A stretch of 64,000 bases of DNA from Candidatus Woesebacteria bacterium UBA5941. GTDB taxonomy: Bacteria > Patescibacteriota > Microgenomatia > UBA8517. Under the pieces are notes generated by a model. The model was given only the letters and a program-made list of their open reading frames with translations, ran no database searches and had not been told where the DNA came from. Made by a program: the position numbers and the translations under genes. This document shows, piece after piece, positions 1 through 64,000 of this stretch (positions within the stretch are counted from its first letter, which is position 1; every line of letters starts with the position of its first letter). The stretch covers positions 17,238 through 81,237 of the forward strand of contig DJCV01000017.1 of NCBI GenBank assembly GCA_002430735.1, in the 5' to 3' direction.

Positions 1-353
1 GAGGGGTGAAGCTTTCTGGCGGACAAAAACAACGAATTCAAATTGCGCGAGCAATTCTGCACAATAAACCAATTTTAATTCTTGACGAAGCAACAAGCAG
101 TTTGGATTCAAAGTCAGAACGATTAGTGCAAGACGCGTTAGAGAAACTCTTTAAGAATAAACTCGTTATTATCATCGCGCACCGGTTCTCAACCATTCAA
201 AACGTTGATCGAATTATTGTGCTGGATCACGGGACAATTGCAGACTCAGGAAGACCACATGATCTTGCAAAGAGAAAAGGACTCTATTCAGAACTGTTAC
301 AATACCAAATAGAGGGAAATAAGAAGCTACTGAGCGAATACGACCTTCATTGA
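1..353 (+). CDS. ABC transporter ATP-binding domain, C-terminal fragment (gene starts upstream of window)
   Basis: ABC signature LSGGQKQRIQIARAIL, Walker B ILILDEATS, H-loop IIAHR; frame continues to base 1. Confidence 0.8.
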   Translation, partial: GVKLSGGQKQRIQIARAILHNKPILILDEATSSLDSKSERLVQDALEKLFKNKLVIIIAHRFSTIQNVDRIIVLDHGTIADSGRPHDLAKRKGLYSELLQYQIEGNKKLLSEYDLH

Positions 354-385
354 AACCGTAAATCTTTTCATTTTTGAAAAATATT

Positions 386-778
386 ATGAAAAAACAACCT
401 GCTCCTCACAAAAGAATCCCCGATGGAGTTAAAAAGACATTGTATGCCAATGGTGTCGTCTCTTCAGAAACTGAATATAAAAATGGAAAAAAACATGGTC
501 TTTGTACGATCTATCTCAGTAATGGTCAGATTCGTGCCATTGGAATGTATTTAGATGACAAGATGGCAGGTGAATGGAAATGGTATCGAGCAGATGGAAA
601 GCTTTGGCAAGTGGGTAACTTTAGTGAGGGAGTGAAGGATGGGAAATGGGAGCGGTATGCCCCAACAGGGGAACTGTATGACACCGGGTACTTTACCTTA
701 GGAGAGAAGTCTGGACTGTGGGAACGGTTCGATGCACAGGGGGCTGTTATTAAGTCTCGAACATATCCATCAAAATAA
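386..778 (+). CDS. MORN-repeat / YwqK-like repeat protein
   Basis: Repeated YxNGxxxxExxYKNGKKHG / WxxYxxxGKL units; track start 374 is TTG, first ATG at 386. Confidence 0.5.
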   Translation: MKKQPAPHKRIPDGVKKTLYANGVVSSETEYKNGKKHGLCTIYLSNGQIRAIGMYLDDKMAGEWKWYRADGKLWQVGNFSEGVKDGKWERYAPTGELYDTGYFTLGEKSGLWERFDAQGAVIKSRTYPSK

Positions 779-799
779 ATGATTTGATATTCTTATTGT

Positions 800-1180
800 A
801 TGAACATTCTTGCTCCAATTATTGCTTCATTCACGGGACTTATATTGGGAACATTGTGGTACTCAGTATTGTTTGCGAAACAATGGCAAAAGCTCGCAGG
901 AGTAACTGATGCGCAAATGAGTAAAGGGATGGCGAAGCGTGCACTTGGTTCATACATCCTGACGCTTGTGATGGCATTTAATTTAGCAGCGTTCATGGGG
1001 CCGAACTCAACTCCAGCGTTTGGATTGTTTGCAGGTTTTGCTGCTGGATTTGGCTGGGTTGCAATGGCTTTTGGTACTAATTATTTGTTTGAACAAAAAC
1101 CACTCAAACTATTCCTTATTAACGGAGGATATAACGTATTGCTTCTCACGATCATGGGGTTTGTTATTTCTCTCTTCTAA
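800..1180 (+). CDS. DUF1761-like small membrane protein
   Basis: ATG start; 3-4 TM segments; WYSVLFAKQWQKLAG resembles the DUF1761 N-terminus. Confidence 0.55.
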   Translation: MNILAPIIASFTGLILGTLWYSVLFAKQWQKLAGVTDAQMSKGMAKRALGSYILTLVMAFNLAAFMGPNSTPAFGLFAGFAAGFGWVAMAFGTNYLFEQKPLKLFLINGGYNVLLLTIMGFVISLF

Positions 1181-1214
1181 CGATTACGCTCTAATTTACC
1201 CTGAGTATCACATA

Positions 1215-1247
1215 AAAAGACCCACGAGGGTGTGGGTCTGTGTTTGG
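1215..1247 (+). terminator. rho-independent terminator (GACCCAC-gagggt-GTGGGTC + U-rich tail)
   Basis: Perfect 7-bp stem directly read in sequence 39 nt after the stop at 1180. Confidence 0.5.
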
Positions 1248-1535
1248 ATTACTCCTTATAAAGAAAATTTAAATAAGGTTGCCACAGACATTCACTTAAA
1301 GCATGGGGTTAAATTAAAAAACCCTCAGATTTCCATTCGATTTACCAATGATGAGGATGATGGGAAGGAAGATCGCAATCTTGTGGTTGATAAAATGGTA
1401 CTCGATGGAGTGACATACCAGACAGAGGATGATGACACCTATTCGACTGGAACATATACCAGAGGCGAGGGGTGTACAGACGGTCGCAAGAAATCTGAAA
1501 TACTCAGTTGTGAAGGTTACTTCCGGTATTACTAG
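1245..1535 (+). pseudogene. possible gene remnant; open frame encoding a beta-rich Asp/Thr/Tyr/Gly C-terminal segment with no usable start codon
   Basis: Frame of track ORF 1020..1535; no ATG/GTG/TTG after the terminator; protein-like composition (NLVVDKMVLDGVTYQTEDDDTYSTGTY). Confidence 0.2.
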
Positions 1536-1596
1536 AAACCAGCAGAGCAGTGGCTGCGGGTTACCTGAACGAGATCTTCCTTGGTATACTACAAAA

Positions 1597-2895
1597 ATGC
1601 GCGCTTTTTATCTGCTTCTAGCGAATAACGTCGTTTCATCAATTACAAATTTTACTGTGTGGTTTGCAATTACATACTTTACCTATTTGCAGACGCAATC
1701 AGTGATCGCAACTTCAGTTATTTCTGGACTCTTTTTAGTATCCACTGCCATTTCAGGGTTTTGTTTTGGAGGACTCGTTGATCGATACAAAAAGAAAACA
1801 ATGATGTATGTCTCAAGCATTGCGTCGCTTGTGTTTTACCTTATGAGCTTTGCAATATACCTAACAGCTCCTCAAGGTTCATTTACCTCCATTGAAAGTG
1901 TTGTTTTGTGGGTTTTTGTCCCCATCACAATGTTAGGCGTCATCTCAGGTAACATCCGAAATATTGTGCTTCCAACGCTCATCACAATTCTTGTCCCTGA
2001 AAAAATGCGAGATCGTGCAAACGGAATGGCAGGTACCGCAGGAGGGATATCATTCTTAATTGTTTCTGTGATCAGCGGATTTTTAGTAGGACATTCAGGC
2101 ATGTATTGGGTGCTCATTCTTGCAATCGTTTTGTCACTCGCGTCAATTTTGCACCTGTGGTTTATCTCAGTGCCAGAGAAAGGTCATGTGCATGTGGAAG
2201 GAGTGAGTCATTCACCTGTGAATCTTGATATAAAAGGAACGCTTAAGGCAATCTCTTCGGTCCCTGGTTTGTTTGCCCTTATTTTATTTACGACGTTCAA
2301 TAATTTTATAGGCGGAGTTTTTATGTCGCTTATGGATGCATATGGGTTGTCACTGGTTTCTGTACAAGTGTGGGGGCTTATCTGGGGAGTCCTCAGTATC
2401 GCCTTTATTGTAGGTGGTCTTATTATTGCAAAGTGGGGGTTAGGGAAGAACCCGTTGAAAACATTATTCACTGCAAATGTTTTTATCTGGACAATTTGTA
2501 TCTTTTTTACCATTCAACCGTCTATTGTGTTTCTTGTTGTCGGAATGTTCCTGTACCTTTCAGTGGTCCCATACATAGAAGCGGCTGAACACACGATTAT
2601 CCAGAAGGTGGTAAAGCATGAGCGACAAGGACGGGTGTTTGGATTTGCACAAAGCATTGAGCAAGCAGCGTCACCGCTTACCGCTTTTGCAATAGGGCCC
2701 ATTACGCAACTTGTTTTTATTCCTTTTATGACAACCGGAGCAGGCGTTGATTTAATTGGATCGTGGTTCGGGACAGGTCCTGGGCGAGGAATTGCACTCG
2801 TCTTTACGCTTACTGGGTGTATTGGATTAACCATGACGCTCCTTGCCATGCGTTCCCGGTCATACGCACTGTTGTCACGGCAGTATGTGAAATGA
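1597..2895 (+). CDS. MFS transporter
   Basis: 12 predicted TM helices; internal ATG 1597 follows the upstream stop; TGA stop. Confidence 0.8.
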   Translation: MRAFYLLLANNVVSSITNFTVWFAITYFTYLQTQSVIATSVISGLFLVSTAISGFCFGGLVDRYKKKTMMYVSSIASLVFYLMSFAIYLTAPQGSFTSIESVVLWVFVPITMLGVISGNIRNIVLPTLITILVPEKMRDRANGMAGTAGGISFLIVSVISGFLVGHSGMYWVLILAIVLSLASILHLWFISVPEKGHVHVEGVSHSPVNLDIKGTLKAISSVPGLFALILFTTFNNFIGGVFMSLMDAYGLSLVSVQVWGLIWGVLSIAFIVGGLIIAKWGLGKNPLKTLFTANVFIWTICIFFTIQPSIVFLVVGMFLYLSVVPYIEAAEHTIIQKVVKHERQGRVFGFAQSIEQAASPLTAFAIGPITQLVFIPFMTTGAGVDLIGSWFGTGPGRGIALVFTLTGCIGLTMTLLAMRSRSYALLSRQYVK

Positions 2896-3404
2896 AAAAA
2901 CTACATTTTTCCGCTCCAATCGAAATTCGAGAAGGAAACCCGTATATACTCGTAAAGCATGAGTACGTTACCAAACTGCGGCCAGGATGGAGGAAACCAC
3001 TCCCGGTAGTTATTCAAATAAACGGCGAACCCAAAATTCCGTGGCACATTAATATGATGCCAGTTGGAAACGGAGACTTTTATTTATATCTCCATGGTGA
3101 TGTTCGAAAAGCATCGCAGACCAAAGTGGGCGATACGGTGCTCGTCGATCTCTGGTTTGATGTTACATACCAAACAGGGCCACAGCACCCAATTCCAACC
3201 TGGTTTAGCGATGCGTTAAAAAAGAATGAAACGGCACAAGAAAACTGGGAGAAGCTTATTCCGAGTAGAAAAAAGGAAATACTCCGATACTTCTCATGGT
3301 TAAAATCTGAAGAAGCAATTGATCGGAACCTAAAGCGCGCGCTTCTTGTGCTCTCAGGGAAGCCAGGAAGGTTTATGGCTCGCTCTTGGGAAAACGGTTC
3401 ATAA
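2892..3404 (+). CDS. DUF1905 plus YdeI/OmpD-associated domain protein
   Basis: ATG overlaps the MFS stop (ATGA); PVVIQINGEPKIPWHINMMPVGNGDFYLYLH fits DUF1905; C-terminal KKEILRYFSWLKSEEAIDRNLKRAL fits the YdeI family. Confidence 0.55.
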   Translation: MKKLHFSAPIEIREGNPYILVKHEYVTKLRPGWRKPLPVVIQINGEPKIPWHINMMPVGNGDFYLYLHGDVRKASQTKVGDTVLVDLWFDVTYQTGPQHPIPTWFSDALKKNETAQENWEKLIPSRKKEILRYFSWLKSEEAIDRNLKRALLVLSGKPGRFMARSWENGS

Positions 3405-3423
3405 CTCATGATAAGATACAGGT

Positions 3424-3894
3424 ATGAATGAGTTCGCCGCAAAAAAACTTGGAGAAGTTCTCGCATTTTCTCAAATTGGTGTAACTGTGTTTGAAAAAGG
3501 GGCAACGGCGCTTAATACAGTGCTTGGGGAACATGCAGATTCAGTTGTTTCTTCCCTCAAAACACAGAGTGAAAACATCATTGCGATTGCAGCGGAGGCT
3601 GGGGTTATTGATATCACAAGACTCAAGTCAGAAAAGACGGGTGCTAAGTTATTATCTATGGCTGAGCTTTACATCGGAGATGAATGGGACAACTCAGCTG
3701 AATTATTAGAATGGCTAGGTTTCTTTGAAGGAGCAGCTATTGTGCATTGGAAACTCGTGCATGGTGCAGGAGAAGCGCTTGCACATCAAAAATTAAGCGA
3801 ATTGGCAACAGAAGGGATTACGTTCCATACTGATCTTCTGAATGCTGTTTCTTCTGCAATCGAAGAGTATGCAAAACAAAAAGTTACTGCATAA
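3424..3894 (+). CDS. hypothetical alpha-helical protein
   Basis: ATG start, coding-like composition; no family recognised. Confidence 0.5.
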   Translation: MNEFAAKKLGEVLAFSQIGVTVFEKGATALNTVLGEHADSVVSSLKTQSENIIAIAAEAGVIDITRLKSEKTGAKLLSMAELYIGDEWDNSAELLEWLGFFEGAAIVHWKLVHGAGEALAHQKLSELATEGITFHTDLLNAVSSAIEEYAKQKVTA

Positions 3895-4480
3895 TACTTG
3901 CACCCATTTGCCACTCCTTCACGGATTTCAGAGGACTAATAAGCATTAAGATATTCAGGGTGAGATTATCTCGAATCAAGTATCCAATAGAAACTTCCAT
4001 GACTACAATTAGTATTAAAACCACCCACACGGGGAGTTTTCTTGCAAGATAAAACCCCAATACCATGGCTAAAACATCAACTATTGAGTTAATAATGCTG
4101 TCGCCGTAGTAGTCAAGTGAAATCGTTGTCTCTCTGTACCTGTTTATTATAAAACTACTGTTTTCAACAATTTCCCATCCCACTTCGATTGCAAGTGCGA
4201 GAATGAATGATTGCAAAACGGTAATCCTCTTCAGTATGTATTTCCCTAAATAGTAAAACCCAAAGCCATGAATGATGTGGGAGAATGTGTACCAATCAGT
4301 TAGATGTTGAGAGTTTTCACTGCTCCAAGTCAGTCCATGCCATAGCTTTACGACTCCGCAGGTGCAAATCATGACACGGCCCATTGCGTACTCAGCGATC
4401 GCCATCACTGAAAGCGCAATTGCCGTCAGAGTTACTCCTTGAGTTGGAGTGACTATTTCTCTTCCTTTTTTCGCTTTCAT
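3884..4480 (-). CDS. hypothetical polytopic membrane protein
   Basis: ATG start; 5-6 hydrophobic helices. Confidence 0.5.
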   Translation of the reverse strand: MKAKKGREIVTPTQGVTLTAIALSVMAIAEYAMGRVMICTCGVVKLWHGLTWSSENSQHLTDWYTFSHIIHGFGFYYLGKYILKRITVLQSFILALAIEVGWEIVENSSFIINRYRETTISLDYYGDSIINSIVDVLAMVLGFYLARKLPVWVVLILIVVMEVSIGYLIRDNLTLNILMLISPLKSVKEWQMGASIMQ

Positions 4481-4551
4481 TCTTAAATACTAGCAAAGAG
4501 AGGAGCACTAACTACTCTGTACTTTTTTGTTGAGTTAGGTTACAAATAAAT

Positions 4552-4974
4552 ATGTCAGAACAATCTTCAGAAACAGGAGCACCGAAGCAAAATCTCCCGG
4601 AGGGGTGGGAAGATCAGCCGGGAGGGTTTATTGTTTCTCCAGATGGAAAGGATGTTGTCCGTGTTCCAGTTGGTTCAATAACAAACCCAAACAGAGAAGT
4701 TAAGAACCCTCTTCCGTCAGTGGAGGCGAACCAAATGCCTCAGCCGCAAGTGAAGCCTGAATCTGTTACCGGGCCGATTGAACCAACCATTCCAGAGAGT
4801 GAGCGGGCTATACCGCTAGATTTAAAGGCGTTGCGGGCCAAACTTGCAGAGTCTCAGGAAAAAACGGTAGTTACTCCGGTACAAAGAGCACCAGAAGCGG
4901 TACCTCCTCAAGCACCGGTAGAGGTGAAACAGCCAAGTTTTGGTGAACGAGTGAAATCATTCTTCAAACGATAG
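4552..4974 (+). CDS. Pro/Glu-rich hypothetical protein
   Basis: ATG start; low-complexity P/E/V-rich product. Confidence 0.45.
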   Translation: MSEQSSETGAPKQNLPEGWEDQPGGFIVSPDGKDVVRVPVGSITNPNREVKNPLPSVEANQMPQPQVKPESVTGPIEPTIPESERAIPLDLKALRAKLAESQEKTVVTPVQRAPEAVPPQAPVEVKQPSFGERVKSFFKR

Positions 4975-5053
4975 TAAATACCCCATAGCTTGATCTTCGG
5001 TCAGTTTCGTGCTAGAATATGCTATTCGTTCGCACATTTGAAAGGAATATTTC

Positions 5054-5815
5054 ATGCGTTTTCTAGTCGTGGGCCTAGTTCTCATTGCGGCAGTTTTGAT
5101 TGCACCTACGTTACTTGGAACGGAGGCAATTATTGCCGACACTGTTACAAGTACCCCACTTCCGGTTCCCACCGGATCGCCAGAATCAGTTATTGTGACC
5201 GAGCAGTTGGTCAGTGTTAGTGCATCATATTACTTGGATTCAGATCCTGACGGCGCAGCCATTCTGGTAAAGCAATTCGAATTTGATGCCCAAGAAGTAA
5301 CCATCCTTGTTGGGATTAAGGGTCTTGATGAGTTTGCTTTTCAGTTTGGTATGTTACTGGGGAAACCGATAGAAGCGGTGTACTGCGGATATGAATGCCA
5401 AATGTCCGCTGCAACAAGTGGTGATTTTGAACTCCGCAAAGAGTGGATTAAGAATATGAAGCTGTATGTTCTGTTTGAAGACGGGACCTACGCACGGATT
5501 TTGCTCACAACCCCCTCGGACGCTGAGTGCCAAATCTTAGGAATATATATTGACTCGTCATTGATGCTACATGCGCACATTCTGGATTATGACGGGGTCG
5601 AAAAGACCAGTTTGTGGCAGATCGAAGGCAATACTGTGACTGAAATCGAAGAGCTGCCCTATGTGGAAGACCTCCCGTTCAAAGCGTATAGTTTCTCAGA
5701 CGGCGTTGGTACATCAGTGGGATACGTTGCACTCATAAGCGACAGGAACGACGTTGCCATTGCTGACCCGAACGACAAAATGATCGATCGAGCGTATCCT
5801 TGCATTACAGGATAG
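5054..5815 (+). CDS. secreted hypothetical protein (N-terminal signal peptide)
   Basis: MRFLVVGLVLIAAVLIAPTLLG hydrophobic leader. Confidence 0.55.
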   Translation: MRFLVVGLVLIAAVLIAPTLLGTEAIIADTVTSTPLPVPTGSPESVIVTEQLVSVSASYYLDSDPDGAAILVKQFEFDAQEVTILVGIKGLDEFAFQFGMLLGKPIEAVYCGYECQMSAATSGDFELRKEWIKNMKLYVLFEDGTYARILLTTPSDAECQILGIYIDSSLMLHAHILDYDGVEKTSLWQIEGNTVTEIEELPYVEDLPFKAYSFSDGVGTSVGYVALISDRNDVAIADPNDKMIDRAYPCITG

Positions 5816-5879
5816 ATATGCTCGCAGCCTCTCTGGCGACAGGGAGGCATTTTTTTGTTCATCAGTTGTAGAATAACCT

Positions 5880-6329
5880 ATGTATTCTGGAATAAGTGTT
5901 TATGAATCAGATCTCGAAACCGTTTTAGCCGTTCACAAGCAAATCCCTGAATTTCAGGAAAATCCTCCATACACGATAGATGAATTTTCTTCACACCTTG
6001 GAAATGCGAAGTCTCTTATTTTGGTAGCTTTTATCGATGAAAATCCAGTTGGTTACACCATTGGGTTTGATCGATTTAACGACGGGTCATTTTATAGCTG
6101 GGTAGGGGGAGTAATTCCGACAGCTCGAACACTCGGGGTATATTCAGCTCTTCGATCCAAACAGGAGCAGTGGGCAAAGAATAAAGGTTTTACTTCAATC
6201 AAAATAAAAACACGGAATAGACGTGTTGAGATGCGGATAACCTTGGCCAAACGTGGATACAATATAATCGGCTTTGAAGAAAAACCAAATGTCCTCGATA
6301 ATCGGTTGCTTCATGAAAAAAAGTTATGA
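5880..6329 (+). CDS. GNAT family N-acetyltransferase
   Basis: Acetyl-CoA binding-like segment (GVYSALRSKQEQWAKNKG) and size typical of GNAT. Confidence 0.6.
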   Translation: MYSGISVYESDLETVLAVHKQIPEFQENPPYTIDEFSSHLGNAKSLILVAFIDENPVGYTIGFDRFNDGSFYSWVGGVIPTARTLGVYSALRSKQEQWAKNKGFTSIKIKTRNRRVEMRITLAKRGYNIIGFEEKPNVLDNRLLHEKKL

Positions 6330-6351
6330 GCATTTTTTACTGAACCAACAA

Positions 6352-6380
6352 TTGACTTTGAGCTTGGTTTGGCATAAGAT
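6352..6380 (+). promoter_or_regulatory. sigma70-like promoter TTGACT-17nt-TAAGAT
   Basis: Hexamers at 6352-6357 and 6375-6380 with 17-nt spacer, 40 nt upstream of the GT2 start. Confidence 0.4.
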
Positions 6381-6420
6381 CAGTGTCTCGCAAAGGATTA
6401 ATATATAAGGATCACCCAAT

Positions 6421-7743
6421 ATGACTCACGAAAAGATTGTTCATACGCTTCGTAAACACCACCAAAACCTTGAAGGTAAAGCGGTTGATTACAAGGATCC
6501 TCAGTATCTCGCACTTGCCAGACAAATTGCCGATGAAATTATGGCAGAAGGACTGAACGTCGTTCAGCTTACGGATTTAGAGAAACATTTGTCTCTTGAA
6601 ACCGTTAAGCAGACTTACGTAAATCTCATCCATCTCGCAGTAAAGTTGGCAAAGGCAAAGGCGATTATTCAATCGCTGAGCGGGAAGCACATTTCTATCG
6701 TCATGCCAGCCTACGGCGAAAATATCCGTATGATGCCACGAGGAACCACTGATGGTACTCATCCAAACGGTGAAAATTTCATTATTGAGAAGTCCCGTCA
6801 GTTAAAGTGGTTGTTCGACGGCGCGAAAAACACGTACCAAGTCTTTATTGTGGATGACATGTCAAAACCAGATCCGCTCACCAGCGGAGACGCAGCTCGA
6901 AAGGTCATCACCGATAACAAAGTTCCACACTTTACCGTTTTGTATTTGAAAGACGGTGTTGAATCCGAAAAAGGCAAAGAAGGTATTGTTGGCCACGCGC
7001 TGAAAGGTGTTAATTTCCCAAAGAACACCAAAAAAGCAGGTGCCGTCTATTACGGTTGCGCAAAGGCAATCGAAAAGTATGGGACAGGTGAAAACCACAT
7101 TGTCGTTATCACTGACTGTGATTTATCTGTTGATTTAGTGCAGGTTGGGAACCTTGTTCAGCCAATTGTCATGGATAATGCTGCAGCTGCAGCAGGATCA
7201 CGACGCTTGCCAGAATCTATTTTGGAAATTGTTGGTAGTCGCAATCTGCGCGCGAACGCAGCTCGTTATTTCCGACAATTGCTGTTACCTGGTTTGTTAC
7301 CAAAGGACACACAGTGCGGTGCAAAGGCATTTTCAGCAAAAGCATTGTCAGATGCCATTATGGCTGATCGCAAAGTGTTGGATTTTGCTTTTGATATCGA
7401 ACTTTTGACCCTTGTTGCATTGCAAAACGGTGCAGAGAAAATCGTTCCTGTCGCAGTTGCGTGGTTTGATAGCGCAGAGCTCACAACGACTGATAGTTCT
7501 GTGCACTTTAGAATCATGGAAGCGCAGCGGGAAATTGCTGTGGCAAATAAGACTGGTTCTGGGGAAGTCTTTGATAAATTGGTCGAGGTTTCAGAACTCC
7601 TCACAGAGAGTGAAGAAACTTGGCTCGCGTTCCTTGCGCAGCTTGAGAACAACGCTCGGTTGCAGGAAGCTATGCAGTCTTTTGATACCAGTATCTTGGA
7701 TGAGCTGAAAGCGCTCATTCAGACACCAGCCAAAACGGCATAA
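6421..7743 (+). CDS. family 2 glycosyltransferase (DPM1/GpgS-like) with ~120-aa C-terminal extension
   Basis: ISIVMPAYGEN (GT2 N-terminus), VFIVDDMS, VVITDCDLS (DxD), QCGAKAF. Confidence 0.7.
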   Translation: MTHEKIVHTLRKHHQNLEGKAVDYKDPQYLALARQIADEIMAEGLNVVQLTDLEKHLSLETVKQTYVNLIHLAVKLAKAKAIIQSLSGKHISIVMPAYGENIRMMPRGTTDGTHPNGENFIIEKSRQLKWLFDGAKNTYQVFIVDDMSKPDPLTSGDAARKVITDNKVPHFTVLYLKDGVESEKGKEGIVGHALKGVNFPKNTKKAGAVYYGCAKAIEKYGTGENHIVVITDCDLSVDLVQVGNLVQPIVMDNAAAAAGSRRLPESILEIVGSRNLRANAARYFRQLLLPGLLPKDTQCGAKAFSAKALSDAIMADRKVLDFAFDIELLTLVALQNGAEKIVPVAVAWFDSAELTTTDSSVHFRIMEAQREIAVANKTGSGEVFDKLVEVSELLTESEETWLAFLAQLENNARLQEAMQSFDTSILDELKALIQTPAKTA

Positions 7744-7768
7744 TTGTTTCCTTTGAGGAAGTAATTTG

Positions 7769-7799
7769 TCTCCCAACTATGTGGTTGGGAGATATTTTT
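7769..7799 (+). terminator. rho-independent terminator (TCTCCCAAC-tatgtg-GTTGGGAGA + TATTTTT)
   Basis: Perfect 9-bp stem then T-run, 26 nt after the GT2 stop. Confidence 0.65.
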
Positions 7800-7838
7800 G
7801 TCTAAAAAAAGTAATGCAAAATATATTTACTTCATATA

Positions 7839-7847
7839 TGCTATAAT
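7839..7847 (+). promoter_or_regulatory. extended -10 element TGCTATAAT, 8 nt upstream of the pyk ATG (probable leaderless transcript)
   Basis: TGnTATAAT read directly; no SD between it and the ATG at 7856. Confidence 0.35.
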
Positions 7848-7855
7848 TCTCGACC

Positions 7856-9256
7856 ATGAAGAGAACAAAGATTGTAGCGACCTTAGGGCCAGCTTCACAA
7901 AACGAAAAGACATTAAAAGACTTGCTTTTGGCAGGGGTTGATGTCGTTCGGCTTAATTTTTCCCACGGAAACTTAGAACAAAAAACTGAAGCGATTACAT
8001 TAGTTCGCGCGATGGCTGAAAAAGTTAAGAAAGAAGTTGCAATCCTAGCTGATCTTCCTGGACCTAAACTTCGGCTTGGGGAAGTGGACGGAACGTTTAA
8101 CATTAAAAAGGGAGACGTATTAACGTTTGGTTTGAACGGGACTGAAGACCTTCCGATTCAGTATGACTTCACAAAAGCGGTCAAAGAAGGACAGCGGATG
8201 TTTTTAAACGACGGGCTTATTGAACTCACTATTCTTTCAACTAAAAAAGGTGTCGTTACTGCAAAAGCGAAAAATAGCGGATGGGTTACGTCAAGAAAAG
8301 GTATTAATTTACCAGAAACTATTTTAGAAGGAGCTGCATTTACCAAAGAAGACAGAGAAGCTGCTAAATTCGCAATCGAGTCTGGAGTTGAATTTATCGC
8401 TCTCTCATTCGTGCAATCAGCTGCTGATATTGAGATGTTAAGAACTCTCATTAAAGAGAAGAAAAGCAGAGTAAAGATTATTGCGAAAATCGAAAAACCA
8501 GAAGCAGTGAAGAATATTGAAGCAATTGTCATGGCCGCAGATGGAATTATGGTTGCACGAGGGGACTTAGCAATTGAAACGTCACCTGCTCAAGTTCCAC
8601 TCATTCAACAAAAAATTATTGTCCTTGGACGCCAATATCAAAAGCCAGTCATAGTTGCCACTCAAATGCTTGAAAGCATGATTGAAAACCCTCGACCAAC
8701 TCGAGCTGAAGCTTCAGATGTTGCAAACGCTGTTATTTCTCAAGTAGACGCTGTTATGTTGTCTGCTGAAAGTGCGTCAGGGAAATACCCTGTTGAGGCT
8801 GTTTCTACGATGAGTACTATTATCGCTGCAGTTGAAGCTGATCCTGAATTTAGACGGTACATAAAAATTAATTGGGAGAAACTACATTTCCGTGATTTGC
8901 GTATGAATGCATTGGTCGCATCAAGCGCATCACTCGCATACCGATTGCAAGCTCCGGTTATTGCAATTGGCACAGTGACGGGTAAGAGTGCACAACAGTT
9001 GTCATCTTTCAGACCAAATGCGTTTATTTCAGCCTTAACGCACGATGACTACATCGCTCGACAGCTAGTATTATCATGGGGCGTATATCCAGTTGTGGTC
9101 CCAGAAAATGCTGAGAGCCATACATTTGAAACAACAATGGTAGATGCCTTACGCAAGCGAAAGTTTGTGAAAAAAGGAGAGACCGCTGTTCTTGTGTGGG
9201 GTTCAAAGATTGGAATTTCAGGAACCACTAATACAGTTCGTACGGTAACCCTCTGA
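7856..9256 (+). CDS. pyk: pyruvate kinase
   Basis: MKRTKIVATLGPAS, NFSHG, MVARGDLAIE, full-length 466 aa. Confidence 0.95.
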   Translation: MKRTKIVATLGPASQNEKTLKDLLLAGVDVVRLNFSHGNLEQKTEAITLVRAMAEKVKKEVAILADLPGPKLRLGEVDGTFNIKKGDVLTFGLNGTEDLPIQYDFTKAVKEGQRMFLNDGLIELTILSTKKGVVTAKAKNSGWVTSRKGINLPETILEGAAFTKEDREAAKFAIESGVEFIALSFVQSAADIEMLRTLIKEKKSRVKIIAKIEKPEAVKNIEAIVMAADGIMVARGDLAIETSPAQVPLIQQKIIVLGRQYQKPVIVATQMLESMIENPRPTRAEASDVANAVISQVDAVMLSAESASGKYPVEAVSTMSTIIAAVEADPEFRRYIKINWEKLHFRDLRMNALVASSASLAYRLQAPVIAIGTVTGKSAQQLSSFRPNAFISALTHDDYIARQLVLSWGVYPVVVPENAESHTFETTMVDALRKRKFVKKGETAVLVWGSKIGISGTTNTVRTVTL

Positions 9257-9345
9257 CACGCTTCTTACCGTTTCTTCATGATCCTCGCACTCATTCTTTC
9301 CATACTTAACGGTATATAGATCAGTACGTTAAGGAGGTGACAGTT

Positions 9346-9492
9346 ATGGGAATACTCGACATTATTATCATATTACTAATCGTTTCATGGCTTGGAGGGT
9401 TTGCACTTCACATTGGTGGAGGCCTTATTCACATTATCCTCGTTATCGCAGTGCTCGTGTTTTTAGCGCGACTTTTAGGATTCAGCATATAA
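9346..9492 (+). CDS. lmo0937-family small membrane protein (48 aa); not in the ORF track
   Basis: AGGAGGTG RBS 7 nt upstream of ATG; MGILDIIIILLIVSWLGGFALHIGGGLIHIILVIAVLVFLARLLGFSI matches the lmo0937 family pattern. Confidence 0.6.
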   Translation: MGILDIIIILLIVSWLGGFALHIGGGLIHIILVIAVLVFLARLLGFSI

Positions 9493-9505
9493 AAACACCC
9501 TATTT

Positions 9506-10204
9506 TTAGGAGAATTTTAATTCTTTTGAGTACTTGTCTGCAATTCTGGTTGGTTCAGGAAGTTTGTGTGCCTTCGTAGTGTTGATCGTCATTGTGAGGG
9601 CATCTGCCACAGAACATTTATGGCCAGGGGATATGAACAGTGGATTTGTCTTATCTTTGTTACAAAGGGCAACACCTAAGACCTCGTTTTTGTCAGATAC
9701 ATAGGTATAACTGCCCTTTATATGATCTGGTGGTGTGAATATTCCAGTCAGTCGGCTTTTCGCAACACCAATGGTTGGGATGTTCAGTGTAATACCTAAC
9801 TGTGTTGCGATTCCCATTCGCCTCGGGTGCATTATTCCTTGACCATCTACCATAATAAGCGACGGTATTTTGTGTAATTTCTTAAACGCTTCTAAAAGGT
9901 TTGGTATTTCGCGAAATGACAGAAACCCTGGAATGTAGGGAAGAGTAAGTGTTGAGATATGAGACACAACCTCTATTTCGGTAAGTTCTGGATACGTTAA
10001 TAAAACAAAAACAGACAGAATCTTATCCTCCATAATTGAGCTGTCACATCCAGCTATATAATCAATTTTTTTCGGCAGTGGTGTAAGTATTATTTGTTTC
10101 CGGAGTTCATTTTGCTGTTTTGTAAGGCTCGCAAGTACACCTGGTGCAATAACCGCTCGTTTTCGAGAATACCAACCCATAGCGGAGTATATCTCGTATT
10201 TCAT
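9506..10204 (-). CDS. nfi: endonuclease V (deoxyinosine 3' endonuclease)
   Basis: YIPGFLSFREIP, MVDGQGIMHPRRMGIATQLG, IGVAKSRL; track start 10216 is TTG, first ATG at 10204. Confidence 0.85.
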   Translation of the reverse strand: MKYEIYSAMGWYSRKRAVIAPGVLASLTKQQNELRKQIILTPLPKKIDYIAGCDSSIMEDKILSVFVLLTYPELTEIEVVSHISTLTLPYIPGFLSFREIPNLLEAFKKLHKIPSLIMVDGQGIMHPRRMGIATQLGITLNIPTIGVAKSRLTGIFTPPDHIKGSYTYVSDKNEVLGVALCNKDKTNPLFISPGHKCSVADALTMTINTTKAHKLPEPTRIADKYSKELKFS

Positions 10205-10251
10205 TGTATGCACCAATGCGTATTCAACTCCTCCTTTGCTATACTCAATTT

Positions 10252-10860
10252 ATGGATAAACCCATGGTTCCAGATGAAACAGTAAAGAAAGCCACGAATA
10301 AAACGTGGAATGAATGGGTAGTCCTTCTTGATTCCAAGGGAGCAGAAAAAATGACTCATTCGGACATTGTTAAAACCTTAGCAGAAAAAGATTTAATCGA
10401 AAGTAGTTGGTGGAGACAAATGGTTGCAAACGGGTACGAACGATTAAAAGGAAAACGAGTACTTGGCCAAACGACAACGCAGGGTTTTGAAGTAGGCGCA
10501 CAGCGTACAATGCCTATTTCAGGGGATAAAGCATGGAAATTGATCACATCTAATGTGGGTCGCAAAGAATGGCTCGGCACAGCACAAGTCACTCTATCAA
10601 AAGGCGAAACATTCAAAACACTCGACGGCGTTGAAGGTGAAATTCGAGTAGTAAACAAACAGAAGAATATTCGGGTATTCTGGAAGCCACGACTCTGGAA
10701 GCGTCATTCAATACTGCAAGTGCGAGTCGAATCTCGAGGGGATAAAAGTGTCGTCGGTTTCCATCATGAGCATTTACCAAATGCTAAAGCAAGAAAGGTG
10801 ATGCTTAATCACTGGCAGGCAGTGCTTCAAAAACTTGCGACAATGGTTCCAGCCTCATAA
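10252..10860 (+). CDS. DUF4287-like / SRPBCC-like hypothetical protein
   Basis: Track start 10204 is TTG overlapping nfi; ATG at 10252; N-terminal region resembles DUF4287. Confidence 0.45.
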   Translation: MDKPMVPDETVKKATNKTWNEWVVLLDSKGAEKMTHSDIVKTLAEKDLIESSWWRQMVANGYERLKGKRVLGQTTTQGFEVGAQRTMPISGDKAWKLITSNVGRKEWLGTAQVTLSKGETFKTLDGVEGEIRVVNKQKNIRVFWKPRLWKRHSILQVRVESRGDKSVVGFHHEHLPNAKARKVMLNHWQAVLQKLATMVPAS

Positions 10861-10934
10861 CAAGGGTTCGTTGTATTTGCCATTGACAGTGTTTTCTCAG
10901 GAGATCTACAGTGAACAGAGGAGGTGATTCATTT

Positions 10935-11174
10935 ATGAAAAGTACTGCTTGGTTACACGTTGTAGCTTTTACTCTAGTCGTAATTGGTGCAATTAATTGG
11001 GGTCTTGTTGGTTTATTGAATGTCAATTTAGTTGAGATGGTCTTTGGCGTTTCAATGCTCACTCAACTCGTGTATGTGCTCGTTGGTCTCTCTGGTCTTT
11101 ACCTGGTGTTCTGTCACAAAGAGGACTGTCGAAGTTGTGAAATGCTTATGAAGACTACTAAGAAAAGAAAGTAA
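10935..11174 (+). CDS. DUF378 family membrane protein
   Basis: GGAGG RBS then ATG; AINWGLVGLLNVNLVEMVFG...LVYVLVGLSGLY is the DUF378 signature. Confidence 0.7.
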   Translation: MKSTAWLHVVAFTLVVIGAINWGLVGLLNVNLVEMVFGVSMLTQLVYVLVGLSGLYLVFCHKEDCRSCEMLMKTTKKRK

Positions 11175-11248
11175 CGAAATATGATGAGTGATTCGTTAGC
11201 CGCGAAGAGCTCGTCATTTTCCTCGGTGAAAATGATATCTATTGTGTA

Positions 11249-12394
11249 TTATTGAGTTTGATTTGGTGCTGTCGTCGGCTGTGCTTCTTGGCTTGTTAAC
11301 TGTGTTTTTACGTATTCTTGAATGCTGGTCCAATCATCAATGCCGCTCTTAGGAATCAAGATATACTGTCGATCCGCACTATATGTTTCAGTTAAGACGT
11401 TATCAGTAGTCAACGCAATTGAGCTTACAGTATATGTTTTGTAGTCATTTATTTGGCTTGCAAACGTTTTCATTGCATCAAGTGGCATATCAGTTCGCAA
11501 GTCTCCGGCCAAGCTCTGGATAAAGGGAATAGCTTTCGGTACAAAGCCGATTTGAAGTACCTTGTTTTTAACGGCAAGCATAATTTCCTTTTGTCGGTTG
11601 CTCCGGGAGAAGTCACTGCCATCTTGCAGAGCATGACGGGAACGAGCAAATTTGAGCGCAGTTTCGCCATCCATATGAACAACCCCTCGATCAAATTTTA
11701 ATGCCTCGTAGCGACACATAAAGCTGTGTTCGAGTATTTCACCTGATAATGTTGCGGTTAATGCCTTTACATCATCTTCAGAGAAGCCACAGGTGTCAGT
11801 TTCTTTGCCAGTGATTGGAAAGTATGGATCTTCAAATGGTTTTGAGACGTTTACATCAACGCCACCTAAAATATCAATCGACTTCTTAAAACCTTCAAAA
11901 TCTAAGCTGACAAAATAGCGAACAGGGATTCCAAATATTTCTTGCACAACATGCTTCGCAAGAATTCCTCCACCTGCAAGACCTGTGTATTCAGTGGGCT
12001 TATTCGGGTAATTTCGATCATCGATTCCAATTGCATACGCGTGATTAATTTTATAGTGATCAACTTTTGGATTATTGATTGGGAGCGGTACCCAGAGGTC
12101 TCGGGGGATAGAGATTAAACTCACATGTTTTACTCGAGGGTTTACGACACCAAGAATCATGGTGTCACTTAAAAATCCGCCCTTTGAATTATCCCCACGT
12201 AGTCCGAGAAGGAGTACTCCATATGGAGCTAATGGATCAGGGGTTGGGGTAGGTGAGGATACCGCAACTCCCGGGTTTGGAGTGACAATAATCTGGCTAA
12301 TGGTATTTCGGAATGTGAAGTATGCAACGCTTATTAAGAATCCAACTGCGAAGAGAGCAAAAATCGACGCAACGGTGAGAAATTTGGTGCGCAT
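11249..12394 (-). CDS. LCP family (LytR-CpsA-Psr) cell-wall polymer transferase
   Basis: N-terminal TM, SIPRDLWVPL, KINHAYAIG, LDFEGFKKSIDILGGVDV. Confidence 0.85.
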   Translation of the reverse strand: MRTKFLTVASIFALFAVGFLISVAYFTFRNTISQIIVTPNPGVAVSSPTPTPDPLAPYGVLLLGLRGDNSKGGFLSDTMILGVVNPRVKHVSLISIPRDLWVPLPINNPKVDHYKINHAYAIGIDDRNYPNKPTEYTGLAGGGILAKHVVQEIFGIPVRYFVSLDFEGFKKSIDILGGVDVNVSKPFEDPYFPITGKETDTCGFSEDDVKALTATLSGEILEHSFMCRYEALKFDRGVVHMDGETALKFARSRHALQDGSDFSRSNRQKEIMLAVKNKVLQIGFVPKAIPFIQSLAGDLRTDMPLDAMKTFASQINDYKTYTVSSIALTTDNVLTETYSADRQYILIPKSGIDDWTSIQEYVKTQLTSQEAQPTTAPNQTQ

Positions 12395-12417
12395 ACGGAT
12401 TAGTATACAATAGCGCT

Positions 12418-12723
12418 ATGAGTTTGATCATTATTGTACTCATTTTACTGTGGTTTCTCGGCTACATTACGATCCCAGGAATTGCAGTTCCTCAATTTCC
12501 TCTTTTTCAGTTTAATGGGAAGCCAGTCACATTGTGGGATATTGTTATTTTCCTGGTCATTCTCTGGGCGATTGAAAGTGCACCCTCTCCGATACGTAAG
12601 ATCTGTATTGTGCTTGTTATTGTCTGGACTCTCTCAACACTACATATTATTGCAATCACTGGGCTATCAACGATTTTAGTGGTAGCCGTCATTGGAGGAC
12701 TGGTTCTCAGTTTGTTTAAATAA
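12418..12723 (+). CDS. small hypothetical membrane protein
   Basis: ATG start; three hydrophobic segments. Confidence 0.4.
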   Translation: MSLIIIVLILLWFLGYITIPGIAVPQFPLFQFNGKPVTLWDIVIFLVILWAIESAPSPIRKICIVLVIVWTLSTLHIIAITGLSTILVVAVIGGLVLSLFK

Positions 12724-12800
12724 GAAGAATATGGTATACTACCCTGTAACAATTTAATAAAGAAAGCTTCTTCATTTGATAAGCTCGAAATCTTTAAGAT

Positions 12801-13610
12801 ATGAAAGATACTCAATTAATCGCTGAACGAGGACAGACAGACATTCACGTTCCAGCTAATAAAAATGAACTTCTCGAAAAGGCACTCGTTATGGTGAATA
12901 CCAACGAGGAAATTAAAACCCTTTGGAGGATTACTAACGTAAATGCTATGGATCGGCTTCGATGGGCTGATCATGGTTCTGTGCATTTTCAAATAGTAGC
13001 AAATATTTCTCTTCGTTTAGCTCGAATTTTACACAAGCACGGAGTAGAAATGTCTATTACCAAGAATTTCGGATTAAGTTATGAGCATGCGGAACTTGTC
13101 ATCTTTCTCGCAAGCTTATTCCACGATTTGGGAATGTCTATTAATCGAAACGGTCACGAAGAATTTAGCTTAATCATTGCAAATAATTTAATGCGTGAGA
13201 ATCTTAACTTCTTAACGTTAGAAGAGAGAACTATTGTGACGAGTGAAGTACTGCATGCCATTATTAACCACCGAGATGATGGTAATCCATTAACTATTGA
13301 AGCAGGAATTGTCATGATTGGAGATGCGCTTGATATGAGTCAAGGAAGAAGCAGACTTGGTGTTGAAGATGGCGCTGTAAACATTCATTCAATTTCAGCA
13401 TATGCAATTAATAATGTTGAAATTAATGAGGGAACAGACAAAGCAATTGAAATCGATATTTATATGAATAACTCCTCTGGACTATTCCAAGTAGATGAGC
13501 TTTTAAAGCATAAAATAAAAGGGAGTGGTCTTGAAAAGTATTTGAATGTAAAGGCAATGGTTGTCGGAAAGACTGAAAAGAAAATTCTCAAAGAATTCAT
13601 TTTAAAGTAA
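12801..13610 (+). CDS. HD-domain phosphohydrolase-like protein
   Basis: H...HD motif: HGSVHFQ ... LASLFHDLGM ... HRDDGNP. Confidence 0.65.
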   Translation: MKDTQLIAERGQTDIHVPANKNELLEKALVMVNTNEEIKTLWRITNVNAMDRLRWADHGSVHFQIVANISLRLARILHKHGVEMSITKNFGLSYEHAELVIFLASLFHDLGMSINRNGHEEFSLIIANNLMRENLNFLTLEERTIVTSEVLHAIINHRDDGNPLTIEAGIVMIGDALDMSQGRSRLGVEDGAVNIHSISAYAINNVEINEGTDKAIEIDIYMNNSSGLFQVDELLKHKIKGSGLEKYLNVKAMVVGKTEKKILKEFILK

Positions 13611-13821
13611 CACTTTTTCTCTTACTTCATTCTTACAGGAGTAGTATCCCTCTTCATACGCTCATCAATTAACCTTTAGGTAATGAATACGGCAGATATC
13701 TTTTACACAGTCGCCACAATATTTATGATCCTGCATCTTATCTTTGTTGGATTTATTATCTGGTACATTTTGCGCTCAGTCCGGGAATTTTGAAAAGCAT
13801 TAGAGGAGGGGGTGAGCAAAA

Positions 13822-14136
13822 GTGAACCACAATAAACAAGGACAGACTGCTGCAGGTGGAATAATGAAAAGTGCGTTAGCTGGTATGGCTATTGGTGCCG
13901 CCGCAGTTGTGTTATCTAAAAAAGAAAACCGCAAAAAAGTTCAGAGCAAGATGACTGAATTATTAGATATGATGAAAGCACAATCATTTTCAGAGAAGAA
14001 ACGTAATCTTATGAGTAGTGTTGCAAGTATGAGCGCTCAAATAGAATTATTAAAACGAAAGAAAGAATTTGAATCGCTTGATGAAGGTCTTAAAGAATCA
14101 ATTGAACGACTGTCTGAACGAATGACTCGCTTATGA
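13822..14136 (+). CDS. YtxH-like small protein
   Basis: GGAGGGGG RBS 9 nt before GTG 13822; MKSALAGMAIGAAAVVLSKKENRKKV is YtxH-like, then a coiled coil. Confidence 0.45.
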   Translation: MNHNKQGQTAAGGIMKSALAGMAIGAAAVVLSKKENRKKVQSKMTELLDMMKAQSFSEKKRNLMSSVASMSAQIELLKRKKEFESLDEGLKESIERLSERMTRL

Positions 14137-14179
14137 CTTCAGCTAAAATTGTTTTTCGAAGAAGTGAAGCAAAAGTAAA

Positions 14180-14842
14180 TTACCACTCAATAGGATCCAT
14201 ATTATGCATGATTAAGTATGCATTCGCCTGACTAAACGGACGACTTCCAAAAAACCCATTGTCGGCAGAAAACGGGGACGGATGTGCAGCTTTAAGCACT
14301 AAATGTCTTTGTGAATCAATAATTTGGCCTTTCTTTTGTGCATACGACCCCCACAACATAAATACCAGATGTTCCTTTTTACTATTGAGAAGTGAAATGA
14401 CGCTGTCCGTAAATTCCTCCCACCCTTTCTGCTGGTGACTCCCGGGTTTCCCAGACTCAACCGTAAGGGTTGCATTTAAAAGGAGCACACCTTGTTCAGC
14501 CCACCGTGACAAATCTCCTGAAGGAGAGATTTCAGTCCCGATGTCACTTTTTAGTTCCTTATAAATATTTGCCAGTGAAGGTGGAGTTCTCACACCTTCA
14601 ATAACGGAAAACGAGAGCCCATGTGCTTGTCGTGCACCGTGATACGGATCTTGGCCAAGAATGACAACTCGGACGTTCTCAAATGGGGTTTTATTAAAAG
14701 CTGCAAAGATTTGTCCTGCTGGTGGATATATTTCTTTTGTTTGATATTCGCTTTTAACAAATGAAACCAGGCTTTTGAAATACGGTTTTTCAAATTCATC
14801 TGACAGAACTTCTTTCCAACTAGGCTCGATTTTCACATTCAT
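14180..14842 (-). CDS. ung: uracil-DNA glycosylase (family 1)
   Basis: VVILGQDPYHGARQAHGLSFSV, LLLNATLTV, HPSPFSA. Confidence 0.9.
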   Translation of the reverse strand: MNVKIEPSWKEVLSDEFEKPYFKSLVSFVKSEYQTKEIYPPAGQIFAAFNKTPFENVRVVILGQDPYHGARQAHGLSFSVIEGVRTPPSLANIYKELKSDIGTEISPSGDLSRWAEQGVLLLNATLTVESGKPGSHQQKGWEEFTDSVISLLNSKKEHLVFMLWGSYAQKKGQIIDSQRHLVLKAAHPSPFSADNGFFGSRPFSQANAYLIMHNMDPIEW

Positions 14843-14889
14843 GTAATTTCGATTATACTATCGTCGTAGGAAAGTGTGAGGAGGATAGA

Positions 14890-15117
14890 ATGTCAGTGAA
14901 GGTTCCTGAACACATGTATGAATGGGTGTTGTTTAGTGCGACCGGGTGGCTTGATCGTGATTTCAATGTTCATGAGTTTGAATCATACGATCAGTGTGTT
15001 CGCCACCGTAAGTTTCTTCGCACTGTGCGAAAGCTTATTGAAAAGGGCACTGTCATCCGGGCGGTGGAAGTGGTAAAGCTCAAAAATGGGTGGAGCCCTT
15101 ACAACGAAATCCGTTGA
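14890..15117 (+). CDS. hypothetical small protein
   Basis: ATG start; 75 aa; terminator follows. Confidence 0.35.
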   Translation: MSVKVPEHMYEWVLFSATGWLDRDFNVHEFESYDQCVRHRKFLRTVRKLIEKGTVIRAVEVVKLKNGWSPYNEIR

Positions 15118-15127
15118 TCGTTAGTCG

Positions 15128-15155
15128 TGGGGCGTCTGTACGCCCCATTTTTTTT
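15128..15155 (+). terminator. rho-independent terminator (TGGGGCG-tctgta-CGCCCCA + T8)
   Basis: Read directly; 8 consecutive T after the stem. Confidence 0.65.
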
Positions 15156-15195
15156 GGACTATAATTACAAATGAGTGTAGAATACGAGCTCAACA

Positions 15196-16215
15196 ATGGA
15201 AACATCAAAGAAAACACCGTTTTATAAAAAGAAAAAAGTCTGGGCAATTGCATTAGTTGCTATTGCTCTTTTCTTCTTTATCCGAACAATCTCAAGCAAA
15301 AACAGTGAACCGCAAGAAACGGCCAAAGTTGAGCGCGGGCAAGTAAAAGAGGAACTCGTTTTGTCAGGTGAAATTAAGGCGGTAAATAAAGCCGATTTGG
15401 CGTTCGGGTCTTCAGGCATTTTGTCCTGGGTAGGAGTGAAGTCTGGTGATCAAGTGAAACGAGGCCAAGCCTTAGCTAAGCTTGATACTACAGCTCTAAA
15501 TAGTGCCTATCTTCAAAGTCTTTCAAATTTGAGAGCGGCTGATGCTACGGTAGCTCGAGTACACGATGATTTGAAAAATAAAGATACGACCGAAAGCTTT
15601 ACCGAACGAGAAACTCGTGTCCTCGCTGAAAGTGCAAAAGACAAATCATATGATGCGATGGTCGCAGCACAAAAAGCGCTCCGTGATGCAACCATTACGG
15701 CACCTTTTGACGGTCTTGTGACTGTAATTACAAATGAGACTCCTGGGTTAAATGTAACGGTTGGTACACCTCAAGTAGAAGTGGTTGATCCAAAATCAAT
15801 TTATTTTTCAGTGAATGCAGACCAAACCGAAGTGTCTCGATTTAAAATTGGAGAAACAGCAACCGTTTCCTTGGATGCATTCGGGGATGACCAATTCACC
15901 GGAACTATCACCGCTATTTCTTTTACTCCAAGTGCTGTTGACTCAGGCACTGTATATCCAATGCGACTAACACTCAAAGTTGATAACAGTAATTATAAGT
16001 ATCGCGTTGGATTAACAGGGGATGCACAGTTTGTCTTATCACAAAAAGATAATGTGTTATTTGTACCGAACAATTTCATTAAAAATGACCGCGATGGAAA
16101 ATACGTGTTAGTGGGAGATGGAACAGAGAAAAAGTACATTGAAGTTGGTATCCAAGGAGATGAGCGTACTGAGGTAAGTGGTGACATTACTGAAGGCACG
16201 GTCATTTACAATTAA
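15196..16215 (+). CDS. HlyD/MacA-type periplasmic adaptor (efflux membrane fusion protein)
   Basis: N-terminal TM, biotinyl-lipoyl-like GEIKAV...VKSGDQVKRGQALAKLD, coiled coil, beta-barrel. Confidence 0.8.
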   Translation: METSKKTPFYKKKKVWAIALVAIALFFFIRTISSKNSEPQETAKVERGQVKEELVLSGEIKAVNKADLAFGSSGILSWVGVKSGDQVKRGQALAKLDTTALNSAYLQSLSNLRAADATVARVHDDLKNKDTTESFTERETRVLAESAKDKSYDAMVAAQKALRDATITAPFDGLVTVITNETPGLNVTVGTPQVEVVDPKSIYFSVNADQTEVSRFKIGETATVSLDAFGDDQFTGTITAISFTPSAVDSGTVYPMRLTLKVDNSNYKYRVGLTGDAQFVLSQKDNVLFVPNNFIKNDRDGKYVLVGDGTEKKYIEVGIQGDERTEVSGDITEGTVIYN

Positions 16216-16220
16216 TCCCC

Positions 16221-16895
16221 ATGATTGAAGCAAAAAATGTGAGTAAGGTGTACTCAGTGGCAGATGGTGACTTCTATGCACTAAAGGATGTATCCGTTTC
16301 TATAAAAGATAAAGAGTATGTGAGTATTCTTGGTACCTCAGGAAGTGGTAAATCAACTCTCATGCATATTATTGGCCTTTTGGACCGTCCCACCAGTGGT
16401 GAAATCTTAATTGACGGAAAAAAGATTGAAACATTTTCAGATAATCAGCTCTCGACCATACGAGGGCAAAAAATAGGGTTTGTTTTCCAGCAATTTAATC
16501 TCATTCAAAAATTAACAGTACTTGAGAATATTTTGCTCCCAACTGTCTATGCAAAACATAAGATGCAATTTAACGCAAAAGAATACGCAATGGAGCTTCT
16601 TAAGCGATTTGGAATTGAACATCGCGCTGATTTTTATCCCAATAAACTTTCTGGAGGACAACAGCAACGCGTGGCAATTGCGCGAGCGCTGATTATGAAA
16701 CCAACCATTGTGTTAGCTGATGAGCCAACTGGAAACTTGGATAGTAAAACAGGTGAGGAAATTCTTCAGTTACTTGAAACACTCAATAAAGAATTAGGAG
16801 TCACTATTTGTATCGTGACCCACGACAAAACAGTTGCACATCGTACAAAGAGACAAATCTTTGTAAAAGACGGCGAGATTGTGAAGAAATACTAA
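16221..16895 (+). CDS. ABC transporter ATP-binding protein (MacB/LolD type)
   Basis: GTSGSGKST Walker [28 protein letters not shown]. Confidence 0.9.
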
Positions 16896-16899
16896 TTCC

Positions 16900-18108
16900 A
16901 TGAAATATCTATCATTCCATTTAAGAACGGCACTAAAGAATTTCGGACGCAACAAAGTCCGCACGTTTTTGACTTCTTTAGGGATTTTAATAGGGGTGCT
17001 TTCAGTCGTTATTTTAATTGCGTTGGGAGTCGGACTTCGAAACTATATTGAAGGGCAGTTCGCGAGCTTAGGCACAAATCTTATATTCGTTTTACCAGGT
17101 CAGGTATTGAGTGAAGGTGGAGGATTTCAAGATCCTGGAATTGGAGGAATTACCTTCGATGAACGAGACGTAAAATCGCTGCAGCGAACACCACAGGTTG
17201 AATATGTTGTTCCATTGATCAATAAACCAGTAACAGTTGAAGCTAACGGGATTAGCAAATCTGGGTCCGTTTTTGGAGGAACGGCGGATATGTTTGTAAT
17301 CTTTAATTTAGAGGCGCAGCGTGGCGAGTTGTTTACGGCATCCGATGTGGGAAAGCGCTCTAAGTCTGTGGTTATTGGAAGTACACTTGCCGTAGATTTG
17401 TTTGGTGACGTCGACAGTGCCGTTGGGCAAAAAGTCGTTGTCGCAAATCAACGATTTTCCGTTATCGGAGTATTAAAGGAAAAGGGTGGTGGAGGCTTCG
17501 GTGGGCCAAGCTATGACAGTGGTGTCTTCCTTCCGTATACAACAGCTTTTACTGGTATTTCACCGGACAAGAACTTTGCGGCCATTTATTTAGGAGCTGT
17601 TAAAGATGCCGACATTGATCAACTAGTTACTGATGCCGAGACCATTCTATTAAAGCGATATAAAAAGGATGACTTCTCAGTGGTGAAACAAACTGAAATC
17701 TTAAATGCCATCACATCCATCTTTGGAATCATTAATACTGTTCTGTTAGCAATTGGATCAATTTCATTAGTCGTTGGAGGGATTGGAATTATGAATATCA
17801 TGTACGCAAATGTGACAGAACGTACCAAAGAAGTCGGCATACGACGCGCAATTGGTGCAACTAAGCGAGATATTTTAATGCAGTTTTTAGCAGAGAGTAT
17901 TTTACTTTCCTTGTTTGGTGGAGTGGGTGGATTACTTTTAGCAGTATTGATTGTTCTTGTTGTTCAACAGTTTTTCCCACTCGCAATTAATTCGACATCT
18001 GTTGTTGCGGCCCTTGGTATTTCAACTGCTATTGGTGTGTTTTTCGGAGTCTTCCCAGCTCGTCGCGCAGCAAACCTTGCTCCAATTGAGGCGATTCGAT
18101 ACGAATAA
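16900..18108 (+). CDS. ABC transporter permease, FtsX/MacB family
   Basis: MacB-like periplasmic domain between TM1 and TM2; C-terminal FtsX 3-TM bundle. Confidence 0.85.
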   Translation: MKYLSFHLRTALKNFGRNKVRTFLTSLGILIGVLSVVILIALGVGLRNYIEGQFASLGTNLIFVLPGQVLSEGGGFQDPGIGGITFDERDVKSLQRTPQVEYVVPLINKPVTVEANGISKSGSVFGGTADMFVIFNLEAQRGELFTASDVGKRSKSVVIGSTLAVDLFGDVDSAVGQKVVVANQRFSVIGVLKEKGGGGFGGPSYDSGVFLPYTTAFTGISPDKNFAAIYLGAVKDADIDQLVTDAETILLKRYKKDDFSVVKQTEILNAITSIFGIINTVLLAIGSISLVVGGIGIMNIMYANVTERTKEVGIRRAIGATKRDILMQFLAESILLSLFGGVGGLLLAVLIVLVVQQFFPLAINSTSVVAALGISTAIGVFFGVFPARRAANLAPIEAIRYE

Positions 18109-18121
18109 TCCCGAACGATTC

Positions 18122-18754
18122 TCAGTGCTTCACACTCCCAATCATTGTAGATAATGCCATGCGGTCAATTAATACACATCTATTGCTGTATGCAAGTTTT
18201 TTAGCAAGTGGGGTGTAGTAGCTATTCGTAACAACAATAGAGCTAGTACACCGATACTGTGCCATTCCAGCAACGGCATCGGACACCGCACTTCTTCCTA
18301 CTGAACCTGTATATCTCTTTACTTGAATAGCAATTCGTTCACCGTTTTTTATAGCAATCAGGTCAACACCTAGATCACCTGACACGGGGGTGCGTTCAAC
18401 TCGATATCCTTGCAGCTCGTACAGATATGCAACAAATTCCTCAAACTCAACTCCTGTCATCGCGTCTACAGAGTGAAGCGTTACGTTTTCATACCGCTTT
18501 CGTTTTACATATTGAATGGCATACACCGCTGCTACACTCAGGCCGATACACATTAGAATAATGAATGCTGCAAAAAGGATAATTTCTTCTGTGCTTAATA
18601 CAATGGTGCTCATCGACAAGGCGTATATGGTCAAAAATGCAACAATCCCCAATAGCACGATGAGTAACTGCATCGTTGAAAGTGGCTTTACAATGCGACG
18701 CCGGTAATAGGGGTATCGTTTTCGATAATATGGCTGATAGTATGTGCGTCTCAT
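18122..18754 (-). CDS. membrane-anchored Mrr-like restriction endonuclease domain protein
   Basis: Two N-terminal TM helices, then Mrr_cat-like FEEFVAYLYELQGYRVERTPVSGDLGVDLIA...IQVKRY; track start 18760 is TTG, ATG at 18754. Confidence 0.7.
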   Translation of the reverse strand: MRRTYYQPYYRKRYPYYRRRIVKPLSTMQLLIVLLGIVAFLTIYALSMSTIVLSTEEIILFAAFIILMCIGLSVAAVYAIQYVKRKRYENVTLHSVDAMTGVEFEEFVAYLYELQGYRVERTPVSGDLGVDLIAIKNGERIAIQVKRYTGSVGRSAVSDAVAGMAQYRCTSSIVVTNSYYTPLAKKLAYSNRCVLIDRMALSTMIGSVKH

Positions 18755-18788
18755 TCCCAATTATACGAATTATGGTAGTGTATGTCTC

Positions 18789-19589
18789 ATGAAGGGTGAA
18801 TTCGTTGAAATTATTTGGAACCATTACAAAACGAATAAGCGTTCATTTCCATGGAGAGAAACGCAGAATCCATACTTTATTTTTCTCTCTGAAGTAATGC
18901 TGCAACAAACACAAACATCCAGAGTTGTTGAGAAGTATAACGAGTTTATTGAACTGTTTCCGACAGTCACACATTTGGCTGCAGCGGACTTTTCGCAGGT
19001 GCTCACTCATTGGAGTGGTCTTGGTTACAATCGTCGTGCGAAGTTTTTATGGGAAGCTGCAAAGCAAATACAAACACTCCATGAAGGAAAAATTCCACAT
19101 GACGTAACAAAGCTCGATGCCCTACCGGGAATTGGATACAACACAGCCGCCGCGATACTCGTCTATGCGTTTAATACTCCTATTGCATTTATTGAGACGA
19201 ATATTCGACGCATCTATATTCATCATTTTTTCTCACACAGGAAGCTGGTTTCTGATGCTGAGTTATTACCACTCATCGCAGAAACAATGGACAGAGACAA
19301 TCCTCGTGAATGGTTTTGGGCTCTCATGGATTATGGATCAAATCTTGCAAAGACAACGACAAACCCAAACCGTAAAAGTAAACACTATTCAAAACAATCA
19401 ACTTTCACTGGTTCAGTTCGCCAGGTGCGGGGGAGTATTTTAAAATTACTCATAGCGAATAAAACGCTCAATAAAAGTAAACTAAAAGATCTCGTAGAAG
19501 GCGACAAGGCTCATTTTGATGCAGCGGTAGCACAACTTCTGAGCGAAGGTTTTATTAGGAGAAAAGGGCAGAATATTACTTTACAATGA
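18789..19589 (+). CDS. HhH-GPD DNA glycosylase (MutY/Nth-like, no obvious 4Cys cluster)
   Basis: FPWRETQNPYFIFLSEVMLQQTQ, GLGYNRRAKFLWEAAKQI, LPGIGYNTAAAIL; track start 18744 is GTG overlapping the Mrr gene. Confidence 0.75.
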   Translation: MKGEFVEIIWNHYKTNKRSFPWRETQNPYFIFLSEVMLQQTQTSRVVEKYNEFIELFPTVTHLAAADFSQVLTHWSGLGYNRRAKFLWEAAKQIQTLHEGKIPHDVTKLDALPGIGYNTAAAILVYAFNTPIAFIETNIRRIYIHHFFSHRKLVSDAELLPLIAETMDRDNPREWFWALMDYGSNLAKTTTNPNRKSKHYSKQSTFTGSVRQVRGSILKLLIANKTLNKSKLKDLVEGDKAHFDAAVAQLLSEGFIRRKGQNITLQ

Positions 19590-19592
19590 AGT

Positions 19593-20870
19593 ATGCGCAA
19601 ATTTTTTTATGTAAGACTTAACAAGTTTTGGAAAATATTGGGACCTGGTTTTACGACTGGAGCAGCTGACGATGATCCTTCAGGGATTGCAACCTATTCA
19701 CAAGCAGGGGCACAGTTTGGGCTTTCTATGTTATGGCTTGCTCCGCTTTCGTTTCCGTTAATGTCATTGGTACAAGAAATGTGCGCACGAATTGGTATTG
19801 CGACGGGTCGAGGACTTGCTGCAAATATAAGGCGCCATTTTCCACGCCCAATTTTATATTTCGTTACATTTCTACTCATTGGTGCAAATATTCTTAACAT
19901 TGGTGCAGATTTAGGGGCAATGGCACAAGCGCTGCAGCTCTTGATCCCAGTTCCGACACTGTATATTGTCGTGTTTTTCGCAGTTGTCAGTTTGTTGCTT
20001 CAGATTTTTCTTTCGTATGCGACATATGCGCGCTATCTAAAGTGGCTGGCTCTTATTTTACTGGCGTATGTGGTTTCTGCACTTTCCGTCTCCGGTATTG
20101 ATTGGAGCAAAGTACTTCTAAAAGCGGTGACTCCTGAATTTCTCTTCAATAGAGAATTTATCTTAATGGTTTGTGCCATCCTTGGTACAACGATTTCGCC
20201 ATATCTTTTCTTTTGGCAGACATCGCAAGAGGTAGAGGACGGTATTGAAAAAGGACGAACAAGTATTGCGAAGAGAGCAGATGCGGCAACACCAAAAGCA
20301 ATGCGCTCTATGCAAATAGATGTATGGTTTGGCATGCTTTTTAGTAATTTAATTATGTTTTTTATTATTGCAGCGACTGCATTCACCCTGTTTCAATCAG
20401 GAGCAGGCGAGATTACCTCAGCCGCAGATGCTGCACTCGCACTCCGACCATTTGTTGGTGATTTGTCATATATGATCTTCGCGCTTGGCATTATTGGAAC
20501 TGGATTGCTTGCAATCCCAGTCCTCGCCGGGTCTGCTGCATATGCGCTGAGTGAAAGTCTTGGGCTTCGCGAGGGTCTGAATAAAAAATGGCATCAGGCA
20601 GTGCCCTTTTATACCATTCTTATTTTCTCAGTCGTTGTTGGAGCACTGATCAATGTATTGGGCATAGACAGTATAAAAACACTAATCTACTCCGCCATTT
20701 TAAATGGTCTTGTCGCACCGTTTATTTTGATTGTGATCGTCTTACTTTCTCAGAACAAACAGGTTATGGGGAAGTATGTAAATAATCCAATAACCACAAT
20801 ATTTGGGTGGATTGTTGCAGGAATTATGTCTGTTGTAGGGGTGATAGCGGTGTATTCTTTGATACAATGA
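19593..20870 (+). CDS. mntH: NRAMP family divalent metal transporter
   Basis: LGPGFTTGAADDDPSGIATYSQAGAQFG Nramp signature; 11-12 TM. Confidence 0.85.
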   Translation: MRKFFYVRLNKFWKILGPGFTTGAADDDPSGIATYSQAGAQFGLSMLWLAPLSFPLMSLVQEMCARIGIATGRGLAANIRRHFPRPILYFVTFLLIGANILNIGADLGAMAQALQLLIPVPTLYIVVFFAVVSLLLQIFLSYATYARYLKWLALILLAYVVSALSVSGIDWSKVLLKAVTPEFLFNREFILMVCAILGTTISPYLFFWQTSQEVEDGIEKGRTSIAKRADAATPKAMRSMQIDVWFGMLFSNLIMFFIIAATAFTLFQSGAGEITSAADAALALRPFVGDLSYMIFALGIIGTGLLAIPVLAGSAAYALSESLGLREGLNKKWHQAVPFYTILIFSVVVGALINVLGIDSIKTLIYSAILNGLVAPFILIVIVLLSQNKQVMGKYVNNPITTIFGWIVAGIMSVVGVIAVYSLIQ

Positions 20871-20983
20871 TATGAAGAGGAGTCAGCAGTGCCCACAGTG
20901 CAAAAAAGCAATTGGAATACTGTCTGGGTCGCTTGATGCTATTTGCAAAAATTGTGGGTATAAAGATCCCTGTTGTGAGTAAT

Positions 20984-21703
20984 ATGAAAAAAACACTTCC
21001 CATTATTAGTTCAGTACTATTCCTGCTTTCAGCGGTCTCTCCTGTGAGTGCTGCATTTTTGACTGTTACCAAGGATGGAAGTGTCCGCACAAATGTATTG
21101 GGCGATGCAACATCCGAGAAGGGAGATATGAAAGTTGCTTCAGTTATTGCAAGTGCAAAACAGGTTGCAGATGCAACCTTGAGCATTATAAAAGATGGTG
21201 AGAAGAGCTTTCTATCTATTGAATCCCCAACTGGAAATGATCGAAAAGATGTGACTTCTTTGACCCAAGATATCGTAGAGATCGAACAAGATGATGCTCC
21301 TAAAACGATAACGATTGGGAAAGTTGACGACAATTTTGGTATATCCCAAGCAGGCATTACAGCGCTTACTTCGTATCCTATTCATATCAATGCGGAAGAT
21401 CGCACAATTTCAGTTGCAACGGGTTCAGGCGAGCGAATAGTTCACATCTTACCTGATGAAGCGGTTGAAACCTTAGTTCGCGCAAATATTATCAACGTGC
21501 TGTCTCAAGACGGTCAGGTGGTACTCGGAGAAAGTGATACTGGTGAATTAACCTATTCAATCCCAGCTGAGCGGAATATAAATCTGTTTAATATTCATAC
21601 AGTTCAAGTTCCTGTGAACACAACGGTGTCAGCAACAAGTGGAAAAGTATTGAAGATTGATCAGCCAAAATGGTTGACTCTGTTTGGATTCTTGTTTAGT
21701 TAA
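20984..21703 (+). CDS. secreted hypothetical protein
   Basis: ATG 20984; signal peptide MKKTLPIISSVLFLLSAVSPVSAAF. Confidence 0.5.
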   Translation: MKKTLPIISSVLFLLSAVSPVSAAFLTVTKDGSVRTNVLGDATSEKGDMKVASVIASAKQVADATLSIIKDGEKSFLSIESPTGNDRKDVTSLTQDIVEIEQDDAPKTITIGKVDDNFGISQAGITALTSYPIHINAEDRTISVATGSGERIVHILPDEAVETLVRANIINVLSQDGQVVLGESDTGELTYSIPAERNINLFNIHTVQVPVNTTVSATSGKVLKIDQPKWLTLFGFLFS

Positions 21704-21716
21704 AGGAGGTGCTTTT

Positions 21717-21962
21717 ATGAATATCACAATTTACTCAACAACAACCTGTCCGTATTGCAAAATGTTAAAGAATTATTTAACAGAAAAGGGAGTGGCATTT
21801 GAAGAAAAGCTAACTGACCAAGATCAAAAAATTCAAGAAGAAATGATTGCTGCTTCGAATGGCTTTTTAGGGGTACCCTTTACCGTTGTGACAAAAGCAG
21901 ACGGAAGTAAAGAACATATTATTGGCTTTGATAAAACAAAGATAGATAGTATAGTTGGTTAA
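21717..21962 (+). CDS. glutaredoxin-like protein (NrdH/YruB type)
   Basis: AAAGGAGGTG RBS; MNITIYSTTTCPYCKMLKNYL CPYC thioredoxin fold. Confidence 0.75.
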   Translation: MNITIYSTTTCPYCKMLKNYLTEKGVAFEEKLTDQDQKIQEEMIAASNGFLGVPFTVVTKADGSKEHIIGFDKTKIDSIVG

Positions 21963-21971
21963 ACCCTGCCC

Positions 21972-22628
21972 ATGATTTTTATTAACTTCAAGACATACGA
22001 AGAAGCTACTGGAGAGAAAGGTCTATCTCTCTTGAACGATATTGGGGAAGTCTCAAAGACCACAAACGTACCGCTAATACCTCTAGTGCAGCCTATTGAT
22101 TTAGGTTATTTCTCTGGAAAGACGCTCCTTCATTTGTGGTGCCAACATATTGATCCTATTACATATGGTGCACATACTGGGTGGGTTCTGCCTGAGGCGG
22201 TTGTCGGGCTTGCAGGGAAAGGTGTCTGCTTAAATCATTCTGAGCACCAAATTCCGATGGACGTATTGGTTCAATCGGTGAAACGAGCACAAGATGTCGG
22301 TTTAAAGACACTCGTTTTTGCGAAGGACGTCATGACCCTTCAAGAAATCTTAAAGCTTCGTCCGGATTATGTGTCCTATGAACCACCAGAGTTAGTAGGC
22401 AGTACGACAACTTCAGTTTCTCAAGCAAAGCCGGAGGTGATTTATGCTGCCGGAGAATTGTGTAAAAATGCAGGAATACCACTGATTGTAGGAGCTGGTA
22501 TCCATTCAACAGAGGATGTTCAAATTGCAATCGAGCGTGGAGCGCAAGGCGTTGCCGTCGCGACTGATGTGGTGAAATCCGCGGACCGAATTGAACGTTT
22601 GAAACAACTTCTTGCAGGATTTAAATAA
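21972..22628 (+). CDS. tpiA: triosephosphate isomerase, archaeal-type short form
   Basis: 218 aa; INFKTYEEATG, LNHSEHQ, YEPPELVGSTTTSVSQAKPE, IVGAGIHSTEDV. Confidence 0.7.
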   Translation: MIFINFKTYEEATGEKGLSLLNDIGEVSKTTNVPLIPLVQPIDLGYFSGKTLLHLWCQHIDPITYGAHTGWVLPEAVVGLAGKGVCLNHSEHQIPMDVLVQSVKRAQDVGLKTLVFAKDVMTLQEILKLRPDYVSYEPPELVGSTTTSVSQAKPEVIYAAGELCKNAGIPLIVGAGIHSTEDVQIAIERGAQGVAVATDVVKSADRIERLKQLLAGFK

Positions 22629-22681
22629 GCTTCAGATAGTTGTTCTTGCGATTGGGATACAAACTGGGCTATAGTGAGCCT

Positions 22682-23131
22682 GTGAAAATATACATTGGAG
22701 CAGATCACCGTGGGTACGAATTGAAGAACCATCTTACGCGGTATCTTGAGCGCGAAAAGATTTCTGTTCAAGACGTTGGTGCATTTACCCTTGATCCCAA
22801 AGATGACTACACCCTCTATGCACAAAAGGTTGCGTCGTTGGTTTCATCCCACCCTGAAGATTTAGGTATTCTCTTATGCGGCTCAGGAGTAGGGGTAGAT
22901 GTGACGGCAAATAAGTTTGATAAAGTACGCGCTTCAATAGGTCTCTCTCCTGAACAAGTAACGGCAGGTCGTGCACACGATGATATGAATGTGTTAGTGA
23001 TTGCTGCGGATTTTACAAAAGAGCACGCAGCGCAACAGCTTGTTCACAGCTTTATCCACACTTCTTTTGATGCGCTAAAACGACATAAAGATCGATTGCT
23101 TGAGATAGAACGCATCGAAGAAAACAATTAA
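22682..23131 (+). CDS. rpiB: ribose-5-phosphate isomerase B
   Basis: KIYIGADHRGYELK, ILLCGSGVGVDVTANKF; track start 22640 is TTG, likely start GTG 22682. Confidence 0.8.
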   Translation: MKIYIGADHRGYELKNHLTRYLEREKISVQDVGAFTLDPKDDYTLYAQKVASLVSSHPEDLGILLCGSGVGVDVTANKFDKVRASIGLSPEQVTAGRAHDDMNVLVIAADFTKEHAAQQLVHSFIHTSFDALKRHKDRLLEIERIEENN

Positions 23132-23134
23132 CGA

Positions 23135-24196
23135 ATGGAACATACAGTACCCACGATTGATCAAAAAGATTACGCTGGAAAACGAGTTATTGTCAGAGCA
23201 GACCTTGATGTTAAATTTGATGAACGCAATGAAGTCAAAGATGATGCACGATTGCAAGAGCTTCTGCCAACGTTGAATTATTTATTAGAAAAAGGTGCAC
23301 AAAAAGTAACGCTTATTGGTCACATGGGGAGGCCCGACGGAGAGCCAAATAGCACATTTAGCTTGGCCCCCTTGGAACAGTATTTCAAGACACACTATAC
23401 TCCAGACGTTGCATTTCTTCCGCATCGCCCAATGAGCACATTTCATGAGACGTATGATGAATTCTCAAGAATTCAGGCGAGACTCGTCATTCTAGAAAAT
23501 CTTCGCTTTTACAAAGAAGAAGAGAATAATGGGCAAAACCTAGGAGAGGAATTGTCGTATTTTGGTGACGCGTATGTAAACGACGCGTTTGCGAGCTCTC
23601 ACCGTGAGCATGCGTCTATTGTTGGATTACCCAAAATAATGAAGTCAAAAAATCCTGATTCTGTTGCCGCTGGTACTCATTTGGCTCAAGAAATTCAAAT
23701 GCTTTCAAAGGTTCGCGAAAGCCAACAACATCCCGTTATATTCTTGATTAGTGGACTCAAAGAAGACAAACTGACCTTTTTACCTCAATTTAAAACAATG
23801 GCGGACCAGATTTTGATTGCCGGAAGACTCCCGGACTTTATGCCAGAAGATCAGGGCGACCCTCAACTGGTTGTCGCACGACTCAATCCCGATAAAGAAG
23901 ATATTACTGTTCACTCAATTGAACAGTTTGAGCAAATTATTTCAAGCGCACGAACCATTTTTGTGAGCGGACCGATGGGCAAATTCGAAGAACCTGGGCA
24001 TCGACTTGGTACCCAACGGATATTTGAAGCAGTGGCTAAAGCAAGTGCGCTAAAAATTGCAGGTGGTGGGGATACAACATCCGCAATCACCATGCTAAAA
24101 CTAACGGAAAGTTTTGATTGGATCTCTACAGGAGGGGGAGCGAGTTTAGAATTTATTGCAAAAGGCAGCTTGCCTGGAATTGACATCCTCAGGTGA
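23135..24196 (+). CDS. pgk: phosphoglycerate kinase (short form)
   Basis: RVIVRADLDV, TLIGHMGRPDGEPN, ENLRFYKEEENN, NDAFASSHREHAS, GGGDT. Confidence 0.8.
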   Translation: MEHTVPTIDQKDYAGKRVIVRADLDVKFDERNEVKDDARLQELLPTLNYLLEKGAQKVTLIGHMGRPDGEPNSTFSLAPLEQYFKTHYTPDVAFLPHRPMSTFHETYDEFSRIQARLVILENLRFYKEEENNGQNLGEELSYFGDAYVNDAFASSHREHASIVGLPKIMKSKNPDSVAAGTHLAQEIQMLSKVRESQQHPVIFLISGLKEDKLTFLPQFKTMADQILIAGRLPDFMPEDQGDPQLVVARLNPDKEDITVHSIEQFEQIISSARTIFVSGPMGKFEEPGHRLGTQRIFEAVAKASALKIAGGGDTTSAITMLKLTESFDWISTGGGASLEFIAKGSLPGIDILR

Positions 24197-24236
24197 AAAA
24201 GGAGAAACACTAGAAAGCGTTTCTCCTGTCATCACA

Positions 24237-24650
24237 TCAAAATACTGACGTGATTGCGTAAAACAAAAGATGACCTACAACCATTAAGTACACCGTTGTG
24301 CCTAGAAAAAGCAGCACAACGAACGATACAAACGAGACTTTCTTGTCATCGAGTAATCCAGTAAATTCCGTTGACAGCTCAGTCGTTGCGCGAGGCAACA
24401 CCAACAACACATCGCTCGCACACTTTACCTTTATAATCGCTTCGTTGAGCCATTCAAGCTCCTCGAACAAATACAAGATCGCAGTTCCAACAACAATCGC
24501 ACAGATGGTCGCAATCCAACTGAATACAGCCAGAAATGCGAAATACAAAATGTTTCGCTCTGCGGCTACTACTTCATAGATCGGCGTCGCAAGAACTGAC
24601 ATTACAATAGGAATTAACAGATATACGACTGTTCGCACTAAGCTATTCAC
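24237..24650 (-). CDS. hypothetical membrane protein
   Basis: Four hydrophobic helices; no family recognised. Confidence 0.4.
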   Translation of the reverse strand: MNSLVRTVVYLLIPIVMSVLATPIYEVVAAERNILYFAFLAVFSWIATICAIVVGTAILYLFEELEWLNEAIIKVKCASDVLLVLPRATTELSTEFTGLLDDKKVSFVSFVVLLFLGTTVYLMVVGHLLFYAITSVF

Positions 24651-24712
24651 GATATCCTATCTCCACTTATACTCAGTTGCCGCATTATATTCGATATTAT
24701 GCAAGGTTTCCA

Positions 24713-24741
24713 TTGCTTGGTTTGGAAAGTGGTCATATACT
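24713..24741 (+). promoter_or_regulatory. sigma70-like promoter TTGCTT-17nt-TATACT ending 6 nt before the gap ATG (leaderless-type)
   Basis: Hexamers at 24713-24718 and 24736-24741 read directly; gap ATG at 24748. Confidence 0.45.
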
Positions 24742-24747
24742 GGATAT

Positions 24748-25857
24748 ATGGTAAAAGTTGGGATAAACGGATTTGGTCGTATTGGGCGGTTGGCACTCCG
24801 TGTATCTCTTTTGCATCACCAAAATGAGGTCCAAGTTGTTGCGATTAATACCTCCGGTTCAATGGATACCGCGGGGTGGGCGCATTTAGTCAATTACGAC
24901 ACTACATACCGAAAATTCGCGCACGAGATCTTGGCTGAAGAAGTGAAACCTTCAAAAGAAGCCACAGACGAAGATCCATTAATTGGGTATTTAAAAGTTT
25001 CAGGGACCGATATTAAAATTCCAGTATTTGCTCAAAAAGACCCGACCAAAATTCCATGGGGGAAGTATGGTGCTGATGTTGTAATTGAATCAACCGGTAA
25101 ATTTATTACGGCAGAGGACGCATCAAAACATGCCACAGGAGGTGCCAAGCGTGTGGTTATTTCTGCCCCTGGAAAGGGATCAAATGTGAATACCTACGTA
25201 ATCGGGGTAAACGAGTATCAGGGAACAAATACCGTTCTTTCCAATGCGAGTTGTACCACAAATTGCATTGCGCCAGTTGCAGCAGTTCTTCATGCAAAGT
25301 TTGGCATTGAAAAAGCAATGATGACAACCATTCACGCCTACACTGATGATCAAAATCTGCAAGATAATTCCCACCGTGATTTGCGTCGTGCGCGAGCTGC
25401 TGGTGAGAATATTATTCCGACATCAACTGGAGCTGCGGTTGCCGTCACTGAAACTATTCCAGAGCTAAAAGGTTTATTCGATGGGCAAGCACTGAGAGTA
25501 CCTGTTGTTACTGGCTCAATTACTGACTTTACGATCCTCCTGAAACAAAATGTAACGGTTGATCAGGTAAACCAAGCGTTTAAGGACGCAACAGAAAACA
25601 TGTTGTATAAAGGTATTCTAGCGGCCTCAAATGAGCCACTCGTCAGCAGCGATATTATTGGGAGAAGCGAGTCTTCGATCGTTGATCTTTCGATGACACA
25701 AGTCGTTGGTGGGAACTTTATCAAAGTGTTTGCATGGTATGACAACGAGTGGGGGTATACGAATCGACTTGTTGAACAAGTTATCAGAGTAGGGCGAACA
25801 CTTGATTCTCACGTTGCTCCAACGGATCCAATTACGGCAACATTTCAAACGCCGTAA
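24748..25857 (+). CDS. gap: glyceraldehyde-3-phosphate dehydrogenase, type I
   Basis: VKVGINGFGRIGR, SNASCTTNCIAP, WYDNEWGY. Confidence 0.95.
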   Translation: MVKVGINGFGRIGRLALRVSLLHHQNEVQVVAINTSGSMDTAGWAHLVNYDTTYRKFAHEILAEEVKPSKEATDEDPLIGYLKVSGTDIKIPVFAQKDPTKIPWGKYGADVVIESTGKFITAEDASKHATGGAKRVVISAPGKGSNVNTYVIGVNEYQGTNTVLSNASCTTNCIAPVAAVLHAKFGIEKAMMTTIHAYTDDQNLQDNSHRDLRRARAAGENIIPTSTGAAVAVTETIPELKGLFDGQALRVPVVTGSITDFTILLKQNVTVDQVNQAFKDATENMLYKGILAASNEPLVSSDIIGRSESSIVDLSMTQVVGGNFIKVFAWYDNEWGYTNRLVEQVIRVGRTLDSHVAPTDPITATFQTP

Positions 25858-25897
25858 ATTGCTATACTTATAAAAACCTACAATAGGAGGTATTCAG

Positions 25898-26029
25898 ATG
25901 CGTATCATTGGTCGAGTGTTTCGGTGTGTTTTGACGAGGTTTTTTTATCAGCTCAATTGTGCGACTGTTTCCATTCAACGATGGTGGGAAACGCGAATAG
26001 TGGAAATGTTGGCTGAACGCGCAGATTGA
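25898..26029 (+). CDS. small ORF (43 aa) with consensus RBS and strong terminator; could alternatively be a small RNA
   Basis: AGGAGG 7 nt upstream of ATG; MRIIGRVFRCVLTRFFYQLNCATVSIQRWWETRIVEMLAERAD; not in the ORF track. Confidence 0.35.
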   Translation: MRIIGRVFRCVLTRFFYQLNCATVSIQRWWETRIVEMLAERAD

Positions 26030-26048
26030 GGTTCGGATTATCCTGAAT

Positions 26049-26074
26049 GGGTGGCAATATGCCACCCTTTTTTT
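26049..26074 (+). terminator. rho-independent terminator (GGGTGGC-aatat-GCCACCC + T7)
   Basis: Perfect 7-bp GC-rich stem and 7 T read directly. Confidence 0.7.
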
Positions 26075-26087
26075 GATACACTAAGTG

Positions 26088-26732
26088 ATGCTCATAATCC
26101 CCGCGATATTAACGAACGACCCCGATGAAGCCCGAAGTTTATTGGCGCTCTGTGAAGATAAAGTGAAACGCATTCAGATCGATATCATCGATGGCGAGTT
26201 TGCTAACAATAAGACCATCACTCCTGTTGTGTTTGAGGATTCAGAAACGAAAGTATTTATCGATTATCATTTGATGGTTAATGACCCAATCAATTGGATT
26301 GCACAATGTGCCCGAGGCGCAGGAGATCGGGTCATTGGTCAAATCGAAATGATGCCAAACCAGGAAGCATTTATTTTGAAAGCGCAAGAACTTGGTATTG
26401 ATGTGGGGCTTGCCATTGATCTTGAAACCCCCGTACACAAACTGGATCACTCCCTATTTGCTGATTTAGATGTCATTCTCGTTATGAGTGTGAAAGCTGG
26501 GTTTGGAGGCCAAGAGTTCCACCACGAATCCTTAGAAAAAATTAAAGAATTGGCCCGTATTCGGGACGAACATGGATATTCGTACAACATTTGTGATGAC
26601 GGTGGAATAACAACTGCCGTGGTCGATAATCTCGCTCGAGAAGGGGCGGATGAAGTTGCTGTTGGGAAAAGAATCTTTGAAGGAGACTTGGAAGAAAATA
26701 TTGAGCAATTCAAAAAGGCGGCAATAAGGTAA
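26088..26732 (+). CDS. rpe: ribulose-phosphate 3-epimerase
   Basis: IIPAILTNDPD, QIDIIDGEFANN, YHLMVNDP, MSVKAGFGGQEF, DDGGIT; track start GTG 26085, ATG at 26088. Confidence 0.85.
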   Translation: MLIIPAILTNDPDEARSLLALCEDKVKRIQIDIIDGEFANNKTITPVVFEDSETKVFIDYHLMVNDPINWIAQCARGAGDRVIGQIEMMPNQEAFILKAQELGIDVGLAIDLETPVHKLDHSLFADLDVILVMSVKAGFGGQEFHHESLEKIKELARIRDEHGYSYNICDDGGITTAVVDNLAREGADEVAVGKRIFEGDLEENIEQFKKAAIR

Positions 26733-26742
26733 TATAAAAGAT

Positions 26743-27381
26743 ATGGCACATCAAAGCGAAGAACACGCATTTATCAGTAGACCAATTATTAAAAACATCG
26801 CCTTCTTCGGTGATGCAAACTTAAATCCGACGACTGACGTATATAAAGATGCCTTTGCCATTGCACAAACACTTGCAGAACAAGGATTTACGATTGTAGA
26901 TGGTGGTGGTCCTGGGGTAATGGATGCTGCGACGAAAGGTGCAGTCGCAGGTCATGGTGAAACGATTTCAGTGACATTTTATCCAAAAGAAGCTCCCGGG
27001 TTTGAAGGACGATATGTGGGGAACGTTACCGACCTTGAAATTAAAACTACAAATTACATCGAGCGAATGTTTAAGCTCATGGAACATGCCGATGTTTTTG
27101 TGATCTTTAATGGTGGAACGGGTACACTTTCAGAGTTTGGTACCGCTTGGGTGCTCGCCAAGCTCTATTATGGGCACCATAAGCCATTTATCCTTTTCGG
27201 TGACTTTTGGATCCCAATTATTGATGCAATTAAAAGTAATATGTATATCGATCGAAAGGAAATGGCGGTATTTGAGATTGTCACCAGAAGAGAAGATGTT
27301 CTCCCAACCATTCAGCGGTTTGAAAAGAAAGCACGATCAATTGCCAGTGAATTGAAACATGCTCACGAACATGGCCACTAA
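26743..27381 (+). CDS. LOG family / TIGR00730 Rossmann-fold nucleotide-binding protein
   Basis: IVDGGGPGVMDAATKGA, NGGTGTLSEFGTAW. Confidence 0.8.
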   Translation: MAHQSEEHAFISRPIIKNIAFFGDANLNPTTDVYKDAFAIAQTLAEQGFTIVDGGGPGVMDAATKGAVAGHGETISVTFYPKEAPGFEGRYVGNVTDLEIKTTNYIERMFKLMEHADVFVIFNGGTGTLSEFGTAWVLAKLYYGHHKPFILFGDFWIPIIDAIKSNMYIDRKEMAVFEIVTRREDVLPTIQRFEKKARSIASELKHAHEHGH

Positions 27382-28201
27382 TCTTCCTCAAGACGAACTT
27401 CGCGCGCACGCTCAGGCCATTCGTATCGACATCATAAAAATGCTGAACCAAGCTGGATCCGGTCATGCGGGTGGATCTTTAGGCATGGCTGATATTTTTA
27501 CTGCGCTGTACTTTAGGGTCATGCATCATGAGCCAGAGAACCCATTGTGGGAAGATCGCGATCGTCTTTTTTTAAGTAACGGACATATCGTTCCTGTTCG
27601 GTATGCAGCCATGGCACACGCTGGCTATTTTCCGATTAGTGCGCTCAAAACGCTACGGAAGCTCGACTCTGATTTACAAGGACATCCAGAGCGAGTGCGC
27701 ATGCCTGCCTTGGAGACGACGTCAGGACCACTTGGGAGTGGATTAGGACAAGCCGCAGGCTATGCTTATGCTGCACGGATGGACAATAGACGTTTTCGTG
27801 TTTACTGCGTAACAAGCGATGGAGAGCATAACGAGGGGAACCATTGGGAAGCTGTGATGTTTGCAGCAAAATACAAGCTTTCTCATTTAACGCTGTTTAT
27901 TGATCGAAATAATATTCAAATTGATGGATTCACAAACGATGTTATGCCGCTTGAGCCATTGAGCGAAAAATATAAAGCCTTTAATTGGAATGTGATTCAA
28001 ATTGATGGACATGATTTTTATCAGATTTTGTCAGCAGTTGAACAAGCTCGGAGTGAATATCAACGCCCCACTGTTATTATTGCCAAGACAATCCCGGGTA
28101 AAGGCGTGAGTTTTATGGAAAATAAATTTGAATGGCACGGAAAGGTACCGAACGATGAGGAGGCAAAACGCGCTATAAAAGAACTACAAAAAAATGCTTA
28201 A
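27359..28201 (+). CDS. tktA: transketolase, N-terminal subunit (split transketolase)
   Basis: SGHAGGSLGMADIFTALYF TPP-binding; ATG 27359 overlaps the LOG gene by 23 nt, alternative ATG at 27371. Confidence 0.9.
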   Translation: MLTNMATNLPQDELRAHAQAIRIDIIKMLNQAGSGHAGGSLGMADIFTALYFRVMHHEPENPLWEDRDRLFLSNGHIVPVRYAAMAHAGYFPISALKTLRKLDSDLQGHPERVRMPALETTSGPLGSGLGQAAGYAYAARMDNRRFRVYCVTSDGEHNEGNHWEAVMFAAKYKLSHLTLFIDRNNIQIDGFTNDVMPLEPLSEKYKAFNWNVIQIDGHDFYQILSAVEQARSEYQRPTVIIAKTIPGKGVSFMENKFEWHGKVPNDEEAKRAIKELQKNA

Positions 28202-29189
28202 TAAAACAGCACACGTATCAGAAGCCATGTTTTCAAAGAAGATTGAGTCAGTTCCTGTTCGCGACGGGTTTGGAGAGGGGATGGTTCGTTTGGGACGAGA
28301 AAATCCACTTGTTGTTGCATTAACGGCTGACCTGAAAGAATCAACACGGATTCACCGGTTTGCAGCAGAATTTCCTGATCGGTTTATTGAGTGTGGGGTG
28401 AGTGAACAGGGAATGATCACCGTTGCTTCCGGACTTGCAAATTATGGCAAGATTCCATTTGCGTGTTCATTCGCCGCATTTAGCCCTGGACGCAATTGGG
28501 AACAAATTCGAACAACAATCTGTCTTAATGATGTCCCTGTTAAAATTGCAGGATTGTTTGTTGGTGTTACGGTAGGAGCTGATGGAGCAACACATCAAAT
28601 GCTTGAAGATATTAGCCTAATGCGATCACTTCCAAACATGATCGTTGTAGCACCCAGTGATGCAATTGAAGCTCGGAAAGCGGTTATTGCAGCAGCTTCC
28701 ATCAATAAGCCAGTGTACTTACGCATTCCTCGCGTTGAGTCACCTGTATATACCACTGAGGAGACACCATTTGAGATTGGGAAAGCGGTAACGATCTGGG
28801 AAGAAAAAAATCCGCAAGTTACAATCATTGCACACGGGGTGATGGTGTATGAGAGTTTACTTGCTGCACGTGAATTATCAAAAAAGGGAATTATGTCGAT
28901 TGTTATTAATTGCCATACGATAAAACCACTAGATGATCAAGCAATTATTCATGCAGCGAAATTAACAGACGCAGTGGTTGTTGCTGAAGAACATCAACAA
29001 TCAGGCGGACTTGGAGGAGCAATTTCAGAACTATTGGGACAACAATATCCAGCGTATATAGAAATTGTTGGAGTAGCTGACTCATTTGGACAAAGTGGAA
29101 AACCAAAGGAACTTCTTGAACGGTACGGTTTAACTGCTGAACACATTGCTCAAGCAGCTCGCCGTGTTATTAAGCGAAAAAACAGTTAA
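28194..29189 (+). CDS. tktB: transketolase, C-terminal subunit
   Basis: Pyrimidine-binding and C-terminal domains; FIECGVSEQGMITVASGLA. Confidence 0.9.
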   Translation: MLNKTAHVSEAMFSKKIESVPVRDGFGEGMVRLGRENPLVVALTADLKESTRIHRFAAEFPDRFIECGVSEQGMITVASGLANYGKIPFACSFAAFSPGRNWEQIRTTICLNDVPVKIAGLFVGVTVGADGATHQMLEDISLMRSLPNMIVVAPSDAIEARKAVIAAASINKPVYLRIPRVESPVYTTEETPFEIGKAVTIWEEKNPQVTIIAHGVMVYESLLAARELSKKGIMSIVINCHTIKPLDDQAIIHAAKLTDAVVVAEEHQQSGGLGGAISELLGQQYPAYIEIVGVADSFGQSGKPKELLERYGLTAEHIAQAARRVIKRKNS

Positions 29190-29215
29190 CCATTTCTGGT
29201 GTGTTAATCTAAATT

Positions 29216-29989
29216 ATGAGTCGACAATATCCTGCAATCGAAAAAATATTAAGAAATGGGAAAGGGCTCCTATTTGCATACGATCATGGATTTGAGTATG
29301 GGCCTAGCAACTTTGACGAGCAATCGGTTGAACCAACCGTTGCTTTAGAACTCGCTAATTCAGGAAATTTTACCGGCTTTATTTGCCAGAAGGGAATCGC
29401 TGCACGGTATTATGATGAAGCACTCCACACCGTTCCACTCATTGTAAAGCTCAATGGGAAAACATCGTTCCGAAACACGAATGAGCCTAAGTCGATTCAA
29501 AACTGCACCGTTGATGAAGCAATTTCTTTTGGGGCAGTAGCGGTAGGGTACGTAATTCATGTTGGCTCGCAGTATGAACCAGAAATGATTGCAGAGTTTG
29601 GGAGAATAGAGCGAGAGGCGCATGAGAAAAATTTGGCCGTTTTAGCATGGATGTACATTACTGGGGATGACTTAATCAAACCTGAACATTCAGATATCAT
29701 AGCGTATGCTGCTCGTGTTGGGATGGAGCTCAATGCTGATGGGATTATTGTGAAGTATACCGGTGATGAAGGAAGTTTCAGGTGGGTTGTAAAGAACGCA
29801 GGAAGGTCAAAAGTGTTTGTGGTTGGTGGGCCAAGAATGGAAACAAGTTACCAATTAATTGAAACTGCTCGAATTGTTTCTCGAGCTGGTGGCGCGGGGT
29901 TTGCTGTAGGAAGAAATATCTGGCAGGCAAAAGACCCAATGGCAATTGCACATCATCTAAATACCGAGCTCTTTGGGGAGAATTCTTAG
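29216..29989 (+). CDS. class I aldolase of the DhnA/archaeal FBA / ADH-synthase family
   Basis: LLFAYDHGFEYGP; K in VKYTGDEG; 257 aa. Confidence 0.75.
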   Translation: MSRQYPAIEKILRNGKGLLFAYDHGFEYGPSNFDEQSVEPTVALELANSGNFTGFICQKGIAARYYDEALHTVPLIVKLNGKTSFRNTNEPKSIQNCTVDEAISFGAVAVGYVIHVGSQYEPEMIAEFGRIEREAHEKNLAVLAWMYITGDDLIKPEHSDIIAYAARVGMELNADGIIVKYTGDEGSFRWVVKNAGRSKVFVVGGPRMETSYQLIETARIVSRAGGAGFAVGRNIWQAKDPMAIAHHLNTELFGENS

Positions 29990-30876
29990 AATGCAATCGA
30001 GAGCGAGTATGAAGCGTCGTTTTTAGGTTCTCCACTCGGATTATCCTTTTGTAAGACAATAGCACCACTTTGAGCTGTTGTTGTAAATGAGAGTGTTGCT
30101 TCAAAGGGAATGCTTTTTCCAGTCATCCATGTTCCGGGTGTTCTCTCTTTGGCCACTCCTTGGACAATGATCTTTCCATTTGAGTCTATTATTTTAATAG
30201 GAAAACTTCCTTCAAACATCCATCCAGGGGGAACACTGCCTATCACCTTTACAGGACTTGTAATAGTGCTGCCTCTATCTGGTGAGTCAATTGTTGGAGT
30301 GGAGGTGTCTTGCTTTACACATTTTCCTCCTGAATCTGGGTAATTTCCGTCGATCTGACAGGTAAACCCAAGCGGGCAGACCATGCCTGCGATTCCACCA
30401 CAAAACGTTCCAGGTGTAGATGAACCTTTTTCATTCTCAGTTAAGCAGCGGTTTAGTTCAGTCGTTTGAGTCCATCCGCAGGCTCCATTTGATTGCACCT
30501 CGCACGTTGCTGTTTTATAACACTGATACGATGCTTTGTAGACGCAGATAGATGCCGTTGTCTCGCTTCCGGCAGGGACACAGAGTTCGCCGCTACACCC
30601 AGCCACGACACAGGAGCCGTTTGTGTTTGGTTGCGGTGTTTGTTGTGTTACAGTCTCAACGAAACGACTGCCAGAACTTGTTATACACACTGATGGATAT
30701 GATTCTTGGATAATACTGTCACTCCGAGCAGCACACTCCTGGTAATTTGTTGGCTTAGTAACGCTCATTCTATTTCCGGGAAGTAAGCTTGTGAGGACTG
30801 AAAGTAGGGTAACGAAGCCGAAGCAGCAGATAATTACTGTAATTATGATAAATGGTTTACTCTTGAGAATTTTCAT
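29986..30876 (-). CDS. secreted Cys-rich protein with C-terminal Gmad2-like immunoglobulin-like domain
   Basis: N-terminal TM/signal; Cys-rich Thr/Ser/Gly middle; C-terminal GWMFEGSFPIKIIDSNGKIIVQGVA...WMTGKSIPFEATLSF resembles Gmad2. Confidence 0.55.
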   Translation of the reverse strand: MKILKSKPFIIITVIICCFGFVTLLSVLTSLLPGNRMSVTKPTNYQECAARSDSIIQESYPSVCITSSGSRFVETVTQQTPQPNTNGSCVVAGCSGELCVPAGSETTASICVYKASYQCYKTATCEVQSNGACGWTQTTELNRCLTENEKGSSTPGTFCGGIAGMVCPLGFTCQIDGNYPDSGGKCVKQDTSTPTIDSPDRGSTITSPVKVIGSVPPGWMFEGSFPIKIIDSNGKIIVQGVAKERTPGTWMTGKSIPFEATLSFTTTAQSGAIVLQKDNPSGEPKNDASYSLSIAF

Positions 30877-30927
30877 TGGTACTATCTTAACATTCCTTTC
30901 AAGTGCTTTTTCGTGATAGAGTGAACT

Positions 30928-31941
30928 ATGAGTGCATTACATGATATCGCTGAAACGCTCGTTGCAGGAAAGCGTGGCTTACTCGCAGCCGATGAAAGCG
31001 ACTCAACAATAAAAAAGCGCTTTGATTCAGTTTCCCTTGAGTCAAATGAAGAAAATAGACGGTTGTACCGCGAACTACTGTTTTCAACTCCAGGTATAGA
31101 AGAATATGTTTCTGGGATTATCCTCTTTGATGAGACGATTAGACAAAGAACTCACGCAGGAATTCCATTTCCAGAATTCTTGTCACAAAGAGGAATTATT
31201 CCTGGAATTAAAGTTGATAAAGGGACTGTTGAGCTCACCAATTTCCCTAACGAAAAGGTGACTGAAGGACTTGATGGTCTGGCTGCACGACTCACTGAAT
31301 ATAAGTCGTTAGGAGCAAAATTTGCGAAGTGGAGAGCGGTGATAACGATTGGTGAGAATATGCCAACCCAGGCATGTATTGATTCAAATTGTTACTTGCT
31401 TGCAAGGTATGCCGCCCTTTGTCAGGCTCAAGAAGTAGTTCCAATTGTTGAGCCAGAAGTCTTAATGGATGGAAATCATCCGATCGAGAAGTGTCGTGAG
31501 GTGACATATACCACACTCAAAACGCTCTTCTCAGAGCTCTCGAAATATAAAATCGATTTTTCAGGACTACTTTTGAAACCGAATATGGTTCTTCCTGGAA
31601 AAGAATTTGGGTCTAAAGCTACCCCTGAAGTAGTCGCAGAGCACACAGTGAAAATACTTGCTGAAGTTGTTCCAGACGAGGTCCCGGGAGTTGTCTTTTT
31701 ATCAGGCGGGCAATCACCAGAAGAGGCAACGCTTAACTTACAGCAAATTAATGCATATTCACAAATGAAATGGAGGTTAACATTTTCATATAGTCGTGCA
31801 ATTCAAGAACCAGTACTACATGCTTGGGCTGGAAAGAAAGAGAACCAGGAAGAGGCTCAGAAAGTATTTTTGAAGCGAGCAAAGCTTGCAAGCCTTGCGA
31901 GTGTCGGACAGTATAACCCTTCCATGGAAACAGCGGCATGA
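30928..31941 (+). CDS. fba: fructose-bisphosphate aldolase class I (glycolytic/eukaryotic-type family)
   Basis: LVAGKRGLLAADESDSTIKKRF, GIILFDETIRQ, LLKPNMV (Schiff-base Lys), 337 aa. Confidence 0.85.
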   Translation: MSALHDIAETLVAGKRGLLAADESDSTIKKRFDSVSLESNEENRRLYRELLFSTPGIEEYVSGIILFDETIRQRTHAGIPFPEFLSQRGIIPGIKVDKGTVELTNFPNEKVTEGLDGLAARLTEYKSLGAKFAKWRAVITIGENMPTQACIDSNCYLLARYAALCQAQEVVPIVEPEVLMDGNHPIEKCREVTYTTLKTLFSELSKYKIDFSGLLLKPNMVLPGKEFGSKATPEVVAEHTVKILAEVVPDEVPGVVFLSGGQSPEEATLNLQQINAYSQMKWRLTFSYSRAIQEPVLHAWAGKKENQEEAQKVFLKRAKLASLASVGQYNPSMETAA

Positions 31942-32933
31942 ATAATTCTTTACAACTGGTAACCGTCGGTGATTCTACCCTTGATGTTTTTATTGCCCCA
32001 AGCGAGACTGAAACACTCTGTACTATCGATCAAAAAGAATGTTTGGTTTGTTTTAACTATGGAGATAAAATCCCGGTCAACTCATTAGGCTTCTCGGTGG
32101 GAGGCAATGCTGCAAATAATGCTGTTGGCGCTAAACGATTAGGCTTACAGGCAGCATTAATCTCTTCGCTCGGGGATGACATAACCGGCAAGCAAATAGC
32201 AGAAGCTTTACAGACTGAATCAGTAAATATGTCATATGTTCATACCGTCATCGGTGGGACTTCTAATTACTCGAGTGTGATTACCTATGGTGGAGAGCGA
32301 ACTATTTTTAGTTATCACGCGCCAAAACCGTATGTCGTTCCTGATGAGTTACCGCAAACTGATTGGATGTATCTAACGTCTCTGGGAGAAGGGTGGGAAG
32401 CAGTCTTTGCAAAAGTGTTTGCCTATCTTGAAAAGCATCCAACAACAAAACTGGCGTTTAACCCCGGGAGCAAACAATTGAGAGCACCACTTGATTCGCT
32501 CACTGAAGTGCTCTCAAAGACACACTTATTGTATGTGAACCGAGAAGAGGCGGAGCATCTTGCACAACTCCAAGACACCGTAGGAAAAGAAAAAGATCTC
32601 TTATTCGCTATGAGCAAAAAAGGGCCTCGTATTGTTGTCATAACAGATGGCTCAAATGGAGCATTCGTTTTTAATGGTCAATCATATTTTTTCGCCCCTG
32701 TTTTTCCGCAGACTGCAGTTGAAAGAACAGGAGCTGGCGATGCGTTTGGTTCAGGCTGTCTTAGTGCACTTATTAAAGGTAAAACCCTTGAGGAGGCACT
32801 TTTGTGGGGTGCTATTAATTCAGCCTCTGTTATTAGTAAAGTCGGTGCACAAGCAGGGTTACTTCATGAAGATGAGATGCATGTGTTTCTTGACCGCGCT
32901 TGTGAACAAGGTATTATGGTTACAGAGTTATGA
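31938..32933 (+). CDS. PfkB-family carbohydrate kinase (ribokinase-like)
   Basis: GGNAANNAVG, TGAGDAFGSGCLSALIKG. Confidence 0.8.
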   Translation: MNNSLQLVTVGDSTLDVFIAPSETETLCTIDQKECLVCFNYGDKIPVNSLGFSVGGNAANNAVGAKRLGLQAALISSLGDDITGKQIAEALQTESVNMSYVHTVIGGTSNYSSVITYGGERTIFSYHAPKPYVVPDELPQTDWMYLTSLGEGWEAVFAKVFAYLEKHPTTKLAFNPGSKQLRAPLDSLTEVLSKTHLLYVNREEAEHLAQLQDTVGKEKDLLFAMSKKGPRIVVITDGSNGAFVFNGQSYFFAPVFPQTAVERTGAGDAFGSGCLSALIKGKTLEEALLWGAINSASVISKVGAQAGLLHEDEMHVFLDRACEQGIMVTEL

Positions 32934-33916
32934 AAATATTTGTTTCCCGTTCATTCCCTGGTACTGCGCTAGACTCCCTAAAGTCTTCTGGTCATGAAGT
33001 TACTATTTCTCCCTTTGACCGACCGCTCACCGCAGAGGAGCTCTTGGTACATGCAAAAGGAGTCGATGGATTACTTTCATTTTTAACTGACAAAATTGAT
33101 GGAGAAGTGTTGGATGCGCTTGGACCGCAATTGAAGATCGTCAGTAATTACGCAGTCGGCTTTGACAACATTGTTGTCCCTGAAGCAACGAATAGGGGAA
33201 TTGTTGTTTCAAATACTCCATGCGATGAAGTAAATGAAGCAGTTGCAGAGCACACCTGGGCATTACTCTTGTCCTTAGCCAGGCGTGTTGTTGAGGCAGA
33301 TGAGTCTACAAAACGTGGGGCATATCACGGATGGGAGCCAGGAATTTTCTTAGGTGCGAGTTTGAAAGGGAAAACACTTGGTATTATTGGTATGGGCAGA
33401 ATTGGAGAGATGGTTGCTCGACGCGCAAAAGGCTTTGAAATGAAAGTCCTTTATAACAAGCGAACGCCAGATCCGAAAGCAGAAAGCGAGTTGGGTGTAA
33501 CATTTGCATCTGTTGATGATTTACTCGCACAAAGTGATTTTGTGTCTCTTCATGCACCACTTACCGACGAAACTCGTCATATGATGAATCATGATCGTTT
33601 TAGCAAAATGAAAAATGGGAGCTACTTAATCAACACGGCACGTGGACCAATGGTAGATGAATATGCATTAGTGGAGGCACTTCGAACCGGAAAACTCGCA
33701 GGAGCAGGCCTTGATGTCTTTGACGCTGAGCCGAATATGAATCCAGAACTAGTGGGTATGGAAAACGTAATATTAACGCCTCACATCGCATCAGCGACGT
33801 ATGAGGCACGAGAGAAGATGGGACGACTTGCAGTTGACGCAATTCTACAAACGCTCACGAGTCAACAACCTCAAACAATTGTGAATCCCGATGTATGGGA
33901 TCACCGTCGCGTATAA
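32930..33916 (+). CDS. D-isomer-specific 2-hydroxyacid dehydrogenase (glyoxylate/hydroxypyruvate reductase-like)
   Basis: GKTLGIIGMGRIGEMVARRA NAD-binding, catalytic RGPMVDE...H. Confidence 0.85.
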   Translation: MKIFVSRSFPGTALDSLKSSGHEVTISPFDRPLTAEELLVHAKGVDGLLSFLTDKIDGEVLDALGPQLKIVSNYAVGFDNIVVPEATNRGIVVSNTPCDEVNEAVAEHTWALLLSLARRVVEADESTKRGAYHGWEPGIFLGASLKGKTLGIIGMGRIGEMVARRAKGFEMKVLYNKRTPDPKAESELGVTFASVDDLLAQSDFVSLHAPLTDETRHMMNHDRFSKMKNGSYLINTARGPMVDEYALVEALRTGKLAGAGLDVFDAEPNMNPELVGMENVILTPHIASATYEAREKMGRLAVDAILQTLTSQQPQTIVNPDVWDHRRV

Positions 33917-33932
33917 TATACGCACACCCACT

Positions 33933-34943
33933 ATGGCTTTTAGACGCAAGCGATTAATCAAAACGGAAGATGAACTTTCATCGGCGCGAATTGATATGCG
34001 TGAGAAACCAAAGAAAGGGTGGGGGAAAAAGGAGCGTTCGTTTGTCTTTCTGGTGGTGATTGGAACTTCATTAACTGCATTTCTCTTGGCATTTACTTCA
34101 CGACAAGGTAAATTGCCCGGTCTTCCTCGATTAAGTGGTTCCTCAATTGGTATGAGTGAAACTGTGGTGCTCACAAAAACACAGGCACCACCTTCAGTAA
34201 AGAAAAAACAAAATGAAACAATTCTTGCGTTTACTGAAGCGGTTTCTCAACTCTCGGGAGTATATTCGTTTGTTGCAGTGGATTTGAATTCTGGGGAGGT
34301 CTATGGAGTGAACGAATATGAACCGATGCAAGCGGCATCACTTATTAAACTGCCAGTCATGGCGCAATTTCTGAAGATGGCTGAAGATGGGAAGATTAAT
34401 CTTGATACTGTATATACCTTGCGCGATGCTGACAAAATTGGTGGATCGGGAAGTTTGCAGTATAAAGCAGCCGGTACTGAGCTCACATATCGGGAATTGG
34501 TTCAACTAATGGGAAAGCAGTCTGATAATACTGCATTTAACGTAGTTCGTAAAAAAATTGGTGATCAAGCAATTGCTGACTATATGAAAAACGTTGGAAT
34601 GAAGAACACGGACCTTTTGGAAAACATGACAACGCCATCAGATATGGCGCTCCTGTTTGAAAAAATATATCAAGCTCAAATTATCTCAGTAGCTTCAAGA
34701 GATTTGTTACTTGAGAGTTTAACTGGCACAATTTATGAGCAACATTTAGTCAAAGGCATTCCAGAAGGAATCAAGGTCGCGCACAAGTATGGTCGCGAAT
34801 TGCATGTGGTGAATGATGGAGGCGTTGTATATTCAGAATCTCCATATGTCGTTGTAATTATGACTGCTGGAATTGTAGAGGCTGAAGCTGATTCTGTATT
34901 TCCAAAACTCTCTCAAATTATATTCGAAGGACAAACTTACTGA
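33933..34943 (+). CDS. membrane-anchored class A beta-lactamase-like serine hydrolase
   Basis: ASLIKL (SxxK), SDNTA (SDN), N-terminal TM; ATG 33933 chosen over 33891, which overlaps the upstream gene. Confidence 0.65.
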   Translation: MAFRRKRLIKTEDELSSARIDMREKPKKGWGKKERSFVFLVVIGTSLTAFLLAFTSRQGKLPGLPRLSGSSIGMSETVVLTKTQAPPSVKKKQNETILAFTEAVSQLSGVYSFVAVDLNSGEVYGVNEYEPMQAASLIKLPVMAQFLKMAEDGKINLDTVYTLRDADKIGGSGSLQYKAAGTELTYRELVQLMGKQSDNTAFNVVRKKIGDQAIADYMKNVGMKNTDLLENMTTPSDMALLFEKIYQAQIISVASRDLLLESLTGTIYEQHLVKGIPEGIKVAHKYGRELHVVNDGGVVYSESPYVVVIMTAGIVEAEADSVFPKLSQIIFEGQTY

Positions 34944-37066
34944 AGTGAAAACTTTGTTTTTTCTTTAGCGAGTTCGTTGGGAACACAGGGATTCTTCGGT
35001 TCTGTTCCTTGGATAAACCATTCTCGAGTCCCACCACAGCCTGAGATTTCAACAATACCACCAGGAATAGGCCACGGGGTACTCGGCTCTTTTTCCAGGA
35101 GACGTTTCATGATTCCATTCCAAATAGGAGAGGCTCCCGTTACTCCGGAGGCGACTCTGCTCATTGGAGAACCGTCATTGTTTCCAACCCATACCGCAAC
35201 TAAATAGTTTTTATTAAATCCAACAGTTAAGTTATCGCGTAAATTGTTGCTTGTGCCCGTTTTCACTGCAACTTCAGGATGGTTGGGGATGACCAATGCA
35301 GAGTTTGCTCCAAAAGCGGGAGTTCTGGCAGCATTGTCTGAAAGTATGCTTATCAATTGATATGCCACGCGCGGATCTAATACTTGTTCTTTGGTACATG
35401 CGGCATCACTACATAAAACTGGTTGGGTGTCACCGCGTAGATCTACGATTGATTTAAATGGTGTAATAGGTATTCGCTTGCCATAATTTGCGATAGTTAA
35501 ATAGACTTGTGCAAGGTCGATTAATCGAACTTCACCACCACCTAATGTTAAAGAAAGTCCAAACCTATTTCGATCCTCCCACGTTGTAATTCCCATTTTA
35601 TTTCCCAGATCAATCATATTCGAAACACCATAACTATTTAAGACTTTAACTGCAGGGATATTTCGAGATTGCGCAAGCGCACTTCGAAGAGAGATTTTTC
35701 CTTTATATGTGCCATCGTAATTTTCAGGTTTATATGGAGGAGCGCCACGTGTGGTAAACACTGTTGGGATATCATCCAGGATGCTTGCTGGCGTAAACCC
35801 GTGGGATAAGGCATATGCATAATTCACGACCTTAATTGAACTCCCAGGCTGTCTCAGACTTGTTGTTGTGTTCACTGTTCCATCATTTTTACTGTCGTTG
35901 TAATTTCTGGAACCCACCATTGCAAGAATCTCTCCCGTTTGCACTGATATAACAAGCACGCCTGCGTTTGAAACTTTGAGTCGTGCTAAGTTCTTGAGCT
36001 CTTTTTCCACCTCTTCTTCTGCAATTGATTGAATTGAATCACTAATCGTTGAAGTTATGGAATATCCATTGGTAAATACCCCATGACCATACTTACTTGC
36101 TAATAAACCACCAACATAAATGACAAAGTGGGGTGCTTCTGAGAACAGTTGATCTTTTTGAAATGCTAATTGCACCGCTTGCGCTTCACGCTTTTCTTTT
36201 TCTGTGATGTATTCCATTTCATACATTTGGTTTAATACAATATTTTTCCTCGTCAGTGCACGGTCACGGTCTTCAAAAAATGTTGAGGGGTTTTGTGGTC
36301 GTGATGCAATAAACGCTGCTTCTGAAAGGTTCACCGTTTGTATGTCTTTTCCGAAATATAAATGAGACGCTTCTTGTACCCCGTACGAGGCTCCTCCGTA
36401 TGGAACGCGGTTTAAGTACATCTCTAGAATTTGATCTTTAGTGAACCGCTCTTCAACTTGAAGTGCTAATATCATTTCAGAAATTTTTCGGTCGAGTGTT
36501 CTTTCTGGAGAGAGATATACATTTTTAACAAGCTGTTGAGTAAGAGTAGAGGCCCCGGTTAATTGCCCACCATCTCTGATCCACTTAATGAACGCTCTGC
36601 TTAACGCTTTAAATGAAACACCTTTATGTGAATAAAAGTCTCGATCTTCTGTGGCTATTGTTGCTTGCTTTACTGAGAGTGGTATTTCACTCAGAGAAAT
36701 CGGAGTCCTATTTACATCGCTATAAAACTTATACAAAAGTTTTCCATTCCGATCATATACTTTTGATGATGCATCATTGTTATGTGTGGGAAGTGTTGAG
36801 ACATCCGGAAGAGATGTAAAAAAATCAAAGGCCGATTTGTACATCATGCCCATGCTAATAAAAAATATGCAGACAGGAACTGTTAACAAAATGAGTCTGT
36901 TTATTTGATTAAACACCTTGAATGAGGTTCTTTCTTTAATGAAAGAATGTAGAAATACTAAGGTGATCACAATGATACTGAGTAGGACATAGAAGGGTTT
37001 TCCAACGAGGATGAGAGGTCTAGTAACCAGCGAAAATTTCTTTGAGGCGTGTGTCTTCCTCTTCAT
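34937..37066 (-). CDS. class A penicillin-binding protein (bifunctional GT51 transglycosylase/transpeptidase)
   Basis: ATIATEDRDFYSHKGVS, GASTLTQQLVKN, SIK (SxxK), SRN, KTG. Confidence 0.9.
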   Translation of the reverse strand: MKRKTHASKKFSLVTRPLILVGKPFYVLLSIIVITLVFLHSFIKERTSFKVFNQINRLILLTVPVCIFFISMGMMYKSAFDFFTSLPDVSTLPTHNNDASSKVYDRNGKLLYKFYSDVNRTPISLSEIPLSVKQATIATEDRDFYSHKGVSFKALSRAFIKWIRDGGQLTGASTLTQQLVKNVYLSPERTLDRKISEMILALQVEERFTKDQILEMYLNRVPYGGASYGVQEASHLYFGKDIQTVNLSEAAFIASRPQNPSTFFEDRDRALTRKNIVLNQMYEMEYITEKEKREAQAVQLAFQKDQLFSEAPHFVIYVGGLLASKYGHGVFTNGYSITSTISDSIQSIAEEEVEKELKNLARLKVSNAGVLVISVQTGEILAMVGSRNYNDSKNDGTVNTTTSLRQPGSSIKVVNYAYALSHGFTPASILDDIPTVFTTRGAPPYKPENYDGTYKGKISLRSALAQSRNIPAVKVLNSYGVSNMIDLGNKMGITTWEDRNRFGLSLTLGGGEVRLIDLAQVYLTIANYGKRIPITPFKSIVDLRGDTQPVLCSDAACTKEQVLDPRVAYQLISILSDNAARTPAFGANSALVIPNHPEVAVKTGTSNNLRDNLTVGFNKNYLVAVWVGNNDGSPMSRVASGVTGASPIWNGIMKRLLEKEPSTPWPIPGGIVEISGCGGTREWFIQGTEPKNPCVPNELAKEKTKFSLQ

Positions 37067-37122
37067 TAATAATACATTTTAATCTATTCACGATACGAGA
37101 AAGAAGAGGGGAATTACGCTTT

Positions 37123-39435
37123 TTACGGATTAGGAGTAGCCGTTTGGAATGATCTAAAATTTACTGGATATCCAATAACTACTTTGCCCATTGGGAATGC
37201 ACAATCTAAACAAATATTCGTTCCTAACGGATCAGTGATGACTAAATGATTTTCCATTTGAGTATTCTCTGGGAGGATATCGTTTGGCGCATAGGTGTTT
37301 GAAAGCCGATCAAATGGAAGATCCATGCGTTGTGCACCATTCGCTGGTACTGTGCCATCAGTATAAAACTCATAACGCTGCGGACACCCATTGCTTGCAT
37401 CATTTGGCAAAAATCCAGTGTTTGCACAAATCATAGTTCCAGTAACGTTATCTGGTTGCACCGGCCATGCAGCACCTTTGTCAGTCGGGTAGTATGCACC
37501 AGCTGCCGCTTTATCAAGCACTTTCTTCATAATCGCATTCCAAATTGGAGAAGCACCCGACACTCCTGATACTCCGCCACTCATTGGCGAATTGTCATTA
37601 TTTCCAACCCATACGATCCCGACAGCATGTGGTGTGTACCCATCTGTCCAGTTGTCTCGTCTGTCATTTGTTGTTCCTGTTTTAACTGATACCTCAGGAT
37701 GTCCCGCAACATTGAGGAATGATGAAGGTCCAAATGCCGCTGTTCTTGCATTATTATCTTGCAACGCATGACTAATCAGAAAAGTAACATCAGGCTCTAA
37801 TATTCGAGGACCGCTGAGTGGATCGACTTTGTGTTCGTACAAGACTTTACCGTTCCAGTCTTCAACCTTTTGTATACCGAAAAGGTTTTGCTTAATTCCA
37901 CCGTTTGCAAAGACACCATATGCCGTGGCCATATCAAAGATAGTAACTTCGCCGCCACCTAATGTGAGTGACAAACCATAATTTTTTGGGTCTTGAAGCG
38001 TCGTGAGTCCCAAGTCGCGAGCAAATGTCACGAAATTTTCCAGCCCGTTGAGGGCGAGGACTCTGACGGCTGGGATATTATATGAATTGCCGAGGGCAAA
38101 CCTCACTTGTGATGCGCCATGGAACGTTCCATCGTAGTTGACCGGGCAATATGATTCTTGTCCGACCACTTGGAAACAGGTTGGAATATCAGCAAGAGCA
38201 GTAGAGAGGGTTATTTTCTTATCTCGCAATGCGAGTGCGTAGTTAAATGGCTTAATAGATGAACCTGGTTGTCTCTTTGCAAAAATAATATTCACTTTTC
38301 CATCTTCATCTGTTGCAAAGTAGTCTTTTGAACCAACCATTGAGAGAATTTCTCCTGTTTTTGGATAGGTTACGAGTGCTGCACCGTTTCCAACCTGTTG
38401 CTTCGTGAGTTTTGCAACTTCTTTAGCGACAGCAGCCTCAGCAGTCGCCTGCAACTCAAGGTCGAGTGTTGTGGTTACCCGTAAACCACCTTTTTCAACG
38501 ACACTATCCCCAAACATGTCAGCAAGCTGCTCCTTAATCCAAAGAGAGAAGTGTGGAGCCACAAGGGGACTTGGTTTCGCATACGCAATGTCTGCCTCGT
38601 AGGCTTCTGTTGCTTGCTCTTGAGTGATGTATTTATCTTCGACCATTCGACTCAACACCAATTGCTGGCGCTCTTTTGCAAGCTCAGGTTTTGCACCAAA
38701 TGGAGAGAAACGAGTCGGCGATGCAGTGAGTCCAGCAAGCAGTGACGCTTCTGACAGATTTAGTTGAGCAACCGATTTTCCGAAATAGAGCTGAGAAGCT
38801 GCTTCTACACCGTAGGCTGTTGACCCATATGGAATTTGATTTAAATAAAGCTCTAGGATTTGATCTTTTGAGTATCTGACCTCCACAAGCGTCGCTAAAA
38901 TGAATTCGCGAATTTTACGTTTCAATGTTCGTTCAGGTGTGAGGAGTGCGCTTTTAACGAGCTGTTGGGTTAATGTTGACCCTCCTTCTAGTTGCCCTTG
39001 GAAAACGGTTTTATAGGCTGCGCGCACCATTCCTGGGATAGAGAATCCGCTGTGCTTGTAAAAATCTTTGTCTTCAACTGAAATGGTTGCTTGTTTTACA
39101 ACATCAGGAATTTCATTTAGTTTGACGGGAGTTCTTCGTTCGCTTGCATAGATCTCATAAATCACTGAACCGTTCCGGTCAAGAAGTTTTGTTGAAACCG
39201 CTTGGTTTTGTGAAAGATTGTCGGGGAGTGGAAGCCCCCAGAGTACCCATGCTCCAAGGAGCGCAATACCACTAAAAAAGAGTGCTGCCATGATCATGAG
39301 TGCCTTTTTACTAACCCGCAACCGTTTTAAGAGAGTTTGTTTCACTCGACGATTCTGTGCTGCTTCTTTTTCTACAACGACTTCAGGGTGGGTTGCTCGG
39401 ATACGACGTTTTAGCTTTCTTTTTTTACTTGGCAT
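37123..39435 (-). CDS. class A penicillin-binding protein, second paralogue
   Basis: ATISVEDKDFYKHSGFS, GGSTLTQQLVKS, SSIKP, KTGT. Confidence 0.9.
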   Translation of the reverse strand: MPSKKRKLKRRIRATHPEVVVEKEAAQNRRVKQTLLKRLRVSKKALMIMAALFFSGIALLGAWVLWGLPLPDNLSQNQAVSTKLLDRNGSVIYEIYASERRTPVKLNEIPDVVKQATISVEDKDFYKHSGFSIPGMVRAAYKTVFQGQLEGGSTLTQQLVKSALLTPERTLKRKIREFILATLVEVRYSKDQILELYLNQIPYGSTAYGVEAASQLYFGKSVAQLNLSEASLLAGLTASPTRFSPFGAKPELAKERQQLVLSRMVEDKYITQEQATEAYEADIAYAKPSPLVAPHFSLWIKEQLADMFGDSVVEKGGLRVTTTLDLELQATAEAAVAKEVAKLTKQQVGNGAALVTYPKTGEILSMVGSKDYFATDEDGKVNIIFAKRQPGSSIKPFNYALALRDKKITLSTALADIPTCFQVVGQESYCPVNYDGTFHGASQVRFALGNSYNIPAVRVLALNGLENFVTFARDLGLTTLQDPKNYGLSLTLGGGEVTIFDMATAYGVFANGGIKQNLFGIQKVEDWNGKVLYEHKVDPLSGPRILEPDVTFLISHALQDNNARTAAFGPSSFLNVAGHPEVSVKTGTTNDRRDNWTDGYTPHAVGIVWVGNNDNSPMSGGVSGVSGASPIWNAIMKKVLDKAAAGAYYPTDKGAAWPVQPDNVTGTMICANTGFLPNDASNGCPQRYEFYTDGTVPANGAQRMDLPFDRLSNTYAPNDILPENTQMENHLVITDPLGTNICLDCAFPMGKVVIGYPVNFRSFQTATPNP

Positions 39436-39461
39436 ACATCATATTATACTGGATTTTTGCT

Positions 39462-39959
39462 GTGTTACACTGGTTTGTGATTGATCTAACAACAAAACAG
39501 TGGTGGGATTACCTCGACCACGATCTTCAAGAATTATTGTTGCAAGCGTTTGACCTCCTGCGCGTTTCATCGACGCTTGATAGTTATCGCGATTACTCGT
39601 TTATTGTATTCCCGGCAAGTAAGGCATATGAAGGATTTCTAAAGAAGATTTTCTTAGACATGGGCTTTATTACTCGTGAAGATTACGATGGCACTCGATT
39701 TCGTATTGGAAAAGCATTAAATCCAAGCCTTGAGCGCGAGGCTCGAAACGGTCAGTGGGTATACGAGAAACTAGAGCACTATTGCAATGGAAAAGACTTA
39801 CCAGATCTTTTATGGACGACATGGAAAGAGTGTCGAAATGCTGTTTTTCATTGGTTTCCAAAAGATGCACGAGCATTAACGCGTGATGAGGCAGGAGAAC
39901 GGTTGAATCGTGTTATTTATGCAATAGACTCTGTCTTTAGGGAGTGTAAAATAAAATGA
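39462..39959 (+). CDS. putative HEPN-motif protein (R-x4-H near C-terminus); start uncertain
   Basis: ECRNAVFHW = RNxxxH HEPN-type motif; all-alpha character; track start GTG 39357 lies inside the PBP gene on the opposite strand, GTG 39462 used here. Confidence 0.4.
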   Translation: MLHWFVIDLTTKQWWDYLDHDLQELLLQAFDLLRVSSTLDSYRDYSFIVFPASKAYEGFLKKIFLDMGFITREDYDGTRFRIGKALNPSLEREARNGQWVYEKLEHYCNGKDLPDLLWTTWKECRNAVFHWFPKDARALTRDEAGERLNRVIYAIDSVFRECKIK

Positions 39960-40612
39960 AGATGAAGAAAGTAATTGCCCTACAAGTTCGTCATGTTACC
40001 TTATTGTTTGCATATCTTCTTATCGTGTGGGGTTTTTACCGGCTGTTATTTCAAGTACCAGAACCATTTGATGAATTGCTCGTAAAGCCAGTAGTTTGGC
40101 TCGTTCCTGTGCTGATATTTTTGAAGAAGGAAAAGCTAGGACTTAATAGCATCGGAATTACAAATAAAAACCTTTTTCCCGCGATTTATTTTTCCTTGGT
40201 TCTCGGTGCGCTTTTTGCTTTCGAAGGATTTTTTATTAATTATTTTAAATATAAAGGGTCGTTGTTCTCTGCAAACATAGGGGAATATGATTTGTATTTT
40301 GCACTCCTTCTATCCGTCATAACGGGTATCTCTGAGGAATTAACATTTAGAGGGTATTTCTATACGCGTCTTGTGAATATTTTAAAGAATGAATGGAAAG
40401 CGACTCTTATTACCAGTGCAGGCTGGACAATGATTCACCTTCCGATCGCACTCTTTGATTGGAAGCTTGATCTTTCAGCCCTAAGCATTTATCTTCTTTT
40501 GATTTTCATCTTCGGTTTCGGTGCATCATTTATTTATGCTCGAACACGAAATGTCATTGCTCCAATCCTTCTCCATGTAATGTGGGCATGGCCGATCCTG
40601 CTCTTTCGTTAA
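39956..40612 (+). CDS. CPBP family intramembrane metalloprotease (CAAX protease / Abi domain)
   Basis: SEELTFRGYFY (EExxxR), WTMIHL (FxxxH-like), LLHVMWA; 6-7 TM; ATG overlaps the upstream stop (ATGA). Confidence 0.8.
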   Translation: MKMKKVIALQVRHVTLLFAYLLIVWGFYRLLFQVPEPFDELLVKPVVWLVPVLIFLKKEKLGLNSIGITNKNLFPAIYFSLVLGALFAFEGFFINYFKYKGSLFSANIGEYDLYFALLLSVITGISEELTFRGYFYTRLVNILKNEWKATLITSAGWTMIHLPIALFDWKLDLSALSIYLLLIFIFGFGASFIYARTRNVIAPILLHVMWAWPILLFR

Positions 40613-40672
40613 TCGTTTGGATATTTGACTCAATTCCTACAGAAGCCTATCCTATACTGGCCCAACACAATT

Positions 40673-41284
40673 ATGGTCGGCCGCCTTCTTACTCGAATAG
40701 CGACAGTATCATTAGCACTTTTTATTTTAGTTGTTTCACTTATCGAAACTTCTTCAATTAAGTATGCTTTCGGTGCTCGAGAAACTGCAAACCCTCATCC
40801 CACACCTCAAGTTGACGTAACCTATGCCTTGCCACATCCCGGGAGTGTCATGCCTGGGAATCCATTGTGGGTTGCAAAAGTTATGCGAGATAAGGTTTCA
40901 CTTAAACTCACCCTTGATCATGAAAGACGTGCTGGTTATGAATTGCACTTAGCGGACAAACGACTAGCCATGGGCTGGGAACTCTGGCTAAAAGCCGATA
41001 CGAATGAGGCAATTGCGACATTTGAAAAAGCAGAGGGGTACTTAAATAATGCATATTTAACGTTATTTGAATCAAATGATTTCTCCGACAGTCATGATTT
41101 TCTAAGACAACTTGCATATGCATCGCTTAAGCATCGGCAAGTATTAGAGAGCGTCTTAGCTGAGAGTAGTGATGAAGCGCGGCCAATGATCACAAAGCTA
41201 CTGGATACTTCAAAAACAATATACAAAGAAGCCTCTGCAAAAATGGAACAACTCCATCTAAATCCACCCGCAAATCCATTTTAA
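40673..41284 (+). CDS. DUF5667-like membrane-anchored protein
   Basis: N-terminal TM then MPGNPLWVAKVMRDKVSLKLTLDHERRAGYELHLADKRLAMG pattern; track start 40625 is TTG. Confidence 0.5.
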   Translation: MVGRLLTRIATVSLALFILVVSLIETSSIKYAFGARETANPHPTPQVDVTYALPHPGSVMPGNPLWVAKVMRDKVSLKLTLDHERRAGYELHLADKRLAMGWELWLKADTNEAIATFEKAEGYLNNAYLTLFESNDFSDSHDFLRQLAYASLKHRQVLESVLAESSDEARPMITKLLDTSKTIYKEASAKMEQLHLNPPANPF

Positions 41285-41336
41285 GACCTACTTCAGAACT
41301 TCACTCCCAGTCATTATCTGAACAATAAATGCTATA

Positions 41337-41365
41337 TTGACAATCTATATGTAGTGGCGCATTAT
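41337..41365 (+). promoter_or_regulatory. sigma70-like promoter TTGACA-17nt-CATTAT upstream of nrdR
   Basis: Perfect -35 at 41337-41342; the CTATAT direct repeat and an AT-rich near-palindrome (a weak NrdR-box candidate) sit in the spacer. Confidence 0.4.
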
Positions 41366-41404
41366 GAAATTCGCTACTGCTGGTAGCGGAAAATAGTTTC
41401 ACAC

Positions 41405-41854
41405 ATGAAATGTCCGTTTTGCGGGAAGGTAGAAAGCGAGGTCTTAGAAAGTCGGGTTGTTGAAGAAGGAAACGGCATCCGCAGACGAAGATCTTGTTTG
41501 AAATGCAAAAAACGATTCTCAACACTTGAGCGGGTTAAGGAATCGACGATTTGGGTAGTAAAGAGTGACGGCAGACGCGAGCAATTTAGTCGAGAGAAAA
41601 TTAGAAAAGGTATTTTGAGAGCAGTTGAGAAACGATCCGTGCCATTGAGTTTAGTTGATGATATTGTAGGACGTGTTGAGAAAGATATTGCGAGAAAACA
41701 ATTACAGGAAGTTTCATCACACACGATTGGAAGGACTGTATTGAAGTATTTACAGAAAACAGATAAAGTGGCCTGGTTGCGATTCGCAAGTGTGTATTTT
41801 CAGTTTGAAGATTTGGCTGACTTTGAAAAACTTATAGAAAAGATGAATCCATGA
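41405..41854 (+). CDS. nrdR: transcriptional repressor NrdR
   Basis: MKCPFCG...RRRRSCLKCKKRFSTLE zinc ribbon plus ATP-cone. Confidence 0.95.
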   Translation: MKCPFCGKVESEVLESRVVEEGNGIRRRRSCLKCKKRFSTLERVKESTIWVVKSDGRREQFSREKIRKGILRAVEKRSVPLSLVDDIVGRVEKDIARKQLQEVSSHTIGRTVLKYLQKTDKVAWLRFASVYFQFEDLADFEKLIEKMNP

Positions 41855-44412
41855 AAGTACCAAAGAAAACATCACAAAAGTACGGAAAAGACAAAAGTAA
41901 AAGCGGTGAATTTAAAGACCTTCGAAAAAGCGCACTCTTTCATATCTCAGAGAGTGAGATCCCCACAAAAACCCAACTAGATGGACTTCGAGAAACTGTA
42001 TTTATGGATCGCTATTCATTGAAAGACAGCGACGGAGCATCCCTTGAAAAGTATCCAGAACAAATGTGGCTTCGTGTCGCAAAGGGCATTGCTCAGTTTG
42101 AAGAGGAATCAAAGCGAAAAGAGTGGGAGCAGAAGTTCTACGGAATTATGAGTGACTTCAAGTTTGTTCCGGGAGGCAGAATTTTATCTGGAGCTGGAAC
42201 TGGATATGAAGTCACATTCTTCAACTGTTATGTTATCCCATCTCCATCCGATAGCCGTGGGGGAATCATGGAAAACATTACACAGACTGTCGAAATTCAA
42301 TCCCGTGCGGGAGGAGTTGGTGTTAATTTAAGTTCCCTCAGACCTCGTGGTGCACGTGTTCGAAAGGTAAATGGTACTTCAAGTGGACCGGTCAACTGGG
42401 CGTCCCTGTATTCAACTGCAAATCATGATGTGATCCAACAAGGCGGAAGCCGTCGTGGAGCGCTCATGCTTATGTTGAACGATTGGCATCCGGATGTGAA
42501 AGAATTTATTAAGGTAAAGGAAGACTTAACTAAAATTCCTGGTGCCAATTTGTCAGTCTGTGTATCTGATGAATTTATGGATGCCGTTAAAAACGATAGC
42601 GATTGGGATTTAGTATTTCCAGATTTTGCAAACGATGATCGATATGATGAGCTTTGGAATGGAGATATTGATAAATGGAAAGAAAACGGTGGAAAAGTCG
42701 TTGTGTATGAAACCGTTAAAGCTCGAAAGCTTTGGGACATGATTGCTGAAGCGGCATGGAAGAGTGCAGAGCCTGGACTTCACTTTATTGGTCGTAGTAA
42801 CAAACGGAGTAACACTTGGTATTTTGAAAAATTAATTGCAACAAACCCCTGCGGAGAACAACCACTCGGAGCATGGGCAGTGTGTAATTTGGGCGCAATG
42901 AACCTTGTGGCATATGTCGATGGAAACGGTGAGTTTAACTTCGACCAATTAGCATCTGATGTGCAAATTGCGATGCGCTTTATGGATAACGTCTGTGATG
43001 CAAACTTCTATTTCTATCCAGAAACATATGAAATGCAAATGGACATCCGTCGAACCGGGCTTGGGACAATGGGCTTAGGTGACGCGTTGATTAAAATGAA
43101 GATTGCATATGGATCTGATAAGTCAGTCGAGGTAATTGAAAAAATTTATAAGACCATTCGAGATAATGCATATTTAGCAAGCAGTGAGATTGCTGGGGAA
43201 AAGGGAAGCTTTAGAAAATTTGAAAGCGATAAATACTTAAACGGATATTTTATTAAAAAACTCCCTAAGTATATCCGTGAAAACATTGCTAAAAAAGGAA
43301 TCCGAAATGCGGTACTTTTGACGCAAGCTCCAACTGGTACAACATCACTCTTGTCTGGGGTAAGTTCAGGAATTGAGCCTGTGTATAACTTTGAATTTAA
43401 GCGAAAAGATAGAACTGGAGAACATATGGTGTATCATCCGCTTTTTGAAGAATGGAAGAAAGCACATCCAGATAGTGAGAAACCTGATTATTTTGTTTGT
43501 GCTATGGACTTGTCGCCTGAAGAGCATCTGAAAGTACAAGCAAAAATCCAAGAATATACTGATTCTTCAATTTCAAAAACGGTAAACGCACCAAACGAAT
43601 ACACCGTTGAGGATGTAAAACGGTTATATACAAAAGCATATGAAATGGGATGCAAAGGTATTACGTTCTTTAGAGATGGGTCTCGTGCAGGAGTGCTCGA
43701 GAATGTGAAGGAAGAGAAAAAAGAAGAGAAAGCAAAAGAAGAAAAAGCTGCAGTTGCACAAGGGGACTATTTAATTGAACGACCATTTATGGTGAAAGGC
43801 GCAACATACAAGATGCAGACTCCGTCTGGAAAAGCATTCATAACAATTAATGAAGACGGTGAAGGAGAACCTCTTGAGGTGTTCATAAACGTCGGAAATG
43901 CTGGGAGTGATATCGCCGCATTTGCGGAAGCATTAGGTCGCATGATCTCTGCAACGCTTCGAATGCGAGGTTCAATTTCTGCAAAGAAACGAGCGCTTGA
44001 AATTAGCGAACAATTGTCGGGTATTGGCGGAAGACGGTCTGTGGGCTTTGGTGCGAATAGAATAATGTCTCTTCCAGATGCAATTGGAATTGCACTAGCC
44101 ACTCATTATGGATTTAGACAAAATTTAAATCTCCCCACATCAAACGGGGTACATATGACGAATGGTAATGGTCATTCAAATGGATTAACGAATGGTCACA
44201 CGACAAACGACGAAGTTAAGCAAACATTATTCGCTGCAGGCACAGCTGAGTCGACGAGTGTTACTTCAAGCGGGATGATGCTGCAGGTACAAGCTGAACT
44301 GCCCCTTACAGGGAAACAAAAAACAGATTTGTGTCCAGAATGTGGCAGCCATTCACTTGTCATGGAGGAGGGCTGTGCAAAATGCTACACCTGCGGACAC
44401 AGCGAGTGTTAA
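41851..44412 (+). CDS. nrdJ: class II (adenosylcobalamin-dependent) ribonucleotide reductase
   Basis: NPCGEQPL active-site motif, 853 aa, C-terminal CPECG...CAKCYTCGHSEC zinc ribbon; start overlaps the nrdR stop (ATGA). Confidence 0.9.
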   Translation: MKVPKKTSQKYGKDKSKSGEFKDLRKSALFHISESEIPTKTQLDGLRETVFMDRYSLKDSDGASLEKYPEQMWLRVAKGIAQFEEESKRKEWEQKFYGIMSDFKFVPGGRILSGAGTGYEVTFFNCYVIPSPSDSRGGIMENITQTVEIQSRAGGVGVNLSSLRPRGARVRKVNGTSSGPVNWASLYSTANHDVIQQGGSRRGALMLMLNDWHPDVKEFIKVKEDLTKIPGANLSVCVSDEFMDAVKNDSDWDLVFPDFANDDRYDELWNGDIDKWKENGGKVVVYETVKARKLWDMIAEAAWKSAEPGLHFIGRSNKRSNTWYFEKLIATNPCGEQPLGAWAVCNLGAMNLVAYVDGNGEFNFDQLASDVQIAMRFMDNVCDANFYFYPETYEMQMDIRRTGLGTMGLGDALIKMKIAYGSDKSVEVIEKIYKTIRDNAYLASSEIAGEKGSFRKFESDKYLNGYFIKKLPKYIRENIAKKGIRNAVLLTQAPTGTTSLLSGVSSGIEPVYNFEFKRKDRTGEHMVYHPLFEEWKKAHPDSEKPDYFVCAMDLSPEEHLKVQAKIQEYTDSSISKTVNAPNEYTVEDVKRLYTKAYEMGCKGITFFRDGSRAGVLENVKEEKKEEKAKEEKAAVAQGDYLIERPFMVKGATYKMQTPSGKAFITINEDGEGEPLEVFINVGNAGSDIAAFAEALGRMISATLRMRGSISAKKRALEISEQLSGIGGRRSVGFGANRIMSLPDAIGIALATHYGFRQNLNLPTSNGVHMTNGNGHSNGLTNGHTTNDEVKQTLFAAGTAESTSVTSSGMMLQVQAELPLTGKQKTDLCPECGSHSLVMEEGCAKCYTCGHSEC

Positions 44413-44415
44413 TTC

Positions 44416-44961
44416 ATGGCCGTTTATACCAGGAAAGGTGATACCGGAACTACTTCAATGTATGAGGCAGACCCAAAAAAGCGCTGTCGTGTGTCAAAGT
44501 CAGATCTTCGAGTACAAGCAATTGGTGCCGTTGATGAAGTGAATAGTTACCTTGGCATTTGTAATTTTTATGTACAGTCTTCAAACACAAAAAAGTTTGT
44601 AACAGACATTCAACGAAATTTGTTTACTATTGGATCAATTCTTTCAAAAGCTCCATTAGAAATAAAGAAAGCTGAAACAAAAAAACTTGAAGGAGAAATT
44701 GATCGTATTGAAGAATCACTTCCACCACTCAGAAACTTTTTACTTCCAGAAGGGAGTATCTCTGCTGTACATTTTATGTATGCGCGTGCACTCGCCCGGC
44801 GCGCTGAGCGAAGAGTGGTAGCTCTGCACAATAAAGAAGCGGTGGATAGTGGGGTCCTTGAATATATAAATAGACTCTCTGATTATTTGTTTTGTATATT
44901 TCGTGAGGAGAACGCGTTAAGTGGGGAAAAGGAAGAGCTCTGGATTGGGAGAAAGTCTTAA
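44416..44961 (+). CDS. pduO: ATP:cob(I)alamin adenosyltransferase, PduO type
   Basis: MAVYTRKGDTGTTSM N-terminal signature; 181 aa. Confidence 0.85.
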   Translation: MAVYTRKGDTGTTSMYEADPKKRCRVSKSDLRVQAIGAVDEVNSYLGICNFYVQSSNTKKFVTDIQRNLFTIGSILSKAPLEIKKAETKKLEGEIDRIEESLPPLRNFLLPEGSISAVHFMYARALARRAERRVVALHNKEAVDSGVLEYINRLSDYLFCIFREENALSGEKEELWIGRKS

Positions 44962-46256
44962 AACAGAAACGCCGCAAACAGTTGTGCTGCGATATTTAAA
45001 ATCACATTTGGCTCAGTTATCTCAAGCGTTTCAGTAGGTTTTTTAGCTCGTTTTCTTTCAGCAATCTTTTTGATATCTTCAAGTGATTTACCTGATTGAA
45101 ATGCGCGATCACACGTTTTACAAATCATACAAAGTCCAAGAGCTTGCTCAGATCCCGCTTTCTCACTAATGCATGCCTTTAGCGATTCCATTGCGCAAAT
45201 TCCAGTATTAGGAAATTCTTCCTCTCCTTCAATAAGACGAGCACCGAATGGTGTTTCAACATACGTTCCGCCACCTCCATTACATCCACCATCTTCTTGA
45301 AATGCTTCGTATGCAGCAGTGTACTCAGCTGCGGTTTGTGGAGTCCTGCCGATAACTGAAAGTGATTTCATATCAAGTACTGTTCGGCCCATCTCGTACA
45401 GTAGGGTTGCCATTGAAGCATCGCTGTTGTCACGAATATTTTGTCGAGTGAATTCTGAAAACTGTTGGATGCGATTTTTAATATGAGCTTCTATTTCCGG
45501 ATAGCGGTTAAGACACATGCGCATATGTGCCATCGACTCACCAGTCACACTTTCAATCGCATCTACGACATCGTGTGAGGTGACACTTGTTTCGATGAGG
45601 GCACTGGTAAGTGCAGTGATTCTCTCTATTTCGCCTCTATTTCTATTCAGCGTGTTCCCATTTAAAACTTCGTGTAAGTCCTCGCTTCCATCAAGGGACA
45701 TTTTTGAAACAAAGGTCATACTTTCAATAGCACCACCGCGATTGCGATAGAAATATACTTGTGCCTCGGGGTAGCTTATTCCGTTATATCCTGACCATCC
45801 TGGTGGACTAATTAACACAAAACTATCATTGTGCTTTGAACATAAGAGTTTCTCTTCAAGTTCTTGAATGGATTTATATATCGTTCCATTTCGCTCTTCA
45901 GGAGAAACCGTATTGATAAGTGGTTGGTTTCCATACTTTGGGCAAACAACACGACCGTTTTCCATGGTAATTGGGAATGGAAGAACCGGAAGTCTTCGGT
46001 AGTATTCATCGTGCAGTCCACGCAGGTCTTGTTCGTTTTTCTCAACAACACTTTCAATCCATTCAGACGGTGTTTCATAGTCACCGTATGAAGAACGGAT
46101 CATTTCTATCTGACCGTGGATATCAAAACCGGTTCCTTTTAATTGCACGACATGAGCATCAATACGAGGAGAGGGAGTGGTTTCTGTACGTTCAATAAGC
46201 ATAGTCCTGCACGGGAAATCTTGATTGTTAGTTTTCCGACTATACGGTTGCGGCAC
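44958..46256 (-). CDS. hypothetical 432-aa protein, no recognisable family; Cys-rich C-terminal segment and hydrophobic tail
   Basis: GTG start; GGCNGGGG...GICAMESLKACISEKAG...CMICKTCDRAF; ends VILNIAAQLFAAFLF. Confidence 0.5.
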   Translation of the reverse strand: MPQPYSRKTNNQDFPCRTMLIERTETTPSPRIDAHVVQLKGTGFDIHGQIEMIRSSYGDYETPSEWIESVVEKNEQDLRGLHDEYYRRLPVLPFPITMENGRVVCPKYGNQPLINTVSPEERNGTIYKSIQELEEKLLCSKHNDSFVLISPPGWSGYNGISYPEAQVYFYRNRGGAIESMTFVSKMSLDGSEDLHEVLNGNTLNRNRGEIERITALTSALIETSVTSHDVVDAIESVTGESMAHMRMCLNRYPEIEAHIKNRIQQFSEFTRQNIRDNSDASMATLLYEMGRTVLDMKSLSVIGRTPQTAAEYTAAYEAFQEDGGCNGGGGTYVETPFGARLIEGEEEFPNTGICAMESLKACISEKAGSEQALGLCMICKTCDRAFQSGKSLEDIKKIAERKRAKKPTETLEITEPNVILNIAAQLFAAFLF

Positions 46257-46311
46257 AGCTCAGGAGTTACACCTGATTCCTTAAACACAATCTCTAAAAC
46301 AATGTACAAGA

Positions 46312-46337
46312 AAAGGCGCCGTTTGAATAGCGCCTTT
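46312..46337 (-). terminator. rho-independent terminator (AAAGGCGC-10nt loop-GCGCCTTT), palindromic so possibly bidirectional
   Basis: 8-bp stem flanked by an A-run and a T-run, 9 nt beyond the end of gene 46346..46906. Confidence 0.55.
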
Positions 46338-46345
46338 TATTACAG

Positions 46346-46906
46346 TTACTCCTGTCGCAAATGTACTGCGAAATCGCTTCCGCTGACTAATGCCGATGCT
46401 GGCCGTTTATGGCCGCTATATGACATCATTATTTTTTGATAGCCAGCGATCATCTTGTATTCGAACGGGTTGTCAGTTTTATCCTCGTCCTGTTGATACA
46501 TCGAGAACTGAACTTCAGCCCACACAATTGCCAGTTTTGGCGCTTGTAGACCCAAAAACAGCGGATGTTCTTCGATAAACTGGGAATGGTCGTATTTTCG
46601 TAGTCGCAATTCAACGCTGAATAGCAGCGCACTTGCGATAAAGATCTTCCCTTTGTCATCGACGAGTACTGATCCACAGTGTTCACTGGGATTGCTCACG
46701 ATTAGTGGAGCAATATCGTGGTCGTTAAGCATCATTCGCCCACAAAACAGAGTTCCCTCAATGAATCCGTTTGCGAGAAATTCAGCGCTCCACAAAGGTT
46801 GTTGGAAATACGAGTCTACATGAGTGATTTCAAACCCGCCGGGGAACGTCGTCCGCGGCACGTTGAACTGATATGGCTTTCCCAATAGAATCGATGGTAC
46901 AGGCAT
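46346..46906 (-). CDS. hypothetical protein
   Basis: ATG at 46904-46906 preceded by a GGAGGTG RBS (reverse strand); track start GTG 46972. Confidence 0.5.
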   Translation of the reverse strand: MPVPSILLGKPYQFNVPRTTFPGGFEITHVDSYFQQPLWSAEFLANGFIEGTLFCGRMMLNDHDIAPLIVSNPSEHCGSVLVDDKGKIFIASALLFSVELRLRKYDHSQFIEEHPLFLGLQAPKLAIVWAEVQFSMYQQDEDKTDNPFEYKMIAGYQKIMMSYSGHKRPASALVSGSDFAVHLRQE

Positions 46907-46987
46907 TACACACCTCCTAAATTGTAAGCGATACCCTATATTATCACTTCCATTGCTGTATGTCACGGTCACATATACAATGAAACC

Positions 46988-47347
46988 ATGAGTACCCCCG
47001 AAATTATTTCAGAACAGCCAGTGCAACCAGAAATGACCCCACGGGTTGAACAACCGATTGTTCCAGAGACGGCACAGCAGTTGGGAGTTACAGCACCACC
47101 ACAAGCACCTAAGCCAATTGCAGCACCTGATAACCCAGTTGTGGTGCAGCCTGTTTCAATTACACCGCTCCCGGATGAAACCCCATCGCTTACTGTTCCA
47201 ACCAATATTGCATTAAGTGAAAAAGAGCTTGAGAAAGGGGCGACTGGACCATCGAATTTGGCTGTCACCTGGCTTGATATGTATTGGCTGAGAGAAGTAG
47301 GCCGCGCGTTTAGCAAGGGTTGGAAAGTCATTTTTGGAGCAAAATAA
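46988..47347 (+). CDS. Pro-rich hypothetical protein with amphipathic C-terminus
   Basis: ATG start; ends 7 nt before the ATPase gene. Confidence 0.45.
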   Translation: MSTPEIISEQPVQPEMTPRVEQPIVPETAQQLGVTAPPQAPKPIAAPDNPVVVQPVSITPLPDETPSLTVPTNIALSEKELEKGATGPSNLAVTWLDMYWLREVGRAFSKGWKVIFGAK

Positions 47348-47353
47348 AACAGA

Positions 47354-49717
47354 ATGAAATCCCCACTGCCACTCTCAAATCCAGAAGCTGTAATAGGCTT
47401 TGATTTCGCGACTATTTTTTTGGCACTGTTTCTCTTTGCATTCGTCTTCTTATCCGTTGTAATCGGGATTTGGATCTGGACCCATTTTTATCGATACAGA
47501 GATCGAGAAAAACGCTCGCTTGATTCAGTTCTGTTGCAAGTGGCTGTCTCACGGGGGAATGAAGTCAAAATTGATGCAATGGAACAGCTGTTTGCGTCAC
47601 TGCATGCGATTAAAAAAGGTGGATGGAAACAACGATTTTCTACACAGCCTCAAATCTCATTTGAGATAATTGCAAAGCCAGAAGAAATTCGCTTTTATGT
47701 GTGGACCTATAAAAGCTTGCAGGATCTTGTTGAAAAACAAATACACGGTGCATATCCTGATGCCGAGATCGTTGAAGTTCCTGAACACAATATTTTTACT
47801 CAGGATGGAAAAGTTGCATACAAGTCATTTCAGCTCAAGAAAGATAGTTTCTACCCAATAAAAACGTTTAAAGAATTGCCCACTGATCCACTTGCATCAC
47901 TTACTTCAGCTCTTGCAAAAATGGGACCAGGAGAAGGAGCCGCTATTCAAATTCTAGTGTCTCCACAAGACAACGATTGGAAGTCTGGTGGAAGAGGATT
48001 TATTGCTGAAACAAAAAAACAAGAAAGTAATCCCGAAAAGGCGAAGTATTCAGTCCCAGCCAAAACCTTGGAAGCCGTTGAAAATAAAATATCAAAACCT
48101 GGGTTTGATATCTCAATTCGAGTTGTTGTGGTTTCACCGACAGAAGAAGGTGCAAGTGGGCACTTAAGTAATATTTCTACTGCATTTTCTCAGTTTGATG
48201 GTGAATATAACGGATTTGGAAGCCGAAAAATCCGGCGAAAAACAGCATTTGTGGAGGATTTTGTCTACCGATATCACCCAATGTTTGAAGTATTTGGAAA
48301 TCACAAATCCATTTTAAGTTCAGAAGAACTTGCCACCATTTTCCATTTCCCAAATAAACTCATCACCACTCCGCATATCTTATGGCTCACCGCCAAGTCA
48401 GCACCTGCACCTGCACAAATTCCTACTGAAGGGCTCTATCTTGGCATGAGTAATTATCGAGGGGTGAAGCGACCAGTGTACATGGGGGAGGCCGACCGTC
48501 TACGACACACCTACATTATTGGAAAGACAGGAACAGGTAAGTCAAAGTTTTTGCTTGAGCTTATGAAGCAAGATATCAAAAACGGAAAAGGACTCTGTTT
48601 TATGGATCCTCATGGTGATGCAGTTGAAGAGTTGCTTGAATACATTCCACCCGAACGCGCAGAGGATGTTATTTACTTCAGGCCATCTGATGTGGATCGG
48701 CCCATGGGATTAAATCTTTTGGAAGCAAAAACTGAAGATCAGAAACATTTTGTAACTACTTCTGTCATTAACTTAATGTATAAGCTCTTTGATCCTTACA
48801 AGACCGGTATTGTTGGACCACGATTTGAACATGCGGTGAGAAATGCAATGTTGACGGTTATGAGTGAACCTGGAAACACATTCATTGAAGTCATGAGAAT
48901 TTTGACTGATTCAAATTACGTTAAAGAAATGCTTCCAAAAGTACAAGATCCGATTGTGAGGCGGTATTGGACAGATCAAATTGCACAAACTTCAGATTTT
49001 CATAAATCAGAAACCCTAGACTATATCACGTCAAAATTTGGACGATTTGTGACGAATAAAATGATTCGAAATTTAATCGGTCAATCACAAAGTTCGTTTG
49101 ATTTTAGAAAGATCATGGATGAAGGGAAAATTCTTCTTGTGAACCTCTCAAAAGGGGAATTGGGAGAAGAAAACTCAAGTTTTTTGGGACTTATTTTAGT
49201 TCCTCGAATCTTGATGGCTGCCATGAGTCGTGCGGACATTCCCGAGGAACAACGCCGCGACTTTTTCTTGTACGTTGACGAGTTTCAAAACTTCGCGACT
49301 CCCGACTTCTCACAGATCTTGTCTGAGGCTCGTAAGTATAAACTTTCTCTTACAGTAGCGAACCAGTTCGTGGGACAAATCGATGAAGAAATCAAAAACG
49401 CAATCTTTGGAAACGTAGGAACTATCATGAGTTACCGAGTGGGGGTCAGTGACGCCAATTATTTAGCACGAGAATTTGCACCAGTATTTAATGAGGATGA
49501 TTTATTGAATATTGAACGCTATCACGTCTATATTCGAACCCTGGTGAATAATGAGCCAGTTCCGCCATTTTCAATGGATTTGACTCGTGATTTAAAGCAA
49601 TCAGGGAACACGAAGAGCGCAGAAGTTGCAAAGCTTATTAAGGACATGAGTCGTATTAAGTACGGCCGTGACTTACGCCTCGTTGAGACAGAGATTGCCA
49701 GAAGATCACGCTTGTAG
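47354..49717 (+). CDS. membrane-anchored FtsK/HerA-superfamily P-loop ATPase (DUF87/HerA-like; TraD/VirD4 coupling-protein-like architecture)
   Basis: N-terminal TM; Walker A YIIGKTGTGKSKF; KILLVNLSKGELGEENSSFLGLILVPRI then FLYVDEFQNFA (Walker B), as in HerA/TraG-like ATPases. Confidence 0.65.
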   Translation: MKSPLPLSNPEAVIGFDFATIFLALFLFAFVFLSVVIGIWIWTHFYRYRDREKRSLDSVLLQVAVSRGNEVKIDAMEQLFASLHAIKKGGWKQRFSTQPQISFEIIAKPEEIRFYVWTYKSLQDLVEKQIHGAYPDAEIVEVPEHNIFTQDGKVAYKSFQLKKDSFYPIKTFKELPTDPLASLTSALAKMGPGEGAAIQILVSPQDNDWKSGGRGFIAETKKQESNPEKAKYSVPAKTLEAVENKISKPGFDISIRVVVVSPTEEGASGHLSNISTAFSQFDGEYNGFGSRKIRRKTAFVEDFVYRYHPMFEVFGNHKSILSSEELATIFHFPNKLITTPHILWLTAKSAPAPAQIPTEGLYLGMSNYRGVKRPVYMGEADRLRHTYIIGKTGTGKSKFLLELMKQDIKNGKGLCFMDPHGDAVEELLEYIPPERAEDVIYFRPSDVDRPMGLNLLEAKTEDQKHFVTTSVINLMYKLFDPYKTGIVGPRFEHAVRNAMLTVMSEPGNTFIEVMRILTDSNYVKEMLPKVQDPIVRRYWTDQIAQTSDFHKSETLDYITSKFGRFVTNKMIRNLIGQSQSSFDFRKIMDEGKILLVNLSKGELGEENSSFLGLILVPRILMAAMSRADIPEEQRRDFFLYVDEFQNFATPDFSQILSEARKYKLSLTVANQFVGQIDEEIKNAIFGNVGTIMSYRVGVSDANYLAREFAPVFNEDDLLNIERYHVYIRTLVNNEPVPPFSMDLTRDLKQSGNTKSAEVAKLIKDMSRIKYGRDLRLVETEIARRSRL

Positions 49718-49769
49718 CCTTCATTTGATATACTATAGCCCTCAGTATTCTATCCTAAAAGGAGGGAGT

Positions 49770-50126
49770 ATGTTTGAAGTACCAATCCGCAGTGGGCCTG
49801 AAGGATACCAGTTTACCTTTTTAGTCGGGAACGGTTTTTTGGAGATTCTAAACCAAGATTTTCCCGGAAAACCATGGAGAATCCCGATTACGGAAAAGAT
49901 TCAGCGTGGCGCAAAGGTGAGCGTGTTAAGCACATCCACTTATCCGCTTCGTCTATGGTCAGATGGGGACGATCTGGTAATTTCAATAAAAGGATTGATC
50001 CCTGACGAAGAAATGTCCTGGCGTGTCGACATTGATGCATTCAACGACCATTTGTTTGAGGTCGGGATACCACAGCCTGTTGTCGATATGCGCGGAACCC
50101 GGTGGATAGATGAGGGTGAGGAATAA
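49770..50126 (+). CDS. hypothetical protein
   Basis: GGAGGG RBS then ATG 49770; track start 49668 overlaps the upstream gene. Confidence 0.5.
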   Translation: MFEVPIRSGPEGYQFTFLVGNGFLEILNQDFPGKPWRIPITEKIQRGAKVSVLSTSTYPLRLWSDGDDLVISIKGLIPDEEMSWRVDIDAFNDHLFEVGIPQPVVDMRGTRWIDEGEE

Positions 50127-50146
50127 TATCCTCATCAGTTTCAGTA

Positions 50147-50180
50147 GAGGTTGGCCGATCTGGTCAGCCTCTTTTTATTT
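50147..50180 (+). terminator. rho-independent terminator (GAGGTTGGCC-gatc-GGTCAGCCTC + TTTTTATTT)
   Basis: 10-bp stem with 2 G-U pairs read directly. Confidence 0.55.
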
Positions 50181-50196
50181 CCCTCGGTTCATGCTT

Positions 50197-50205
50197 TGCT
50201 ATAAT
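50197..50205 (+). promoter_or_regulatory. extended -10 TGCTATAAT, 12 nt upstream of the tRNA 5' end
   Basis: Same 9-mer as upstream of pyk. Confidence 0.35.
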
Positions 50206-50217
50206 ACGCATGTAATT

Positions 50218-50289
50218 GGGCCTATCGTTTAACGGTTAGGACACGATTCTTATAAAGTCGGTACGATGGTTCGACTCCATCTAGGCCCA
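50218..50289 (+). tRNA. tRNA-Ile, anticodon UAU (TAT)
   Basis: Manual fold: acceptor GGGCCTA/TAGGCCC, D-arm GTTT/GGAC with GG loop, anticodon stem CGATT/AGTCG, loop CTTATAA, T-arm GATGG-TTCGACT-CCATC, discriminator A. Confidence 0.7.
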
Positions 50290-50310
50290 CACTGGTTTTT
50301 TACTACTTAT

Positions 50311-50523
50311 ATGGAACACTTAAAATTAACGAAAGAACAAAAGATAAAACGATTAACTGAAGAAAATGAACGATTGCAGGCTCGATTAGACGGGTTATAT
50401 AAGACGTTTAGGGGTGTACGACACGAAGATAGTGCGAGCGAAATGAAATACACAACAATTAAGGTGCTTGAAGCTCATATCCATTCAATAAATGAGGAGC
50501 TAAAAAACTTAACGCAGAAATAA
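50311..50523 (+). CDS. small coiled-coil hypothetical protein (70 aa), convergent with the recombinase
   Basis: ATG 50311; track start 50266 lies inside the tRNA and is rejected. Confidence 0.4.
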   Translation: MEHLKLTKEQKIKRLTEENERLQARLDGLYKTFRGVRHEDSASEMKYTTIKVLEAHIHSINEELKNLTQK

Positions 50524-50525
50524 GA

Positions 50526-51398
50526 TTACAACTCTTCTAAGTGTTGTTTACTTCCTGAAGTCTTAATTTGAGCAAGCTCTAAATATCTTTCAGTAGTTGA
50601 AAGTCTCTTGTGACCGGAAACACGAGAAAGGAGCACGAGGTCAACTCCACGTTTTAAGTTTTCAACCATAAAGGTCGTTCGCAAATCATTTACTGAATAT
50701 TGTGGCATTTCAGCTTTTTGCAAATATCGATCGATTGCAGCTCGAATGTTTCGAACAGCAAGTGGTTTACCGTTTTTGCTTACAAATAGGTGAACTGCCT
50801 TCGGAAGTTGTGGTCGGCTTGCCATGTACATTTGAATAGCAGCAATAGCAGCTGTAGTTAATGGAACTTCACGTTGAGGCTGTGTTGCGTATGATTCAAC
50901 GATTAATCGATCCTTTTTAATGCTTTCCAGCTTCAAATTAGCTACCTCTGAAATACGGAGCCCAGCTTGTAAAATAAGTTCAACCATTGCTGAGATTCGA
51001 ACATCGCCTCGAACATAATCTCTGAGTGATCGATATTCCTTTTCAGTTAAAAACTGTGGCATGCTAGACTCAATTTTAGGGTGGCTAACATCTCGTGAAG
51101 GGTCTTTTTCAATAGATTTTTGGTCCTTCATCCATCGGAAAAAGGTTTTAATGGCGTTTAACTTTCGGGAAGTTGATTTAGCCGTGTATTTTTGAGCAAG
51201 CAAAAAATCTCGAAAATTTTCGAGATCTACGCTGCGTACTTCACTCGCCAAAGTCTTATTTCGCTCATATAAAAAGCTCAATAATTGATCAATATCTGAT
51301 CGGTAGGCTAATACGGTCGAAGGAGATCGGCCTTTTTCTGTAAGACTCTGAATGAATTCTGGTACGTAGTCTGCGAGCTGTTTGTTAGTGTCTGTCAT
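50526..51398 (-). CDS. tyrosine recombinase, XerC/XerD-like
   Basis: N-terminal SAM-like domain; catalytic R (GLRISEV), HxxR (GHKRLSTTERYL) with Tyr; 290 aa. Confidence 0.8.
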   Translation of the reverse strand: MTDTNKQLADYVPEFIQSLTEKGRSPSTVLAYRSDIDQLLSFLYERNKTLASEVRSVDLENFRDFLLAQKYTAKSTSRKLNAIKTFFRWMKDQKSIEKDPSRDVSHPKIESSMPQFLTEKEYRSLRDYVRGDVRISAMVELILQAGLRISEVANLKLESIKKDRLIVESYATQPQREVPLTTAAIAAIQMYMASRPQLPKAVHLFVSKNGKPLAVRNIRAAIDRYLQKAEMPQYSVNDLRTTFMVENLKRGVDLVLLSRVSGHKRLSTTERYLELAQIKTSGSKQHLEEL

Positions 51399-51425
51399 AC
51401 GATCAAGTAAGTATAATAAACTACC

Positions 51426-51456
51426 AATGGCCCAATGTCAAATATTATGGGCCAAG
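51426..51456. other. dif-like imperfect palindrome (TGGCCCAAT-gtcaaat-ATTATGGGCCA) in the recombinase/ftsB-like intergenic region
   Basis: 7-bp perfect inverted repeat TGGCCCA/TGGGCCA at 51428-51434 and 51448-51454, ~27-bp site 28 nt from the recombinase start. Confidence 0.3.
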
Positions 51457-51497
51457 AAATATTGTATAGAGTAAATGACTAAGAGATACCAGTCAAT

Positions 51498-51866
51498 ATG
51501 AGGAATAAACAAATCCAGCGTACCGCGTATGTCATATTCCTATTGTTTCTTTGTTATTCGTTGATAGGAAATTTCAGACTCCTGTTAAAGGCGAGGAATA
51601 GCTTGAGCGAAGCACAGGCTATTCTGGAGAAGGAGACAGAGGAGAATCGGAAATTGCATGATAAGCTCGTTGAGGCTGGGAAGTTTACCTATGCTGAACG
51701 TGTCGCGCGAGATACCCTCGGACTCGCGCGCGAGAATGAAGTTGTATTCATTTTACCCCCTGAAGAATCGTTAAAAGAGTTATCTCCACGAAAAGCAGAA
51801 CGCGACAAAAAACCGGTACTTCAGGTCGTTTCCCCGTGGGAAGAGTGGCTAAAATTGTTTCTCTAG
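51498..51866 (+). CDS. septum formation initiator FtsB/DivIC-like protein
   Basis: N-terminal TM, coiled coil, C-terminal ERVARDTLGLARENEVVF motif. Confidence 0.6.
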   Translation: MRNKQIQRTAYVIFLLFLCYSLIGNFRLLLKARNSLSEAQAILEKETEENRKLHDKLVEAGKFTYAERVARDTLGLARENEVVFILPPEESLKELSPRKAERDKKPVLQVVSPWEEWLKLFL

Positions 51867-51938
51867 CCTAGATTTGATAGAATAGGTGGCTCATTAAATA
51901 ACTGTTTGGAGGACCCTATGTGGGGTAAACAGGAAACA

Positions 51939-52007
51939 TGCGGTGTAGTGTACGGTGCACGGAAGGCTCATAATCTTTCAGGCCGGGTTCGACTCCCGGC
52001 GCCGCAA
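51939..52007 (+). tRNA. tRNA with CAU anticodon (Met/fMet/Ile2); atypical: 69 nt, U1:A72, short D-arm
   Basis: T-arm CCGGG-TTCGACT-CCCGG, acceptor TGCGGTG/CGCCGCA, loop CTCATAA; acceptor resembles bacterial initiator (xGCGG../..CCGCAA) but the anticodon stem lacks 3 G-C pairs. Confidence 0.45.
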
Positions 52008-52072
52008 CAAAGAAGACGAAGGCTCCTTTTTTATAGAAGGGGCCTTTGTTATGGTAAAATAGGCGACAAATT

Positions 52073-52145
52073 GTCAAGGTAGCTCAGTCGGTAGAGCACA
52101 GGATTCATAAACCTGCGGTCGAGAGTTCGATCCTCTCCCTTGACA
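52073..52145 (+). tRNA. tRNA-Met (anticodon CAU; could also be Ile2 after lysidine modification)
   Basis: Acceptor GTCAAGG/CCTTGAC, D-arm GCTC-AGTCGGTA-GAGC, anticodon loop TTCATAA, T-arm GAGAG-TTCGATC-CTCTC. Confidence 0.75.
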
Positions 52146-52206
52146 CCCACAAAAAAACCGCCACTATGTGACGGCTTTTCGCTTTAATGGGTAGAGTGTT
52201 CCTCTT

Positions 52207-52710
52207 TTATAATTCCAGATTGCTCCGGGCTTTGGTGTACTTGAACTCAACTACTTTCACGCGGCCCAATGTCACGGCATTTAAAGCGACTGTTATGTTT
52301 GTCAACGTGGCTTTGTCTGGCTGCAAGCCGTGCAATTGCTCCATCGTGTGGTGTCGGATTTCGTGGATTAACACGCTTTCCAAGAACACGCTGATTTGTT
52401 GCACCTGTGCAGTTGTAATGCCCGCGCTCAGTACCAGACTGTACGACAATTCCGCGAGTATTCCATCTGTTGTCCTATCCCAGAGAGAGTCAACCCACCG
52501 TTTGTTCGGCGTACGCACCCGAATAACTTTGTATTCAATGATGCTATACGGCAAGGTTTCAAATGCCAGCCAGGTAATGAGCAAAGCGCAAACTACAATG
52601 GTTGCGGGCTGGACTGCAATTGCTAAGAATACCAAGATGAAAGGCGATAGTATTGCAGCCGCAAAAAGGATGGTAATACCGATAACAATCTGACGAGCTA
52701 CTGCGGTCAT
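52207..52710 (-). CDS. membrane-anchored HExxH-motif protein (putative zinc metallopeptidase)
   Basis: ATG preceded by a GGAGG RBS; two N-terminal TM; SVLIHEIRHHTMEQLH. Confidence 0.5.
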   Translation of the reverse strand: MTAVARQIVIGITILFAAAILSPFILVFLAIAVQPATIVVCALLITWLAFETLPYSIIEYKVIRVRTPNKRWVDSLWDRTTDGILAELSYSLVLSAGITTAQVQQISVFLESVLIHEIRHHTMEQLHGLQPDKATLTNITVALNAVTLGRVKVVEFKYTKARSNLEL

Positions 52711-52815
52711 TTTGACCTCCTCTACTAAAAGCGAATATATAAATATACCCTATATTACGCGATTTGTCAATATGGATGAGTATCAATTTTGCCTCTTTTC
52801 GTGTAGTATTTGCAC

Positions 52816-53847
52816 ATGAAGAAACGTGTTTTGTCAGGAATTCGAGCCTCAGGGAGGCTTCATCTGGGAAATTACCTGGGTGCCGTTAAAGGGATGCTTG
52901 AGCTGCAAAACAATCCTGAGTACGAGACCTTTTACATGGTTGCAGATCTTCATGCGTTAACTACTCCACACGACATTGATGAATTACGAAAAAATAGGCG
53001 TGAAGTTGTAATCGACTACTTAGCCGCAGGGCTTGATCCTGAAAAGTCAGTTATCTTTCAACAAGCAGATAGCCTTCATGCTGAGCTTGCTTTTTATCTC
53101 TCAAGCGTCGTTACTGTTGCCCGATTGCAACATTTACCAACGTATAAGGAAAAGGTCAAACAATATCCAGAGCACTCAACGATGGCGCTTCTTAACTATC
53201 CAGTTCTCATGAGCGCAGATATATTAGCCTACAAAGCTCATGCTGTACCGGTAGGGGATGATCAAATTCCACATTTAGAAGTCGCACGCGAGATTGCACG
53301 GAAAATGAATGAACAATACGGGATGGATTTTCCAGAACCTGAGCAGTTTAAAACAACAGGTCATTACGTTCCTTCTCTCACTGGACAGGGGAAAATGAGC
53401 AAATCTGTTGAAGGAAGCTTTATTACACTCACAGATACTATTGAAACAATTAAAAAGCGCCTTGCAGGTGTTGCGACTGATTCAGGGAAAGGGTATATCG
53501 AAAAAGGTTTATACATTGATCAACAATTTTCCCGACACGAAACGGATGCAGTCTCTTATTCTGATGGTGTATCTGTTCTCATGGATTTCGTAACCCTTTT
53601 TCAGGGAAATCACAGAAAAGAGGAATACGATACGCTCTACACTTCAACGGGTATTCGGTATTCTGATCTGAAGAACGAATTAGCAGATGCAATTTACAAA
53701 GAGTTAGAACCACTGCAGGAAAAAAGAAGAGAACTCGAGGAAAAGATTGAATATGTTGACGAAGTGATTCATGAAGGTGGTAAGAAAGCACGAGCTGTTG
53801 TTGAAGAAACAATTCTTGAAGTGCGGGAAAAGATGGGTCTTAAATAA
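52816..53847 (+). CDS. trpS: tryptophan--tRNA ligase
   Basis: GIRASGRLHLGNYLG (HIGH-type), KMSKS; track start 52810 is TTG, ATG at 52816. Confidence 0.95.
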   Translation: MKKRVLSGIRASGRLHLGNYLGAVKGMLELQNNPEYETFYMVADLHALTTPHDIDELRKNRREVVIDYLAAGLDPEKSVIFQQADSLHAELAFYLSSVVTVARLQHLPTYKEKVKQYPEHSTMALLNYPVLMSADILAYKAHAVPVGDDQIPHLEVAREIARKMNEQYGMDFPEPEQFKTTGHYVPSLTGQGKMSKSVEGSFITLTDTIETIKKRLAGVATDSGKGYIEKGLYIDQQFSRHETDAVSYSDGVSVLMDFVTLFQGNHRKEEYDTLYTSTGIRYSDLKNELADAIYKELEPLQEKRRELEEKIEYVDEVIHEGGKKARAVVEETILEVREKMGLK

Positions 53848-53852
53848 TTACT

Positions 53853-54227
53853 ATGATTTCTATTACTGATGTTGAAAAATTAGATTTGCGCATTGGAACG
53901 GTTGTCGATGCAGTAGTTCCTGAATGGAGCCATTGGGTCATTAAATTGACTGTCGATTTTGGTGAGGAGATTGGGATGAAAACAATTTTCACTGGAATGC
54001 TTGGCTTTTATAAGCCCGAGGAATTTGTCGGACAACAGTTTCCGTTTGTTACAAATTTAGAACCAAAACGTATTGGACCAAAAGGTGAAGATGGTACATA
54101 CAACTTCAGTGAAGGAATGCTTATGGCAGCAAGTGTGAAGCTTCCTGAAAAAGATGGAGAACACGACGAAAAGCCAGTGCTCATGCCGCTTCAAACAAAA
54201 GTTCCTAATGGCACTCGCATTAGGTAA
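53853..54227 (+). CDS. tRNA-binding domain protein (CsaA/Trbp111/EMAP-like)
   Basis: LDLRIGTVVDAV...KLTVDFGEE OB-fold Myf domain. Confidence 0.75.
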   Translation: MISITDVEKLDLRIGTVVDAVVPEWSHWVIKLTVDFGEEIGMKTIFTGMLGFYKPEEFVGQQFPFVTNLEPKRIGPKGEDGTYNFSEGMLMAASVKLPEKDGEHDEKPVLMPLQTKVPNGTRIR

Positions 54228-54248
54228 CTGCTACAATAACCTCGTTTT

Positions 54249-56081
54249 ATGAAAAAGCAGAAAAAAGTTGAATTCAGATTGAAAATCAATTTAGGGCGCG
54301 TGATCCTCGGCGGTTTTATTATCCTCTTCCTCCTTCCATTCGTACTCACATTTTTCCAAGACGATTTTGGATCAACCAAGATCGATGTGTCTCAAGCCCT
54401 CGAAGATATTAAATCTGACAAAGTGAAGAAAGTTCAGATTGCTGATGATCGACTAACGCTTGAGTACAACGATGGGAGTAAGAGAACAACTCTCAAAGAA
54501 AGCAGTATCAGTTTCCCTGAATTATTAGACCGAGCAAATATCGATCCAGAGAATGTTCAGTACGATATTACTGACCAATCAATGAGTAAGCTTGTTTCTG
54601 ATCTCATTGGAATTCTTCTTCCGCTCGTATTTATGGCAGCACTCTTTTTCTTCCTTCTTCGTGCTCAATCAAAAGGTGCTCAAGACATTTTTAGCTTTGG
54701 ACGGAGCAAAGCAAAGCTCTTTGCAAAAGGAAAACAGTCAGTCACATTTGCTGATGTCGCAGGAGTTGATGATGCTAAAAAAGAATTAGAAGAAATTGTG
54801 GATTTTCTAAAAAACCCTGCAAAGTATCGAAAGATTGGTGCACGCACACCAAAGGGAGTACTTCTTGTTGGACCAGCGGGAGTTGGAAAAACCCTCTTAG
54901 CTCGTGCAGTTGCTGGAGAGGCGGGAGTTTCATTTTTCAGTATGGCTGGAAGTGAATTTATGGAAATGCTTGTAGGGGTTGGTGCCTCTCGTGTACGCGA
55001 TTTATTCGCAACAGCGAAATCTCAAGCGCCCGCTATTATCTTTATTGACGAAATCGATGCAATTGGAAGACAACGTGGTCGTGGTGTAATGGGGGGGCAC
55101 GATGAACGTGAGCAAACATTGAATCAGATCTTAGTCGAGATGGATGGATTTAATCCAAATGACAATGTCATCGTGATTGCCGCAACCAATAGAGGAGATC
55201 TTTTGGATCCAGCTCTCTTGCGACCTGGCCGCTTCGATCGTCGGGTAGTACTTGATATGCCAGACAAAGATGGTCGATTGGCAATTCTTAAGATTCATGC
55301 GAATGGCAAGCAATTTGAGAAAGATATTAATTGGGGTCGTGTAGCAGATCGAACTGTCGGGTTCTCAGGAGCTGATCTTGAAAACGTTTTAAACGAAGCG
55401 GCAATCATTGCAGCACGCGACAATGAAAATAATATCAATATGAATGATATTGAAGAGGCAGCAACAAAAGTGAAGCTCGGTCCCGCAAAGCGACGCCTGC
55501 AACGAGAAGAGGATCGAAAGATTACTGCATACCATGAAGCCGGTCACGCGATAGTCACTCATTTCTTGGCAGGAATGGATCCAGTACATAGAATTTCAAT
55601 CGTCGCGCGCGGTATGAGTCTTGGACACACCTTAATTCCACCTGCAGCTGATCGAACACACGAAACCAAATCTCGATTACTTGACCAAATCGCTGCAATG
55701 CTTGGTGGTCGTGCTGCAGAAGAGGTTGTGTACAACGAGATGACAGCAGGGGCAAGTAATGACATCGAACACGCAACCGCTCTTGCGCGTGCAATGGTTA
55801 CCGACTTTGGCATGAGCGAGTTAGGTCCAGTAAACTTTGATCCATCTTCTGATTCAGAAACTCCATGGGCTCAAGCACAAGTCTCACCTGCGATGCAAGA
55901 GAAAATTGATAAAGAAGTGCAAAAAATCATATTAACTGGTCGTGAGAAGGCAATTGAGCTCGTTAAAAAACATCGTAAAGAGCTTGATGCAGTCTCGAAC
56001 GCATTGCTTGAAAAAGAAACACTCGATCGCGATGAATTTGAGGAATTAGTTGACAAAAAACCTAAAGCAAAGACTGAATAA
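54249..56081 (+). CDS. ftsH: ATP-dependent zinc metalloprotease FtsH
   Basis: [25 protein letters not shown] region, HEAGHA zinc site. Confidence 0.95.
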
Positions 56082-56089
56082 TACCCTTC

Positions 56090-56998
56090 ATGAGCCGTTT
56101 TATTATTGTTGACGGAAACGCAATTCTACACCGTGCGTATCATGCACTCCCTCCATTAAAGACCAAGAAAGGCGAACCAATTAATGCCGTATATGGGATG
56201 ATTAGTATGTCCCTGAAAATTATTGAAGAATTTAAACCCACCCACTTCACCTTTGCATTCGATACAAAGGAACCAACCTTTAGAAATAAATTAAGCGTTG
56301 AGTATCAAGCACAACGAGCTGAAGTAGATTCTGACTTAGTATCACAATTTGCGAGAGCACGGGAAACCTTGACTGCATTTAATTTTTGCTACTTTGAGAA
56401 ATCAGGATTTGAAGCGGATGATGTTATTGGAACAATAGTTACAATCGTTTCTAAAATGGATGCATTCTCAGAAATTATTGTTGCAACCGGGGATCGCGAT
56501 TTATTGCAGTTAGTGAGTGATAAAGTTTCATTATTTATGCCTTCGGTTGGGGTGGCTTCAGGCAAAAAATTTGGACGAGAAGAAACCAAAGAAAAGATGG
56601 GGGTATATCCAGAACATATTGTTGATTATAAAGCGCTCGTCGGAGACCCTTCTGATAACTACAAAGGTGTTCCAGGAATTGGCCCAAAAACGGCTATTAG
56701 TCTTATTCACGAATTCGGTTCTTTGGATACTATGCTTTCACATATTGAATCTCTGCCAAAGAAAGTACAAGAAAAATTAACTCTCCATCGCGAATCAGCG
56801 CTTTTGTCCCAAAAACTCGCAACAATTGTTCGCGATGTACCACTTCCTGAATTTAAAATAGATGACTGCAATAAGTGGCACCTTGATAATCCTCAAGGAG
56901 TGGCGCTCTTTGAAGAATTTGGATTTAAAACGCTCACTGCTCGTGTGAAGCAAGCTGCGAAAAGTATTCTTTCAGAAAACCAACTTAGGCTATTATGA
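56090..56998 (+). CDS. 5'-3' exonuclease (Pol I N-terminal domain-like / FEN family)
   Basis: MSRFIIVDGNAILHRAYHA, acidic clusters, GVPGIGPKTA helix-hairpin-helix. Confidence 0.8.
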   Translation: MSRFIIVDGNAILHRAYHALPPLKTKKGEPINAVYGMISMSLKIIEEFKPTHFTFAFDTKEPTFRNKLSVEYQAQRAEVDSDLVSQFARARETLTAFNFCYFEKSGFEADDVIGTIVTIVSKMDAFSEIIVATGDRDLLQLVSDKVSLFMPSVGVASGKKFGREETKEKMGVYPEHIVDYKALVGDPSDNYKGVPGIGPKTAISLIHEFGSLDTMLSHIESLPKKVQEKLTLHRESALLSQKLATIVRDVPLPEFKIDDCNKWHLDNPQGVALFEEFGFKTLTARVKQAAKSILSENQLRLL

Positions 56999-58119
56999 AA
57001 GGAATGAAAGTTGCATTAGTGCATGATTACATTAAAGATGCGGGAGGCGCGGAGCGCGTACTTCGAACCCTGAGCGATCTTTATCCAGATGCCCCCATTT
57101 ACACCGCCTTTCGTGTGAAAAATTCTCCCGCTGATCAATTGTTTACTGACCGCGTGATATACGAAAGCGCTCTTGCTCCCATATTGCGACCGTGGAGATT
57201 GTACAGCCCGTTACGATTTTTAATGCCATGGATTTGGGGAAGCATTAATTTATCTGCATATGACGTGGTTATAACCTCTTGTTCAAATTATTTTGCAAAA
57301 GGGTTTAGAGTAGGTGAGAATACAAAAGTTATTGCATATTGTCATACCCCTCCACGGTTTTTGTATGGGTTTAAAACCGGGATTGATTGGCGCAAAAATA
57401 TATTTGTTAGGGCATATGGCGAAATAATCTCTCACTTTTTGCGCATCTACGATTACAATGTTTCTCAAAAAATAACTCACTGGATCGCAAATTCACAAAA
57501 CGTGCAAACACGAATCAGAAAATTTTATCGAAAAGAAGCAACTGTGATATATCCACCGGTTGACGTTCAAACTATTATTAAAGCCTCCAAAAAAGTAAAG
57601 CGCCAAGAGTTCTTTTTGATCGCCGCACGACTTGTCGGATCTAAGGGAATTATGGATGCAATTGTTGCCGCAAATGAATTGCATATTCCCCTTACTATTG
57701 TCGGGAAAGCGGATGGCTTTACCAGTGTAGAGTCTCAACTCAAGGCAATTGGTGGAGAACATGTCACGTTCTTGGGGAGGGTAAGCGACAGTGAGTTGTG
57801 GAAACTCTACGCGCAAGCAAAAGGGTTTATTGCGCTTGCGAAGGATGAGGACTTTGGAATGACTGTTGTAGAAGCGCAAGCTGCTGGTACGCCAGTGATC
57901 GCGTTTAATGGAGGAGGATTTAAGGAGTCTGTGATTCACGGAAAGACGGGTATTTTAATCGATAAAACGGATAAAAAGACACTCGAAGAAGCATTTACTC
58001 GATTTAACAAAACGAAGTGGGATGCTGCAGTCATTCAGAAAAATGCGTTGCGCTTTTCAAAAGAAACATTTGCAGACCGTTTCACTAAATACCTTACATC
58101 AGTATGGCAAGCCAAATAA
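56995..58119 (+). CDS. family 4 glycosyltransferase
   Basis: EDFGMTVVEAQAAGTPVIAF (E-x7-E GT4 motif). Confidence 0.75.
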   Translation: MKGMKVALVHDYIKDAGGAERVLRTLSDLYPDAPIYTAFRVKNSPADQLFTDRVIYESALAPILRPWRLYSPLRFLMPWIWGSINLSAYDVVITSCSNYFAKGFRVGENTKVIAYCHTPPRFLYGFKTGIDWRKNIFVRAYGEIISHFLRIYDYNVSQKITHWIANSQNVQTRIRKFYRKEATVIYPPVDVQTIIKASKKVKRQEFFLIAARLVGSKGIMDAIVAANELHIPLTIVGKADGFTSVESQLKAIGGEHVTFLGRVSDSELWKLYAQAKGFIALAKDEDFGMTVVEAQAAGTPVIAFNGGGFKESVIHGKTGILIDKTDKKTLEEAFTRFNKTKWDAAVIQKNALRFSKETFADRFTKYLTSVWQAK

Positions 58120-58703
58120 CTCACATCGTCTATGGAAAGAAAATTTTCGACCGAATTGGAGGTCATGATTGGCATGATTTCGTGATTGGTACAGTGTTCC
58201 CAGATATACGATACATTGCAAAGCTTAAAAGAGATGATACACACATATATAACACCTCAGAAGACCAGATTCCTCGTAACAACTCGTTTAACGCAGGATT
58301 TTACACACACTGCTTTGTTGATGAGAAGAGAGAGTCTTTGCTTGCTTCGTATGGCCTGTACAACTTGATTCCGCGGGATTACTTACATGTGACTGCAGTA
58401 AAATTACTCGAAGACACGATTACGTATCCATTGTTTAACGATTGGAAGTCTATTTGCCAGATACTAAAAGATATCTCAGAAGAAGAGAAGACATATGGAG
58501 TCTCGCATGAAGTTATTCGTGGGTGGCATGATGAACTTAGTAATTATATGGAGAAGGGCCCCAGTGAGGAATTGTGGGAATCGCTATTAACAGATATTGA
58601 GATACCGTCTGTCACTGCAAAGCAAATTGCCACTCTTGCGAGTTCGTTTACGGCAGAAGAGAAAATATGTGACATGATACGAGAAGTGTATAAAGCAATA
58701 TAA
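58104..58703 (+). CDS. hypothetical protein (His-rich N-terminus, possible metal-dependent hydrolase)
   Basis: ATG start; HIVYG...HDWHDF...FPDIRY...YTHCFVDE. Confidence 0.4.
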   Translation: MASQITHIVYGKKIFDRIGGHDWHDFVIGTVFPDIRYIAKLKRDDTHIYNTSEDQIPRNNSFNAGFYTHCFVDEKRESLLASYGLYNLIPRDYLHVTAVKLLEDTITYPLFNDWKSICQILKDISEEEKTYGVSHEVIRGWHDELSNYMEKGPSEELWESLLTDIEIPSVTAKQIATLASSFTAEEKICDMIREVYKAI

Positions 58704-59552
58704 ATGCCAGAACTTCCTGAAGTTGAATCAATACGAACACAGCTTGAAATGTTTCTCGAGGGGCATTCAATCCTTTCTGTAGAAAAAACTGATCCGAAGA
58801 TTTTTCAGGGAAATCCACCGGACATAGAAGGATCACAGTTTACTTCTGTTCGTCGCTTTGGAAAAGTCTTAATTATCGATTTAGATAACGATTTTTCGAT
58901 CATGATTCACGTAAAGCTAACAGGGCAGCTTATTTATCGCGGTCCTAACTTACCGAATCCTCGTGAGTTATCAAAGAAAGTTGCAGGAGGTGTGCCAGGG
59001 AGACACACACATGTTATTTTTAAACTCAATAACGGAGGATATTTATACTACAACGATTATCGTAAGTTCGGATGGGTGAAAGTTATTCGTACGGCGGACA
59101 GTGATTCGACTGGCATTGTCGGAAAAATGGGACCGGAACCATTCTCAACATTAACACTCGAAAAGTTTAGAGCAATTCTCGGAAAGACAAAGCGCCCAAT
59201 AAAAGTAACACTGATGGATCAAGAGCGCATGAGTGGAGTCGGGAATATTTATGCCAACGACGCGCTCTACATCTCAAAGATAAATCCAAAACGCCAATCT
59301 AGTGGATTAACCTATGAAGAACAAGAAGTGCTTTATAATTCTATCCTCTCTGTACTTGAGAAGGGAATGAAATACGGTGGAGCGAGTGAGCTGGCGTTCG
59401 TGACTCCTGATGGCCAGGAAGGAACATATCAAATGCATACCAGAGTGTATAACCACACCGGTGAGACCTGTGTTCAATGTAAAAAAGGAGTGATCGAGAA
59501 ATATATGCTTGGCGGGCGGGGAACGTATGTCTGTCCAATTTGCCAAGCCTAG
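58704..59552 (+). CDS. fpg: formamidopyrimidine-DNA glycosylase / endonuclease VIII family
   Basis: N-terminal MPELPEVE, H2TH, C-terminal zinc finger CVQCKKG...CPICQ. Confidence 0.85.
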   Translation: MPELPEVESIRTQLEMFLEGHSILSVEKTDPKIFQGNPPDIEGSQFTSVRRFGKVLIIDLDNDFSIMIHVKLTGQLIYRGPNLPNPRELSKKVAGGVPGRHTHVIFKLNNGGYLYYNDYRKFGWVKVIRTADSDSTGIVGKMGPEPFSTLTLEKFRAILGKTKRPIKVTLMDQERMSGVGNIYANDALYISKINPKRQSSGLTYEEQEVLYNSILSVLEKGMKYGGASELAFVTPDGQEGTYQMHTRVYNHTGETCVQCKKGVIEKYMLGGRGTYVCPICQA

Positions 59553-59567
59553 ATGATATGATGCTTC

Positions 59568-60632
59568 ATGGTAACTAAGCTCGCATTACAGAACTTCAGG
59601 AGTTTTACGGAATCGGTTTTCTCCTTCTCAAATCAAACAGTGTTCGTCGGAGAAAATGGTGTAGGGAAGACGAATGTTTTAGAAGCACTCACATTACTTT
59701 CAACCGGTAAAAGTATGCGCACAACGAAATCCGAGGAAATCATTCATCAAGGAAAAGAAGTAGCTCGTATTAAAGCAAAAATTGTTTCTGATGAGGAAAC
59801 GGAAGTTTTTGAAGTAGTCCTTACGAAAGGATTCTTAGAAGAAGGAGGATTACCCAAAAATACTCCACGAAAAAGACTCCTTATTGATAACACTCCAAAA
59901 CGAAGTGTGGACTATGCAGGAAAGTTTAAAACAGTACTTTTTCAGCCTCAAGACATGGAGCTGATTAATGCATCTCCTTCGATTAGAAGAGCTTTTTTGG
60001 ACACGGTTCTTACTCAGACCGATAGACAGTATAGAAGAGCGCTTTTGTCATACGAAAAAGGCCTTCGTCAGAGAAATAAACTCCTGTGGAAATTACGGGA
60101 GCTGGGCGGGTCTCGAACCACGCTCTATTTCTGGGATAAGTTACTGATCAAGGAAGGAAATTACATCAGCGATAAACGCTATGAATTTATCACCTTTCTA
60201 AATGAGCATGCTGAATTTGGTGGGAATATCTATAAAGCTCAGTATGATAAAAGCGCGATTTCTGAAAGCAGACTTAAGCAGTATGAACGGGAAGAAGTGC
60301 AAGCTGGAGTAACGCTTGTAGGCCCACATCGGGATGACATGCTTTTTTATTCTGAAGACAAAGAATTTGAAGAAGGGAAGGACCTTTCTCACTATGGGAG
60401 CCGCGGAGAACAGCGCATGGGAGTTTTGTGGGCAAAGTTAAATGAGTTGGAATACATCGCACACACAACTGGTGACAGACCAACGCTCTTGCTTGATGAT
60501 ATTTTTTCAGAGCTTGATCACAAACATCGACAGCTGGTGTATGAAGCAAGTTTAAAGCAGCAAACCATCTTTACCACCGCAGATCCACACTATATTACTG
60601 AATTTTCCGGTATTGACAAAATACAGTTATAG
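59568..60632 (+). CDS. recF: DNA replication and repair protein RecF
   Basis: FVGENGVGKTNVLEAL Walker A, LLLDDIFSELD Walker B/D-loop. Confidence 0.9.
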   Translation: MVTKLALQNFRSFTESVFSFSNQTVFVGENGVGKTNVLEALTLLSTGKSMRTTKSEEIIHQGKEVARIKAKIVSDEETEVFEVVLTKGFLEEGGLPKNTPRKRLLIDNTPKRSVDYAGKFKTVLFQPQDMELINASPSIRRAFLDTVLTQTDRQYRRALLSYEKGLRQRNKLLWKLRELGGSRTTLYFWDKLLIKEGNYISDKRYEFITFLNEHAEFGGNIYKAQYDKSAISESRLKQYEREEVQAGVTLVGPHRDDMLFYSEDKEFEEGKDLSHYGSRGEQRMGVLWAKLNELEYIAHTTGDRPTLLLDDIFSELDHKHRQLVYEASLKQQTIFTTADPHYITEFSGIDKIQL

Positions 60633-60646
60633 GGTGAGAATTAATC

Positions 60647-60976
60647 ATGTCATTAGAGCATGATCGCGAAGGGCAAGAACCAGATTATCTCGTCAGCAAA
60701 TTTCCAGCAGATGACGTGGTGACAGGTGCAGGGTACGAACAACCCTTGACTCCATATCATTCACCAGTTATCCGCCGAGAAAAAGAAGTCGAAGAACCCG
60801 AACCCGTTCAGGTCTCTCAATCAGATCAAGAATTGCTTCGAATGGCTGAAGACGACGAAGAAACAAGACCCACACCTGTCGTACCTACTGATTCTCGCCC
60901 TGCATGGCTTGATGAAAAAAAAGCATCGACACATCCTCCTCACAGTGTTGCGACAGCAAGTGCATACGATAAATAA
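60647..60976 (+). CDS. acidic, probably disordered hypothetical protein
   Basis: ATG start; E/D/P-rich 109 aa. Confidence 0.4.
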   Translation: MSLEHDREGQEPDYLVSKFPADDVVTGAGYEQPLTPYHSPVIRREKEVEEPEPVQVSQSDQELLRMAEDDEETRPTPVVPTDSRPAWLDEKKASTHPPHSVATASAYDK

Positions 60977-60981
60977 CTTCT

Positions 60982-61863
60982 ATGGAATATTTCTCATCGA
61001 AAGAGCTTAAAAAGCTTACACAACCTCAGTCTGCTTCAAATGGGGAAGACAATGGACAGGTGACGATTATCGGTGGATCAAGTCTTTTCAAAGGTGCGCC
61101 TTTGTTTTCATTAAAAGCAGCCTCAAGGATTGTTGATATGGTGTATTTCAGTTCTCCCGAACCAACTCTAGAGAAGGTCGCGGCATATATGCAAGCTGAT
61201 TTGCCAAGTTTTATTTGGGTCCCTTTTGAAGAGGTTGAAAAATACATTGAAAAAAGTGACGCTATTCTTATTGGACCCGGATTTCTCCGGTTTAGCAGTG
61301 AGTATTCAGAAGCCAAAGAGCGGATGGAGCTCTGCGATGAAGAATGCCAAAAGACTCGGGATATTACCAAAACACTTCTTGAGAAATTTGCTCACAAAAA
61401 ATGGGTCGTTGATGCGGGAAGTTTGCAAACTATTGATCCAGCCTGGCTTCCAAAGAATGCAATAGTAACGCCTAACAAAAAAGAATTCTTCATGCTCTTT
61501 GGTGAAAAGCTTGAGATGGGAGAGACCATTAGCGAGGAAGTCGCAGCAACAGTACAAGCTCAGGCTACAAAACATGATTGTATTATTGTTGTTAAGGGAC
61601 CAGAGACTGTTGTTGCTTCGAAAGATAAAGTTGTTGTGGTCAAAGGAGGTAATGCAGGTTTAACAAAAGGTGGTTCCGGTGACACGCAAGCGGGCTTAAC
61701 TGCGGCACTATTAGCAAAAAATGAACCATTTTTTGCTGCAGCGAGCGCTGCTTATTTGATTAAGGCTTCTGCTGACGAGATTCATAAAAGAGTGGGTGTT
61801 TACTATAATGCAACTGATGTAGCCGAAGAGATACCTCGTGTTCTTGCTTCATATCAAAAGTAA
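60982..61863 (+). CDS. nnrD: ADP-dependent NAD(P)H-hydrate dehydratase (YjeF C-terminal domain family)
   Basis: VTIIGGSSLFKGAPLFSLKAA, VVDAGSL, GGSGDTQAGLTAALLAK. Confidence 0.75.
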   Translation: MEYFSSKELKKLTQPQSASNGEDNGQVTIIGGSSLFKGAPLFSLKAASRIVDMVYFSSPEPTLEKVAAYMQADLPSFIWVPFEEVEKYIEKSDAILIGPGFLRFSSEYSEAKERMELCDEECQKTRDITKTLLEKFAHKKWVVDAGSLQTIDPAWLPKNAIVTPNKKEFFMLFGEKLEMGETISEEVAATVQAQATKHDCIIVVKGPETVVASKDKVVVVKGGNAGLTKGGSGDTQAGLTAALLAKNEPFFAAASAAYLIKASADEIHKRVGVYYNATDVAEEIPRVLASYQK

Positions 61864-61902
61864 AGCGTTGTTTTTTCCGCAAGTTTTGCGTATATTAACT
61901 CC

Positions 61903-62964
61903 ATGTACGCTCCAAAGTTTTCTATCACCAACAAAATGGTTCGTTTCTTAGGCGCAGTTGAAGCTGCTAAAGAAGTGATTGAGAATGCACCACTTGTCCC
62001 TGATTATGAGAAACAGTTCATGAAGGACGCAATTGTGAGAACGGTATACCACGGGACTCACATTGAAGGGAATGACTTAACCATGTCTCAAACGAAGCAG
62101 ATTCTCGAAGGTGCAACAGTGATTGCTCAGAATCGTGATGTGCAAGAGGTCATTAATTATCGACGTGCAGTTAATATTATCGATGAACTCGCAGAAAAAC
62201 GAGGAGGATATGATACTGATTCACTGCGAGATATCCATGCTGCCATTGTTTATAACATTGTGCCACCAGAGAAGGCAGGATTTTTTCGTACCACTCAAGT
62301 TGTGATTCGTGAGGAGGAGACAGGAAAAGTAATCTTAACGCCGCCAGCAGCTTTCCAGGTACCATTTCTTTTGGATGAATTCTTCACTTGGTTAAATGAC
62401 CCAATTTCATTGGATATCCATCCTGTTATTCGTGCAGCAATTGTGCACTACGTCCTTGTAAGCATTCATCCATTTATTGAAGGAAATGGGCGTGCAACTC
62501 GAGCATTCGCAAACCTTGTTATGCATAAAGAAGGCTATGATGTAAAACGATTTTTCTCAATCGAGGAGCACTTTGATGTAGACCTGAATGCATACTACGA
62601 TGCATTTTTCCAAGTAGATAGTCAAAGCGAAGATATTGCTTCCCGTGATTTAACAACCTGGGTTGAATATTTTTCAGAAGTAGTCGCGATCGAACTAACT
62701 CGCATTAAAGAAAATGTGAGAAAGCTTTCAATAGATGCTCGTATGAAAGTAAAAATCGGAGAGCAGGTTGCGCTTTCTCAGCGGCAAATGAAATTAATTG
62801 AATATCTGTCTGAGAATGGACGAGGTGTCATGAAAGACTTGAAACAGCTCTTTCCAATGGTTTCAGATGACACGGTCTTACGAGACCTCACAGCGCTTGT
62901 GAAAAAGGGTATTATAGAAAAGGAGGGTACAACGAAAGCCTCCTCATATATACTGAAAGCATGA
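61903..62964 (+). CDS. Fic family protein (Fido domain, probable AMPylator) with C-terminal winged helix
   Basis: Canonical HPFIEGNGRATRAF (HxFx[DE]GNGRxxR); N-terminal helix with IEGN; C-terminal HTH-like region. Confidence 0.85.
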   Translation: MYAPKFSITNKMVRFLGAVEAAKEVIENAPLVPDYEKQFMKDAIVRTVYHGTHIEGNDLTMSQTKQILEGATVIAQNRDVQEVINYRRAVNIIDELAEKRGGYDTDSLRDIHAAIVYNIVPPEKAGFFRTTQVVIREEETGKVILTPPAAFQVPFLLDEFFTWLNDPISLDIHPVIRAAIVHYVLVSIHPFIEGNGRATRAFANLVMHKEGYDVKRFFSIEEHFDVDLNAYYDAFFQVDSQSEDIASRDLTTWVEYFSEVVAIELTRIKENVRKLSIDARMKVKIGEQVALSQRQMKLIEYLSENGRGVMKDLKQLFPMVSDDTVLRDLTALVKKGIIEKEGTTKASSYILKA

Positions 62965-63164
62965 TTCCTACTGACCCGCAATTTTTGTACATGGTCCTTG
63001 TGTTGCCCACCTTGTTTGGGTTAACACTCGTCGGTGAGGGGATTTATAAAGTGATCCATGCTGAGTGGCATGGCTTAGTGAGTTTAATTTTTGGGATCAT
63101 TTTTATCGCAGTTGTCATTTTTGCCTATATTTTCTTCTCAACCTACCTCTCAACGCACGTGTAA
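62961..63164 (+). CDS. small 2-TM membrane protein, translationally coupled to fic
   Basis: ATG overlaps the fic stop (ATGA); two hydrophobic helices. Confidence 0.4.
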   Translation: MIPTDPQFLYMVLVLPTLFGLTLVGEGIYKVIHAEWHGLVSLIFGIIFIAVVIFAYIFFSTYLSTHV

Positions 63165-63179
63165 GGTACAATTGAGGAC

Positions 63180-64000
63180 ATGAAATTCTCAGAATTCACG
63201 TCATATCTTACCTCCCTTCAAGAAGTATCCTCTCGAATTGAAATCACAAAGCTTTTAAGCACTTTGTTTGAGAAGCTTCCTGTTACTGAGATACGAGAAG
63301 GAAGTTATTTACTCACAGGGTCTGTTGGACCGCTTTATTCAGGGCTTATTTTTAATGTTGCTGAAAAAATGATCTTGAGGGCAATGTCCGAAGCATACGA
63401 TACGGAACTTGCAGCAGTAACGGCTCAATACAAACAGTTAGGGGATTTAGGGCTTACTGCTCACTATTATGCAAAATCAAAAAAGACGAACACAGAAAAG
63501 TCAGTCCATGACGTCTTTACCCACTTAATTGAACTCACGAAAGAATCAGGAGAAGGGAGCCAAGAAAAGAGAATTCAATTAATTGCTTCATTTTTGAAAA
63601 CAAGTGCTCCTTCTGAGGCGCTTTACTACATTCGAATATTGACTGGAAATGTTCGGCTCGGTTTCTCAGAGAAGACAATGATCGATGCATTATCTTGGAT
63701 GGAGACTGGAGATAAATCGGCGAGTGCAGGGATCGGGAAAGCTTTTGAAGTAATTCCTGATATTGGAGAAATTGCATATCGAGTTAAAAAGGATGGAAGT
63801 CAGTCTCTCACTAAGCATTTAGTACCCGTTGTCGGGATTCCCGTTATGCCAATGCTCTGTCAGCGTTTAAAAAGTCCAGCTGAGATGGTTGCAAAAATGG
63901 GAGAAGTTTCAGTTGAGCCAAAGTTTGATGGATTGCGTGTTCTGATTCACTACAGCAAATCCAAAAATATTTTGAAATGCTTCACCCGCAATTTGAAGGA
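63180..64000 (+). CDS. ATP-dependent DNA ligase (archaeal/eukaryotic Lig-type), 3'-truncated by window end; not in the ORF track
   Basis: N-terminal DNA-binding domain pattern (MKFSEF...LQEVSSRIEITKLL...), adenylation motif I EPKFDGLRV (KxDGxR). Confidence 0.7.
   Translation, partial: MKFSEFTSYLTSLQEVSSRIEITKLLSTLFEKLPVTEIREGSYLLTGSVGPLYSGLIFNVAEKMILRAMSEAYDTELAAVTAQYKQLGDLGLTAHYYAKSKKTNTEKSVHDVFTHLIELTKESGEGSQEKRIQLIASFLKTSAPSEALYYIRILTGNVRLGFSEKTMIDALSWMETGDKSASAGIGKAFEVIPDIGEIAYRVKKDGSQSLTKHLVPVVGIPVMPMLCQRLKSPAEMVAKMGEVSVEPKFDGLRVLIHYSKSKNILKCFTRNLK

Follow-up and report, generated by a model that had tools for sequence, protein, structure and literature searches.

What is a gene for a HEPN-domain protein, bearing the catalytic signature of a ribonuclease, doing in overlap with a gene for a CPBP-family membrane protein, between the cell-wall synthase and nrd genes of an ultra-small bacterium? 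Nearly all that is known of HEPN RNases concerns effectors of conflict systems, i.e., of toxin-antitoxin, abortive infection (Abi) and CRISPR. The initial annotation of the stretch analysed here (the window, 64,000 nucleotides of Candidatus Woesebacteria bacterium UBA5941) offered the pair as a candidate toxin-immunity or Abi-like module or, alternatively, as a membrane-tethered RNase system, and took the architecture to be undescribed. The latter is borne out, as nothing relevant on a HEPN+CPBP or HEPN+CAAX pairing was found in the literature searched. Coordinates are collected in Table 1.

Table 1. Features of the HEPN-CPBP locus, in window coordinates
Feature	Position	Strand	Remarks
Class A PBP (transglycosylase + transpeptidase), divergent	37123..39435	-	most persistent neighbour of HEPN-CPBP
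AGTATAAT, -10-like box	39443..39450	-	7 nt upstream of PBP ATG
HEPN gene	39477..39959	+	single-domain, RnlA/LsoA class, 160 aa from GTG 39477
K54-A-Y-E57, first half of predicted active site	39621..39632	+	aligns with LsoA R243/E246
R125-N-A-V-F-H130, R-x4-H HEPN catalytic motif	39834..39851	+	aligns with LsoA R305/H310
CPBP (Rce1-like, PF02517) polytopic membrane protein	39956..40612	+	Pfam E 5.6e-18
ATGA stop/start overlap, HEPN/CPBP	39956..39959	+	TGA 39957-39959 over ATG 39956-39958
DUF5667 protein, one N-terminal TM helix	40625..41284	+	Pfam E 4.4e-7

The start of the HEPN gene must be chosen from among several GTG codons. That at 39357, which the initial annotation already doubted, is rejected as an artefact because it lies inside the divergent PBP gene, the ATG of which is at 39433-39435. 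Of the two alternatives then proposed, GTG 39462 is the public database start, giving 165 aa (P0001), and it is this version's numbering that is used here throughout for HEPN residues. The other, GTG 39477, falls where the closest orthologue, L005, has its ATG; the ATG-ATA-GAC-CTG (M-I-D-L-T) of L005 matches the window's GTG-ATT-GAT-CTA codon for codon, and the 160-aa version therefore is the best call, in preference to 39462.

The reading of ECRNAVFHW (encoded at 39828-39854) as an HEPN R-x4-H motif holds up well. In an alignment of 28 homologues, of 53-77% identity, R125 (codon 39834-39836) and H130 (codon 39849-39851) are invariant, as are N126, F129 and W131, and the R125-N-x3-H130 pattern holds without exception in 28 orthologues, in 25 fusions and in 22 TM-anchored paralogues; as judged by sequence comparison, the motif is no chance match. 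K54 and E57 likewise are invariant among the 28 homologues. Together K54, E57, R125 and H130 match R243, E246, R305 and H310 of LsoA, which are counterparts of R255, E258, R318 and H323 of RnlA, and R255 and E258, i.e., the equivalents of LsoA R243 and E246, are essential to RnlA (PMC8266594). The predicted catalytic tetrad is complete, with its first position being K rather than the R of LsoA R243.

RnlA and LsoA (RNase LS, E. coli; PF18869, PF19034) are the closest relatives of the window's HEPN, to which only RNase LS-type Pfam families are assigned. The match of the window protein to HEPN_RnaseLS (PF18869) is a borderline one, at 29.3 bits vs a gathering cut-off of 29, and spans only profile positions 12-60 of 124, while all 28 of 28 family members match HEPN_RnaseLS (E <= 0.01) and also RnlA-toxin_DBD. 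An all-alpha protein had been anticipated, and the domain indeed is all-alpha with the four-helix, up-down bundle of the HEPN fold, its structural matches including sacsin and aminoglycoside nucleotidyltransferases. LsoA was reached by profile search rather than by single-sequence phmmer against the PDB, which returned only one spurious match (E 0.63), and NCBIfam has no family for either the HEPN or the DUF5667 protein. The unfused HEPN is without a membrane anchor of its own.

The downstream gene is the clear CPBP it was thought to be, its ORF containing EELTFRG, TMIH and HVMW, with the EExxxR site at 40334-40351, H161 at 40436-40438 and H207 at 40574-40576. E127, E128, R132 and H161 are conserved at 100% and H207 at 96%; the HxxxN feature is only partly present, as its final N position is E, Q or A. 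The predicted active site is intact, and on structure comparison the fold resembles both SpdC and Rce1. Assignment to Myxosortase, MroQ or any other named NCBIfam subfamily is rejected, as scores lie far under every curated cut-off (Mrt_core 25.5 bits vs 100, MroQ 22 vs 270).

The 4-nt overlap noted between the two genes is confirmed as ATGA. Over 75 orthologous loci, with start codons assigned heuristically, the gap between HEPN and CPBP is <=0 nt in 24 and <=18 nt in 48, and the two genes on this reading of their layout are tightly, translationally coupled, i.e., are an operon. HEPN with an intact R/H motif but without adjacent CPBP is seen in 8 species (~7 independent losses in the HEPN tree). 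Conversely, L092 is the one lineage that has CPBP but no HEPN, its CPBP still adjoining the PBP gene. Given these separate losses, the partnership is therefore a facultative one.

Upstream, 41 nt separate the PBP start codon from the HEPN start. This divergent arrangement is found in all Woesebacteria loci and is retained in the fused lineages as well as in L091 and L092. An additional TM-anchored gene lies between PBP and HEPN in ~15 loci and is treated as an unrelated insertion. The AGTATAAT box, which most orthologous loci have in the corresponding position, is a putative PBP promoter; given how close the box is to the PBP ATG, the PBP mRNA would be near-leaderless and the -35 region would lie inside the HEPN 5' end. 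A promoter/terminator scan of 39000-41500 yielded counts no better than those from shuffled sequence. As annotated, a DUF5667 ORF follows CPBP, but probably this gene is not part of the HEPN-CPBP module. Outside of Woesebacteria, i.e., in other Microgenomates, DUF5667 is found apart from HEPN-CPBP and upstream of nrdJ or nrdD, and as a third module component it is rejected because in those lineages it travels with nrd genes.

The neighbourhood comparison suggested by the initial annotation finds the pair in conserved company. In all sampled relatives the block consists of a beta-lactamase-like gene, two class A PBPs and then, divergently, HEPN-CPBP-DUF5667-nrdR-nrdJ, with the same block seen in 84 loci (a sample anchored on HEPN and drawn from the best 80 among 260 genome hits) plus more distant lineages. 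The HEPN-CPBP site is a fixed chromosomal position in hundreds of Woesebacteria-type ultra-small bacteria. As the whole block of 10 kb is syntenic, adjacency within Woesebacteria is weak evidence for a HEPN-CPBP association, the case for which thus rests mainly on gene fusions; adjacency does persist where downstream genes have been rearranged. Median identities to the window are 52% for HEPN, 61% for PBP, 61% for NrdR and 45% for CobAT. HEPN diverges more slowly than CobAT and DUF5667 and somewhat faster than PBP_a and NrdR, and pairwise distances correlate at 0.65 for HEPN-PBP vs 0.71 for PBP-NrdR. By these comparisons HEPN, which is confined to the Microgenomatia (CPR), changes about as fast as the housekeeping genes around it and is vertically inherited.

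HEPN and CPBP are fused in frame in at least 25 protein clusters, which come from Shapirobacteria and other Microgenomates, measure 369-393 aa and share 40-64% identity with the query P0125. Both active sites are invariant across 25 fusions. A fusion structure model (pLDDT 83.5) has HEPN helix 137-158 running almost straight into CPBP TM helix 160-195 (TM1), and its pTM of 0.69 lends moderate support to a fixed arrangement of the two domains. Going by their sequences these fusions are old and stable, and through them HEPN and CPBP can be taken as functionally tied. A small TM protein ending in LG[IF]LPA, seen beside fusions, is absent from the window and from Woesebacteria loci. In a sister branch (TM-HEPN), the HEPN protein has instead 2-4 N-terminal TM helices, and none of the K, E, R, N or H residues varies among the 22 paralogues. 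Adjoining this branch are an EcoRI-type methylase with a GmrSD/HNH gene; genes for a DUF4145 HEPN, an Mrr-like nuclease and an AAA_14/DUF4143 protein; a serine recombinase; and an integrase together with a Phd/PIN pair.

A fixed site beside cell-wall synthase genes, in combination with the fusions, points therefore to a membrane-tethered RNase module rather than to a mobile toxin-antitoxin pair, and of the wordings initially offered it is 'membrane-tethered RNase system' which fits best, as the in-frame fusions and TM-anchored paralogous branch suggest. Specifically, we would give roughly an even chance to HEPN being a minimal RnlA/LsoA-type endoribonuclease that works on the cytoplasmic side of the membrane, where the co-translated CPBP docks or regulates it. 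HEPN, probably as a dimer as with other HEPN RNases, would cleave RNA near the membrane, and CPBP would serve as a scaffold and/or proteolytic regulator, by analogy to SpdC acting upon SagB. The module in turn would supply an envelope-linked function that is lineage-wide in Microgenomatia, rather than being a selfish toxin-antitoxin. A more elaborate version, which we consider improbable, makes of the module a bacterial analogue of Ire1, with CPBP sensing, at the membrane and next to the PBPs, the state of peptidoglycan or lipid-carrier metabolism and then switching HEPN, via scaffolding or proteolytic release, such that membrane-proximal transcripts, possibly including the divergent near-leaderless PBP mRNA, are cleaved. 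Microgenomatia would then have an envelope-stress pathway of their own, acting post-transcriptionally.

The toxin-immunity or Abi-like module originally proposed is not supported at this locus, though its two halves should be distinguished. A chromosomally fixed Abi or defence module, with HEPN a suicide or dormancy effector that is activated or released by CPBP upon its sensing phage-induced envelope perturbation, is rather unlikely. The closest relatives, RnlA and LsoA, act as toxins against phage (PMC3710099; PMC8266594), fusion to a membrane protein suits a sensor-effector design, and the defence and mobile genes which adjoin the TM-HEPN sister branch also speak for a defence role. The window's own branch, however, has none of the usual marks of defence genes: its locus is single and conserved throughout the genomes sampled, its inheritance goes together with that of PBP and NrdR, and it diverges at a rate within the range of housekeeping neighbours. 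In addition, a PADLOC scan of the HEPN, CPBP and DUF5667 proteins gave no relevant match, no defence genes flank the window's pair, and no relatives came up among viral contigs, among INPHARED phages or on PLSDB plasmids; among PHROGs there is no HEPN match and, for CPBP, only a weak match of unknown function. A classical two-gene pair, HEPN as toxin with CPBP as dedicated antidote or immunity protein, is in our estimation very improbable. The translational coupling would suit such a pair, and some sources do annotate CPBP as 'CAAX protease self-immunity', but HEPN keeps its R/H in the 8 CPBP-less species and CPBP stands alone in L092, while stable fusion, both active sites being kept down to 40% identity, is atypical of type II systems. 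Neither the obligate co-occurrence of toxin with antidote nor the patchy, mobile or island-associated distribution of type II toxin-antitoxin or Abi systems is seen with HEPN/CPBP: The GC/composition profile has no anomaly or island signature at this locus, and the neighbours, i.e., PBP, CPBP and DUF5667, include no MNT, RnlB or other antitoxin-like gene.

Two further possibilities question instead the RNase or the partnership. Some HEPN domains bind nucleotides, as in sacsin and aminoglycoside nucleotidyltransferases. With these among its structural matches, HEPN might bind nucleotides or RNA as a regulatory or substrate-recruiting domain, serving an active CPBP intramembrane protease in envelope biogenesis beside the PBPs, for which the fully conserved CPBP catalytic residues and the persistence of CPBP beside PBP in L092 also speak. 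This we regard as quite improbable, however, since three branches of the family, divergent as they are, keep all four residues of RnlA catalysis and HEPN persists without CPBP. HEPNs bearing the R-x4-6-H motif are predicted RNases and non-catalytic ones lack it (PMC3710099). That HEPN and CPBP are simply unrelated neighbours, frozen in the synteny of a compact genome, is the least credible reading; any two genes of the Woesebacteria block will co-occur and each of these has been lost separately, but the old, stable in-frame fusions and an adjacency which outlasts downstream rearrangement argue otherwise.

As a membrane-tethered RNase, the module has partial counterparts. RnlA and LsoA possess N-terminal TBP-like/NRD domains and a cognate RnlB- or Dmd-type antitoxin, whereas the window's HEPN has neither, being a stand-alone 160-aa domain that is CPBP-coupled or fused and linked to neither plasmid nor prophage. 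HepT/MntA (HEPN/MNT) differs in belonging to another HEPN subfamily, in its MNT nucleotidyltransferase partner and in a distribution which, unlike that of the window's HEPN, is patchy and mobile. SpdC, a CPBP-fold protein, scaffolds SagB in Staphylococcus aureus (SpdC/LyrA-SagB); its partner is an extracellular glucosaminidase and its action non-catalytic, whereas the CPBP of the window keeps its catalytic residues and has a cytoplasmic HEPN domain for a partner. Similar in logic are the predicted membrane-associated bacterial HEPN groups, i.e., DUF4145, Abi2/Swt1 and Zn-ribbon-linked, which carry one or two TM helices and are proposed to cut RNA at the inner membrane face upon surface signals (PMC3710099, Anantharaman et al. 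2013). Along with the eukaryotic Ire1 and C6orf70 (PMC3710099, section 15), these resemble the window's module in that a HEPN RNase domain on the cytoplasmic side is mounted on a part embedded in the membrane. None of the described bacterial groups, though, is of the RNase LS class or has a CPBP, the window's module being both; its HEPN belongs to none of the three and differs too in TM architecture, just as Ire1 differs in being of kinase-KEN architecture. Csx28, a type VI-B CRISPR accessory, also is a membrane protein with a divergent HEPN domain (bioRxiv 10.1101/2021.11.02.466367). Csx28, however, is a Cas13b-activated, CRISPR-linked pore of an unrelated HEPN family and the window's locus has no CRISPR context.

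An RnlA-type HEPN is in this large CPR clade a fixed, lineage-wide gene that is physically joined to CPBP, and its role may be envelope-linked RNA cleavage or instead a fixed defence function. A toxin-type domain may have been domesticated, with TM-anchored paralogues still found in defence-island-like contexts. If the membrane-docked RNase is real, then CPBP would be an added partner class in HEPN biology, and an uncharacterised clade of bacterial CPBPs would gain a concrete cytoplasmic partner. The pair, being small and having both natural fusions and clear point mutants, would then also be a tractable two-protein system for the coupling of RNA cleavage to the envelope in organisms of minimal regulation.

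Between the divergent class A PBP gene and nrdR (41405), the window sequence carries three ORFs on one strand, encoding a HEPN protein, a CPBP/Rce1-like protein and a DUF5667 protein. This layout is as the initial annotation had described, including the ECRNAVFHW motif near the HEPN C-terminus and the 4-nt overlap of the HEPN TGA with the CPBP ATG. That annotation had left the HEPN start in doubt. Position 39357 is untenable because of overlap with the PBP gene. GTG 39462 is the start in public gene calls, giving 165 aa (P0001, the database entry), but GTG 39477 matches, codon by codon, the ATG of the nearest orthologue, and the gene is therefore set to begin there. Residue numbers nevertheless are those of the 165-aa form.

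Features of the locus and its surroundings (window positions, other than for the single-TM ORFs, which are numbered by locus)
Feature	Position	Strand	Details
Class A PBP gene	37123-39435	-	divergent from HEPN; ATG at 39433-39435
PBP-HEPN start codon interval	39436-39476		41 nt
AGTATAAT box		-	7 nt off PBP ATG; recurs in most orthologous loci (L001-L092)
TGTGTTACACT extended -10-like element	39461-39471		ahead of GTG 39477; common to orthologous loci L005 and L006
HEPN ORF	39477-39959	+	start from codon alignment
ECRNAVFHW	R codon 39834-39836; H codon 39849-39851	+	window sequence
ATGA stop/start overlap	39956-39959	+	window sequence
CPBP/Rce1-like ORF	39956-40612	+	PF02517, E 5.6e-18
DUF5667 ORF	40625-41284	+	Pfam, E 4.4e-7
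ORF without Pfam match	44958-46256	-	432 aa
AdoCbl-II (B12) riboswitch RF01689	46222-46293	-	39.3 bits vs gathering score 36.5; directly upstream of 432-aa ORF
HerA/TraG/TrwB-like ATPase gene	47354-49717	+	787 aa; DUF87, TraG-D_C
tRNA-Ile	50218-50290	+	anticodon TAT
Tyrosine integrase gene	50526-51398	-	after tRNA-Ile, with two tRNA-Met genes
Single-TM ORF, fusion locus L085	9181-9333		
Single-TM ORF, fusion locus L086	9175-9306		
Single-TM ORF, fusion locus L087	7584-7721		

The short interval between the start codons and the recurring minus-strand box suggest, from sequence, a near-leaderless PBP mRNA along with interlocked divergent promoters. About 15 species have an extra same-strand gene between PBP and HEPN, ending within ~15 nt of the HEPN start (L013, L015, L016, L022, L025, L041, L045, L070 and L077-L079, among other loci). 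Its product is 140-200 aa long, begins with a TM helix at the N-terminus and contains a conserved domain, 'FPxDFPIYP...SW...WET'.

The window protein scores 29.3 bits against the Pfam HEPN_RnaseLS cut-off of 29 and matches RnlA-toxin_DBD below that family's own cut-off; both are matched by 28 of 28 aligned homologues. Invariant in the homologue alignment are R125, N126, F129, H130 and W131, as well as a second block, F50-P51...K54...E57-G-F-L-K61. The AlphaFold2 model is confident and all-helical (pLDDT 89.5, pTM 0.87). A search of the PDB with the family profile finds LsoA (E 0.003), the alignment covering the entire HEPN domain and pairing K54, E57, R125 and H130 with LsoA R243, E246, R305 and H310, respectively. 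In RnlA the equivalent residues, R255, E258, R318 and H323, are each needed for toxicity and RNA cleavage (PMC8266594). The protein therefore is a minimal RnlA/LsoA-class HEPN domain, one which lacks the N-terminal domains of RnlA but has a complete predicted active site. Its earlier description as an all-alpha protein with a HEPN-type R-x4-6-H motif holds.

The family is narrow. An exhaustive profile search returned only 217 clusters at E <= 1e-3 among 1.84 billion representatives, and a word-indexed search 1095 proteins after clustering at 90%, almost all of them 158-177 aa long. A relative is encoded in 260 GTDB species genomes; among the best 80 of these 260 matches, i.e., those surveyed, all informative titles are Woesebacteria, Microgenomates or unclassified Patescibacteria.

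Gene order is identical in 84 loci and the same in the window, that is, a beta-lactamase-like gene, two PBP genes and, divergently, HEPN-CPBP-DUF5667-nrdR-nrdJ-cob(I)alamin adenosyltransferase (CobAT). The HEPN-CPBP neighborhood is conserved. At the window locus the flanks are ordinary metabolism genes, and there is no GC anomaly. Median identities to the window proteins are 61% for both PBP_a and NrdR, 52% for both HEPN and CPBP, 45% for CobAT and 33% for DUF5667, with Spearman correlations of pairwise distances of 0.65 (HEPN vs PBP) and 0.71 (PBP vs NrdR). HEPN hence has diverged about as fast as its neighbors. No relatives were found in viral contigs, phage genomes, plasmids, PHROGs or PADLOC. 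It is a core-like, vertically inherited gene rather than a mobile module.

Membrane-anchored DUF5667 lies directly upstream of the ribonucleotide reductase genes, be they class II (nrdJ) or class III (nrdD), in the window and in L085, L086, L091 and L092, keeping this adjacency even where parted from HEPN-CPBP, which suggests that it is tied to the nrd genes rather than to the HEPN module. The 432-aa ORF, which has the CobAT gene and nrdJ (itself B12-dependent) for neighbors, may encode an uncharacterized B12-related protein. A few kb downstream of the module, the HerA/TraG/TrwB-like ATPase gene is close to the integrase and tRNA genes, perhaps at the boundary of an integrated element. The TAT anticodon is unusual for a bacterial tRNA-Ile.

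Conservation among 75 CPBP orthologues is 100% at E127, E128, R132 and H161 and 96% at H207; the window protein, which belongs to none of the named NCBIfam CPBP subfamilies, therefore is likely an active glutamic intramembrane protease. Woesebacteria synteny cannot decide whether it is linked to HEPN, because all genes of the block co-occur. In unfused orthologues, HEPN stop and CPBP start touch or overlap in 24 of 75 loci, and the gap is within 18 nt in 48 of the 75. Shapirobacteria and other Microgenomates possess in-frame HEPN-CPBP fusions (25 protein clusters, 369-393 aa, 40-64% identical to the query fusion P0125). E54, R121, N122 and H126 are invariant in their HEPN half, as are E292, E293, R297, H326 and H372 in their CPBP half; K51 of the HEPN half is conserved in at least 90%. 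Downstream genes are reshuffled in these lineages (LeuRS inserted, nrdD instead of nrdJ, DUF5667 kilobases off), yet the fused gene keeps its place divergent from the PBP pair. In the fusion model (pLDDT 83.5, pTM 0.69) the last HEPN helix, 137-158, leads directly into TM1, 160-195, a geometry which would keep the HEPN domain on the cytoplasmic face; the CPBP N-terminus likewise is predicted to be cytoplasmic. A more distant branch of this HEPN family instead has 2-4 N-terminal TM helices; its K, E, R, N and H are likewise invariant. Three separate ways of attaching to the membrane thus speak for a family that works there.

A conserved single-TM ORF of 43-50 aa, ending in LG[IF]LPA[IFS], adjoins the fused gene in all three fusion loci (downstream in two, upstream in one). 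It is absent from the window and from all Woesebacteria loci, and is a possible substrate or subunit of the CPBP.

What most likely is in place, at roughly even chances, is a HEPN endoribonuclease that would dock on CPBP and work close to the membrane, as a fixed feature of Microgenomatia; here RNA cleavage, contact between the two proteins and their role in the cell are inferred. A membrane-tethered RNase, the alternative wording of the initial annotation, fits both the fusions and the TM-anchored branch. RNase LS has been assigned to the HEPN superfamily and three TM-linked bacterial HEPN groups described, with the proposal that RNA is cleaved, in the manner of Ire1, on the inner face of the membrane (Anantharaman et al., PMC3710099). 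None of those groups belongs to the RNase LS class or involves a CPBP. Full-text literature searches for HEPN with CPBP or CAAX found nothing relevant, and NCBI labels the fusions merely 'CPBP family intramembrane metalloprotease'. Membrane-associated HEPN RNases thus are already known as a kind, but the CPBP partner and architecture are undescribed, as had been supposed.

The observation first made at this locus is confirmed, and its interpretation is supported in part. With a classical toxin-immunity pair, HEPN would be the toxin and CPBP its antidote. HEPN lives on, motif intact and DUF5667 directly next, in 8 species with no CPBP in the 16 kb examined around it (e.g., protein P0052), species which occupy about 7 scattered positions in a neighbor-joining tree that, being of a 160-aa protein, is indicative only. 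L092, one lineage in this HEPN-anchored sample, has the orthologous CPBP directly divergent from PBP and no HEPN anywhere in 12.6 kb. Stable toxin-antidote fusions are hard to square with a toxin-antitoxin or Abi pair at this locus, and HEPN has no MNT or RnlB-like neighbor. Such a pair is quite unlikely.

The main rival to a CPBP-docked, membrane-proximal RNase is a fixed, Abi-like defence function. Speaking for it are the TM-anchored paralogues (230-365 aa), which are not syntenic and are located among defence or mobile genes, i.e., an EcoRI-type methylase and a GmrSD/HNH gene (L088), a LexA-like repressor, DUF4145 HEPN, Mrr-like nuclease and AAA_14/DUF4143 gene (L094), a large serine recombinase (L096), an AAA ATPase and subtilase (L099), and an integrase and Phd/PIN pair (L100). 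Each of these paralogues may by itself serve as a membrane-bound HEPN effector of defence. The core-like inheritance of the window branch, whose relatives are missing from the viral, phage, plasmid, PHROGs and PADLOC sets, nevertheless makes a defence function there doubtful, if appreciably less so than a toxin-immunity pair. Given the contexts of its sister branch, the window branch therefore may be related to a defence RNase anchored in the membrane and have been domesticated, or instead be a defence gene that has become fixed.

Follow-up and report, generated by a model that had tools for sequence, protein, structure and literature searches.

A vertically conserved Woesebacteria chromosome region with a riboswitch-controlled gene of an undescribed protein family and a coupling-protein-like ATPase operon

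The region around the tRNA-Ile(UAU) gene of Candidatus Woesebacteria bacterium UBA5941 is very probably a vertically inherited part of the Woesebacteria (Patescibacteria) chromosome, composed of three functionally separate units with lineage-specific genes in the gaps. We analysed it within a stretch of 64,000 nucleotides, referred to here as the window. The first unit would be devoted to B12, the second is the operon of a membrane-anchored ATPase and the third comprises housekeeping genes. In the B12 unit a B12-sensing RNA switch was found that, judged from its sequence, controls an undescribed protein family in this tiny-celled Patescibacteria bacterium. A preliminary description had listed five ORFs of no recognizable family on both strands, the ATPase, the tRNA and a recombinase. 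All of them were found at the positions given there (Table 1), and the five ORFs are orphans indeed, with zero matches in Pfam, NCBIfam, PHROGs and PADLOC (sub-threshold coiled-coil matches in Pfam for the 70-aa ORF). The preliminary interpretation is partly supported: its main reading of the block as a mobile element did not withstand the comparison with related genomes proposed there, and its reservations proved right.

For comparison, 84 related loci were fetched, 81 of them non-redundant. These 81 Woesebacteria and Microgenomates species share a conserved frame of pduO, a small ORF, the ATPase gene, tRNA-Ile(UAU), xer on the opposite strand and divIC. In 71 of the non-redundant loci xer was detected downstream of the ATPase gene, divIC was kept in 64, and the tRNA lies between ATPase gene and xer in 81 of the 84 fetched loci; absences of anchor genes are mostly due to contig ends. 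A wider synteny (PBPs-Rce1-DUF5667-nrdR-nrdJ-pduO ... trpS-ftsH-exonuclease-GT) was seen, too. Median identities across the 81 species amount to 71% for the ATPase, 70% for FtsH, 63% for Xer, 45% for PduO and 32% for DivIC. The distances between the anchors vary, exceeding 1 kb between pduO and the ATPase gene in 16 of 79 loci, between ATPase gene and tRNA in 22 of 79 and between tRNA and xer in 11 of 72, indicating that DNA was gained and lost at these sites. Such gaps between fixed anchor genes would gather lineage-specific genes. The JGI contig Ga0119928_1000002 (942 kb) is 100% identical to the window over the 18,202 shared bases of the fetched locus; gene calls and precomputed Pfam marks of the source contig were used for the genes at 38-56 kb.

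Table 1. Features of the analysed region (positions within the window).
Feature	Position	Strand	Remarks
nrdR-nrdJ-pduO operon	41405..44961	+	NCBIfam, Pfam; upstream of ATPase gene in 78/81 species
414-aa protein gene (432-aa orphan of the preliminary description)	44958..46202	-	rare uncharacterised family; riboswitch upstream
Probable expression platform	46203..46221	-	motif (C/U)CGAGCA(A/G)GA, here CCGUGCAGGA; putative role
AdoCbl-II (cobalamin) riboswitch aptamer	46222..46293	-	Rfam RF01689, 39.3 bits (gathering score 36.5)
Hairpin AAGGCGC / GCGCCTT	46313..46336	-	10-nt loop, then T-rich run; read from sequence
186-aa ORFan	46346..46906	-	called gene on source contig; 208 aa from upstream GTG
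119-aa partner protein	46988..47347	+	Pro/Glu/Gln-rich N-terminal part; stop 6 nt before ATPase start
787-aa membrane-anchored ATPase	47354..49717	+	DUF8128 and T4CP-type P-loop domain
118-aa lineage-specific ORF	49770..50126	+	sole homologue in L001
Intrinsic-terminator-like hairpin	50146..50172	+	12-bp stem and T run; ends ATPase transcription unit
tRNA-Ile(UAU)	50218..50290	+	ARAGORN; Rfam tRNA 57.3 bits
70-aa coiled-coil ORF	50311..50523	+	between tRNA and xer 3' end
Xer-like tyrosine recombinase	50526..51398	-	Pfam Phage_integrase 89.7 bits and SAM-like N domain
Sigma-70-type promoter of xer	51413..51441	-	TTGACA-17-TATTAT; 11/12 matches
divIC/ftsB-like cell-division gene	51498..51866	+	Pfam DivIC 38.8 bits; right-hand frame anchor

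Two of the orphans lie in variable slots. The 186-aa ORF, filling the one between pduO and the ATPase operon, matched nothing in the four family libraries, has no homologue in the 84 related loci and exhibits a GC3 of 0.50 compared to about 0.34 in its neighbours. The 118-aa ORF (GC3 0.48) shows weak similarity to its single homologue (30%, E 4e-4), and in many relatives its slot is taken by a gene of about 285 aa resembling NAD-dependent sugar dehydrogenases. Given the raised GC3 and the near-complete lack of homologues, both ORFs may be small recent insertions.

The nrdR-nrdJ-pduO operon encodes an adenosylcobalamin-dependent ribonucleotide reductase (NCBIfam NrdJ_Z, 579.5 bits, cut-off 400) and an ATP:cob(I)alamin adenosyltransferase (NCBIfam PduO_Nterm, 144.9 bits, cut-off 108; Pfam Cob_adeno_trans). 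It is the B12-using context of the convergent, riboswitch-controlled 414-aa gene. This largest of the orphans had been described as an ORF of 432 aa starting from a GTG at 46256. Since the first 18 codons of that ORF overlap the riboswitch, which had been overlooked, the start has to be placed at the ATG at 46202, as called in the source metagenome. Being controlled by a cobalamin riboswitch, the gene belongs with nrdJ and pduO and not, as had been assumed, to a single module of orphans and ATPase.

The AdoCbl-II element recurs in the corresponding position of L001, L006, L041 (two copies), L024, L072 and L050. Its Rfam score exceeds the gathering threshold in the window as well as in L001, L006 and L041, and matches of a purpose-built model were limited to this slot (8 loci). 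In an alignment of nine sequences 95% of the cells are paired and 10 of the 19 pairs show compensatory changes, a level of covariation not matched by any of 500 shuffles, which supports the fold. The motif of the expression platform follows all ten aptamers compared, ahead of unrelated genes. It includes the ribosome-binding site and lies 3 nt ahead of the ATG at 46202. At plentiful adenosylcobalamin the aptamer would most likely sequester this site and switch translation off, so that the 414-aa protein would be made when B12 is scarce. The hairpin directly following the stop codon of the 186-aa ORF, missed by the terminator scanner because of its loop of more than 8 nt, is a probable terminator separating this ORF from the riboswitch.

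About 20 homologues of the 414-aa protein were found among 5.8 billion proteins, none of them with a Pfam domain, and searches of PDB and Pfam yielded no relatives and thus no clue from fold or sequence. In the alignment the family (400-530 aa) shows the invariant motifs ER.G, SPPGWSG and GCNGGGG and a C-terminal C...CxxC cluster, a zinc-ribbon-like end. The member in the window carries a C-terminal hydrophobic tail. Because a signal peptide is absent, the protein would probably act on the cytoplasm-facing side and, in this species, be anchored to the membrane by its tail. Homologues occupy the same slot on the same strand in L001 and L006; in L041 and L050 DUF4430/DUF6580 genes are found there under the same riboswitch. 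DUF4430 is the C-terminal domain of transcobalamin-family B12 binders and carriers (PMC4350170). DUF6580 is ECF-S-component-like. In view of the adenosylcobalamin-needing reductase and these riboswitch-controlled genes in the same slot, the most likely role of the 414-aa protein, indicated by regulation and slot alternation, is one in the capture, trafficking or processing of cobalamin.

Repression by B12 riboswitches is known for B12-independent isozymes as well (metE, nrdDG, nrdAB). The 414-aa protein might in the same way be a B12-independent substitute for a B12-dependent step, or the product of an unrelated gene behind the riboswitch, as it lacks similarity to known B12 binders or transporters and one family member is encoded amid genes of iron homeostasis (VIT1, EncFtn, FUR). 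We regard this as unlikely, given that a B12 riboswitch precedes the gene of each of the six family members examined (of about 20), which represent three different genomic contexts, the Rfam scores of three of the six matches being below or barely at the gathering score. The six include three members elsewhere with a cobalamin-clan match directly upstream. Moreover, four of the six adjoin nrdJ-pduO, DUF4430/DUF6580 genes fill the slot in other species, and the size and zinc-ribbon-like end of the family are unlike ribonucleotide reductase.

In the second unit, the genes for the 119-aa protein, the ATPase and the 118-aa protein constitute one transcription unit, the last being probably co-transcribed with the ATPase. 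The 119-aa protein ends in a conserved aromatic-basic helix (SKG-x6-TW(L/F)xxFWLRxIKKAxHFGW). In about 75 of 80 loci the ATPase gene follows an ORF of about 100-135 aa on the same strand that contains this motif, and P/Q-rich ORFs of an analogous kind are located ahead of ATPases with 61% and 46% identity. The ATPase consists of one TM helix (about aa 17-45), the DUF8128 alpha/beta domain (about aa 55-340; PF26449, precomputed for an identical protein), a P-loop domain with intact catalytic motifs (Walker A GKTGTGKS, 390-397; Walker B YVDEFQNF, 640-647) into which an all-alpha domain is inserted (about aa 460-590), and a conserved C-terminal three-helix tail (KYGRDxRxVExEIxRR). That it is membrane-anchored and coupling-protein-like, as previously described, was confirmed by the N-terminal hydrophobic helix and by Pfam matches to DUF87, TraG-D_C and TrwB_AAD_bind, barely above the cut-offs; NCBIfam matches point to T4CP as well. 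Sequence matches in PDB were TrwB and DotL. With the AF2 model (pLDDT 88.7) Foldseek detected TrwK/VirB4 as a full-length match and TrwB with a TM of 0.60-0.63; the DUF8128 domain may resemble the N-terminal domain of VirB4. Its sequence relationships place the ATPase within the FtsK/HerA superfamily, in the branch of the type IV coupling proteins (T4CP). Its homologues number more than 6,900, of which the best 120 listed share 70-84% identity along their full length, and 2,311 clusters (50% identity) contain the DUF8128 N-domain.

From these relationships we infer that the ATPase would most likely form a membrane-bound hexameric ring that passes protein or DNA on to a channel in the membrane at the expense of ATP. 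The channel would most probably be a relaxase-less chromosomal T4SS encoded elsewhere by Patescibacteria, and the small proline-rich 119-aa protein would serve as adaptor or regulator. The earlier proposal of a lineage-specific translocation module holds for the ATPase, a lineage-typical T4CP-like translocation ATPase, but not for the block with its three unrelated units.

A function independent of any T4SS, as a DNA-uptake motor like the archaeal Ced ATPases or in the export of a dedicated substrate via own partners, appears rather improbable. Only 148 of the 5,713 VirD4-like homologues in 2,918 Patescibacteria genomes are near virB4, and exaptation was raised by the authors, but ordinary systems, too, often encode the coupling protein away from virB4 (PMC12102498). 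Phage homologues occur without a T4SS and the conserved private partner would fit this function; however, the operon encodes no channel-forming partner, and CedD and CedB were matched weakly in NCBIfam, in the P-loop region only and far below the cut-offs.

The third unit consists of housekeeping genes, whose adjacency to the ATPase gene is ancestral synteny and not an integration scar; the tRNA is a fixed syntenic landmark, not an integration site. The suspicion that the recombinase may be the chromosomal Xer proved justified, as the Xer-like gene is vertically inherited at the same place and strand (46-86% identity in 71 of 81 species). In NCBIfam it scores best with XerC, XerD and XerA, in each case under the equivalog cut-off. 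The catalytic R, R, H and Y are retained, box II reads NDLRTT, and a dif site for Xer was not found. The xer promoter is part of a divergent promoter region common to xer and divIC, and its -35/-10 pattern recurs in most of 63 extractable related xer-divIC intergenic regions. Homologues of the 70-aa ORF were detected in 14 of the 84 loci (12 distinct genomes), mostly adjoining xer.

The position of the ATPase gene beside xer and divIC in about 70 species would be explained if the ATPase were a membrane-bound dsDNA translocase replacing or assisting FtsK that would clear the septum of chromosome and activate the neighbouring single Xer. Superfamily, membrane anchor, a conservation equal to FtsH and the C-terminal tail would agree with this. 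It is nevertheless very unlikely: the nearest sequence relatives are coupling proteins and not FtsK, matches to FtsK_SpoIIIE and the gamma domain are absent in Pfam and NCBIfam, and ftsK has been annotated in at least one member of the Patescibacteria (TM7x). Furthermore, ATPase gene and xer lie on opposite strands with a terminator, the tRNA and variable DNA between the transcription units, and the distant DUF8128 ATPases of L085, L086, L092 and L093 are without a called xer in the few kb of flank fetched.

A tRNA, a tyrosine recombinase and a T4CP-like ATPase are the textbook signature of an integrative element. Despite this triad, the variable flanking slots and ATPase relatives on conjugative-type plasmids and in phages, an integrated or decayed ICE, IME or genomic island that entered tRNA-Ile via the adjacent recombinase and left the ATPase as remnant of its transfer machinery is extremely improbable, as the three signature genes, which rank among the best conserved of the region, show the same order in 71-81 related species, no att repeat of the tRNA-Ile 3' end was found within the window, GC is 0.40-0.45 throughout with typical codon usage of the main genes (those for the 414-, 119- and 70-aa proteins, ATPase and xer), relaxase, VirB4 and phage genes are absent among the ORFs scanned, and the recombinase has its own conserved promoter beside divIC. 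The absence of relaxase and VirB4 had been noted before; it covers Pfam scans of 20 ORFs at 1429-39959 and the precomputed marks at 38-56 kb, including the surroundings of the ATPase gene, where only metabolic and housekeeping families and no T4SS genes were seen. A recent integration event is refuted by the synteny.

The ATPase itself aligns end to end with a Bacillus plasmid protein (26% identity, E 2e-54) whose gene adjoins those for a relaxase and Tcp-type transfer functions. Only 14 distant relatives were found in 2.9 million viral contigs. Because full-length relatives occur on plasmids and in Bacillus phages, the ATPase is ultimately of mobile origin, and an ancient mobile capture may predate the Woesebacteria radiation. 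It stems from coupling proteins of monoderm conjugative elements and has since become a fixed core gene. The one T4CP homologue genetically tested in a Saccharibacterium, which may or may not be a DUF8128 member, was not essential (PMC12102498). The ATPase falls into a large conserved chromosomal family and is one of the orphan T4CP homologues that had been described for Patescibacteria (PMC12102498).

The inventory of ORFs and tRNA genes that the preliminary description gave for positions 44958-51398 was borne out by the ORF list, the tRNA scan and the family scans (see table). The gene calls of the 942-kb JGI metagenome contig Ga0119928_1000002, which is identical to the window (100% over the compared stretch), agree with it, too. 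Five ORFs (o414, o186, o119, o118 and cc70) had been described as lacking a recognisable family, and indeed none of them has a match in Pfam, NCBIfam, PHROGs or PADLOC. The same applies to the reported absence of relaxase, VirB4 and phage genes: neither these nor other T4SS, capsid or terminase genes were found among the block proteins, 20 further ORFs of the window (1.4-40 kb) and the called genes at 38-56 kb. These 20 ORFs, together with the Pfam annotation of called genes as far as 56 kb, point to glycolysis, the pentose-phosphate pathway, cell-wall functions and transport.

Features of the block and its surroundings, with positions in the window
Feature	Position	Strand	Basis or remark
Small ORF, HEPN-like	39357-39959	+
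o414 reading frame	44958-46256	-	ORF list, family scans
ATG of the 414-aa gene	46202	-	start in public gene call
AdoCbl-II riboswitch (RF01689)	46222-46293	-	Rfam scan
o186	46346-46906/46972	-	ORF list
o119, Pro-rich, 119 aa	46988-47347	+	ORF list
ATPase, 787 aa	47354-49717	+	ORF list, family scans
o118, 118 aa	49770-50126	+	ORF list
Terminator-like hairpin, strong	50146-50172		closes the ATPase operon
tRNA-Ile(UAU)	50218-50290	+	tRNA scan
cc70, coiled-coil, 70 aa	50311-50523	+	ORF list
Tyrosine recombinase (xer)	50526-51398	-	ORF list, family scans
divIC	51498-51866	+	next gene after xer
ORFs of 168 aa (+) and 167 aa (-)	52187-52710	+/-	fully overlapping; the 167-aa ORF is the public gene call

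It had been proposed that this block is an integrated or decayed mobile element inserted at the tRNA gene. This reading is refuted, since the same context is kept in relatives, no att site is present and the ATPase belongs to a conserved chromosomal CPR family. For the comparison one genome per GTDB species was scanned, which yielded 349 species with a relative of the ATPase; 80 loci were fetched from these, and the total of 84 loci was reduced to 81 by removal of duplicates. The ATPase, tRNA-Ile and xer occur in the same order in 71-81 of the 81 species. In particular, pduO lies upstream of the ATPase in 78/81 loci, the recombinase downstream on the opposite strand in 71/81, and divIC follows the recombinase in 64/81; tRNA-Ile(UAU) is situated between ATPase and recombinase in 81 of the 84 loci. 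Anchors are missing mostly at contig ends, with one clear exception for xer (L046). The wider gene order is kept as well, both in the left flank (PBP-PBP-HEPN-Rce1-DUF5667-nrdR-nrdJ-pduO) and in the right one (xer-divIC-trpS-tRNA_bind-ftsH-exonuclease-glycosyltransferase).

The composition of the DNA gave no indication of an insertion either. When searched against the 64-kb window, the last 20 and 30 nt of the tRNA-Ile gene found only themselves, even with 3 mismatches allowed. The sole weak repeat, a 19/25-nt match at 41243, falls within a conserved gene, resembles other chance pairs and was rejected as att. The GC content is 0.40-0.45 over 44-52 kb, as in the remainder of the window, and in their choice of synonymous codons o414, o119, the ATPase, cc70 and xer score within the range of housekeeping genes. 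Only mildly deviant codon usage with a somewhat high GC3 was seen for o186 and o118, and likewise for the conserved divIC. The fallback offered in the preliminary description, a chromosomal Xer beside a lineage-typical translocation ATPase, thus holds. The block comprises three units, i.e. a B12 unit, an operon of a DUF8128/T4CP ATPase and housekeeping genes. The riboswitch-controlled protein family of the B12 unit is new, whereas the class of the ATPase has been reported before, yet is uncharacterised. For genome scans this means that a tRNA, a tyrosine recombinase and a coupling-type ATPase can represent ancestral gene order, and not an island, in reduced, highly syntenic genomes. Useful leads that lend themselves to testing are the orphan family defined by its riboswitch and what was learned about the ATPase.

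Only the fillers of the gaps between the anchors vary, namely o414, o186, o118 and cc70. The gap from pduO to the ATPase has a median of 445 bp (>1 kb in 16/79 loci), that from the ATPase to the tRNA 813 bp (>1 kb in 22/79) and that from the tRNA to xer 471 bp (>1 kb in 11/72). No homologue of o186 was found in any related locus and a single one of o118 (30%, in L001), while cc70 has homologues in 14/84 loci, corresponding to 12 distinct genomes. The gap between ATPase and tRNA of many relatives contains a gene of about 285 aa resembling an NAD-dependent sugar dehydrogenase by its sequence; it is absent in the window and was dismissed as a partner of the ATPase. Two further observations concern the flanks. 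In several relatives (L002, L003, L087) the small HEPN-like ORF, which has a sub-threshold RnaseLS-like match (28.9 bits, cut-off 29), likewise separates the PBP genes from the Rce1-like gene. Downstream of the tRNA-Met genes, the 167-aa ORF on the minus strand looks like a multi-pass membrane protein. Its codon usage deviates more than that of any other gene in the region (GC3 0.55), and the related loci contain no homologue of it. Of the relatives' genomes (L006-L080), many are titled 'uncultured Gammaproteobacteria bacterium' and one is assigned to the Alphaproteobacteria. They carry the Woesebacteria-type locus with an ATPase 68-81% identical to that of the window, so that these titles look like placeholder or wrong taxonomy.

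Among the housekeeping genes, the recombinase matches XerC best in NCBIfam (158.9 bits), followed by XerD (151.5 bits) and XerA, and misses the equivalog cut-offs (335, 330 and 220, respectively). The catalytic R, R, H and Y residues are kept. Box II differs from HxLRH in all 71 species with the gene and reads exactly NDLRTT in 56 of them. The xer gene has a near-consensus promoter (TTGACA-17-TATTAT) within a conserved divergent promoter region shared with divIC; comparison of 64 xer-divIC spacers showed that their conserved part is this divergent sigma-70 promoter pair. An inverted repeat in the spacer (TGGCCCA...TGGGCCA) is not conserved over the 64 spacers and was discarded as dif, and no dif site was found in this spacer.

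The tRNA genes of this region are of interest in their own right. A tRNA-Ile with the anticodon UAU, instead of the usual lysidine-modified CAU, occupies the same place in 81/84 loci, which may bear on AUA reading and on the need for TilS in these bacteria. Two genes of the tRNA-Met(CAU) type are usually found downstream of divIC. Group I intron matches above the Rfam gathering score of 50 adjoin this tRNA-Met region in L041 (13006-13210, minus strand, 67.1 bits) and L016 (14124-14365, minus strand, 51.9 bits). In each of these two loci one tRNA-Met was called instead of two, and the tRNA-Met gene there may be interrupted by an intron.

Upstream of o414 we detected an AdoCbl-II riboswitch (39.3 bits, gathering score 36.5). 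The aptamer overlaps the first 18 codons of the 432-aa frame described previously and ends 19 nt before the ATG of the 414-aa gene call. It thereby lies in the 5' leader on the gene's own strand, an arrangement that is identical in all other riboswitch loci. Rfam also reports the riboswitch upstream of o414-homologous genes in L006 (41.1 bits) and L001 (37.2 bits), and before another gene in L041 (40.8 bits). A covariance model built from these four riboswitches and run over 1.4 Mb of related loci matched this slot alone, always on the strand directed toward pduO. The matches comprise the window, L001, L006, L041 (two copies), L024, L072 and L050, with a weak one in L091. In a nine-sequence alignment 95.1% of the cells are paired, and compensatory changes with both sides altered occur at 10 of 19 pairs. 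The covariation score of 0.398, compared to at most 0.133 in slid controls and reached by 0/500 shuffles, was obtained from an alignment fitted to the model, which favours structure. Between each aptamer and its start codon, at a distance of 3-8 nt from the latter, lies the motif (C/U)CGAGCA(A/G)GA, which includes the ribosome-binding site. It is conserved before unrelated genes, indicating that it belongs to the riboswitch. The position of the ribosome-binding site would fit translational repression by the ligand-bound riboswitch.

The family of 414-480 aa controlled by this element (window, L001, L006) has about 20 members in 5.8 billion proteins, none of which carries a Pfam domain or a name. 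Pfam, NCBIfam, PHROGs, PADLOC and PDB searches, including profile searches, gave no match for it. The alignment exhibits invariant ER.G, SPPGWSG and GCNGGGG motifs and a C...CxxC end; there is no signal peptide, and some members have a hydrophobic C-terminal tail. Three members elsewhere possess a cobalamin-clan riboswitch match directly upstream, too. L095, in which the gene again follows nrdR-nrdJ-pduO, reaches 42.4 bits with RF01482, below the gathering score, and 38.6 bits with our own model, L096 reaches 31.3 bits with RF00174 (gathering score 31.5) and L094 38.2 bits with our own model. A riboswitch accompanies 6/6 examined members, which represent three contexts and three aptamer subclasses, and the regulation by B12 predicted from this for the 414-aa gene and its family is well supported. 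In L096 (763-2567, minus strand) the family member P0282 adjoins PrgI (VirB3-like) and TraC-like T4SS genes. This is the sole place where the B12-regulated family and T4SS genes occur together, and it is probably a coincidence.

Instead of the 414-aa family, the slot of other species contains different genes under AdoCbl-II control (L041 5349-7478, L050 6092-7343, L024 6320-7316 and L072 6420-7446, all on the minus strand). One riboswitch-controlled family of 281-302 aa (L041, L024, L072) has a C-terminal Cys ribbon and carries SCPPGM; comparison with the 414-aa family by hhalign gave a probability of 10% (E 0.003). A second alternative consists of a DUF4430 protein and a DUF6580 membrane protein with a weak match to ECF S components (L041 and L050, DUF4430 also in L091). 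L041 has two riboswitches in front of tandem operons. The B12-binding transcobalamin family has DUF4430 as its C-terminal domain (PMC4350170). In the more distant relative L091 (1306-4624), whose ATPase is 61% identical, the DUF6580 gene lies directly upstream of pduO, and a 448-aa protein with prenyltransferase/squalene-cyclase repeats and a 301-aa protein ending in DUF4430 follow a sub-threshold AdoCbl-II match; these genes are further candidates for B12 acquisition. In the adjacent operon, nrdJ codes for the AdoCbl-dependent reductase (579.5 bits, cut-off 400) and pduO for the adenosyltransferase. The DUF4430/DUF6580 content and these neighbours indicate that the slot is an accessory locus induced by B12 starvation beside B12-using genes.

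The 414-aa protein itself most likely takes part in cobalamin capture, trafficking or processing at the cytoplasmic side, as judged from its regulation and setting. These bacteria do not synthesise B12 and nevertheless need an AdoCbl-dependent ribonucleotide reductase for DNA precursors. How they acquire and process B12 is hardly known, and the 414-aa family is a concrete, otherwise invisible candidate. A second lead is the slot in which alternative B12-regulated genes (DUF4430/DUF6580, the 280-300-aa and the 414-aa families) are swapped. Literature searches found no paper in the library covered that links Patescibacteria to a cobalamin riboswitch, and nothing on DUF6580.

The 787-aa protein had been described as a membrane-anchored FtsK/HerA-type ATPase with the architecture of coupling proteins. 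At the level of the superfamily this stands, as the Pfam profiles DUF87 (26.7 bits, cut-off 23.2), TrwB_AAD_bind (21.3 bits, cut-off 20.5) and TraG-D_C (just above its cut-off) match. The curated equivalogs, on the other hand, are missed by far: the best NCBIfam matches are SXT_TraD (42 bits, cut-off 366) and the VirD4-like conju_CD1115 (40.9 bits, cut-off 250). TrwB and DotL are the best PDB sequence matches. Public precomputed annotation assigns the N-terminal ~290 residues of the identical protein on the source contig, as well as those of all 120 listed homologues (the best 120 of more than 6,900), to PF26449 (DUF8128); our local Pfam scan did not report this domain. The 120 homologues are 70-84% identical over the full length, and their source names are Woesebacteria or Patescibacteria. 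A search with the N-domain alone gave 2,311 clusters at 50% identity, mostly of proteins of about 780-1,100 aa. A literature search for DUF8128 found nothing.

The N-terminus contains a single long hydrophobic helix (aa 17-45) followed by RYRDREKR. Walker A (GKTGTGKS, 390-397) and Walker B (YVDEFQNF, 640-647) are present. Across 40 diverse members, with identities as low as 34%, G390, G395, K396, D642, E643 and additional polar residues do not vary, indicating that the ATPase is probably active. AlphaFold reached a pLDDT of 66.6 with 27 close homologues and 88.7 with a diverse alignment of 40 sequences. In the AF2 model a long N-terminal helix is followed by an alpha/beta N-domain and then by a P-loop domain, into which an all-alpha part (helices 461-590) is inserted between Walker A and B. 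In Foldseek, TrwB matches over the C-terminal half (TM 0.60-0.63, normalised to TrwB), and the best E-values (2e-17) were obtained for TrwK/VirB4 over 850-890 columns at a TM of only about 0.3 and an rmsd of about 16 A. At sequence level VirB4_CagE of NCBIfam scores 15.6 bits (cut-off 643), and a profile search of the PDB sequences gave no VirB4. The low TM and the lack of sequence support make the resemblance of the modelled DUF8128 domain to the VirB4 N-domain merely suggestive.

The ATPase is as conserved as FtsH. The median identities among the 81 species are 71% for the ATPase, 70% for FtsH, 63% for Xer, 62% for NrdR, 57% for TrpS, 45% for PduO, 38% for NrdJ and 32% for DivIC. A protein of about 110-130 aa (o119 in the window) is almost always encoded ahead of it, with the stop codon within a few bases of the ATPase start. 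This small partner has a Pro/Glu/Gln-rich N-terminal part and a conserved C-terminal helix, SKG-x6-TW(L/F)xxFWLRxIKKAxHFGW; low-complexity proteins of a similar kind are also encoded ahead of ATPases with 61% and 46% identity. The distant members L085, L086 and L093 have other, equally chromosomal neighbours, with neither xer nor tRNA-Ile in the flanks fetched. The adjacency to Xer thus appears to be clade-specific synteny and not a functional link.

A survey of 2.9 million viral contigs yielded only 14 relatives; most of them share 24-37% identity across the ATPase domain, and one is a fragment of 75%. Outside the phylum, full-length relatives including the N-domain (22-27% identity) are encoded by Bacillus plasmids, by haloarchaeal and Sulfolobus plasmids and by Bacillus and Geobacillus phages. 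The phage proteins, gp156 of Bacillus phage G and a protein of Geobacillus phage TP-84, belong to phrog_5156, which matches residues 221-785 of the ATPase (E 9e-99), and have no known role. The B. subtilis plasmid homologue, a 'DUF87 domain-containing protein' (NZ_OX419581.1, WP_144625398.1), has the same two-domain architecture and aligns end to end (residues 91-773, 26% identity, E 2e-54), N-domain motifs included. Its gene lies directly upstream of a relaxase of the replication-relaxation family, followed by TcpD, TcpE and VirB4-like genes, a context indicating a working coupling protein. This agrees with the conclusion that the T4SS of Patescibacteria derives from monoderm conjugation machinery (PMC12102498).

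The gene in the window thus encodes a T4CP-family ATPase that is anchored in the membrane and has its catalytic motifs intact; it is a fixed part of the core genome and is transcribed together with the gene of a small partner. The ATPase would form a hexameric ring at the membrane and, driven by ATP, pass a substrate to a channel, most probably a chromosomal relaxase-less T4SS. The small partner would act as adaptor or regulator or, should DUF8128 prove to be VirB4-N-like, possibly as a companion of the VirB3 kind. Clusters with virB4 are present in Microgenomatia, often near dnaA, and a Southlakia T4SS cluster is without recognisable coupling protein (PMC10633639); neither the scanned ORFs of the window nor the 81 syntenic loci showed any linkage of the ATPase to relaxase or T4SS genes. 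We regard coupling to a T4SS as possible, at slightly less than even chances. An autonomous motor, serving DNA uptake or another purpose, is unlikely. An FtsK-like role is very improbable: the sole FtsK-type match is a PHROG 'FtsK/SpoIIIE-like' (E 0.0025), FtsK_SpoIIIE and Ftsk_gamma of Pfam and NCBIfam gave no match at E <= 0.1, and a function as FtsK substitute tied to Xer was rejected for lack of this signal and of xer in the fetched flanks of distant members.

We tentatively propose, while considering it as a whole somewhat less likely than not, that the 414-aa family is an unrecognised cobalamin handler of Patescibacteria, its one visible clue being the B12 riboswitch ahead of every member. 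As an acceptor or chaperone at the cytoplasmic face, or as an enzyme of processing, it would hand scavenged B12 to PduO and NrdJ. The other part of this proposal is that the DUF8128 ATPase and its Pro-rich partner would form a phylum-specific core two-protein motor, domesticated from monoderm conjugation and serving episymbiosis instead of DNA transfer.

Compared with known AdoCbl-II regulons of B12 uptake genes, the o414 locus shares an aptamer above the gathering threshold, covarying stems, the ribosome-binding site directly 3' and the control of DUF4430 and ECF-S-like genes in sister species. It differs in that the controlled gene here and in five other cases comes from a domain-less family of about 20 members. 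The recombinase shares the SAM-like N domain and the catalytic domain with the XerC/XerD/XerA resolvases and is vertically inherited beside a cell-division gene, but it falls below their equivalog cut-offs and has NDLRTT instead of HxLRH.

With the T4CPs (TrwB of R388, VirD4, TraD, DotL, Cag-beta) the ATPase has in common the FtsK/HerA P-loop domain, the all-alpha insertion and the N-terminal anchor. Unlike canonical T4CPs, which have two TM helices, it has one, and it contains in addition the DUF8128 domain of about 290 aa between anchor and ATPase domain. Furthermore, it is a fixed chromosomal core gene with no relaxase or T4SS gene nearby. The ATPase, with its ~800 aa and its succession of an N-terminal alpha/beta and a C-terminal ATPase domain, is linked to VirB4/TrwK by the suggestive Foldseek alignments given above, and a small protein is encoded ahead of it, as VirB3 is before VirB4.

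The closest known counterparts are the orphan T4CP homologues of Patescibacteria (Quinonero-Coronel et al. 2025, PMC12102498), which are chromosomal, number about two per genome, rarely lie beside virB4 and have no relaxase. Across 2,918 genomes, that study counted 5,713 VirD4-like homologues, of which only 148 lie close to virB4, and it brought up exaptation as a possibility. The ATPase is very probably one of these orphans. The published account gives counts only, without DUF8128, the small partner, the extreme conservation and the fixed pduO/tRNA-Ile/xer neighbourhood. New with regard to orphan T4CPs are therefore a DUF8128 subfamily conserved like FtsH, its dedicated small partner, a possible VirB4-like N-domain and full-length relatives on Bacillus conjugative-type plasmids and phages, and these facts narrow the set of experiments on the role of a secretion-type motor in episymbionts.
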